A stretch of 32,000 nucleotides of DNA from positions 630,001-662,000 of the forward strand of contig NZ_CP015137.1 in the NCBI RefSeq assembly GCF_001644705.1, written 5' to 3'. Below are positions 1 to 32,000 of this stretch, one piece after another. A model generated the notes under the pieces. The model had not been told where the DNA came from, ran no database searches, and saw only the letters and a list, made by a program, of their open reading frames with translations. Numbering within the stretch: position 1 is the stretch's first letter; every line of letters starts with the position of its first letter. The position numbers and the translations under genes are program-made. Source of the stretch: Dickeya solani IPO 2222. Lineage in GTDB: Bacteria; Pseudomonadota; Gammaproteobacteria; Enterobacterales; Enterobacteriaceae.

Positions 1-1018
1 TCTCACCGGTGCGTTGATAGCGAACCTTCACGTAGCGCGGCTGATTGATGAATTCGATAAACCGTTGCGCCAGCGCGTTGTCCTTACTCCAGGTCGATAC
101 CACATACCCTTTCACGCCAAGGAACGAGCTCATCGGTTTGCCGTCCGGCAGCAGCGGCAGCGGCGCGACACCGTAATGAATGCCGGCGGCTTCGTAAGGC
201 TGGAACGCCCAGGGGCCGTTGATCACCGCCGCTGCTTTTTTCTCGGTGAACAGCGAATCGATGGCGTTCAGCCCGTTATCGCCGATGATCCCCGCCGGGA
301 ACAGCTTATCGGCGTAGAATTTGCGCAGCAGCGTCACCGCCTCCACCGCGCCCGGCGTGTTCAGGCCGATATCCAACGGGTTGAGGCCGCTTTTGTCGTT
401 TTTGTCGTTTTTGTCGTTTTTGCCGGGGTCTTTTTTACCAAAGATGTAGCCGCCCATCGGCCCGATCGCGCCCCAGCTGTAGTAGATCTGATCGAACTTC
501 GCCAGCAGCCCGAATTTGCTCTGCGCCTGCTGCTGCCGGGAAAAGTCATACCACTCCTGCAGGCTGGCCAGCGGTTTGCTCACCAGATCTTTGTTGTAAA
601 TCAGCACCAGGGTTTCCACCGCTTTCGGCAGGCCGTAGACCTGGTTGTTCATGCGAAATGCCGCCATCGACGCATCGGTGAAGCTGTCTTGCGCGGCCTT
701 ATCGAGTTTCAGCGGCGCAATCAGCCCCTGCACCACCGCACCGCCCAGTTGATCGTTGGGGATCACCAGCACATCGGGGCCGATGCCCGCCGGGCCGTCC
801 AGCCGCAGTTTTTCCAGCTGCTGGGCATACGGCATTTCCTGCAGGTTCACTTTGACGTCGAACTGTTTCTCGAAATCCCCGACGGCATCCTTGATGCCAT
901 CCGATTTCCGGATATCTTCCCAAACGGTCAGCTGCTGCGCGGCATGTACCGGAAAGGCCACCAGTTGGCCGGCAGCGGTGGCGGAGAGAAGCAGGGCGGT
1001 AAGCGTTTTGGTTTTCAT
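1..1018 (-). CDS. MalE/CycB-family oligosaccharide ABC transporter periplasmic substrate-binding protein (N-terminal ~339 codons; 3' end lies beyond the window start)
   Basis: Manual minus-strand translation from ATG 1018..1016 gives MKTKTLTALLLSATAAGQLVAFPVHAAQQLTVWEDIRKSDG... A signal peptide is followed by MalE-like blocks (GPDVLVIPNDQLGG, LVLIYNKDL, VINGPWAF). It is absent from the ORF track because it has no stop in the window. The listed 14..1024(+) ORF is its antisense shadow. It is divergent from a MalK-like ATPase, as in malE/malK. Confidence 0.85.
   Translation of the reverse strand, partial: MKTKTLTALLLSATAAGQLVAFPVHAAQQLTVWEDIRKSDGIKDAVGDFEKQFDVKVNLQEMPYAQQLEKLRLDGPAGIGPDVLVIPNDQLGGAVVQGLIAPLKLDKAAQDSFTDASMAAFRMNNQVYGLPKAVETLVLIYNKDLVSKPLASLQEWYDFSRQQQAQSKFGLLAKFDQIYYSWGAIGPMGGYIFGKKDPGKNDKNDKNDKSGLNPLDIGLNTPGAVEAVTLLRKFYADKLFPAGIIGDNGLNAIDSLFTEKKAAAVINGPWAFQPYEAAGIHYGVAPLPLLPDGKPMSSFLGVKGYVVSTWSKDNALAQRFIEFINQPRYVKVRYQRTGE
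391..421 (-). repeat. Perfect 9-bp tandem repeat (TTTTGTCGT x3 plus a partial copy), in frame, encoding (KND)n inside the binding protein
   Basis: Plus strand reads ttttgtcgt ttttgtcgt ttttgtcgt tttt. On the coding strand this is GAC AAA AAC x3, giving ...GKKDPGKNDKNDKNDKSGL... By eye this aligns with the variable loop after the GGY motif of MalE-type proteins. Confidence 0.9.
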
Positions 1019-1375
1019 TATTGACCTCATGTGAAGGTATAACATTTTTAAGCAAAAAACCTGGCACTTCGCATTAATAAACGCATCATTGCTGATTAAA
1101 TAGGGCTTTAAAGACCCTTCATTCCACCAAAGATGATGTTATACGCTACGCTAAGCATAGGGATATGACGACAGGAAAGTGGCTATTGTGTGATCACAAT
1201 TGCAGAAATGAAACATGCCGATAGGGCGCTAAAAACAAGGTGGTTATAGTCATCTCAACGTAAAATCGCCGTCAGGTTTGCCTACGATATTTGTTATACG
1301 TAATACATACACTTGTCGGCGCGACCCGGCCCGCCCCTGCGGTCGCCGTATTGATAACCCGTTGAGGAAAAACGG

Positions 1376-2485
1376 ATGTCCAGCATATGCTTAAAAAATG
1401 TCACTAAACGCTTTGGCAAAACTGAAACGCTGCACAATATCAATCTGGATATCCAGGCGGGTGAATTCGCGGTGTTTGTCGGGCCTTCCGGCTGCGGCAA
1501 GTCCACGTTGCTGCGGATGATCGCCGGTTTGGAAGAGGTTAGCGATGGCAAGATTCTGATTGATGACGAAGTGATGAATGACGTCGCGCCGGCCCACCGC
1601 GGCGTGGCGATGGTGTTCCAGTCCTACGCGCTATACCCGCACATGACGGTGGCGGAAAATATGGGTTACGGGCTGAAGGTCAACCACGTACCGAAAGCGG
1701 AGATTCGCCATCAGGTCGAAATGGTCGCCAAAACCTTGCAGTTGTCCCACCTGCTGGACCGCAAGCCTAAACAGCTGTCCGGCGGCCAGCGCCAGCGCGT
1801 CGCCATCGGCCGCGCCATCGTGCGCAACCCGAAAGTGTTCATGTTCGACGAACCGCTCTCCAACCTCGACGCCGAACTGCGGGTCGACATGCGCCTGCAC
1901 ATCGCCAAGCTGCATCAGGAGCTGAAAACCACCATGGTGTATGTCACCCACGACCAGGTGGAGGCGATGACGCTGGCCGACAAAATCGTGGTGATGAACA
2001 ACGGTAAGGTGGAGCAGACCGGCTCGCCGATGGCGCTGTACTACAACCCGGTCAACCGCTTCGTCGCCGGTTTTATCGGCTCGCCCAAAATGAATTTCCT
2101 GCCCGCGACCGTCGTCGCCTGGCAGCCGCACCAGTTGACCGTGACGCTGACGGCGGATAAAACGCTAACGCTGGACATCGACACCACGCCGCTACAGCCC
2201 GGCGACGCCATCACGCTGGGGATCCGCCCCGAGCACCTTGGCATTCAGCCGCCGCATCAGGCAACGCTGGCTTTTCAGTGTGAAGTGGTGGAACGACTGG
2301 GCAACAACACCTACCTGTTCGGCCAGAGTTACGGCCATGATGGCGTCAAAATCCTGCTGCCCGGCGACGTGCAGTTCCGCCCCTGGCAGGCAATTACCGT
2401 TGGTTTCGACGCCGCTCACTGTCTGGTATTCAACACCGAGGGTCTGCGCATCAACGCCGATGCGCCCGTTCCCGGCATGCATTGA
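1376..2485 (+). CDS. MalK/UgpC/MsmX-type sugar ABC transporter ATP-binding protein
   Basis: 369 aa. Walker [11 protein letters not shown]-loop, signature LSGGQRQR, Walker [13 protein letters not shown] and H-loop YVTHD are present. A C-terminal ~130 aa MalK-like regulatory (TOBE) domain follows. SD-like GAGGAAAAACGG precedes the ATG. Confidence 0.93.
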
Positions 2486-2890
2486 CCGCATCGCCAGCCG
2501 CATCGCTGCGCGGGACAGTATCAGGCCGATGCCTGCTACGCCGCGCAGCTGACCTTACTGCTGATCTTCTCACCCGTGACAGAAATGAGTAACCGCACGC
2601 CCAATAGGCACCAGCCAAGTGCAGGCAATGCCCCCGTTCGGTGACGATAGACGCCTTGATGGGTCATGGCGTTACTTTCTGGCGAAAGGGGGGTTGTCAT
2701 GGCAACGCACAGTGAATCACTCATACCCGGCAAGGGGAATCCCGCGCCAGCCAGTGTCCCTCATCGACTATTTCCCCCTTATTTATTTAGCATGGCTTTC
2801 ATCTGGCATAGCGTTTGCTGCTGATGTCGTCTGCGTGCACAGGTCTAAACCGGTATTCAGGCTGTGTCCCCTGCGGTCTGAGCATGGTTT

Positions 2891-2943
2891 TTGACGAACA
2901 CTTTTTGATGAACGCTTATTGATAAACACTGATTGATAAACAC
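2891..2943 (+). repeat. Four tandem copies (14-bp period) of TTGAYRAAC(A/G)C immediately upstream of the amidohydrolase start
   Basis: TTGACGAACAC (2891), TTGATGAACGC (2905), TTGATAAACAC (2919) and TTGATAAACAC (2933). The last two 12-mers, ATTGATAAACAC, are identical. The array ends 13 nt before ATG 2957. Confidence 0.8.
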
Positions 2944-2956
2944 CAAGAGAGACGTT

Positions 2957-4060
2957 ATGCCCAACGTATTCGATCACTATCGTTACCTGCACACCATTCC
3001 GGAACTGGGGTTCCAGGAATTCAAGACCTCCGATTACCTGGCCTCGCAATTGGAAACGGCGGGCTACCGTCTGACCCGCGGCGTCAACGGCACCACCGGC
3101 ATGGTGGCGGAACTGGACAGCGGCGTGCCCGGCCCGGTGCTGGCGCTGCGCGCCGACATGGATGCGCTGGGCCATATTATTGACGGCGAATTCTGCGCCC
3201 GCCACACCTGCGGACACGACGCCCATGCCTCGGTGGTGCTGACCGCCGCTCAGGAGCTGATGCGCGACGGCGTGGTAAAGAAAGGAAGGCTGAAGATCCT
3301 GTTTCAACCCGCCGAAGAACTGGGTACCGGCGCCATCGCGATGGTGGAAGGCGGCGCCATTGACGACGTAGACATGATCCTCGGCTTTCACCTGCGCCCG
3401 GTGGAAGAGTGCGTGCTGGGCGAGGCGATACCGGCGATGCATTATTCCGCCAGCAGCACGCTGGAAGTTATCTTCCACGGCCAACCGGCGCACGGCGCGC
3501 GCCCGCATCTGGGTGTGAACGCGCTGGAAGCCGCCGCCAACGCCGTCATGGCGGTGAAGGCGGTTCCGCTGGCGCCGCACCTGACCTGGAGCGCCAAGGC
3601 CACCCGTTTTCTGTGCGACGCCGGCGTGACCAACTCCATTCCGGATAGCGCCACGGTGTGCTGGGACCTGCGTTCGTCCCGGAATGACGCGATGGACGAG
3701 TTGAAAACAAAAGTGCTCCGCGCCATTGAGCACAGCGCGGCGGCTTACGGCGCGACGGCCGAAATCACACTGCTGAAAGAGATCCCGGCGGCGGATATTC
3801 ATGACGACGCCACCGCCCTTATCAGCGCCGCTATCGTGGATGTGCTGGGCGAAGCCGGTCTGACCGCGCCCAAAAGCACCGCGGGCGGAGAAGACTTTTT
3901 CTTCTATCCGCGCCTCAAGCCACAGATTAAGGCCGGCTTCTGGGGGCTGGGCACCAATCTCAAACCGGGACTGCACCACCCGGAGATGCATTTTGAACTA
4001 TCGTCGCTGGAAACCGGCGTGCAGGTATTCAAACGCTGCGTGGAAAAGATGTTGGGATAA
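2957..4060 (+). CDS. M20D-family amidohydrolase (aminoacylase / hippurate hydrolase / ILR1-like)
   Basis: The translation shows the HxxPELGFQE, ALRADMDAL, HxCGHDAH and FQPAEE metal-site blocks typical of peptidase M20D. The ORF track starts at a TTG (2933). ATG 2957 is preferred because AAGAGAG lies 5-10 nt upstream. Confidence 0.88.
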   Translation: MPNVFDHYRYLHTIPELGFQEFKTSDYLASQLETAGYRLTRGVNGTTGMVAELDSGVPGPVLALRADMDALGHIIDGEFCARHTCGHDAHASVVLTAAQELMRDGVVKKGRLKILFQPAEELGTGAIAMVEGGAIDDVDMILGFHLRPVEECVLGEAIPAMHYSASSTLEVIFHGQPAHGARPHLGVNALEAAANAVMAVKAVPLAPHLTWSAKATRFLCDAGVTNSIPDSATVCWDLRSSRNDAMDELKTKVLRAIEHSAAAYGATAEITLLKEIPAADIHDDATALISAAIVDVLGEAGLTAPKSTAGGEDFFFYPRLKPQIKAGFWGLGTNLKPGLHHPEMHFELSSLETGVQVFKRCVEKMLG

Positions 4061-4070
4061 TATCAAGGCA

Positions 4071-4101
4071 TCCCCGGCAATACGCCGGGGACATTTATTA
4101 T
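4071..4101. terminator. Bidirectional rho-independent terminator between convergent genes
   Basis: TCCCCGGC-aatac-GCCGGGGA forms a perfect 8-bp GC stem, followed by ATTTATTAT. It lies between the amidohydrolase stop (4060) and the lipoprotein stop (4136). Confidence 0.7.
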
Positions 4102-4135
4102 CATGAGAAACACAGATGATCAGGAAAGACACAAA

Positions 4136-4480
4136 TTATTTAACCAGCTTCCACACGCCGTCTTCCTGAATAAAAGTAAAATTGGCGATCTCTTTTTTGT
4201 TTCCAACCAGTGGCAATGACATATCCAGATCGACATTGCATTGATAGCCTTTATTTTCACTTCTGATGCAATTCAGCTTTTTTAACGAATTGATTTTAAG
4301 CACCATCGCGTTATTAAAAAGCGTACCGACTTTTTGTTTCATTTCCTGATTAGTTTGAGCCGCCATATCGTCAACGGCTTGCCTGATATCCTGCTCGGTC
4401 GGCTCGCGACCGCCACATCCCCATAACATCACGGCAACCAACGCACAAAAAGCGGCCTTATTTATCATCATCACAGACAT
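4136..4480 (-). CDS. Small hypothetical lipoprotein
   Basis: 114 aa. The N-terminus MSVMMINKAAFCALVAVMLWGCGG has a hydrophobic h-region and a lipobox-like L-W-G-C. No family was recognised. The local AT-rich composition differs from the neighbouring genes. Confidence 0.6.
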   Translation of the reverse strand: MSVMMINKAAFCALVAVMLWGCGGREPTEQDIRQAVDDMAAQTNQEMKQKVGTLFNNAMVLKINSLKKLNCIRSENKGYQCNVDLDMSLPLVGNKKEIANFTFIQEDGVWKLVK

Positions 4481-4978
4481 CCCTATTAAAAACGTGCATA
4501 AACCCCTATAAATGCCTATTCAGCAGCAAAGCGGCATATCTGAATATACCTGTCGTTTTTCGTGTTGCAGACACCCTACCATCCTTTGTTTCCGGCCTGG
4601 TTTCACCGTATGCCGCAGAATGCGGAGAACCGTGCTTAGGCCAGATTCCGGCAGGTTTTCTTTCATCCGGTAATTGACCTCCGCCAGCCGATGCAATAGT
4701 TATTGCCTGCCAGCCAAACCATCAAAAATAAACAAATCATTCACATTACGATTACCGCTGAATAAACTGCACGACGGTATTATCATAAAGCCACTCAAAC
4801 ACATAGTTATTCTCTTCCCCGTTCTTGCAATGGAACAAAAATCAATCAGATAACTATAAAAAAGGGATCTTTATCACATTCATTTTTACAACATTTCTCA
4901 TATTTCATAAATAAAAATGACATAAGTCTCTTTTCAAAATTAGAAAATAAAATAGATGATATTCACGCCAGGTTAATT

Positions 4979-4997
4979 TTCAAAACAGCGGTTTATT
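4979..4997 (+). promoter_or_regulatory. Candidate KdgR-type operator upstream of pelI
   Basis: TTCAAAACAGCGGTTTATT matches about 15 of 19 positions of the KdgR box as I recall it (AATRAAAYRNYRTTTYATT). It sits ~120 bp upstream of the pelI ATG in a 640-bp AT-rich region. This is a weak call based on motif resemblance only. Confidence 0.3.
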
Positions 4998-5118
4998 TTT
5001 CTCGCCCTTTTTATTTTTTGTTCTATAGTGTTCACGATACATTCAGGAAGTCCCCGCTTTTATTTCTTTCTCTCAATTGAATGAGAGTCAATACCTGTGG
5101 GATTTATAAGGAGATTGT

Positions 5119-6159
5119 ATGTTTAAGTATGTATTACCTCTGTTTGCACTCACGCTGGCAGCACCGTCATTAGCCGCCCAAACCACACTGATGATGACCC
5201 AGAAAAGCGATGTGAATTATCTGGGTTGGTCTACCGACGAAAGCAAAGTGGCGCGTCAGGAAGTTTATCGCGGCACTACCAGCAATCCTGACTTGCGTGA
5301 GCGTATCGCCGTGCTGGACAAAGAAACCCGTACCTTTCAAGACACCGACACCAATAGCGGCGTCAATTACTGGTACTGGGTGGATGTGGTCAGCGATACG
5401 CAAAACCAGACGGTATCGAATGCCGTGACCAACGCTCCGAGCACCGGCCCGCTGCGTGCAGCGAAAGCCAGCTCAGAGTGTAAGCCAGGCGCCACATTCG
5501 AAAACCGTAGTGTGGATTGCGGTGGTGTGACCATCGGCACCTCCTGCCCGAATGACAGCGATAAACAAAAACCGCTGATCATTTTGAAAAACGCCTCAGT
5601 GAAAAACCTGCGCATTTCTGCTTCCGGCGGTGCGGACGGCATTCACTGTGAAAGCGGCAACTGCACCATCGAAAACGTAATTTGGGAAGACGTCTGTGAA
5701 GATGCCGCAACCAATAACGGCAAAACCATGACCATCATCGGCGGGATCGCGCATAACGCCAACGGCGGTTACGGCGGCAAGCCGGACAAAGTGTTGCAGC
5801 AGAACGCTAAAAACAGCACCACCGTGGTAAAAGGCAACTTCACCCTGACCGGCGAACACGGGAAACTGTGGCGCTCCTGCGGTGACTGCACCAACAACGG
5901 CGGCCCGCGTTTCCTGAATGTTGACGGTCTGATCGTTAATGGCACCATCGGCAGTATTGCCGGCGTTAACCGCAACTACGGTGATGTGGCAACGCTTAAA
6001 AACATCAAGATCAAAAACTATAAAGAAGGCAAACCGAAGGTTTGCGAAGAGTACATCGGCGTCGAGAAGGGTAACGGCGAGAGCAAGAAGTACAAAGACG
6101 AAGATCAATGGAATACCGCCAACTGTAAAGTTAGCCGTTCAGATGTGACCAAACTCTGA
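5119..6159 (+). CDS. pelI: Pectate lyase PelI (N-terminal fibronectin type III domain + PL3 catalytic domain), secreted
   Basis: 346 aa with signal peptide MFKYVLPLFALTLAAPSLA|AQ. The sequence is near-colinear with my recollection of Dickeya dadantii 3937 PelI (…DVNYLGWSTDESKVARQEVYRGTTSNPDLRERIAVLD…CKPGATFENR…KNLRISASGGADGIHC…GEHGKLWRSCGDC…). SD AAGGAG lies 7 nt before the ATG. Confidence 0.93.
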   Translation: MFKYVLPLFALTLAAPSLAAQTTLMMTQKSDVNYLGWSTDESKVARQEVYRGTTSNPDLRERIAVLDKETRTFQDTDTNSGVNYWYWVDVVSDTQNQTVSNAVTNAPSTGPLRAAKASSECKPGATFENRSVDCGGVTIGTSCPNDSDKQKPLIILKNASVKNLRISASGGADGIHCESGNCTIENVIWEDVCEDAATNNGKTMTIIGGIAHNANGGYGGKPDKVLQQNAKNSTTVVKGNFTLTGEHGKLWRSCGDCTNNGGPRFLNVDGLIVNGTIGSIAGVNRNYGDVATLKNIKIKNYKEGKPKVCEEYIGVEKGNGESKKYKDEDQWNTANCKVSRSDVTKL

Positions 6160-6216
6160 CAGGGTCACCTGACTGATTGAAACACTACATGGGCTTCCTG
6201 GCGTATCAACCAGACA

Positions 6217-6248
6217 AGACCGGGCTCCGCGCCCGGTCTTTTTATTTC
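6217..6248. terminator. Rho-independent terminator after pelI (shared with the convergent ADH gene)
   Basis: AGACCGGGC-tccgc-GCCCGGTCT forms a perfect 9-bp stem, followed by TTTTTATTT. Confidence 0.8.
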
Positions 6249-6261
6249 CCGGCAACGCCGG

Positions 6262-7356
6262 TTACGCCGCCATGCTGGTCGCCAGCGCCTCCACCCGGAG
6301 TATCGCCTGACGCACCCTCTGTTCCGTTACGGCAAACGGCATGTTCGCCATATCCGGCGCATCAACGGATGCACGCACGATCGTCGTCAGTTCTTCTTCC
6401 GATAAATCCGGGCAGATCGCCGCCAGCGTCAACGGCACCGCGCAAGCCTGAGCCAGCCGAATCGCGGCCAGCAGTTCCTCATCACTGCGCTGTTCCAGCG
6501 CCAACAGGCACAGATTACCGAAGCCAACCAGCAGGCCGTGGCCGAATTCGCGGGTCTTATCGCAGACGGTAAACCCCTCGTACAACGCATGAGACGCCGC
6601 CGCATGCGCGCCACTGGCCATCAGCGAGGTCAGCCCGGCGAACAGGAAGATGGCGTCCAACACCTGATCGAGCGCGTCGTTGTGCTGCCCGTCCGTCACG
6701 GCGCGGCAGGCCTGCGCGCCATACTGTTCGATCAGCCGAAAGCAGATTTCGCTGTTGGCGCGCGACGACGCGGCGAAACCGCTGCCGTTGTCGCCCTTGT
6801 CGATAGCGCGAAACTCATACCACTTCGCCAGCGTGTCCCCCAGCCCGGCGGCCAGCCAGCGCAGCGGCGCACGCGCCAGCAAGGCGCTGTCAATCACCGC
6901 CGCCGCCGGCGCCACCGGCAGGTGGTGCAAATCGTGGAAATGCCCGTCGTCGTGGTAACGGACCGACAGCGGCGTCACCGCTGCGCAGGTCGCGGCAATC
7001 GTCGGCAGCGTCACCACCGGTATGCCGCACTGGAACGCCACCGCTTTACCGGTATCCAGCGACTTACCGCCGCCCACCGCCAGCAGCAGATCGCTGCCGG
7101 TTTCGCGCACCCGCGCGCACAGCCGTTCAATCTGGCTGACGCTGCACTGCTCGCCAGACCACTCTACCGCCGTCAGCGTCACCCCAGACTGCCGCAGTTG
7201 TTCGATAATCAGAGTCTGCGCCGCCGCCAGTGCCTGATGCCCGCCCACAACCAACACCCGGCTCCCGAGACGAGCGCAAATCACGCCCAACTGTTGACTG
7301 ACTCCGGCATCACGCAACACCGTGGCCGGAAAAAAAACCTGTTGTGTCATTTCCAT
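6262..7356 (-). CDS. Iron-containing alcohol dehydrogenase family protein, YbdH/HcxA (hydroxycarboxylate dehydrogenase)/GldA-like
   Basis: 364 aa. The blocks GGGKSLDTGKA, PTIAATCAAVTPLSV and AAGLGDTLAKWYE match the group-III ADH / E. coli YbdH pattern. The second ATG (7350, MTQQ...) has better SD spacing (AGGA-N6-ATG) and may be the real start. Confidence 0.85.
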   Translation of the reverse strand: MEMTQQVFFPATVLRDAGVSQQLGVICARLGSRVLVVGGHQALAAAQTLIIEQLRQSGVTLTAVEWSGEQCSVSQIERLCARVRETGSDLLLAVGGGKSLDTGKAVAFQCGIPVVTLPTIAATCAAVTPLSVRYHDDGHFHDLHHLPVAPAAAVIDSALLARAPLRWLAAGLGDTLAKWYEFRAIDKGDNGSGFAASSRANSEICFRLIEQYGAQACRAVTDGQHNDALDQVLDAIFLFAGLTSLMASGAHAAASHALYEGFTVCDKTREFGHGLLVGFGNLCLLALEQRSDEELLAAIRLAQACAVPLTLAAICPDLSEEELTTIVRASVDAPDMANMPFAVTEQRVRQAILRVEALATSMAA

Positions 7357-7601
7357 TCCTGTCTATTGACCGTCAATAAAATGTCGCGGTTCGTTATCGC
7401 CGCTCTCTGTTTTTACGAAAACACGCTGTTGATGAAAGCAAACGTCATGCCATTTACCGCCTGCGGCTATCTGCCGTTTCCCGTTATCACCCAAAGGTTT
7501 TTCCAGTATCGCAAACGGAGAAATGTGACGCTACGCATAGCACCCATAATTGGATACTTGTATGGTAGTTAGCGTAGAAATATGAAAAAGGATGATTCTC
7601 T

Positions 7602-8816
7602 ATGAAAATTATTAACGCCGAAGTTTTTGTCACCTGCCCTGGACGTAATTTCGTTACCCTGAAAATTACGACCGCCAGCGGCATCACCGGTATCGGCGAC
7701 GCCACCCTGAATGGCCGCGAACTGTCCGTCGCCTCTTATCTGAAAGATCACCTCTGCCCACAGTTGATCGGCCGTGATGCTCAGCAGATCGAAGACATCT
7801 GGCAGTATTTCTATAAAGGCGCCTACTGGCGCCGGGGCCCGGTAACGATGTCAGCCATTTCCGCCGTGGATATGGCGCTATGGGACATTAAAGGTAAAGC
7901 CGCGAACATGCCGCTCTATCAGTTACTGGGCGGCGCTTCGCGCGCGGGCGTGATGGTTTATTGCCACACCACGGGTCACTCCATCGACGAGGTGCTGGAC
8001 GACTATGCCAGACATCGCGATCTCGGTTTCAAAGCTATTCGGGTGCAGTGCGGTATTCCGGGCATGAAAACCACCTACGGCATGGCGAAAGGCAAAGGGC
8101 TGGCGTACGAGCCCGCCACCAAAGGGAACTGGCCGGAAGAACAAATCTGGTCAACCGAAAAATACCTTGATTTCGTCCCTAACCTTTTTGAGGCCGTGCG
8201 AAATAAATTTGGGTTTGACGAGCATCTGCTTCACGACATGCACCACCGCCTGACGCCTATTGAAGCCGCTCGCTTCGGCAAGAGCGTGGAGCCCTATCGC
8301 CTGTTCTGGATGGAAGATCCGACACCGGCTGAGAATCAGGAATGTTTCCGCCTGATTCGCCAGCACACCGTCACCCCGATCGCGGTCGGCGAGGTGTTCA
8401 ACAGCATCTGGGATTGCAAGCAACTGATCGAAGAACAGCTCATCGACTATATCCGCACCACCATCACCCACGCCGGCGGCATTACCGGCATGCGTCGGAT
8501 TGCGGATTTTGCCTCGCTGTACCAGGTACGCACCGGCTCGCACGGCCCATCCGACCTGTCGCCGATCTGTATGGCCGCCGCGCTGCACTTCGATCTGTGG
8601 GTACCCAACTTCGGCGTTCAGGAATTCATGGGGTATTCCGAACAGATGTTGGATGTGTTCCCGCATAGCTGGACGTTTGATGAGGGGTATATGCACCCCG
8701 GCGACAAACCCGGACTGGGCATCGAATTCGATGAAAAACTGGCGGCCCGATATCCCTACGAACCCGCCTGTCTACCCATTGCCCGTCTTGAAGACGGCAC
8801 ACTGTGGAACTGGTAA
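7602..8816 (+). CDS. rspA: Enolase-superfamily D-mannonate dehydratase (ManD) / starvation-sensing protein RspA
   Basis: 404 aa, nearly colinear with E. coli RspA as I recall it ([54 protein letters not shown] ... [11 protein letters not shown]). SD AAAAAGGA precedes the ATG. Confidence 0.93.
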
Positions 8817-8854
8817 GCGCGAAAAACCGCAACAGACCGACGGGAGAAATAGCG

Positions 8855-10261
8855 ATGAGTTTTATCAATGATGAATTCATGATCGGCAATAAAACCGGGG
8901 TCCGGCTTTACCAACAGGTGGCCAAAAATTTACCGATTATCGATTACCACTGCCATCTGGAAGCCAAAGATATTTATCACAACCGCCCGTTTGACGGCAT
9001 AACGGCGCTGTGGTTATCCGGCGATCATTACAAATGGCGCGCCATGCGCGCCAACGGCGTACCAGAGGAAAAAATCACCGGCGATGCCAGCGCAGAGGAT
9101 AAATTCCAGGCGTGGGCGGAAACGGTTGAAGCCGCTTTCGGCAACCCGCTTTATCACTGGACGCACCTGGAAATCGCGCAGTATTTCGGCATTCAGGATA
9201 CGTTAAACAGCAGAAACTGGCGACGCATCATGGACGAGTGTAATCGGCGGTTGTCCGAACCGGCATTCAGGCCGCAGGCCTTGATTGAGCGCTCTCGCGT
9301 CGAAGTCATCTGTACGACTGACTCCCCATTGGATGAGCTGTATTACCACCAGCAGCTAAAAGCGGACCCGACATTTAAGACTCGGGTATTGCCGACTTTT
9401 CGCCCGGACGAATTTTTCTCAGCGGATAACCAGACCTTCTCTTCTTCATTAACCCGACTGACCGAATTAACCGGCATAGTAATAACCAATTTTTCCGATT
9501 TTTCCCGCGCCTGCGAGAAGCGAATTCATTATTTTCATGAGGCTGGCTGCCGTATTTCCGATCATGGCTTAGCTGATATTTTCTTTATTCAGGTTACGCC
9601 GCAACAAACTGAAGACGTTTTTCAGAAAAAGGCGACTGGAAAGGACACCCTGCCTGATCAGGAACGAATCTGGCAAAGCGCGTTACTGATGATGCTGGCT
9701 AAATGGTATAAAAAATACGATTGGGCAATGCAAATTCACTTCGGCGCCATTCGTAATAACAATCAACACATGCTGGAAAAAGTAGGCATTAATAGCGGAT
9801 TCGATTCGATTAGCGACCAGCCCTATCTGGCTATGCACCTTAATGCTTTTTTAGACACTCTCACCAGAGAGGGAAACTTACCCCGCATTATTATTTATAA
9901 CCTTTACTCTGCCTATAACGATATTATCGCCTCGGCGCTCGCCAACTTTCAGTCTGGCGACAACGGAATAAAGTCCCCTCTTCAGTTTGGTGCCGGATGG
10001 TGGTTCAACGACACCCTAAGAGGAATGTTGAATCAACTCACCACCCTGGCTGACCAAGGGTTATTAATGAATTTCGTTGGAATGCTGACGGATTCACGCA
10101 GTTTTATTTCCTACCCACGGCATGATTATTTTCGACGAATTCTCTGCGGATTAATAGGCCAATGGGTTGAGGCTGGAGAAATCCCTCATGATGAAATAAT
10201 ACTTAAAAAAATGGTTAATAATATATGCCACGATAACGCACAGCGTTATTTCAAGTTCTAA
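8855..10261 (+). CDS. uxaC: Glucuronate (uronate) isomerase, UxaC family paralog
   Basis: The blocks MSFINDEFMIGNKTGVRLYQQVAKNLPIIDYHCHL...GDHYKWRAMRANGV...NPLYHWTHLE are UxaC hallmarks. The ORF track starts at 8804, inside rspA. ATG 8855, with GGGAGA upstream, gives 468 aa, the UxaC size. Confidence 0.9.
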   Translation: MSFINDEFMIGNKTGVRLYQQVAKNLPIIDYHCHLEAKDIYHNRPFDGITALWLSGDHYKWRAMRANGVPEEKITGDASAEDKFQAWAETVEAAFGNPLYHWTHLEIAQYFGIQDTLNSRNWRRIMDECNRRLSEPAFRPQALIERSRVEVICTTDSPLDELYYHQQLKADPTFKTRVLPTFRPDEFFSADNQTFSSSLTRLTELTGIVITNFSDFSRACEKRIHYFHEAGCRISDHGLADIFFIQVTPQQTEDVFQKKATGKDTLPDQERIWQSALLMMLAKWYKKYDWAMQIHFGAIRNNNQHMLEKVGINSGFDSISDQPYLAMHLNAFLDTLTREGNLPRIIIYNLYSAYNDIIASALANFQSGDNGIKSPLQFGAGWWFNDTLRGMLNQLTTLADQGLLMNFVGMLTDSRSFISYPRHDYFRRILCGLIGQWVEAGEIPHDEIILKKMVNNICHDNAQRYFKF

Positions 10262-10292
10262 AAAATAATAATCATAATATCGAGGATAGAAT

Positions 10293-11828
10293 ATGTCTCG
10301 TACCCACAAAGTCACCATCCCGGTAGGGATTGGCTATGGCCTTACCGACATCATGGGTGGCGGAGCTTTTACCGTCATCGGCGCCTGGCTACTCTTTTTC
10401 TATACGACCTTCGTCGGATTAACACCGGTGGAAGCCGCATCGATTGTTGCTATCGCACGTATTGTCGATGCCATCGTCAGTTTGTTCATGGGCAGTTTCA
10501 CCGACCATTTTTATAAGAATTATCTTGGCAAAAAATTTGGCCGTCGCCGCTTTTTCCTGTTAATCGGCTCGCCACTCATGATGGTATACGCGCTATTGTG
10601 GTTGAATGGCATGAATTACTGGTTTTATCTGGCGGTGTATCTGGCATTTGAAATCATCGCTGCGATGGTATTGATTCCCTGGGAAACGTTGCCGTCGGAA
10701 ATGACCAAAGAATTCAATTCCAGAACTAAACTGTCCACCTGCCGCATGTTTCTCTCTGCGTTGGGAACGTTTCTTGCCACCTTCATTCCCGGTTTGTTGA
10801 TCAGTCATTTGGGCGAGCACAACGCCAACGCTTATCTGATTAATGGCGTGACGTTTGCGGTAGCCTTCATGCTCTGCGTGTTTATCTCCTGGAAAGTAAC
10901 CTGGGAACGTGAGCTGACCGACGAAATGCGGGCAGAACTGGAAAAAAAACAGCGCCAGAACACGTTGATGGAAAAAATCGCGGCACTCAGTCATCTGTTG
11001 TATGACTACGCCTCCACGCTGAAAGTCCGTGCGTTCCGTAAACATCTGGCGATTTATCTGTTCTCGTTCACCGCCAAAGACGTCTACAACACCGTGTTTG
11101 TCTTCTTCTGCGTCTATTGCCTTAATGTATCTTCCGCCTTCGCCGGCAGCCTGCTGTCGATGAGCATCGTCGGGTTGCCGGTCACGTTGCTGGCGGGCTT
11201 TGCCATCATCAAATACGGCCCGTCGAGGCTCTATATCTTCGCTTATAGCATCATGATGCTGTGTCTGGGGGGATTCGGTTACGTCTACCTGTTCCCAATG
11301 GAAAACAAAGCCGTGGTCTTGATCACGCTGGCCGGCGTTTATCAGGTCGGGCGTTGCATCCTCGAATTTACGCCATGGAACGTATTTCCTTTTATTCCAG
11401 ACGTCGACGAAATGATCAACCGCCAGCGTCGGGAAGGTCTGTTCGCCGCCGTCATGACATTCTCGCGTAAAACCACCGTGGCTATCGCGACGTTCGTCGT
11501 CGGAATGCTCTTACAGGCCGGCGGGTTTGTGAAGGGCAGTCAGGTCCAGCCGCCTGAAGCCGTCCGGACCATCGCGCTGCTGTTGCTGGTCGGTACGACG
11601 CTCCTGCTGCTGATTGCGCTCTGGCAGGCTATTACCTTCCAGCTGAACAAAAAAAACCACAAGATTCTGGTCGACGAAATCGATCGCCTGAAAGCAGGCG
11701 GAAGCAAGTCCGACGCGGATTTGCAAACCCAACGGGTGGTGGAAATGCTGACAGGTTATCCCTACGACAAAGTGTGGACACCCGAGTTAACGGATACGCG
11801 TCGCGTCACCTCTCCAGCCCATGAATAA
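10293..11828 (+). CDS. GPH-family (glycoside-pentoside-hexuronide:cation symporter, YicJ/UidB/MelB-like) transporter
   Basis: 511 aa and about 12 predicted hydrophobic segments. The N-terminal GYGLTDIMGGG motif is typical of GPH/MFS_2. A charged central loop and a hydrophilic C-terminal tail are present. Confidence 0.85.
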   Translation: MSRTHKVTIPVGIGYGLTDIMGGGAFTVIGAWLLFFYTTFVGLTPVEAASIVAIARIVDAIVSLFMGSFTDHFYKNYLGKKFGRRRFFLLIGSPLMMVYALLWLNGMNYWFYLAVYLAFEIIAAMVLIPWETLPSEMTKEFNSRTKLSTCRMFLSALGTFLATFIPGLLISHLGEHNANAYLINGVTFAVAFMLCVFISWKVTWERELTDEMRAELEKKQRQNTLMEKIAALSHLLYDYASTLKVRAFRKHLAIYLFSFTAKDVYNTVFVFFCVYCLNVSSAFAGSLLSMSIVGLPVTLLAGFAIIKYGPSRLYIFAYSIMMLCLGGFGYVYLFPMENKAVVLITLAGVYQVGRCILEFTPWNVFPFIPDVDEMINRQRREGLFAAVMTFSRKTTVAIATFVVGMLLQAGGFVKGSQVQPPEAVRTIALLLLVGTTLLLLIALWQAITFQLNKKNHKILVDEIDRLKAGGSKSDADLQTQRVVEMLTGYPYDKVWTPELTDTRRVTSPAHE

Positions 11829-11849
11829 TCAACTGAATGGAACAACATC

Positions 11850-13307
11850 ATGACGGCATCACTGCTAACGGCCAACGCGCAACGCCCCGATTACGATCGC
11901 AATACGCTGACGCCTCGCATCGTACACCTGGGATTTGGCGCGTTCCACCGCGCCCATCAGGCGGTCTACACTGACCGTCTGGCATCGGAACACGCCGGCG
12001 ATTGGGGATATTGTGAAGTCAACCTGATTGGCGGCGAGCAGCAAATCGCCGACCTCAAGCGACAGGATCTGCTGTTCAGCGTAGCGGAAATGTCGCCGGA
12101 AACCTGGCGCTGCCGCGTGGTCGGCGTCGTCAGGCAGGCGTTGCACGCCGCGATCGACGGTATCGACGCGGTGCTGAGCGCCATGAGCCGCCCGGAGACC
12201 GCTATCGTATCGCTGACCGTTACGGAGAAAGGATATTGTCACTCCCCGGCCACCGGTCAGCTAATACAGGATCATCCGCTGATTGTCGCCGACCTGTCCC
12301 ACCCACAGGCCCCGGTATCAGCGCCGGGCGTCATCGTAGCCGCATTAGCGCGCCGCAAGGCCGCCGGATTGCCGGCCTTCAGCGTAATGTCCTGCGACAA
12401 CATGCCGGAAAACGGTCGCGTCACCCGCAGGGTGATACTGGCGTACGCTAACGCGCTCGACCGGGAGCTGGCGGATTGGATAGACCTGAACGTGACGTTT
12501 CCATCAACGATGGTAGACCGCATCGTTCCGGCAGTGACGCCAGACACGCTGGCGCAGATCGCCGGACAACTCGGCGTGGCGGACCCGGCCGGCGTAGCCT
12601 GCGAACCGTTCGCGCAATGGGTGATTGAAGACCGTTTCGTTAACGGCCGCCCAGAGTGGGAAAAAGCAGGCGCAGAGCTGGTGCCGGATGTCTTGCCGTA
12701 CGAAGAAATGAAGCTGCGTATGCTCAACGGCAGCCACTCCTTTCTGGCGTACCTGGGTTATCTGTCAGGCCATGAACACATCAGCGATTGCATGCAGGAT
12801 CCGTCGTTGGTTAACGCCGCACATCGCCTGATGCTGCAAGAACAAGCGCCGACGCTGCATACGCCGGGCGTGGATCTGGCGGCGTACGCCGACGCGCTAT
12901 TACAGCGCTATCGCAATACCGCGTTGAAGCACCGAACCTGGCAAATAGCGATGGATGGCTCGCAGAAGTTACCGCAGCGGATGCTGGACCCGGTACGCTG
13001 GCATCTCGCCCACCATAGCCGTTTCGATATGCTGGCGCTGGGCATCGCGGGCTGGATGCGCTATGTCGGCGGTATTGATGAGCAAGGGCGCCCCATCGAC
13101 ATCAGCGACCCGTTGAAAGACACGCTGGCCTACACCGTACGGCAGAGTGAAGAAGGCGAAGCGCGCGTCCGGGCATTGCTGGCGCTGGATACCATCTTCG
13201 GTCACGACCTGCCCGGCAACCATCAGTTTATCCAGGCGGTCACCGATGCCTACCTGTCGTTGGTCAATCACGGAGTAAAAGCTACGCTACACCAGCTGGC
13301 GTCGTAG
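11850..13307 (+). CDS. Mannitol-dehydrogenase-family fructuronate reductase / D-mannonate oxidoreductase (UxuB/YdfI-like)
   Basis: 485 aa. N-terminal Rossmann block [17 protein letters not shown], then [16 protein letters not shown] and MVDRIVP, as in UxuB/YdfI/YeiQ. Confidence 0.88.
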
Positions 13308-13329
13308 CCGCCAGCCGGGGGTATTCGCC

Positions 13330-13364
13330 GACGCTGGCGTGCCGGAAAGCGGTACGCCAGCGTC
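13330..13364 (+). terminator. Perfect 11-bp hairpin downstream of the uxuB-like gene (possible operon terminator; no U-tract)
   Basis: GACGCTGGCGT-N13-ACGCCAGCGTC begins 23 nt after the stop at 13307. It is not followed by a T run, so intrinsic termination is uncertain. Confidence 0.35.
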
Positions 13365-13493
13365 GCTGCTCAGCCATGCAAGCGCGGGAGAAAAAGTAAA
13401 AAAACCGGGTGGAGGTACGGAAAAGAAGAATAGATAAGCCGCCGTCGAAGCAGGTATCATGAGCGCTAAATGCCTTAAATAAACAGCCGATGC

Positions 13494-14180
13494 ATGGATA
13501 TCTACTCTCAAATCAACAGCAACGAACCCGTCAACCAGCAGATTTATCGCGTCTTGCGAAAGGATATTGTCGAATGCGCCATCCATCCCGGCAAGCTCTT
13601 GTCCGAAAAGGAGATATCGACACGGTTCTCCGTTTCACGTCAGCCGGTGCGGGAAGCGTTCATCAAACTGGCGGAAGCCGGACTGGTGCAGATTCTGCCG
13701 CAACGCGGTACGTTCGTGATGAAGATTTCTGAACAGCGCGTGGCCGATGCGCGTTTTATCCGTCAGGCGCTGGAGTGCGCCATCGCACGGCGGGCGGTCG
13801 CGTACATTACCGACGACCATCTGCTGATGCTGGAACACAATCTGCGACGTCAGGAATTGGCGGCCCAGAACGAGCAGATTCGTGAATTTCTCAGTCTGGA
13901 TGATGACTTCCATCAGTTGCTGACGCAGATAGCCAACTGCCCGCTGGCATGGGAAACCATCGAATCCATCAAAGCGACGATGGACCGGGTGCGTTTTCTG
14001 AGCCTCAGCCAGGTATCGCCGCCCGCCAGTCTGATTCAACAGCACTACCGGATTCTTAGCGGGCTAAAAGCGCGCGATGCGGATGCGACGGAAAAAGCGA
14101 TGAGCGAGCATCTGCAAGAGATGATTCACTCCATTACCCCGATTGCCGAGCAGAATCGTGACTGGTTTGAGCTGCCCTAA
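13494..14180 (+). CDS. GntR-family transcriptional regulator, FadR subfamily (wHTH + FCD domain)
   Basis: 228 aa. The N-terminal block IYRVLRKDIVECAIHPGKLLSEKEISTRFSVSRQPVREAFIKLAEAGLV is a GntR wHTH. The all-helical C-terminal half resembles the FCD domains of UxuR/ExuR/LldR-type regulators. It lies immediately downstream of the hexuronate operon. Confidence 0.88.
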   Translation: MDIYSQINSNEPVNQQIYRVLRKDIVECAIHPGKLLSEKEISTRFSVSRQPVREAFIKLAEAGLVQILPQRGTFVMKISEQRVADARFIRQALECAIARRAVAYITDDHLLMLEHNLRRQELAAQNEQIREFLSLDDDFHQLLTQIANCPLAWETIESIKATMDRVRFLSLSQVSPPASLIQQHYRILSGLKARDADATEKAMSEHLQEMIHSITPIAEQNRDWFELP

Positions 14181-14236
14181 ACCGGTAATTCCGCCGAATC
14201 GTGCCGATATTTATCCGGCATCCTTTCCTTGTCCCC

Positions 14237-14292
14237 CATCATTCAGCCTGTCTGTCTTGCTGAATGATGGCTGAGCCGACAGACGGCTCAGC
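14237..14292. terminator. Two back-to-back perfect hairpins between the convergent GntR regulator and hutU
   Basis: CATCATTCAGC-N11-GCTGAATGATG (14237..14269) is followed directly by GCTGAGCCG-acaga-CGGCTCAGC (14270..14292). There are no clear U-tracts. They could be terminators or REP-like elements. Confidence 0.4.
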
Positions 14293-14313
14293 CACGTTAA
14301 CCGCCAGTGCGGT

Positions 14314-16008
14314 CTATTTCACCATCGGCAAATTCAGCTGATGTGCCGCCGCGCAGGCTTTGGCGGCGTCGTAGCCGGCATCGGCATGGCGCATTACCCC
14401 GGTAGCCGGGTCATTCCACAACACCCGCGCCAGCCGGGCATCGGCCTGTTCGCTGCCGTCGCAGACGATCACCATCCCGGCATGCTGGGAAAAGCCCATA
14501 CCCACGCCGCCGCCATGATGCAGGCTGACCCAGGTGGCGCCGCCCGACGTGTTCAGCAACGCGTTGAGCAGCGGCCAGTCCGACACCGCGTCCGAGCCGT
14601 CCTGCATCGCTTCCGTTTCCCGGTTGGGCGAGGCCACCGAGCCGCAGTCCAGGTGATCGCGGCCGATAACGATCGGCGCTTTCAATTCACCGTTGCGCAC
14701 CATCTCGTTGAACGCCAGCCCGGCCAGATGCCGTTCACCCAACCCCAGCCAGCAGATACGTGACGGCAACCCCTGAAAAGCGATGCGCTCGCGCGCCATG
14801 TCCAGCCAACGATGCAGATGGTGATTATCCGGAAACAGTTCCTTCAGTTTAGCGTCGGTCTTATAGATATCTTCCGAGTCGCCGGACAGCGCCACCCAGC
14901 GGAATGGCCCTTTGCCTTCGCAAAACAGCGGGCGGATATAGGCCGGGACGAAGCCGGGGAAATCAAAGGCGTTACGCACGCCTTCATCCAATGCGCGCTG
15001 GCGGATATTGTTGCCGTAATCCACGGTGGGCACGCCCATGTGGCAAAAATCCAGCATCGCCTGCACATGCACCGCCATCGAGGCGCAGGCGGCTTTCACC
15101 ACCGCGTCCGGGTTGGCAATACGCTCCTGCTGCCAGCGCGTCACGCTCCAGCCTGTCGGCAGGTAACCGTTGAGCGGGTCGTGGGCGGAGGTCTGATCAG
15201 TGACGATATCCGGTTTCATGCCGCCGGCTTTGGCGCGTTTCACCAGTTCCGGTAATACCTCGGCGGCGTTGCCCAGCAGGCCGACGGAGATGGCTTTCTT
15301 CTGCGCGCCGGCCTCGGCGATCATCGCCAGCGCCTCGTCGATGCTGTCGGTCTTGTAATCCAGATAGCGGGTGCGCAGTCGAAAATCGATGCGGGACTCC
15401 TGACACTCCACCGCCAGCACCGACGCCCCGGCCAACACGCCCGCCAACGGCTGGGCGCCGCCCATGCCGCCGAGACCGGCGGTGAGGATCCATTTGCCGC
15501 TCAGATCGCCGTGATAATGCTGGCGGCCGGCTTCGGCGAAGGTTTCATAAGTGCCCTGTACGATGCCCTGCGCGCCGATGTAAATCCACGATCCGGCGGT
15601 CATCTGGCCGTACATCATCAGCCCGGCCTTATCCAGTTCATGGAAGTGTTCCCAGGTGGCCCAATGCGGCACCAGATTGGAGTTGGCGATCAAGACCCTG
15701 GGGGCGTCGGCGTGGGTGCGAAACACCCCAACCGGCTTGCCGGACTGCACCAGCAGGGTTTCATCCGCTTTCAGTTGGCGCAGGCTGGCCAGAATCGCGT
15801 CGAAGCAATCCCAGTTGCGCGCCGCCTTGCCGATGCCGCCGTACACCACCAGGTCTTCCGGACGCTCGGCCACATCCGGGTCAAGGTTGTTCTGGATCAT
15901 GCGGTAGGCGGCTTCGATCAGCCAGTTTTCACAGTGCAATTCGGTACCGTGCGGCGCACGGACCACACGGGCAACAGAAGAAGAAGCAGTCGAAGAAGAA
16001 ATAGTCAT
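14314..16008 (-). CDS. hutU: Urocanate hydratase
   Basis: Colinear with HutU (…[13 protein letters not shown]…[23 protein letters not shown]…[12 protein letters not shown]…[12 protein letters not shown]…[19 protein letters not shown]…). The ORF track start 16047 overlaps hutH. ATG 16008, with AAGGAA 7 nt upstream, gives 564 aa. Confidence 0.95.
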
Positions 16009-16021
16009 GGCAAATTCCTTA

Positions 16022-17578
16022 TCAAACGGACGCCGGGTCGGCGACATAACTGGGCAACAATGCGGTGATCACAGACGGCCAGCGTTCACCGCAGGCCCAC
16101 TGGCGCATCAGGTCAATATCGGTCGCCATCAGGCGGTCGTGGTCTAAAAACGCCACCTGTTCGCGCACCTGCGTCAGTTCGCGTTCCAGCAACGGCGAGC
16201 TTTTCAGCGGACGATGAAAATCGATGCCCTGTGCGGCGGCCATCGCTTCAATCCCCACCACGGTGGCGGTGTTAAAGCACATGCTGCCGAGACGGCGGGC
16301 GGCGTAGGTCGCCATCGACACATGATCCTCCTGATTGGCGGAGGTCGGCAGGCTGTCCACGCTGCCGGGATGGGCCAGCGACTTGTTTTCCGACGCCAGC
16401 GCGGCGGCGGTCACCTGGGCGATCATAAACCCGGAATTGACGCCGCCGTCGTTAACCAGAAACGGCGGCAGCCCGGACAATGTGCTATCGAGCAGCAGCG
16501 CCATGCGCCGCTCGGAAATGGCGCCGATTTCCGCCACCGCCAGTGCGATGATGTCGGCGGCGAACGCCACCGGTTCGGCGTGAAAATTGCCGCCGGAGAT
16601 CACCTCGTCGGTTTCCGGAAACACCAGCGGATTATCCGACGCGGCGTTGGCTTCAATACGCAGCACGCGGGCGGCGTGCTGCAAATTATCCAGACACGCA
16701 CCCATCACCTGCGGCACGCAGCGGATGGAGTACGGGTCCTGCACCCGGCCGCAGTCGGCGTGCGATTGCAAAATCTCGCTGTCCGTTAGCAAGCTGCTGA
16801 CCGCCGCCGCCACCGCAATCTGCCCTTGCTGACCGCGCGCCTGATGGATGCGGGCGTCAAACGGCTTCACCGAGCCTTTGATCGCTTCCAGCGACAACGC
16901 ACCGGCCACCAGCCCGGCGGCAAACACCTTTTCAGCCTCGAACAGCCCGCGTAGCGCCAGCGCGGTGGACACCTGAGTGCCGTTGAGCAACGCCAGCCCC
17001 TCTTTCGGCCCCAGCACCAGCGGTTCGACACCCGCCCGCGCCAGCCCGTCAGCCGCCGGGATCAACGCGCCGTCGACCCGCGCCTGCCCTTCCCCTAACA
17101 GCAGCAGCGACAGGTGCGCCAGCGGTGCCAGATCGCCGCTGGCGCCCACCGAGCCTTTCTCCGGAATGCAGGGCATCACCCCGGCGTTGAACAACGCCAG
17201 CAAGGTGTCGATTACCTGCAACCGTATCCCGGAATGTCCGCGCGCCAGACTGACGACTTTGGTCGCCATCACCAGACGCAGCACGTCATCCGGCAACAGG
17301 TCGCCGATGCCCACGCTGTGGGACAGCACCAGATTGCGTTGCAGCTCCGCCAGCCGATCCGCTGGAATACGGGTTTGGGCCAGCTTGCCAAAACCGGTGT
17401 TGATGCCATAGACCACCCGGTCCTGACGGACGATGCGCTGCACCGTTTCCTGCGCCGCCTCCACCGCCGCGCGCGCCTGCGCCGCCAGCGTCAGGGTGAC
17501 GTTCCCCCGATAAATGGCGCGCAGCGTGGCAAGATCCACCGCGCCGGGCGTCAGGCAATAGCTTCGGGCTTGTGACAT
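16022..17578 (-). CDS. hutH: Histidine ammonia-lyase (MIO-containing)
   Basis: [26 protein letters not shown] (intact Ala-Ser-Gly MIO triad), NFHAEP and [11 protein letters not shown] are present. The track start 17659 adds 27 unlikely residues. ATG 17578 ([23 protein letters not shown]...) aligns with HAL N-termini and has AGGA 9 nt upstream. Confidence 0.95.
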
Positions 17579-17587
17579 ATATCTAAT

Positions 17588-17601
17588 CCTGTATAGACAA
17601 G
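17588..17601. promoter_or_regulatory. HutC-type operator copy 2 (CTTGTCTATACAGG on the minus strand), overlapping the hutH Shine-Dalgarno
   Basis: It shares 12-13 of 14 positions with the copies at 20354 and 22494. The CTTGT-N4-ACA(A/G)G dyad resembles the HutC operator core (TTGTATAnACAA type) known from Klebsiella and Pseudomonas hut promoters. Confidence 0.7.
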
Positions 17602-17607
17602 TAGAAC

Positions 17608-17645
17608 TAAAAAAATCCGGCTGATGCTTCTCCATATCCAGCCGG
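17608..17645 (-). terminator. Terminator/attenuator hairpin between the ABC ATPase gene and hutH
   Basis: The minus strand reads CCGGCTG(GAT)-loop-(ATC)CAGCCGG followed by ATTTTTTT. It lies 42 nt after the ATPase stop and directly upstream of the operator at 17588..17601. Confidence 0.6.
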
Positions 17646-17686
17646 TACGCATATTTCATCCTGCATATCCCCGACAGGCACGCCGC

Positions 17687-18472
17687 TCAATGCGCCAATG
17701 CCTGTAGGGTTTCACTGCGAATTTCTTCCGTCACCCGCGCTTTCAGCGCCATAAATTCCGGCGAGGTTTTAAGGGTATAGTCTCTCGGCCAGGGAAAATC
17801 CACCGCCACTTCGGTTTTAATCCGTCCCGGCCGGGCGCTAAAAATCGCCACCTTGTTGGCCATGAAAATCGCCTCGTCGATGTCGTGGGTGACAAACAGC
17901 ACCGTCTTGCGCGACGACTCCCACACCGACAACAGCAGTTCCTGCATCATGACGCGGGTCTGGTTATCCAGCGCGCCGAACGGTTCGTCCATCAGCAACA
18001 CTTTCGGGTCGTTAGCCAGCGCACGGGCAATGGCGGTGCGCTGCTGCATACCGCCGGAGAGCTGGCGCGGATAGTGGTGTTCGAATCCGTGCAACCCCAC
18101 CTGATGCAGATAATAATCGCTGCGCTCACGCTGCTGCGCCTTGCTGATGCCGCGCTCCTGCAAGCCGAAACAGATGTTCTCGCGCACCGTCAGCCACGGA
18201 AACAAGGTGTAGCTCTGGAACACCATGCCGCGATCGGCGCCGGGGCCGTCCACCAGCGCGCCGTCCAGCCACACCTCGCCGCGGGTCGGCGCATCCAACC
18301 CGGCGATGATGCGCAGCAAGGTCGACTTGCCGCAGCCGGACGGCCCTAAAATAGTGACGAAGTCGTTTTCATGCACCTGATAGTCGATGGGTTGCAGCGC
18401 CGCAATCGCTTCGCCGTGCGGGCCGGTAAACACCCGCTCCACCTGACGAATGGTCAGTTTGCTGTATTTCAT
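17687..18472 (-). CDS. NitT/TauT (nitrate/sulfonate/taurine)-family ABC transporter ATP-binding protein
   Basis: 261 aa. Walker [18 protein letters not shown] and LLMDEPFGALD are present. The short single-domain architecture is typical of SsuB/TauB-type ATPases. A 4-nt ATGA overlap links it to the permease gene. Confidence 0.9.
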   Translation of the reverse strand: MKYSKLTIRQVERVFTGPHGEAIAALQPIDYQVHENDFVTILGPSGCGKSTLLRIIAGLDAPTRGEVWLDGALVDGPGADRGMVFQSYTLFPWLTVRENICFGLQERGISKAQQRERSDYYLHQVGLHGFEHHYPRQLSGGMQQRTAIARALANDPKVLLMDEPFGALDNQTRVMMQELLLSVWESSRKTVLFVTHDIDEAIFMANKVAIFSARPGRIKTEVAVDFPWPRDYTLKTSPEFMALKARVTEEIRSETLQALAH

Positions 18473-19335
18473 CGTATGCTCCAGGCGAATAAACGGCGAT
18501 TAGCGGCCTTGAACAGAAAGTCGGATAACAGCCCGATAACCCCGATCACGATAATGCCGAAGATGATTTGCCCGGTATTGAGCAACGCCTGACTGTCGAC
18601 AATCATGTGACCGATGCCGCTCGACGCGCCGATCAGCTCGGCGACGATCACGTAGGTCCACGCCCAACCCAGCACCAGCCGCAATAACTCGGCAATATCC
18701 GGCGCGGCGCCGGGGATCAGCACCCGGGTGACCACGCTGCGGTTGGAACAACCCAGCGTATAGGCCGCTTCCACCAGATCGCGGCGGGCCGCGCCAACGC
18801 TGACCGCCACCATCAGCACGATCTGGAAAAAAGAGCCGATAAAAATCACCAGGACCTTCTGCATCTCGCCGATACCGGCCCACAGAATCAGCAACGGTAC
18901 AAACGCCGACGCGGGCAGATAGCGGCAGAACGACACAAACGGCTCGAAGAACGCTTCCACCAGTTTGTACGCACCCATCAGGATGCCCAGCGGCACCCCG
19001 ACCAGCGCCGCCAGCAGAAAACCGGCTACCACGCGCATCACCGTCATGCCGATGTCCTGCTGAAAGCCGTAATCGGTAAACAGCAGCACGCCCTCATGCA
19101 ACATGGTCAACGGATCGGCCAGAAAGGTGGCGGACACCGCGCCGCTAAACGTCACCAGCGACCACATCCCGATAAACAGCACGAAGAAACCGATGCCAAG
19201 CGTCCAGCGCAGACGCGTCGATACCGCACGCAGCGGCACCATCAGCGGGTTATGCACCCGCGCCGGCGCCTCCGGCAATGCCGCGGGAGCCATCTTCGCC
19301 GACTGGGTGAGACTGTTCATGTCCGTCGCCTTCAT
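18469..19335 (-). CDS. NitT/TauT-family ABC transporter permease
   Basis: 288 aa and about 6 TM segments. It has BPD_transp_1-like EAA loop region (…EAAYTLGCSNRSVVTRVLIPGAAP…). The start codon lies 3 nt after the binding-protein stop. Confidence 0.88.
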   Translation of the reverse strand: MKATDMNSLTQSAKMAPAALPEAPARVHNPLMVPLRAVSTRLRWTLGIGFFVLFIGMWSLVTFSGAVSATFLADPLTMLHEGVLLFTDYGFQQDIGMTVMRVVAGFLLAALVGVPLGILMGAYKLVEAFFEPFVSFCRYLPASAFVPLLILWAGIGEMQKVLVIFIGSFFQIVLMVAVSVGAARRDLVEAAYTLGCSNRSVVTRVLIPGAAPDIAELLRLVLGWAWTYVIVAELIGASSGIGHMIVDSQALLNTGQIIFGIIVIGVIGLLSDFLFKAANRRLFAWSIR

Positions 19336-19338
19336 CGG

Positions 19339-20301
19339 TTATTTCACATAGCTGGCGTCGTACAGCGCGGACAGATCCGGCTTCTGGCGGATCACTTTCG
19401 CCTCCAGCAACAGTTTGGCCGCTTCCTCGCTGAACCGGGCGATCTCGCCGCTGAAAAAAGCGCGGTTTTGCTCTCTGTCCTGCCAACGCAGGTACTGCGC
19501 CGACTCGGCGAACGCCTGCCCGCTGGTTTTCACCGCCGCCCCCATAATCTCGTAAGCCTTGTCCGGCTGGGTTTTGATCATCTCCAGCGCGTCAAAGTAG
19601 CTTTCCACCAGCGCTTTTCCCACCTGCGGGTGTTGCTTCAGGAAATCCGGCGTGCAGCCCAGCGTGTCCATTACCATCGGGTACTCGAGCGTGGTGGCGA
19701 GGATTTTCCCTTTATCCGGTTGCTGACGCACAGTAGACAGGTACGGTTCATAACTCATGGCGGCGTCGTTCTGCCCGGCGACGAATGCCTGCGCGGCGGC
19801 CTGCGGCGACAGCGTCGCCACTTTCACGTCTTTCAGGCTCATGCCGTTTTTATCCAGAATCCACGCCAGCGCGAAATAAGGCGAGGTACCCGGCGCATCA
19901 ACGCCGATGGTTTTGCCTTTCAGATCGTGCACGCTGCGGATGTCGTTACGCACCGCCAGCCCATCGGCGCCGTAGGACTTGTCGAGCTGGACGATCTGTT
20001 TGAGCATCACGCCGCTGGCCGCCCAGGAGACATAGGTTTCCACCGTGGTGGCGGCGCACTGAATCGCGCCGGACGCCACCGCCAGATGGCGGTCCTTCTG
20101 CGGGATCATTTTCAGATCCACTTTCAGTCCATGCTGCTGGAAAATGCCGGCCTTGTCCGCCAGCGTCAGCGGAGCGAAGCCGGTCCAGCCGGAAATGCCG
20201 ATAGCCACCGGCGTTTCTTCTGCCTGTGCGGAGACGGCGGCGGCCAGACAAACGGCCATCAACGAGATTTTCCAACCGGTACGACCTGGTGCTGTACTCA
20301 T
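19339..20301 (-). CDS. NMT1/SsuA/TauA-like periplasmic substrate-binding protein of the hut-linked ABC transporter
   Basis: 320 aa with signal peptide …LMAVCLAAAVSAQA|EE. The fold family was judged from overall similarity to aliphatic sulfonate / NMT1-type binding proteins. Strong SD AGGAG lies 7 nt upstream. Confidence 0.82.
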   Translation of the reverse strand: MSTAPGRTGWKISLMAVCLAAAVSAQAEETPVAIGISGWTGFAPLTLADKAGIFQQHGLKVDLKMIPQKDRHLAVASGAIQCAATTVETYVSWAASGVMLKQIVQLDKSYGADGLAVRNDIRSVHDLKGKTIGVDAPGTSPYFALAWILDKNGMSLKDVKVATLSPQAAAQAFVAGQNDAAMSYEPYLSTVRQQPDKGKILATTLEYPMVMDTLGCTPDFLKQHPQVGKALVESYFDALEMIKTQPDKAYEIMGAAVKTSGQAFAESAQYLRWQDREQNRAFFSGEIARFSEEAAKLLLEAKVIRQKPDLSALYDASYVK

Positions 20302-20353
20302 GTTTCTACTCCTGTCAGGAAAAGAAAAAACAATGGACCGCCAGTGTTATAGT

Positions 20354-20367
20354 CTTGTCTATACAAG
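20354..20367. promoter_or_regulatory. HutC-type operator copy 1 (CTTGTCTATACAAG)
   Basis: This is the best dyad of the three copies (CTTGT-CTAT-ACAAG). It lies 53-66 nt upstream of the binding-protein ATG and abuts/overlaps the -12 element of the sigma54-like promoter. Confidence 0.75.
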
Positions 20368-20381
20368 CAAGGGTCATGCCA
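20366..20381 (-). promoter_or_regulatory. Sigma54 (RpoN)-type -24/-12 promoter candidate for the ABC transporter (hut) operon
   Basis: The minus strand reads TGGCATGACCCTTGCT, against the consensus TGGCACG-N4-TTGCW. The GG and GC dinucleotides are at exact canonical spacing, with only C6->T differing in the -24 box. Confidence 0.5.
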
Positions 20382-20460
20382 GCACGGCACAACTGGCGAA
20401 CTGACGGGAAAAACAGCGGGAATATACGGCAGGAATGGGCGTCAACCCCGGAGGAGAAAC

Positions 20461-20491
20461 GGCAGGGCGCCCTATAACGGTGCGCTCTGCC
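20461..20491. promoter_or_regulatory. 10-bp-arm dyad (GGCAGGGCGC-N11-GCGCTCTGCC), either an enhancer-binding-protein site or a hairpin terminator
   Basis: Nine of 10 arm positions are complementary. The centre lies ~110 bp upstream of the sigma54-like -12 element, which is the usual UAS distance. On the plus strand it is followed by CTGTTTTC, so it also looks like an intrinsic terminator. Confidence 0.3.
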
Positions 20492-20507
20492 CTGTTTTCA
20501 AACATGT

Positions 20508-20526
20508 AAACGGCAGCACGCCGTTT
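20508..20526 (-). terminator. Short hairpin just after the YkgJ-like gene stop
   Basis: AAACGGC-agcac-GCCGTTT forms a 7-bp stem 10 nt downstream of the stop at 20536. The minus-strand tail ACATGTTTG has a weak U-tract. Confidence 0.4.
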
Positions 20527-20535
20527 ACCATGCCA

Positions 20536-21300
20536 TCAGCTCGCGCGCAAACCAATAAAACCATAATACTGAGACGGCCCGGTCACCACCTGGGCGCCGG
20601 CCTGCTTTAACGGCTCCAGCACGTCCTCGCCGGAAACGTGGAATTGCCATACCCGGCTGAGCGCCGCTTCGGCATGCTCTTCGGCGGTGAATTGCCCGGC
20701 CAGCTCCAGCGCCGACGTAAAGGCGTTCATATCCGGCAGGTAAGCCGTGAAACCATCGCCTTTCAACGCGCTGGTGGCGATCCCCAACCAGTTGCAAACC
20801 GACGCCTTAATATAGACATCGTCGCGGTCCGCCTGACGGGAGCGTTCGATCAGTGCCTGCATTTCGCTATCCACCAGCCGGTCCGAGACAATCAACGCCT
20901 CTCCCTGCAGCCAGGCTTCCGGCGGGCAGTCTTTGCTGGCCTGCCGCAACGGAATATGCGGGTTGATCTCCATCGGATAAATACGGCACACCAGCGGGCG
21001 CCGCTCATAGATCCGGCAGTGCAAATCCTCATCCAGATTCCGGCAGGACTCCGGGTTGTAAGCGGCGAAAGTGATCGCGATAAACGCCCGGGTTTCGCCG
21101 CTGATCACATCACAGGAACGCGACTGAGCATGCTGGCGCTGTTCCGGTGGTACGCCGATGCCATTTTGCAAAAAACCTTCAGCCAGAATGATGATTTGCC
21201 CACCGTCTGACGCCCATTCACGGGCTTCAGACAGTGTCAGGGGTACATGATGCCCCATGCAGCATTTGCCGCATCCTACACAGGAAAACGCTGTATCCAT
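20536..21300 (-). CDS. YkgJ/UPF0153-family cysteine-cluster (CxxCxxCC) protein with an extra ~130-aa C-terminal domain
   Basis: 254 aa. The N-terminus carries C-VG-C-GK-CC, and later …CRIYERRPLVCRIYP… matches the E. coli YkgJ pattern (CRIYHSRPSPCREF). I did not recognise the C-terminal half. Confidence 0.75.
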   Translation of the reverse strand: MDTAFSCVGCGKCCMGHHVPLTLSEAREWASDGGQIIILAEGFLQNGIGVPPEQRQHAQSRSCDVISGETRAFIAITFAAYNPESCRNLDEDLHCRIYERRPLVCRIYPMEINPHIPLRQASKDCPPEAWLQGEALIVSDRLVDSEMQALIERSRQADRDDVYIKASVCNWLGIATSALKGDGFTAYLPDMNAFTSALELAGQFTAEEHAEAALSRVWQFHVSGEDVLEPLKQAGAQVVTGPSQYYGFIGLRAS

Positions 21301-21596
21301 TGATGATTAGCCTTTGTTTAACCTACACAGAACAGGAAGAAACCAGACGGGACGTTTCAGTGAACAGCCGGCATCGGGCCAGCCGTCCCATACCGACACG
21401 GCGGGAGTCAGCTTCCCGCCCAACGGCACCGCATCGGGCGATGTGTCTGAATCCCGTATTGATGATCAGGATTTCGTAAAGATAACGTCAATGTAACGTT
21501 AAGGATCGATATTTTGATAAATTTACAAATGTGGGGGATAGCGCGTGGATTAAGCACGATGGCCGGTCGGGCGACGTAGCAGACTCCGGCTGAATC

Positions 21597-21617
21597 AGGC
21601 CGCCGAGCCGGCGGCCT
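21597..21617 (-). terminator. Strong GC hairpin downstream of the ClpP-fold gene
   Basis: AGGCCGCCG-agc-CGGCGGCCT forms a perfect 9-bp stem 44 nt after the stop at 21661. There is no clear U-tract. Confidence 0.4.
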
Positions 21618-21660
21618 CAGGGTGGGAGCAAAGGGGTAAAACGGTGTGTCGGGCTGGGGG

Positions 21661-22335
21661 TTATCCCTTATCCCTGCCCGTGACATCGCTGATGAAATAA
21701 GCGACCTCGGCGGCGTGAATCTGCTCTTCGGTCGCGGTCGCCATCCGGATGTTTTCCGCCTCCTGATTGTTCAGAAACAGATGCGCGTCTTCGCTGTACA
21801 ACGCTTTGTTCATCGCCTCATCGCTCAGAGTCGAGCACTGCCGGTAAACATTCTTCAGCATGTCGACGTAATGCCCGGACCACTGCCGCTTGAGTTCCAG
21901 GCTGTCTGGCGCACTGCTTTTCTCATTCTGGTTGACGGTCGGCGGGTGAATCAGGATGGTGGTATCGGTCAGCATCACGCGGTTTTTCGCACCGCAGAAC
22001 AACAGGGTGGCGGCAGACGCCGTCATCGACATATCGACGGTGGTGACGGGAATACGCGAGCTTTTGATCGCCAGATAAGCCGCGTGCGCGCTATCCAGAT
22101 CGCCGCCCCCGCTGTTGAGATACAGATAAAGGTCATGAGCATTTTTGAAGCGCATATTGGCTTCGTCCAGCGCCATCGTCAGCTCGGTAATTTTTTCTTC
22201 ATTGATATTTCCGCTGAAATACATTTTTACCGCGGTAACAGCGTCCGGCGCGACGCCCGGCGTGGTTAGCGTTTTCAGATTGGCCATCGCGGTCACGGGC
22301 AATAACGCCAACAGCAGGCAGAGGCGTTTATTCAT
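21661..22335 (-). CDS. Secreted ClpP/crotonase-fold serine-peptidase-like protein (S14/S49-like, no AAA+ partner)
   Basis: 224 aa with signal peptide MNKRLCLLLALLPVTAMA|N. LYLNSGGGDLDSAHAAYLAI aligns with ClpP INSPGGSVTAG..IYD. MTASAATLLFCGAKNRVML aligns with ClpP GQAASMGAFLLAAG (Ser). ILIHPP aligns with ClpP IMIHQP (His). Confidence 0.7.
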   Translation of the reverse strand: MNKRLCLLLALLPVTAMANLKTLTTPGVAPDAVTAVKMYFSGNINEEKITELTMALDEANMRFKNAHDLYLYLNSGGGDLDSAHAAYLAIKSSRIPVTTVDMSMTASAATLLFCGAKNRVMLTDTTILIHPPTVNQNEKSSAPDSLELKRQWSGHYVDMLKNVYRQCSTLSDEAMNKALYSEDAHLFLNNQEAENIRMATATEEQIHAAEVAYFISDVTGRDKG

Positions 22336-22493
22336 GGTTTTCTTCCCTCATCGGTTATTCGGGCGGTGGTGCGCCATGCCCCTGGGCGGCAGGCAACTTA
22401 CTGTGTTACAAGCCGTCTTTCGGTGGAAACGCCAAAAACGTAACCGGATGTGATGGACATTTCCGTCATCGGTTTCATTGCCGAAGAGAACGG

Positions 22494-22507
22494 GTTGTCT
22501 ATACAGG
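22494..22507. promoter_or_regulatory. HutC-type operator copy 3 (GTTGTCTATACAGG), in the hutC / ClpP-fold-gene divergent region
   Basis: It carries the same TTGTCTATACAGG core as copy 2. It lies 93 nt upstream of the hutC ATG (22600) and ~160 nt upstream of the divergent gene, consistent with autoregulation. Confidence 0.65.
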
Positions 22508-22599
22508 ATTGGTCGTTGTTCGCTACACTGCGATCCTCTGTTGCCTTTGAGGATGACGCCTTGACCGACCTGCAAACCGCCTCCCAACTTGCCGCCGCC

Positions 22600-23310
22600 A
22601 TGAGTGATACCCCCGCGCCGATCTACCAGCGGGTAAAACAGGCGATTATCAGCCAGATTCGCAGCGGCGTCTGGCAATCTCATCAACGGGTGCCGTCGGA
22701 AAGCGAGCTGGTGAATGAACTGGGCGTCAGCCGTATGACCATCAACCGGGCGTTGCGAGAGCTGACCAGCGAAGGGTTTCTGGTGCGGATGCAAGGCGTG
22801 GGCACCTTTGTGGCGGAACAGAAAGCGCACACCGCGATGCTGGAAGTACACAACATCGCCGATGAAATCGCCGCCCGCGGCCACCGTCACAGCAGCCGGG
22901 TGCTGGTGCTGGAAACCCTCAGCGCCGACGGCGATCAGGCCGCGCAACTGGATATCGCCCCCGGCCAGCCGCTGTTTCACTCGCAAATCGTGCATTATGA
23001 AAACGACGTGCCGGTACAACTGGAAATCCGTTACGTCAACCCGCGGGTAGCGCCGGACTACCTGCAACAGGATTTCACCCGCGATACGCCGCATAGCTAT
23101 CTGAGCCGGGTGGCGCCGCTGACCGCCGGCGAGCACCGGGTGGAAGCGGTCGCCGCCGAACCGCGTCAGCGCGACCTGCTGGCGCTGGGCGAGCAGGAAC
23201 CCTGCCTGCTGATCCGCCGCCGCACCTGGCACGGCTCACGGGTCGTCACCGCCGCGCGTCTGTTTTATCCCGGCTCCCGCTATCAGCTATTCGGGCGCTT
23301 TGGCGGTTAG
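22600..23310 (+). CDS. hutC: Histidine utilization repressor HutC (GntR family, HutC/UTRA subfamily)
   Basis: MSDTPAPIYQRVKQAIISQIRSGVWQSHQRVPSESELVNELGVSRMTINRALRELTSEGFLVRMQGVGTFVAE is the HutC wHTH, followed by a UTRA effector domain. The ORF-track start 22450 would swallow the operator. ATG 22600 gives 236 aa, the HutC size. Confidence 0.92.
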   Translation: MSDTPAPIYQRVKQAIISQIRSGVWQSHQRVPSESELVNELGVSRMTINRALRELTSEGFLVRMQGVGTFVAEQKAHTAMLEVHNIADEIAARGHRHSSRVLVLETLSADGDQAAQLDIAPGQPLFHSQIVHYENDVPVQLEIRYVNPRVAPDYLQQDFTRDTPHSYLSRVAPLTAGEHRVEAVAAEPRQRDLLALGEQEPCLLIRRRTWHGSRVVTAARLFYPGSRYQLFGRFGG

Positions 23311-23349
23311 TCGTTATTCCCCGATCATCGTTGCCGTTGCAGCCTGTCG

Positions 23350-23410
23350 GCTAAAAAAGACAAAAACCCGATTTTCGCCATGCCGTTAACCGCATGGCGA
23401 AAATCGGGTT
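23350..23410 (-). terminator. Very strong rho-independent terminator on the minus strand (end of the acnB transcript or of a 3'-UTR RNA)
   Basis: AACCCGATTTTCGCCATGC-N8-GCATGGCGAAAATCGGGTT forms a perfect 19-bp stem (23365..23410). On the minus strand it is followed by TTTTTGTCTTTTTTAG. It lies ~250 nt downstream of the acnB stop. Confidence 0.75.
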
Positions 23411-23656
23411 CCGCAAGAAATACCGCGAGCGATAGTCTGTACATCAGGGACAATCAGCCGACAGCCTGCTGCTGCAACCGCCATCGCCCCCATTAATCTG
23501 GTTTCGATAATCAGGAAAGCGGGTGGAACCGGCAATGTTGCATCACAAGGGGAGACAAGTTCCACATCAGTGCCAAAACCACCCGCTTTTATTCAGTGCC
23601 TATACATCATCGCCAGTCATGCTACACCGCCAAAATACAATGCCATGACAACGCCG

Positions 23657-26197
23657 TTAACGAATATAGCGGTCAATCAAATTGAAGTTCAGATAGCGGT
23701 AGGTGTCGTCCGCGGTCTTGTCCACCTGCGCCATATACTGCTGGTACTCGTCCGGCGTCGGCAGACGCCCCAGCAGCGAGGCTATCGCCGCCAGTTCGGC
23801 CGACGCCAGATACACATTCGCGCCCGCGCCCAGACGGTTCGGGAAGTTTCGGGTCGATGTCGACACCACCGTCGCCCCGTCCGCCACCCGCGCCTGGTTG
23901 CCCATGCACAGCGAACAGCCGGGGATTTCGACCCGCGCACCGCTCTTGCCGAACACGCTGTAGTACCCTTCCTCGGTCAGTTGCGCGGCGTCCATCCGGG
24001 TCGGCAGCTGCCCCTTGTGCTGATCCAGCAGCTTGCCCGCCGCCCGGAAGTGACCGATGTTGGTCATGCACGAGCCGATGAACACTTCATCGATTTTATC
24101 GCCCTGCACCGTGGACAGCAGACGCGCATCGTCCGGGTCGTTCGGCGCGCACAGGATCGGCTCCCTGATGTCCGCCAGATCGATGTCGATCACCGCGGCG
24201 TATTCCGCATCGGCGTCGGCTTCCAGCAGTTGCGGGTCCGCCAGCCATTTTTCCATGCCCTGCACACGACGCTCCAGCGTGCGGCGATCGCCGTAGCCTT
24301 CGGCAATCATCCACTTCAGCAGGATGATGTTGGAGTTCAGGTACTCGACGATCGGCTCTTTGTTGAGCTTGATGGTACAGCCCGCCGCGGAGCGCTCCGC
24401 CGAGGCATCGGTCAGTTCGAACGCCTGCTCCGCTTTCAGGTCCGGCAACCCTTCGATTTCCAGGATGCGGCCGGAGAAGATGTTTTTCTTGCCCTTCTTC
24501 TCCACGGTCAGCAGACCCTGTTTGATCGCGTAGTACGGGATCGCGTGCACCAGATCGCGCAGCGTGATACCCGGCTGCATCTGGCCGGTGAAACGCACCA
24601 GCACCGATTCCGGCATATCCAGCGGCATCACGCCGGTGGCGGCGGCAAACGCCACCAGACCGGAGCCGGCCGGGAAGGAAATCCCGATCGGGAAACGGGT
24701 GTGAGAATCGCCGCCGGTGCCGACGGTATCCGGCAGCAGCATGCGGTTCAGCCAGGAGTGGATCACGCCGTCGCCCGGACGCAGCGACACCCCGCCGCGG
24801 TTCATGATGAAATCCGGCAGGGTGTGGTGGGTGTTGACGTCCACCGGCTTCGGATAGGCGGCGGTGTGGCAGAAGGACTGCATCACCAGATCGGCGGAGA
24901 AGCCCAGACAGGCCAGGTCTTTCAGTTCGTCACGGGTCATCGGACCGGTGGTGTCCTGAGACCCGACCGACGCCATCTTCGGCTCGCAGTAGGCGCCGGG
25001 GCGAATGCCGGCGACGCCGCAGGCACGGCCGACCATCTTCTGCGCCAGCGAGAAGCCGCGGCGGCTCGGCGCCACGTCTTTGGCCTGGCGGAACACCCCG
25101 CTGTGCGGCAGGCCGAGCGACTCGCGCGCTTTGGCGGTCAGGCCGCGGCCGACAATCAGCGGGATACGGCCGCCGGCGCGCACTTCATCCAGCAGCACGT
25201 CGGTTTTCAGCTCAAAACTGGCCAGCAGTTCGTTGCTGTCGTGGTGGCGTACTTCACCCTGGTACGGGTAGATATCAATCACGTCGCCCATGTTCAGCCC
25301 GGCGACATCCACCTCGATCGGCAGCGCGCCGGCGTCTTCCATGGTGTTGAAGAAAATCGGCGCGATCTTGCCGCCCAGTACCACGCCGCCGCCGCGCTTG
25401 TTCGGCACGTTCGGGATATCGTCGCCCATGAACCACAGCACCGAGTTGGTGGCGGATTTACGGGACGAGCCGGTGCCGACCACGTCGCCGACGTAGGCCA
25501 GCGGGAACCCTTTCCGGTTCAGCGCCTCGATCTGCCTGATCGGGCCGACGGCGCCGGGCTGATCCGGCTCGATGCCGTCGCGGGCGTTTTTCAGCATCGC
25601 CAGCGCGTGCAGCGGAATGTCCGGACGCGACCAGGCGTCCTGCGCCGGGGACAGGTCATCGGTATTGGTTTCGCCGGTGACCTTGAACACGGTGACGGTA
25701 ATTTTTTCCGCCAGCGCCGGGCGGGACAGGAACCACTCGGCGTCAGCCCAGGATTTGACCACCTGCTGCGCGTGGGTATTGCCGGCGTTGGCCTTTTCTT
25801 CCACGTCGTAGAAATTGTCGAACATCAGCAGGGTATGCGATAAGGCGTTGACGGCGACCGGGGCCAGAGCGGGATTATCCAGCGCTTCAATCAGCGGCTG
25901 AATGTTGTAGCCGCCCTGCATGGTGCCCAGCAGCTCGATGGCCTTTGCCGGGGTAATGAGGGGAGAAACGGTCTCGCCTTTGGTGATGGCAGCCAGGAAA
26001 CCGGCTTTGACGTAGGCCGCCTCATCAACACCCGGCGGAACGCGATTGACTAACAGATCGACTAAAAACTCTTCTTCTCCGGCGGGGGGAGTTTTCAACA
26101 ATTCCACCAGCGCCGCCATTTGCGAAGCCTCTAGCGGTTTGGGTACGGTACCTTGCAGGGTACGTTTGGCGACATGCTCACGGTATTCTTTCAACAC
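23657..26197 (-). CDS. acnB: Aconitate hydratase B / 2-methylisocitrate dehydratase (846 aa; apparently shorter than canonical AcnB)
   Basis: [71 protein letters not shown]... is colinear with E. coli AcnB throughout. The Fe-S ligand regions (…SFCHTAAYP…, …IGSCMTN…, …[11 protein letters not shown]…) are present. See the findings for the internal gap and the 3' end. Confidence 0.93.
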
Positions 26198-26584
26198 AGC
26201 GCGTTCCTTATAAACTCAAATAATTCGCTCATAATCGGGTCAATCAGCGATATTCCTGTTGGTGGCGGCTCACGTTTTTCAAATAGAAAACACTCAGGCT
26301 GTTCACAATAAATCAAAGAATGACATTAGCTGGCGTTTTAACACCGATGAAATAAATTAAATAATCATCTCACTTAACATTGCCGGCCATATTAGTTAAC
26401 ATGCAATAGATAAAACCTGCTAAATTCCAATACCGGCCGACGGTAAAGAAAGAAAAATAACAAATCAATGGAATAATAATTAAAAGCATAAAATTCATTT
26501 AATTCTTTTTATTTATCCGCCAATGTGATCGCCGATCAACATTTCCATTCATGATCGCAGCTACTTTACCCCAGTCAAAAAATC

Positions 26585-27922
26585 ATGAATGAACAAGAGG
26601 TGATTGTGTTTAAATTTCTCATAGACTTACTAAAAGATGCCGCCATATTGGTCAGTCTTTTCACCATGTTCGGTAATATCATTCAAAAGAAGAACATCAA
26701 TGATATTATTACCTCAACAGTTAAAACCTACCTTGGGTTTGTTATTCTTTTTGCCAGTGCGAACCTACTTATATCGCCATCATTAAATAATTTCTCAAAG
26801 ATATTTCTGACCGCATTTCATGTTCAGGGCATTGTACCTAACAATGAAGTCGTTATCGTTGTTGCTATGGAAAAACTGGGGCAGATTTATTCTTCAGCTA
26901 TTGCTGTCGGACTTATCGGCGCGATGCTTTTCAATATCATACTGGCCAGAGTCACGCCGTTGAAATATATCGTGCTGTCCGGGCATCATGTTTTTTTCAT
27001 GGTAAGTTGCCTGACCATCATCGCCATGCTACACGGTATCTCCGTTTCCAACTCAGCCATACTGGCCACTTTTATTACCGGAATATGGTGTGTTATTTCT
27101 CCGGCGCTGTTGGTACGCTACTGCCGCCAAATTGACAATTGTGATGAATTAAGAAAATCAGGTGACTTCTCTATCGGCCAGTTCGGTTCCACCAGCTATA
27201 TGTTAGCCGGTTGGCTGGGTGAAAAATTGGGTAACAAAGCGAATGACGCGGAAAAACTGGCTATCCCTACCAGCATTGGTTTTTTAAAAGATAAACAGGT
27301 TTCAACCTTCTTTGTCATGCTGTTGTTCTTTGTTGTTTCAGCGCTGGTCGCAGGGGCCGATCACGTGCAGCTGATTGCGGACGCCGGCAATAAAGATAGC
27401 AGCCACACCAATATATTTCTGTTTCTGTTGAAACAAGCCGGGCTGTTTGCCGCAGGCGTCTACATGCTGACCCGCGGCGTACATATGTTTATTGAAGAAC
27501 TGATTCCGGCGTTTAAAGGCATCAGCGATAAAGTGATTAAGAAATCGATTCCGGCGATCGAAATCTATTCGCTGTTTCCTTATTCCAACAACGCCGTCTT
27601 CATCGGTTTTATCTGCTGTACCATCAGCGGTTTCCTGACCATGATTCTGTTGCCGGTGTTTGGTTATCCGGCGATGGTTCCCAGCCTGTTGTTTACCTTT
27701 GCCAGCGGCGGCGGCGCGGGCATCATCGGTAATGCCACCGGCGGCATTCGTGGCGCAGTGATCGGCGCCGTTGCCTGTGGGATCATTTCGATTGCCGGCT
27801 CCGCATTCATTTTCCAGCCGATCCACGATGCCGGCGTCGATGCGCCGACAACCTACTCAACAACCGACTTTACGCTGCTGGGCCTGTCGCTGCACAGCGC
27901 GTTATCGTTGTTACATCGCTAA
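26585..27922 (+). CDS. UlaA/SgaT-family (PTS ascorbate-type EIIC-like) permease, with no adjacent EIIA/EIIB
   Basis: 445 aa and polytopic. It is colinear with UlaA as I recall it (…KTYLGFVILFASANLL…, …LSGHHVFFM…, …TRGVHMFIEELIPAFKGIS…, …AIEIYSLFPYSNNAV…). An in-frame GTG at 26606 has a good SD (AAGAGG, 5-nt spacer) and may be the true start. Confidence 0.85.
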   Translation: MNEQEVIVFKFLIDLLKDAAILVSLFTMFGNIIQKKNINDIITSTVKTYLGFVILFASANLLISPSLNNFSKIFLTAFHVQGIVPNNEVVIVVAMEKLGQIYSSAIAVGLIGAMLFNIILARVTPLKYIVLSGHHVFFMVSCLTIIAMLHGISVSNSAILATFITGIWCVISPALLVRYCRQIDNCDELRKSGDFSIGQFGSTSYMLAGWLGEKLGNKANDAEKLAIPTSIGFLKDKQVSTFFVMLLFFVVSALVAGADHVQLIADAGNKDSSHTNIFLFLLKQAGLFAAGVYMLTRGVHMFIEELIPAFKGISDKVIKKSIPAIEIYSLFPYSNNAVFIGFICCTISGFLTMILLPVFGYPAMVPSLLFTFASGGGAGIIGNATGGIRGAVIGAVACGIISIAGSAFIFQPIHDAGVDAPTTYSTTDFTLLGLSLHSALSLLHR

Positions 27923-27930
27923 AAATATTG

Positions 27931-28107
27931 ATGTGGTCTGGCGCAACCAGGCCACTTATTTGTTTCAATGACGGTCATTGTTTAAATAGCGGTAATTGTT
28001 TCAATGACGGTAACTGTTTCAATGACGGTAACTGTTTCAATGACGGTAACTGTTTCAATAACGGTCATTGTTTCAATAGCGGTCATTGTTTCAATAGCGA
28101 TACGTAA
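27931..28107 (+). CDS. Hypothetical 58-codon micro-ORF encoding a Cys-rich hexapeptide repeat (speculative; may be non-coding)
   Basis: ATG 27931 to TAA 28105..28107 translates to MWSGATRPLI-CFNDGH-CLNSGN-CFNDGN-CFNDGN-CFNDGN-CFNNGH-CFNSGH-CFNSDT. It is the only frame open across all eight units, and its stop codon follows the last unit directly. It falls below the apparent ~60-aa floor of the supplied ORF track (shortest entries are 60 aa). Against a coding role, there is no SD and the ATG lies at the foot of the terminator hairpin. Confidence 0.2.
   Translation: MWSGATRPLICFNDGHCLNSGNCFNDGNCFNDGNCFNDGNCFNNGHCFNSGHCFNSDT
27933..27966 (+). terminator. Rho-independent terminator after the UlaA-like permease
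   Basis: GTGGTCTGG-cgcaa-CCAGGCCAC forms a 9-bp stem with one G.U pair, followed by TTATTTGTTTC. It starts 11 nt after the TAA at 27920..27922. Confidence 0.7.
27961..28104 (+). repeat. Tandem array of eight 18-bp units (consensus TGTTTCAATGACGGTAAC)
   Basis: Units start at 27961, 27979, 27997, 28015, 28033, 28051, 28069 and 28087. Units 3-5 are identical. The others differ at unit positions 6, 10-11 and 16-18, and the last unit is degenerate. Some units contain the dyad CAATGAC-G-GTCATTG. The array lies between the permease terminator and the sensor-kinase gene. Confidence 0.95.
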
Positions 28108-28234
28108 CACCGCTCTCCAGCGGCTCGCGAAAATCAGGCAACCTTTCCATTTTGCGATGGTCTATTTGCCCCCGGCAATGCCCTACAGGGTGGTGCCGGG
28201 CTTATCCTGTACAACATGACTGACGGAATCCCCC

Positions 28235-29848
28235 ATGTCAGAGGCCATAACCGCCGGCAGCGAGCCGAGAAGCTCTTACAAGTATCAGATAATACTGTAC
28301 TATTTCATTACCTCGCTGGCAGTGGTCGTGGCGACCGGCTGCGCCGTGTTTCTGATTATCAGCAACCTGCTCTACAATGATGTGGCTGAGAAATCACAGA
28401 ATATGGCGTCGATCCTCTCTCAGGACTCCGAGCTCAAGCAAGCGATCAGCAACCGGGACACGGCGGGCTTGCGTAGCCTTATCAATCAGCACTACACCCA
28501 CAGCGATGCCGACTTTATCGTCATCAGCGATCCTGACAATATCCGGCTATACCACCCCGATCCCCTGCAGGTAAACATCGCTATCAAGGACATTGGCAAC
28601 ATCAATCTGCTACGCAATGGGAAAAGCTATACCGTCAAAAATACCGGGTACTCCGGCGCTTCGGTAAAAACGCGCGCCCCCTTTATTCTGGATGGAAAAT
28701 ATATCGGTTACGTTTCGGTGGGCTACACAGAAGCGCATCGACAGGGGTTGCTGGCCAGCTATTTCACGCCTTTTCTCGCGCTGCTTATTTCCGTATTTAT
28801 CCTGATTCTGCTGGGCGGCGTTTTTTCCTACCGTTTGCTGAAAAAACAGATGTCCGGCCTGACGCCGGAAATGATCAATTATAGATATCAGGTCAGAAGA
28901 GCCATTCTGCACGCCATTTACGATGGCGTGATTGCCGTCAGCCCGGAAGGGCGCATCATCGCCATCAACAATGCCGCCAAAAAGATGCTCTCCATCGACC
29001 ATCCCCACGGCCCGCTGACAGGACACAAGATTACCGATTATGTAGTACCGGCCGATTTCTTCTTATCCGCCGAGCGTCAGGAGTGCCACGATGTGGACGT
29101 CGCTTTTAACGGTTCGACGTTTATCGCCAACCGGGCCATCATCCTCAATCAGCAGGATGAGTTTGCCGGTTTCGTGATCAGTCTGAGGGAAAAGACCAAT
29201 GAAACCCTGATGACCAAGCAGGTCAACCACATTAAACATGAAAGCGAAGAGCTGCGGGTTATCAGTCACGAGTTCAAAAATCGGCTGGCCGTTATCTACG
29301 GTCTGATCCAGTTGGGAGAATATGAGCGGGTCAGTCAGTACGTCGCGCAGGAGAATGCCCAACTACAGCAGTTTTATGATGCGATCATCAAATCCTTTCA
29401 CTGTCCGTGCGTTGCCGGGTTGATACTCGGGAAACTGGGGCGCGCGGGCGAACTCGGCATCGATCTGCGTATCGACCCGCTATCCTATTACACCGGCGCG
29501 AACGCGCCGCTGAGCGCCGAGGAAATGGCCTGCATCATCGGTAATCTGCTGGACAACGCACTGGAGGCCACGGTGAAAACGCCAACCCATCCCCAGTCGA
29601 TCGAGCTTTACCTTAATGACGGCAGCGATGAAATCGTACTGTCGGTTCAGGACAATGGTCCCGGCCTCGACCAGATAGCAGCCGAAGCGCTGTTTGCAAA
29701 GGGCGCGACCAGCAAACCAGGCCGTCACCACGGCGTCGGGTTGTATCTGGTGCAGTCACTGGTACAGAAAGCGCGGGGCGAGTGTCTGGTCGATACGGCC
29801 GACGACAACGGCGGCGCGGTTTTTTCAGTTTACATCCCTAAGGTTTAA
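28235..29848 (+). CDS. CitA/DcuS-family sensor histidine kinase (periplasmic PAS/Cache-like domain, TM2, cytoplasmic PAS, SpoOB-type DHp, HATPase)
   Basis: 537 aa. Two TM segments flank a ~130-aa periplasmic domain that carries an R-x-x-H-P motif (IRLYHP) and a later R (KTRAPF), reminiscent of the DcuS/CitA carboxylate-binding residues. The H-box is VISHEFKNRLAVI. N, G1 and G2 boxes are present (NLLDNALEA, DNGPGL, GVGLYLV). Confidence 0.88.
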   Translation: MSEAITAGSEPRSSYKYQIILYYFITSLAVVVATGCAVFLIISNLLYNDVAEKSQNMASILSQDSELKQAISNRDTAGLRSLINQHYTHSDADFIVISDPDNIRLYHPDPLQVNIAIKDIGNINLLRNGKSYTVKNTGYSGASVKTRAPFILDGKYIGYVSVGYTEAHRQGLLASYFTPFLALLISVFILILLGGVFSYRLLKKQMSGLTPEMINYRYQVRRAILHAIYDGVIAVSPEGRIIAINNAAKKMLSIDHPHGPLTGHKITDYVVPADFFLSAERQECHDVDVAFNGSTFIANRAIILNQQDEFAGFVISLREKTNETLMTKQVNHIKHESEELRVISHEFKNRLAVIYGLIQLGEYERVSQYVAQENAQLQQFYDAIIKSFHCPCVAGLILGKLGRAGELGIDLRIDPLSYYTGANAPLSAEEMACIIGNLLDNALEATVKTPTHPQSIELYLNDGSDEIVLSVQDNGPGLDQIAAEALFAKGATSKPGRHHGVGLYLVQSLVQKARGECLVDTADDNGGAVFSVYIPKV

Positions 29849-29871
29849 CAACGAGTTAGAAGATTGACGCT

Positions 29872-30564
29872 ATGGAAAACAAGATCAGCGTATTTTTGGT
29901 TGAAGATAATCACGACATGGCTTTCTTCATTGAAAGCTTCATCAGAAAACACCCAGAATTCCTGCTGTTAGGAAGCGCCGATACCCTTAGCGATGCCCGG
30001 ATAGCCATCGCCGCCCAAAAGCCCGATCTCGTGATGCTGGATAACTATCTGCCCGATGGCACCGGGATCGACATCATGAAACATCTGCGCACCACACAGC
30101 CGGATATCGACGTCATTTTCATCACCGCCGCCAACGACATCGACACGATTAAAACCGCGATACGCCACGGCGCCTGTGACTATCTGGTAAAACCGTTCAT
30201 GCTGGAAAGGCTGGAAGAAGCATTAAAAAACTATCTGATGTTCAGCAGAAAGGTACGCCAGAAATCGCACCTGCCACAGGAAGAGATCGATCGCGTGATA
30301 CGCCAGTCGATCCCCTATAGCGCACCGGCCGGATTCATTTATCCGAAAGGCATTGATGAACTGACGCTCAATCAGGTGCGGGCGGCATTTTCCGGCGAGA
30401 ACGTCCAGCACACCGCCGACAGCCTGAGCGACACGATCGGTATCAGCAAGTCCACCGCCCGGCGCTATCTGGAATACTGCAAAAACATCAAACTGCTGGA
30501 AGCGCACATCCAGCACGGCACCGTCGGACGCCCCCAACGCTTCTACCGTCTGACCTTCAATTAA
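29872..30564 (+). CDS. CitB/DcuR-family response regulator (receiver + C-terminal HTH)
   Basis: 230 aa. The receiver has DD…D (LVMLDNYLPDG), T and K (VKPF). The C-terminal block TADSLSDTIGISKSTARRYLEY is an HTH. It starts 24 nt after the kinase stop. Confidence 0.9.
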   Translation: MENKISVFLVEDNHDMAFFIESFIRKHPEFLLLGSADTLSDARIAIAAQKPDLVMLDNYLPDGTGIDIMKHLRTTQPDIDVIFITAANDIDTIKTAIRHGACDYLVKPFMLERLEEALKNYLMFSRKVRQKSHLPQEEIDRVIRQSIPYSAPAGFIYPKGIDELTLNQVRAAFSGENVQHTADSLSDTIGISKSTARRYLEYCKNIKLLEAHIQHGTVGRPQRFYRLTFN

Positions 30565-30647
30565 CCGGCAACCGCACGTCCCTCACACATCCCGGCCCTG
30601 CTGACCATCCGAGTCGCCCGTGCGGGCAGCTCGGCCGGTTCCTCCCG

Positions 30648-32000
30648 TCAGTGATCCTGACGCTTCAGCACCTGCACCGCACAGGCGATATCCGGCGCCA
30701 GCCAGCGATCCTCCTGCCAGGCAGCGACGTGTTGACGCAACGCTTGCCAGGCCCGGTGCGTTCCGGTTCCGGCGTTCTCCGGGCCGAGAAACTCCAGCGC
30801 CTGCGCCGCCAGCAGATACTCAATCGCCAGCACGTGCCAGACGTTTTCGGTCAGCTTCAGCAACTTGAGCGCCGCCGGGGTACCCATGCTGAGGTGATCT
30901 TCCTGCAAGCCGGAGGTGACGAAATTATCCACCACGGCGGGCTGCGCCAGTTGGCGGTTCTCGCCGCACAGCGACGCTGCCACATACTGGGCGATCATCA
31001 TGCCGGAATTCACCCCCGGCTGGGCGACCAGAAATGGCGGTAAACCGCTCACCAGCGGATTGATCAACCGATCAAGCCGACGCTCCGCCACCCCGGCCAG
31101 CTCGCATAACGCCAGCGCCAGACTGTCCGCCGCCAGCGCCACCGCTTCGCCATGCGGATTCGCCTGCGACACCACCCGCCACTGTTCCGGCGTCCCCAGC
31201 ACCAGCGGATTGTCGGTGGCGGCATTCAGTTCCATCTCGATGCGCTGCGCCGACGAGGCAAACTGATCGCGGCAGGCGCCGTGAATTTGCGGGATGGAAC
31301 GCAGGCTCAGCGCATCCTGCGTGCGGATGCCTTCACTCTCGGCGATGATCCGGCTCCCGGCCAACAGGGCGCGCAAACGCTGCCCGACCTGCTGAATGCC
31401 CACGCTCGGTTTCAGCGCCAGCACCTCGGCGTCAAACGCCACCACCTGCCCGCGCAGCGCCTCAAAACTCATCGCGCCGGTCACATCGGCCCAGTCCAAC
31501 TGCCGTGCGGCGTCATCCAACGCCAGACAGGCCAGCCCGGTCATGCACGGCGTACCGTTGACCAGCGATAAGCCGTCTTTCGCCCCCAGCGTCACCGGCG
31601 TGAGACCAATGTGCTGCAACGCCTCCTGCGCCGGCAGCACCTGCCCGTGCAGTTCCACCTCGCCGACGCCGATCAGTGCCAGCCCGATATGCGCCATATG
31701 GGTGAGATACCCGACCGAGCCCTGCGACGGCACGCACGGCGTGGCACCCTGATTCAGCAGCGTCAGCAGCGCCTGCACGATCGCCGGCTGAATCCCGGAC
31801 TTGCCGTGACTGTAATTGGCGATCGCCGCACACAGGATGGCGCGGGTCTGTTCAACGGACAGCCGCGGCCCCACGCCGCAAGCGTGGCTCAGCAAGGTAT
31901 TGCGCGACAGCCGCGCCAGATCCGCCACCGGCAGAGTGACATTGCATAACGCGCCCAGCCCGGTATTCACCCCATAGGCCAGCGTTTCGCTGGCCACGAT
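30648..32000 (-). CDS. HAL/PAL-family (aromatic amino acid lyase fold) protein lacking the Ala-Ser-Gly MIO triad; 5' end lies beyond the window
   Basis: YGVNTGLG, NPHGEA (HAL has NFHAEP), SGLQEDHLSM (HAL has [10 protein letters not shown]) and full-length colinearity with HutH are seen. Where hutH in this window reads [14 protein letters not shown], this gene reads GSVG---YLTHMAH (31689..31721). The reading frame is open to the window end. Confidence 0.85.
   Translation of the reverse strand: MVASETLAYGVNTGLGALCNVTLPVADLARLSRNTLLSHACGVGPRLSVEQTRAILCAAIANYSHGKSGIQPAIVQALLTLLNQGATPCVPSQGSVGYLTHMAHIGLALIGVGEVELHGQVLPAQEALQHIGLTPVTLGAKDGLSLVNGTPCMTGLACLALDDAARQLDWADVTGAMSFEALRGQVVAFDAEVLALKPSVGIQQVGQRLRALLAGSRIIAESEGIRTQDALSLRSIPQIHGACRDQFASSAQRIEMELNAATDNPLVLGTPEQWRVVSQANPHGEAVALAADSLALALCELAGVAERRLDRLINPLVSGLPPFLVAQPGVNSGMMIAQYVAASLCGENRQLAQPAVVDNFVTSGLQEDHLSMGTPAALKLLKLTENVWHVLAIEYLLAAQALEFLGPENAGTGTHRAWQALRQHVAAWQEDRWLAPDIACAVQVLKRQDH

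Follow-up and report, generated by a model that had tools for sequence, protein, structure and literature searches.

The window, a stretch of 32,000 nucleotides of the Dickeya solani chromosome, contains a permease gene and the genes of a two-component system, all on the plus strand and separated by an intergenic spacer that harbours a tandem repeat. The permease gene (26585..27922, stop codon TAA at 27920-27922) encodes an EIIC-GAT (UlaA/SgaT-like) PTS permease (Pfam PF03611, E 7e-90). Beyond the spacer follow the genes for a CitA/DcuS-type sensor kinase (28235-29848; Pfam sCache_3_2, SPOB_a and HATPase_c), whose product is 100% identical to a D. solani protein, and for a DpiA/CitB-type response regulator (29872-30564; Pfam Response_reg and HTH_64). 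The outer neighbours, as assigned by Pfam, are aconitase B (acnB) upstream and an aromatic amino acid lyase downstream. The permease gene adjoins the kinase gene in all Dickeya loci compared. A look-up of a 438-aa variant of the permease gave no match.

The two ends of the spacer consist of conserved elements. Behind the permease gene, a terminator scan places a rho-independent terminator (27933..27965, plus strand) composed of a 9-bp stem and a 5-nt loop at 27933-27955 and a T-rich tail, TTATTTGTTT, which extends into the first repeat unit. When 7 sequence variants from different species were folded as an alignment, 9/9 pairs were kept, none was broken and one pair was changed on both sides, from U:A to C:G; on the evidence of this alignment, the hairpin is a conserved structure. 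At the other end, a conserved, non-repeated region (28104..28234, plus strand), delimited by alignments, leads from the repeat to the kinase start and presumably includes the kinase promoter and 5' UTR; a promoter scan of its plus strand found no consensus sigma-70 promoter. D. undicola retains only the last ~87 bp of this region between the permease and kinase genes, and the region alone is sufficient in that species.

Between these elements lies a tandem array of eight head-to-tail 18-bp units with the consensus TTGTTTCAATGACGGTAA (27960..28103, without strand assignment). Tandem Repeats Finder (TRF) delimits it as 27960..28095, with a period of 18, 7.6 copies, 89% matches and a score of 188, by far the highest of any repeat across the 32-kb window, and the eight units can be counted by hand at 27960-28103 in the TRF phase or 27961-28104 in codon phase. 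The first-pass annotation had described eight such units between the permease and the kinase, a short distance upstream of the kinase ATG (28235), and both the number and the position, 132-275 bp upstream, are correct. A 15-nt degenerate pattern of the unit matches 8 times in the window, each time within the array, against 0.04 matches expected by chance. The units fall into several types, in the order a b c c c d e f, that share an invariant 5' half, TGTTT(C/A)AAT (TGTTTMAAT), and differ in their variable 3' half; according to the unit listing and the alignment, the 5' half is kept unchanged in every copy and in every species. The units are also partly palindromic. The dyad CAATGAC-G-GTCATTG that had been attributed to them is indeed present in perfect form at 27966-27980 (without strand assignment), but an inverted-repeat search found it perfect only there, the remaining units carrying versions that are ~80% complementary. 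Folded as single-stranded DNA, the array reaches -20.6 kcal/mol (z = -3.2 against shuffles).

The permease-kinase intergenic region was compared across 34 orthologous loci, which represent 9 other species or lineages of Dickeya. The loci were gathered via members of the kinase cluster; a scan of genome contigs with the kinase gave only D. oryzae and D. undicola. The sole match in a metagenome scan with the kinase was a contig already among the loci compared. The main clone of D. solani has 8 units, two other genomes being base-for-base the same as the window; this count refers to 3 genomes, the window included, with 23 further kinase-bearing contigs set aside. A second D. solani lineage, GCA_020406975, has 7 units in the order a-b-a-b-a-g-f and flanking genes that are 99.5% identical, and a third, GCA_032681045, has 3 units, an extra A in the last of them, and flanking genes that are 99.1% identical. 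The units of D. solani GCA_026891515 are not countable, as the contig ends inside the array; such a break of a short-read assembly is typical for a repeat. The three D. dadantii genomes have 3 units each and an extra A between the hairpin and the array, whereas a single unit is found in D. fangzhongdai (ten loci), NCPPB 3274, D. zeae (eleven loci), D. oryzae and D. poaceiphila, and none in D. undicola, which is also without the hairpin and has 87 bp between the genes. Copy number tracks the divergence of the flanking genes: a coding identity of 100% in the flanks goes with 8 units, 99.5% with 7, 99.1% and 96.5% with 3, ~90% with 1, and 82-86% with 1 or 0. The suggestion made earlier that the repeat could be a copy-number-variable (VNTR) spacer is thus borne out by the series of 8, 7, 3, 3, 1 and 0 units across orthologous loci.

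The origin of the array can be traced in the same alignments. In the single-copy species, the sequence (C)TGTTT(C/A)AATAGC is found at the equivalent place after the same hairpin. With the arrays collapsed, an alignment of the intergenic regions of 8 species shows that the only D. solani copy to align with the lone one of the other species is the terminal copy, taken with its conserved flank (TTGTTTCAATAGCGATAC-GTAAC; 28086..28108, without strand assignment), and the array therefore grew from one ancestral copy. Duplication in blocks is apparent in the three identical c units of the main clone and in the arrangement (a-b) x 2.5 of GCA_020406975, whose array has a 36-bp higher-order period with a 97% match in TRF, and the order of the units differs between the D. 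solani lineages (a b c c c d e f versus a b a b a g f).

Taken together, these observations make it probable that the array is an ordinary non-coding, lineage-specific VNTR (minisatellite), recently expanded in D. solani: the copies are in tandem beyond chance expectation, their number differs while the flanks are conserved, and the units have been rearranged internally. The seed would have been the single conserved TGTTT(C/A)AATAGC...ACGTAAC that lies directly after the permease terminator in most Dickeya species, with its first bases inside the U-tract of that terminator. From this one ancestral copy, the array would have expanded to three in the dadantii/solani lineages and to seven or eight within D. 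solani, where 7 and 8 copies have been reached at a flank divergence of <=1%. The units probably multiplied as the DNA was replicated, through slipped-strand mispairing or unequal recombination, and slippage may have been favoured by the partly palindromic unit, which would be able to form slipped hairpins, and by the adjoining stable hairpin. The array would have no dedicated function and would lengthen an untranscribed or poorly transcribed spacer from the permease terminator to the kinase promoter region; its only likely effect is that each added unit would move the terminator 18 bp further from that region. We therefore regard the array as what appears to be a near-neutral expansion of the spacer.

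The same spacer has given rise to a second repeat elsewhere in the genus. D. fangzhongdai has a VNTR unrelated to the first, across the hairpin from the array, with 21-23-bp units in 1-4 copies; the unit is a duplicate of the last codons of the permease gene and its stop codon. A 16-mer related to this unit is present in two copies in D. poaceiphila. The occurrence of a second VNTR in the same intergenic region indicates that the site is duplication-prone in general.

An alternative reading treats the array as a gene. On the plus strand, a 58-codon open frame (27931..28107) runs from an ATG at 27931 to a TAA at 28105-28107 and translates as MWSGATRPLICFNDGHCLNSGNCFNDGNCFNDGNCFNDGNCFNNGHCFNSGHCFNSDT followed by the stop, that is, as MWSGATRPLI and eight hexapeptides of the form C-[FL]-N-[DSN]-[GD]-[HNT]. 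The frame had been recognized in the first-pass annotation, where it was offered as a multi-core RiPP precursor, a metal-binding peptide or a signal peptide, and the translation confirms its description, including the TAA directly after the last unit and the presence of Cys and Asn in 8/8 units and of Gly in 7/8. It is also true that the other plus frames are broken (12 stops and 1 stop), but one of them does not, as claimed, have a TGA in every unit: TGA occurs in four, and TAG or TAA elsewhere. The frame is, moreover, kept in the 7-unit allele of D. solani, in a 52-aa version. We nevertheless judge that it is not a gene, and consider a translated Cys/Asn/Gly-rich hexapeptide-repeat peptide with any of these three roles extremely improbable.

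One line of argument comes from the relatives. An additional base before the array shifts the frame in 3/3 D. dadantii genomes, where the product from the ATG is MWSGATRPLNLFK followed by a stop, and a +1 base in D. solani GCA_032681045 leads to an end of the form ...CFK and a stop in the third unit. The start codon is replaced by ACG in 9/10 D. fangzhongdai loci and in NCPPB 3274, and translation of the ATG frame in the single-copy species yields unrelated sequence. The first-pass annotation had itself held that the coding reading fails if related strains carry frame-1 stops or indels that are not multiples of three, and these relatives carry both. The points that it had raised against coding also stand: inspection of the sequence before the ATG at 27931 reveals no Shine-Dalgarno sequence, the G of this ATG is the first base of the terminator stem, and the differences between units are mostly non-synonymous. 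Codon positions 1, 2 and 3 share the variable sites about equally (3/3/2) in a comparison of 12 distinct units from D. dadantii and D. solani, in which AAT/AAC is the sole synonymous change. The TAA of the frame falls inside the conserved flank CGTAACACCG. No Pfam family was found in the 58-aa peptide, an exact look-up of it in a collection of 15 billion proteins, in which the adjoining kinase is present on 25 contigs, found it absent, and the Pfam-assigned neighbours (acnB, the permease, the two-component system and the lyase) include no peptide-modifying (maturase-type) gene.

The features that make the frame look like a gene can be accounted for by the repeat itself. Since the period is divisible by three, open frames through the array arise automatically on both strands; when 18-mers of the unit's composition were shuffled and repeated eight times, 99.8% were open in at least one of the six frames and 98% on a given strand. 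Cys and Asn are constant in all units because the underlying half-unit of DNA, TGTTTMAAT, is constant, and it is no less so in species that read it in another frame. A further frame through the array, on the minus strand (27982..28110; ORF list and translation), comprises 42 codons beginning with VLRIAIETMTAIETMTVIET and is a repeat artefact; an exact look-up of its 42-aa product in the same protein collection, with either M or V as the start, found it absent. In one D. solani assembly it is this minus-strand ORF (contig 2748-2876), not the 58-codon ORF, that is annotated as a gene. What reads as a Cys-rich peptide results from a repeat length that is a multiple of three. The locus is a caution that a tandem repeat with such a period nearly always mimics a repeat-peptide micro-ORF, a reading that comparative genomics removes at the D. 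solani locus.

A role at the level of RNA, in which a transcript of the array would extend the 3' end of the permease mRNA or form a leader of the kinase mRNA and would act as a structured or protein-titrating RNA, is highly improbable. The intergenic RNA does fold better than shuffled sequences (-104.6 kcal/mol, z = -3.95), but good folding is expected of any tandem array of partly palindromic units. The protein-titrating leader had been listed among the non-coding options at the outset, and the analysis gives it no support: the conserved terminator precedes the array, the promoter scan predicts no plus-strand promoter either ahead of the array or within it, and a search of 26000-30000 on both strands with the Rfam covariance models (E <= 1) returned no match. 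In related species, moreover, the array is missing or reduced to a single copy. A sponge for CsrA/RsmA-type proteins was considered and rejected, as the GGA motif is missing from the units.

Regulation at the level of DNA deserves a closer consideration. The units could be candidate sites for the CitB/DpiA-type regulator or for a nucleoid protein, or the array could be a spacer of tunable length, such that copy number would set the expression of the kinase/regulator operon or the read-through from the permease gene in the manner of a contingency locus. The location of the array upstream of the kinase ATG is suitable for such a role, the 5' half of the unit is constant across copies and species, the units are partly palindromic, and a promoter scan predicts three weak promoter-like sites on the minus strand inside the array. 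Constraint on the DNA could also contribute to the invariance of TGTTTMAAT, over and above recency and the function of the terminator tail. Set against this, one unit or none is found in species whose kinase and regulator are closely related; this applies to D. fangzhongdai, D. zeae, D. oryzae, D. poaceiphila and D. undicola, in all of which the kinase-regulator operon is conserved. The motif is missing from all other intergenic regions of the 32-kb window, the permease promoter included: a search with 13-15 nt of the unit found no further match elsewhere in the window, and TGTTTMAAT occurs outside the array only at 6176 and 26607, the latter within the permease coding sequence. The order of the units is scrambled between the D. 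solani lineages, and no plus-strand promoter is predicted in the array. Cooperative binding on one face of the DNA calls for a spacing of about 10-11 or 21 bp, and the 18-bp period corresponds to 1.7 helical turns, so that successive sites would lie on different faces. Weighing both sides, we consider a cis-regulatory repeat unlikely. The stack of iteron-like or operator sites for the adjacent regulator that the first-pass annotation had envisaged is, with its variable copy number, a motif absent elsewhere and a period off the helical phase, unsupported.

The closest parallel to an operator is offered by MaeR, a regulator of the CitB family that binds three direct repeats of TTATT(A/T)AA, the first two of them 1 bp apart (PMC5457438). 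The core of the unit, TTGTTTAA, matches this site at 7/8 positions, which for so A/T-rich a word is weak evidence, and the start-to-start period of the first two MaeR sites is ~9 bp versus 18 bp in the array (PMC5457438). The MaeR consensus TTATTWAA itself does not occur in the array; it has five matches elsewhere in the window, one of them at 26357-26364 in the permease promoter region. That region is very A/T-rich. A PhoP-type box was likewise considered and rejected, since direct repeats of TGTTTA would need an 11-bp period and that of the array is 18.

A more specific proposal is that the expansion from 3 to 7-8 units in D. solani tunes the expression of the CitA-family two-component system or the read-through from the permease gene, either by multiplying TGTTTMAAT as a putative protein-binding half-site or by altering the length of the spacer. 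We consider this proposal decidedly unlikely. If it were true, the locus would represent a contingency switch of the minisatellite type, with a fast-evolving repeat linked to how an emerging plant pathogen, one that attacks potato, expresses a sensor system. The two independent VNTRs on either side of one terminator hairpin would in that case indicate a general route by which terminators seed such repeats. A regulatory side-effect of copy number, unlikely in our estimation, is the main residual uncertainty in the interpretation of the array as a near-neutral VNTR.

Whatever its effect, the locus separates D. solani lineages, with 8, 7 or 3 units, from one another and from D. dadantii, with 3, which makes it a potential marker for typing D. 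solani, a species otherwise very difficult to subtype. The comparative-genomics literature on D. solani that we examined does not mention the locus, and a degenerate pattern of the unit dimer had 0 matches in metagenome contigs and 0 in viral contigs. A VNTR typing scheme for D. solani and D. dianthicola has been described (Parkinson et al. 2014, as cited in PMC6127512), which, in the account given there, resolved three profiles among 54 D. solani isolates.

The tests made place the array in no family of peptides, RNAs, iterons or CRISPRs. CRISPR was rejected on the grounds that the units are head-to-tail, without spacers, and ERIC/REP elements because the array bears no resemblance to them. 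With the iterons of plasmids and phages, which are about 17-22 bp long, it shares the direct repetition; unlike them, it occupies a chromosomal intergenic spacer, has neither an origin context nor a replication initiator gene, is missing from close relatives, and has a unit that was not found in the viral contig collection. Like the precursors of multi-core RiPPs, it has a short motif with a Cys that recurs along a single open frame, but it is without a conserved ORF, a ribosome binding site (RBS), leader conservation or nearby modifying enzymes, and the frame is broken in sister lineages. Classical phase-variable contingency loci have units of 1-8 bp inside a core promoter or a coding sequence. 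The array resembles them in being near a promoter region and, presumably, in changing its length by slippage, and differs in that its units are 18 bp long and lie >130 bp upstream of the start codon, an expression switch being unsupported.

The resemblance to the operators of the CitB/DcuR/MaeR family lies in the presence of direct repeats with an A/T-rich core upstream of a CitA-family two-component operon. Unlike these operators, the array varies in copy number between species that have the regulator in common, and its motif does not recur at other promoters in the window; compared with the MaeR operator, it has 8 copies versus 3 and a period of 18 bp versus the ~9 bp of the first two MaeR sites (PMC5457438). 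The array has most in common with a different class of repeats.

Intergenic VNTR or minisatellite loci of bacteria consist of head-to-tail units of 10-100 bp and are used for MLVA typing. Like them, the D. solani array has conserved flanks and a copy number that differs between strains and sister species, and it displays internal unit variants, higher-order duplications and assembly breaks; unlike such loci generally, it is a repeat for which both the ancestral single copy and its position, in the tail of a terminator, can be identified.

The terminator hairpin of the permease gene (27933-27955), on whose 3' side the 18-bp array lies, seems in several species to have a duplication hot spot beside it. 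In D. fangzhongdai/NCPPB 3274 (orthologous permease-kinase loci L005-L014 and L020), another VNTR, unrelated to the 18-bp array, is located 5' of the hairpin, between it and the permease stop codon (for example, L006 2714-2803). Its units, 21-23 bp in length (AAACATTGTTGTTGTCACTAA), duplicate the final codons of the permease gene together with the stop codon, and are present in one, two, three or four copies depending on the strain. A related 16-mer is found twice in D. poaceiphila. Position 1 of a short-read contig of D. solani GCA_026891515 (L016) falls within the array, indicating that the assembly breaks at the repeat and gives no copy number for this strain.

Additional repeats are present elsewhere in the window. 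Four 14-bp direct repeats (TTTTTGAYGAACRC / TTATTGATAAACAC / TGATTGATAAACAC; 2888-2943), on the downstream side of a gene for an ABC-transporter ATPase (1376-2485), stop ~14 bp short of the ATG (2957) of a gene for an M20-family peptidase/amidohydrolase (2957-4060), and resemble an operator or a short VNTR. The TRF table also contains a perfect 9-bp tandem repeat of 3.6 copies (TTTTGTCGT; 391-422).

The 42-aa gene call (VLRIAIETMT...) that crosses the array on the minus strand in one D. solani annotation (L003 2748-2876, corresponding to window 27982-28110) is a repeat-derived artefact. In D. oryzae ZYY5 (L001 3851-4003), the frame that opens at the ATG at the foot of the terminator hairpin is free of stops for 150 nt and leads, in frame, straight into the kinase ATG; since the equivalent frame in D. 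zeae contains a stop, this arrangement looks like chance. Immediately 3' of the array, a small hairpin (CCGCT-CTCC-AGCGG, 28110-28123) has a stem that is kept across changes on both sides: where D. solani has C:G as the fourth pair, D. dadantii has T:A and D. fangzhongdai T:G. This hairpin may be a second terminator or, alternatively, part of the kinase control region.

The surroundings of the permease gene differ within Dickeya as well. Its upstream neighbor varies by clade (L022-L034 versus the window), being a divergent aconitase B gene in D. solani, D. dadantii and D. fangzhongdai; D. zeae and D. poaceiphila instead carry a GntR/UTRA regulator gene there, on the same strand as the permease gene. 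On the downstream side, D. undicola (L002 3914-4000) has neither the 18-bp unit nor the terminator hairpin; given a permease-kinase gap of only 87 bp, the two genes are probably co-transcribed in this species, in contrast to the other species.

Follow-up and report, generated by a model that had tools for sequence, protein, structure and literature searches.

The last gene of the window, the 32,000-nucleotide stretch of Dickeya solani IPO 2222 analysed here (NZ_CP015137.1, positions 630,001 to 662,000), encodes an intact protein of the histidine ammonia-lyase (HAL) family in which the Ala-Ser-Gly-Asp segment of the MIO site is replaced by a single tyrosine. On balance, this protein is probably the enzymatic half of a two-part, cytoplasmic importer-lyase cassette plugged into the histidine-utilisation (hut) locus, in which the importer would bring in an N-α-methylated histidine, most likely the betaine hercynine (N-α-trimethylhistidine), and the lyase would convert it to urocanate and trimethylamine, the former feeding HutU.

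The reading frame leaves the window, with about 46 N-terminal codons lying past its end, and the operon of the gene is found beyond that point, as an earlier sequence-only reading had stated. The protein encoded within the window matches Pfam family PF00221 (Lyase_aromatic) with an E-value of 1.1e-152 and 509.5 bits (cut-off 27.3) over profile positions 37–466 of 466. The unmatched start of the profile corresponds to the part of the protein that lies off the window. An intact ortholog of 500 amino acids (P0278) is 98.5% identical to the window protein and another ortholog (P0001) is 92% identical. Compared with its D. zeae ortholog, the gene has a dN/dS ratio of 0.066 (0.052 for the hutH control); comparisons with Pantoea, Klebsiella and Pseudomonas give 0.14–0.21. 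The gene is intact and under purifying selection, and decay into a pseudogene was discarded in view of the 450 open codons, the intact 500-residue orthologs and the low dN/dS. A signal peptide was sought in the lyase and none was found. The AlphaFold model of P0001 (pLDDT 91.3, pTM 0.92) compares with Pseudomonas putida HAL (1b8f) at a TM-score of 0.90 (rmsd 2.2 Å, 39% identity) and with ergothionase (6s7j) at 0.88 (27% identity). Judged by this model, the HAL-type fold is kept, as the sequence-only reading had proposed.

A closer inspection of the MIO site was made against the hutH gene of the same window, whose product is 41% identical to the MIO-less protein. The pairwise alignment places GSVGASGD-L against GSVG-Y-L with a three-residue gap, HMMER alignments to P. 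putida HAL (1b8f/1eb4) leave the MIO-less protein gapped at the MIO position, and a codon count gives exactly the coordinates at which the triad had been said to be missing (Table 1). Chance and mis-registration of the triad are both ruled out, as the motif GSVGY[LI][ST]HMAH is present in 120 of the 120 best database homologs and a degenerate-codon scan for it found matches in the genomes of at least 120 species. The changes of NFHAEP to NPHGEA and of TSANQEDH to TSGLQEDH, also described earlier, are real in the alignment with the window hutH. MIO cannot form in the window protein because Ala-Ser-Gly-Asp is absent; with the triad cleanly missing and the fold kept, canonical MIO chemistry is therefore excluded, as had been claimed.

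The loss is accompanied by specific changes around the vacated site. In P. putida HAL numbering, the MIO-supporting Asp145 is deleted, Tyr280 is replaced by Leu and Phe329 by Pro. A column table of representatives showed these positions to covary as a block, ASGD/Tyr280/Phe329 in one class versus Y---/Leu/non-Phe in the other, with only columns 142–145 and Tyr280 discriminating cleanly between MIO-less and MIO-containing proteins. Leu occupies the Tyr280 column in 86% of diverse members of the MIO-less clade, and position 329 is P, A, C, T or G in this clade and never F. The equivalents of Tyr53, His83, Gln277, Arg283 and Glu414 are invariant in MIO-less and MIO-containing representatives alike, down to 36% identity.

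Table 1. Positions of the genes, motifs and codons considered, counted from the first nucleotide of the window; residue numbers are those of P. putida HAL.
Feature	Position	Strand	Basis or detail
hutU (urocanase), would take the predicted product urocanate	14314..16047	-	TIGR01228, 958 bits
hutH, genuine and MIO-containing (GSVGASGD), internal control	16022..17578	-	NF006871 743.5 bits, TIGR01225 693.7 bits, above both cut-offs
hutC repressor gene	22450..23310	+	tblastn, 63% identity to Pseudomonas HutC at 22582..23301; synteny with L132
Strain-specific inserted block dividing the MIO-less gene from hutC	23657..30564		Pfam and NCBIfam; absent from L132
MIO-less HAL-family (HutH1-type) lyase gene	30648..32000	-	C-terminal 450 codons plus stop (30648..30650)
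Glu equivalent to Glu414 (imidazole binding), kept in LQEDH	30900..30902	-	Alignment and column table
Pro of NPHGEA, in place of Phe329 (packs against MIO)	31155..31157	-	Alignment and column table
Arg283 equivalent	31299..31301	-	Downstream of QDAL in QDALSLR
QDAL of QDALSLR, Gln277 kept, Tyr280 replaced by Leu (codon 31308..31310)	31308..31319	-	Alignment and column table
GSVGYLTHMAH, MIO site	31689..31721	-	Alignments; histidase Ala-Ser-Gly-Asp replaced by a single Tyr (codon 31707..31709), net loss of 3 residues
Tyr equivalent to Tyr53 (β-proton acceptor), kept	31974..31976	-	Column table, invariant with and without MIO

The distance of 13 kb between the MIO-less gene and the genuine hutH and hutU, pointed out in the sequence-only reading, holds in the window; the implied remoteness from the hut genes does not, since in relatives the MIO-less gene is the last of an ABC-importer operon placed between hutF-hutD and hutI-hutG. 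The block that divides it from hutC contains an acnB-like gene, a PTS EIIC-GAT gene and DpiB/DpiA-like two-component genes, and GC content is lower at 26–30 kb within it. The convergent position next to a CitA/DcuS-type system had likewise been seen correctly (DpiB/DpiA-type hits). A functional tie to that system was rejected: L132, a 98.5%-identical relative, lacks the block, and its hutC directly adjoins the MIO-less gene. The two-component genes belong to a strain-specific insertion and are irrelevant to the system described here.

The MIO-less family is widespread and mis-annotated as histidase. Full-length orthologs fall just short of the 539.15 bits demanded by the TIGR01225 equivalog model (P0278 532.1, P0001 536.4, P. 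marginalis 539.0), a score that the true hutH of the window exceeds, and pass the looser NF006871 subfamily cut-off of 524 bits with 546–556 bits, which explains their naming as histidine ammonia-lyase. The closest relative of the window protein is HAL (304–331 bits), with only 174 bits to 6s7j, and two odd MIO-less representatives (P0198 and P0128) were also closer to HAL in the PDB query. By these comparisons the clade appears as a lineage separate from the known MIO-less lyases and closer to true histidases. In a neighbour-joining tree calculated without Swoo_3913, the ergothionase clade received 100% bootstrap support and joined the GSVGY clade in only 4% of the replicates; monophyly of the GSVGY clade itself reached 16–33%, deep branching being weakly supported. 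Members without the triad make up a conserved clade whose gene neighbourhood is conserved too, a point raised by the sequence-only reading, and the different indels at the MIO site of each lineage suggest that MIO was lost in the GSVGY clade independently.

These neighbours are above all importers. Loci from the motif scan were seen as 8-kb blocks with the gene off centre, and upstream DNA was visible in 102 of the at least 120 loci (18 without). Among the matches listed, an importer gene within the hut locus lies directly upstream of the MIO-less gene in 87 of these 102: hutV of a ProX/OpuAC-type betaine ABC system in 50, the ATPase of an OccT-like ABC system in 33 and a BCCT betaine/carnitine/choline transporter in 4 (Pfam BCCT 1e-113; NF047988). 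Also among the matches listed, hut genes flank nearly all importer-linked loci, a MIO-type hutH follows immediately downstream in 33 loci, and about 8 of the 102 members are solitary (tsaD ... SDR context), with neither importer nor hut genes in view in the 8-kb blocks. These three importer types (ProX-type betaine ABC, BCCT and the OccT-like ABC, whose pocket is remodelled) are unrelated. The ProX-type HutXWV of Sinorhizobium meliloti reportedly transports histidine with high affinity and accepts betaines too, and linkage to HutXWV alone is therefore no proof of a betaine substrate. The OccT-like, polar-amino-acid-type ABC system takes the place of ProX-type HutXWV as partner in Dickeya, Pantoea, Klebsiella, Paraburkholderia and Rhizobium. 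A gap of 10 nt separates the stop codon of the ABC ATPase from the start codon of the MIO-less gene.

The binding proteins of the OccT-like systems bear directly on the nature of the α-substituent. Their closest solved relatives are the octopine- and nopaline-binding OccJ and NocT (E 4e-64), of which NocT is able to bind histopine (PMC5740067), many hosts of the MIO-less gene are plant-associated, and some members adjoin an oxidase gene, namely a solA-like N-methyl-amino-acid oxidase homolog that follows the gene in R. tumorigenes and a DAO-family oxidase at another locus (L009). Together with the complete set of residues binding the histidine part, this leaves some room, limited in our estimate, for a lyase acting on another N-α-substituted histidine, such as N-α-mono- or dimethylhistidine, an opine derived from histidine (histopine, for instance) or an undescribed histidine conjugate of plant or fungal origin, from which urocanate would still be released. 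However, the residues recognising the keto-acid part in OccJ (Ser91-Asn111-Thr163-Ala164-Asn202) and NocT (Gly97-Met117-Ser169-His170-Ser207) (PMC5740067) are wholly replaced. The linked proteins have in common the pocket signature EYWWDA(V/S)RTA(A/Q)TVYD, versus EYWWAASRGNQTTAN in OccJ, and carry Val/Ser-Ala-Val-Tyr-Asp at the keto-acid positions in 25 of 25 cases, with no opine signature; relative to OccJ, the replacements are Val/Ala/Val/Tyr and two Asp. An opine is thereby disfavoured, and the pattern points instead to an α-substituent that is cationic and partly hydrophobic. The Asp at OccJ position 202, which binds the free α-ammonium in LAO/HisJ, is kept, and this sequence feature is also compatible with histidine as ligand. 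Among the matches listed, ProX-type or BCCT betaine carriers are moreover coupled to more than half of the family. The known MIO-less lyases need a fully methylated ammonium, and a secondary amine would leave no more readily than ammonia. Histopine or another opine was consequently rejected as the main reading, on the lost keto-acid signature and on the use of betaine carriers by other members.

Hercynine is the substrate we infer for the lyase. The imidazole would be held by the equivalents of His83 and Glu414 and the carboxylate by those of Gln277 and Arg283, while the Tyr53 equivalent would abstract the β-proton and trimethylamine would be expelled; the MIO electrophile would not be needed because trimethylamine is already a good leaving group. 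In this scenario the pocket vacated by MIO would be remodelled through the Tyr, Leu280 and Pro329 replacements to accommodate the bulky quaternary ammonium. The product, trans-urocanate, would induce via HutC and enter the HutU-HutI-HutF-HutG pathway. The N-methyl-amino-acid oxidase homolog behind the gene in R. tumorigenes counts in favour of this reading as well. The searchable literature yielded no biochemical or genetic test of a GSVGY-clade member with hercynine.

Precedents for such chemistry exist. The characterised MIO-less members of the HAL/PAL fold, ergothionase (PDB 6s7j) and the Shewanella trimethylammonia-lyases for histidine betaine and N-π-methyl-histidine betaine (bioRxiv 10.1101/2025.08.13.670108, 10.64898/2026.04.22.720169), are all trimethylammonia-lyases, and the change of Tyr280 to Leu is common to all (QDALSLR in the window protein, QDPLSFR in the T. 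denticola ergothionase TdETL and QDALSIR in Swoo_3913; the TdETL motifs were taken from the alignment of P0218 to 6s7j, and those of Swoo_3913 from the error-ridden OCR text of Fig. S5). In both Shewanella papers the enzymes are recognised by an absent MIO combined with retention of the catalytic Tyr and the substrate-binding residues, the very combination found in the window protein. Swoo_3913 of S. woodyi and SO_3299 of S. oneidensis are, like it, MIO-less PF00221 proteins that keep those residues, have Leu in place of Tyr280 and lack the Lys of ergothionase position 384; the reaction predicted for the window protein is the same as theirs. They differ in being periplasmic, coupled to flavocytochrome urocanate reductases (anaerobic respiration) and only about 26% identical to HAL, whereas the window protein, 41% identical to its own HutH, is predicted to be cytoplasmic, importer-coupled and feeding catabolism via HutU. 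Their MIO site (SSVGLSD) is one residue shorter with the Asp kept; that of the window protein is three shorter and has lost Asp145. In the proven trimethylammonia-lyases as a group the site reads G-E/L-G/S-D, one residue shorter, and Phe329 is kept, so that the pocket geometry of the window protein need not match theirs. With respect to P. putida HAL (1b8f; TIGR01225), the fold, length class, cytoplasmic location, imidazole-, carboxylate- and β-proton-handling residues and occurrence in hut loci are the same, and the MIO segment and positions 280 and 329 differ.

It is improbable that the protein is a catalytically inert paralog, retained as a subunit that binds histidine or urocanate or has a regulatory role, or else as an importer partner. 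In P. marginalis, P0120 shares 73% identity with the window protein, carries the GSVGY motif and lies in the order hutXWV-gene-hutH-hutTh-hutI-hutG, which corresponds to the position of hutH1 in P. fluorescens SBW25; from this gene order, the hutH1 family most likely includes the window gene as an ortholog. The original genetic study of hutH1 reportedly called that copy nonfunctional. P. aeruginosa PA5093 is presumably its counterpart, going by the PAO1 gene order, and the searchable literature on PA5093 yielded nothing on function and a mislabelling as hutG where context was given. The dispensability of hutH1 for growth on histidine (PMC8034625) and the missing MIO would fit an inert protein. 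Nevertheless, Tyr53 and every substrate-binding residue are retained, which would be superfluous for a mere binding protein, the dN/dS is as low as that of hutH, the pocket has changed in a specific and recurrent way (Leu280), unlike drift, and the gene has been co-transferred with three different importer types. Of the options named in the sequence-only reading (a different enzyme, a binding or regulatory protein, or a pseudo-enzyme), the first is favoured, and the other two are disfavoured because the catalytic and binding residues are invariant and dN/dS is low.

A cofactor-independent histidase, deaminating L-histidine as a second or alternative enzyme without MIO, is highly unlikely. It would agree with the hutH annotation in many genomes, with the linkage to HutXWV and with loci in which the gene takes the hutH slot and no MIO-type hutH is seen within some of the 8-kb views (Salinicola L047, hutU-BCCT-gene-hutI-hutG; Albidiferax L026, hutC-hutU-gene-hutD-hutI; Paenibacillus L025; P. 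taiwanensis L086). MIO-deficient HAL mutants are, however, essentially inactive on histidine, Swoo_3913 has no histidase activity, and a MIO-type hutH is already present immediately downstream in the 33 loci counted above among the matches listed. In P. fluorescens, hutH1 also fails to support growth on histidine (PMC8034625). There is scant likelihood that in the hutH-slot lineages (Salinicola, Albidiferax, Paenibacillus) the inserted Tyr and the remodelled pocket would constitute an undescribed cofactor-free ammonia elimination.

TdETL shares with the window protein the fold, Leu for Tyr280, a cytoplasmic, catabolic role and the cofactor-free elimination of trimethylamine predicted here; it differs in its MIO site (SSIGEGD), in keeping Phe329 and in passing its product to thiourocanate hydratase instead of HutU. 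That the window protein is itself an ergothionase, releasing thiourocanate and trimethylamine from ergothioneine, is barely credible despite this being the classical MIO-less member of the fold with a similar structure and the same Leu280, since the essential, thiolate-binding Lys384 of TdETL, present in the ergothionase-like P0218, P0221 and P0250, is Tyr in 20 of 20 members of the MIO-less clade, the bit score to 6s7j is far under that to HAL, the two clades are separate in the tree and the neighbours are canonical hutU/I/F/G rather than thiourocanate hydratase or desulfhydrase genes (on the window hutU, thiourocanate hydratase models scored under their cut-offs).

If the hercynine reading is true, it would give a function to a gene called histidine ammonia-lyase, or a nonfunctional hutH copy, in hundreds of genomes of Pseudomonas, Klebsiella, Pantoea, Erwinia, Dickeya, Paraburkholderia and Rhizobium. 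The name octopine/nopaline transporter, given to a Klebsiella species marker, is probably wrong, and the NF006871 model admits MIO-less proteins under the histidase name. The clade would also represent a second structural route by which MIO is discarded in the HAL fold, probably as a separate loss, with the Tyr280-to-Leu change recurring. Hercynine is abundant wherever ergothioneine is made by fungi, actinomycetes and cyanobacteria; it would then be a general carbon and nitrogen source, one step away from the classical Hut pathway. Its breakdown would release trimethylamine aerobically in the cytoplasm of Proteobacteria associated with plants, soil and the gut, Klebsiella variicola and K. quasipneumoniae among them.

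The 450 residues of the MIO-less HAL/PAL-family gene lying inside the window match the Pfam Lyase_aromatic profile over positions 37-466 of 466 (E 1e-152), and pairwise alignment gave 41% identity with the genuine, MIO-containing hutH of the window. Alignment to this hutH and to the P. putida HAL structures placed GSVG-Y-LTHMAH at the MIO position. The missing Ala-Ser-Gly triad noticed in the sequence-only reading was thereby borne out, with the motif coordinates exact, and the NPHGEA and TSGLQEDH differences from hutH are also real.

Coordinates of features in the window and in related loci
Feature	Locus	Position	Strand	Remark
MIO-less lyase ORF	window	30648..32000	-	single open frame, continues past window end
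GSVGYLTHMAH motif	window	31721..31689	-	replaces the MIO site
hutH, MIO-containing	window	16022..17578	-	
acnB-like gene (846 aa), PTS EIIC-GAT gene, DpiB/DpiA-like two-component genes	window	23657..30564		block inside hut locus
ORF beginning MTVTVSMTVTVSMTVTVSITVIVSIAVIVS	window	28004..28219		reflects an 18-nt tandem repeat directly upstream of DpiB-like kinase gene
DNA between CxxCxxCC gene and hutC	window	21307..22490		~1.1 kb more than in D. zeae
ORF within the preceding region	window	21661..22335	-	weak ClpP-family match (Pfam E 3e-13); opposite-strand ORF overlaps
NMT1/SsuA-type ABC importer	window	17687..20301		precedes genuine hutH-hutU operon; neither Pseudomonas ProX-type HutXWV nor HisJ-type
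Second permease gene of OccT-like importer	L132, closest relative	8498..9213		called in two pieces, 49 aa + 197 aa
Two genes annotated 'hutH'	L130, Rhizobium plasmid	8986..11647		
Two genes annotated 'hutH'	L131, Rhizobium plasmid	8986..10479		
MIO-less member P0122 (50% identity), then DAO-family FAD oxidase	L009, metagenomic	3693..6568		hutI-like amidohydrolase near P0122; importer not adjacent

The replacement GSVGY[LI][ST]HMAH is present in 120 of the 120 best homologs, and GS[VL]GYL recurs down to about 36% identity among the 1.84 billion cluster representatives searched. In a column table of 152 MIO-containing and MIO-less sequences (P. putida numbering), Tyr53, His83, Glu414, Gln277 and Arg283 are invariant in both classes; Tyr53 is the beta-proton acceptor, His83 and Glu414 serve the imidazole, and Gln277 and Arg283 the carboxylate. 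ASG-Asp145, Tyr280 and Phe329 change jointly, to Y---, Leu and Pro/Ala/Cys/Thr/Gly, respectively, and columns 142-145 together with Tyr280 are the only ones that cleanly discriminate the two classes. Judging from these columns, the remodelling is confined to residues making or packing against MIO, the base and substrate-handling residues being retained. This selective pattern fits an enzyme of changed leaving-group chemistry and is inconsistent with a drifting pseudo-enzyme. Other HAL-like proteins lacking the canonical triad (representatives P0198, P0128, P0140, P0239 and P0141) carry G[ST]LDYSL, GSIGSLTHMAH, GSLGTGEL or GSLSIGAY.

Since the window end cuts the operon, its organization was read from relatives. 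Three relatives, D. zeae, Pantoea ananatis and a Dickeya genome at 98.5% identity (L132), have the lyase gene as the fifth and final one of the operon, after those for an SBP_bac_3 binding protein, two permeases and an ATPase, with hutF-hutD and hutI-hutG as flanking genes; in D. zeae the lyase start codon lies 10 nt after the stop of the ABC ATPase gene. K. variicola shows this five-gene operon too, with hutD as the sole hut gene in view, and the P. marginalis member (73% identity) lies in hutU-hutTu-hutXWV-(this gene)-hutH-hutTh-hutI-hutG. In L132, hutC directly follows the lyase gene, with the CxxCxxCC gene and an NMT1-type ABC-hutH-hutU operon beyond it, both of which the window also has; the split permease call suggests a frameshift or sequencing error in that strain. 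L132 lacks the acnB-to-DpiA block, of which D. zeae (L001) has just a part, and GC is 0.40-0.53 at 26-30 kb of the window against 0.60-0.66 in the hut genes. The block looks like a strain-variable insertion splitting the hut locus, and the DpiB/DpiA-like system, PTS EIIC and acnB-like gene were for this reason rejected as partners of the lyase.

A degenerate-codon scan of one genome per species found the motif in at least 120 species, the genera including Pseudomonas, Paraburkholderia, Pantoea, Erwinia, Serratia, Scandinavium, Leclercia, Halomonas, Salinicola, Paracoccus, Labrys, Gluconobacter, Polaromonas, Paenibacillus, Brevibacillus and Sulfobacillus. Loci were annotated by tblastn against reference proteins. 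Among the matches listed, 102 had upstream DNA visible; immediately upstream on the same strand lies hutV, the ATPase gene of a ProX/OpuAC-type ABC system, in 50, the ATPase gene of an OccT-like ABC system in 33 and a BCCT betaine/carnitine/choline carrier gene in 4, while hutV lies within about 340 nt upstream in 2 and about 8 show a tsaD ... SDR context without importer. Immediately downstream, again among the matches listed, come MIO-type hutH (33 loci), hutC (16) and hutI (6). Therefore, the unit is a portable 'importer + MIO-less lyase' cassette put into hut loci, and the importer role can be filled by three unrelated families. Two of these, the ProX/OpuAC-type ABC systems and the BCCT carriers, are canonical carriers of quaternary ammonium compounds. 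The Rhizobium plasmid variant (GSAGYLTHNAH, QDALSLR, QEDF) is invisible to the scan; in L130 and L131 this MIO-less copy again lies behind an OccT-like ABC operon.

OccJ and NocT are the nearest solved relatives of the OccT-like binding protein (E 4e-64), hence the 'octopine/nopaline transporter' annotations, as for a Klebsiella marker operon (PMC12623006). The OccJ contact residues (PMC5740067), mapped onto 25 lyase-linked binding proteins, revealed a common pocket signature, EYWWDA(V/S)RTA(A/Q)TVYD, versus EYWWAASRGNQTTAN in OccJ. At the five positions that contact the keto acid in OccJ, the linked proteins have Val/Ser, Ala, Val, Tyr and Asp, which rules them out as opine binders. The pocket predicts a common ligand with a cationic, partly hydrophobic alpha-substituent, compatible with a methylated ammonium, although a free ammonium may also be accommodated.

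HAL-fold enzymes without MIO are already known, ergothionase (PDB 6s7j) being established, so that the missing cofactor surprises less than the sequence-only reading supposed. Swoo_3913 of Shewanella woodyi releases trimethylamine from histidine betaine, leaving urocanate, and is inactive as a histidase, on carnosine and on imidazole-lactate (bioRxiv 10.1101/2025.08.13.670108); S. oneidensis SO_3057 is an ergothionase and SO_3299 an N-pi-methyl histidine betaine lyase, and according to the authors every MIO-deficient lyase strongly needs the trimethylamino group (bioRxiv 10.1101/2025.08.13.670108, 10.64898/2026.04.22.720169). Trimethylammonium is a good leaving group, which makes an electrophilic cofactor unnecessary. 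We infer, with modest confidence, that the window gene encodes a cytoplasmic, cofactor-free lyase whose substrate is an N-alpha-methylated histidine, with hercynine the likeliest candidate, and whose products are urocanate and trimethylamine. The importer would deliver this substrate to the cytoplasm, and the lyase would eliminate trimethylamine to leave trans-urocanate, which would induce the surrounding hut pathway through HutC and enter it as HutU substrate. No signal peptide was found at the N-terminus of the D. zeae ortholog. The neighbouring hydratase gene scores as a canonical hutU (TIGR01228, 958 bits; thiourocanate models below cut-offs), which argues for a sulfur-free product. Caution on hercynine is advised because S. 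meliloti HutXWV transports histidine as well as betaines, and because the MIO-site replacement is unlike those of proven trimethylammonia-lyases. A different N-alpha-substituted histidine is a less probable substrate; the solA-type N-methyl-amino-acid oxidase gene directly after the MIO-less copy on tumorigenic R. tumorigenes plasmids points to N-methyl chemistry, not necessarily to a betaine.

An inert or regulatory paralog is improbable, and the decay considered in the sequence-only reading did not materialize. Between the gene and its D. zeae ortholog, which are 92% identical, dN/dS is 0.066 (0.052 for the hutH control); with the Pantoea, Klebsiella and Pseudomonas orthologs it is 0.14-0.21. 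Orthologs at 98.5% identity are intact, with 500 residues, so about 46 N-terminal residues of the window gene lie beyond the window. Structure prediction, proposed earlier as a check, kept the HAL fold: the AlphaFold model of the 92%-identical ortholog (pLDDT 91.3, pTM 0.92) superposes with TM 0.90 on P. putida HAL and 0.88 on ergothionase. The gene shows no decay.

Ergothionase activity is very unlikely. Leu at the Tyr280 position is common to the ergothionase TdETL, Swoo_3913 and the window protein, but TdETL (SSIGEGD, from the PDB alignment) and Swoo_3913 (SSVGLSD, by OCR of the published alignment), both one residue shorter than HAL at the MIO site, retain Asp and Phe329, which the window protein does not. 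Lys384 of TdETL, essential for the thiolate, is Tyr in the window protein and Lys in the ergothionase-like P0218, P0221 and P0250. In an NJ tree the ergothionase clade (100% bootstrap) grouped in only 4% of replicates with the GY clade, that is, the MIO-less lyases with the GSVGY motif, whose own monophyly is weakly supported (16-33%). In sequence the window protein lies much nearer to true histidases, at 304-331 bits, than to ergothionase, at 174. An MIO-independent histidase is equally unlikely.

No characterization of the GY clade was found in the searchable literature, within which it appears uncharacterized. It differs from the characterized trimethylammonia-lyases in lineage, active-site solution, cell compartment and physiological role. 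The clade is widespread, and its systematic labelling as 'histidine ammonia-lyase' comes from the scores of its full-length members, which exceed the cut-off of NF006871 (546-556 vs 524) and narrowly miss that of TIGR01225 (532-539 vs 539.15).
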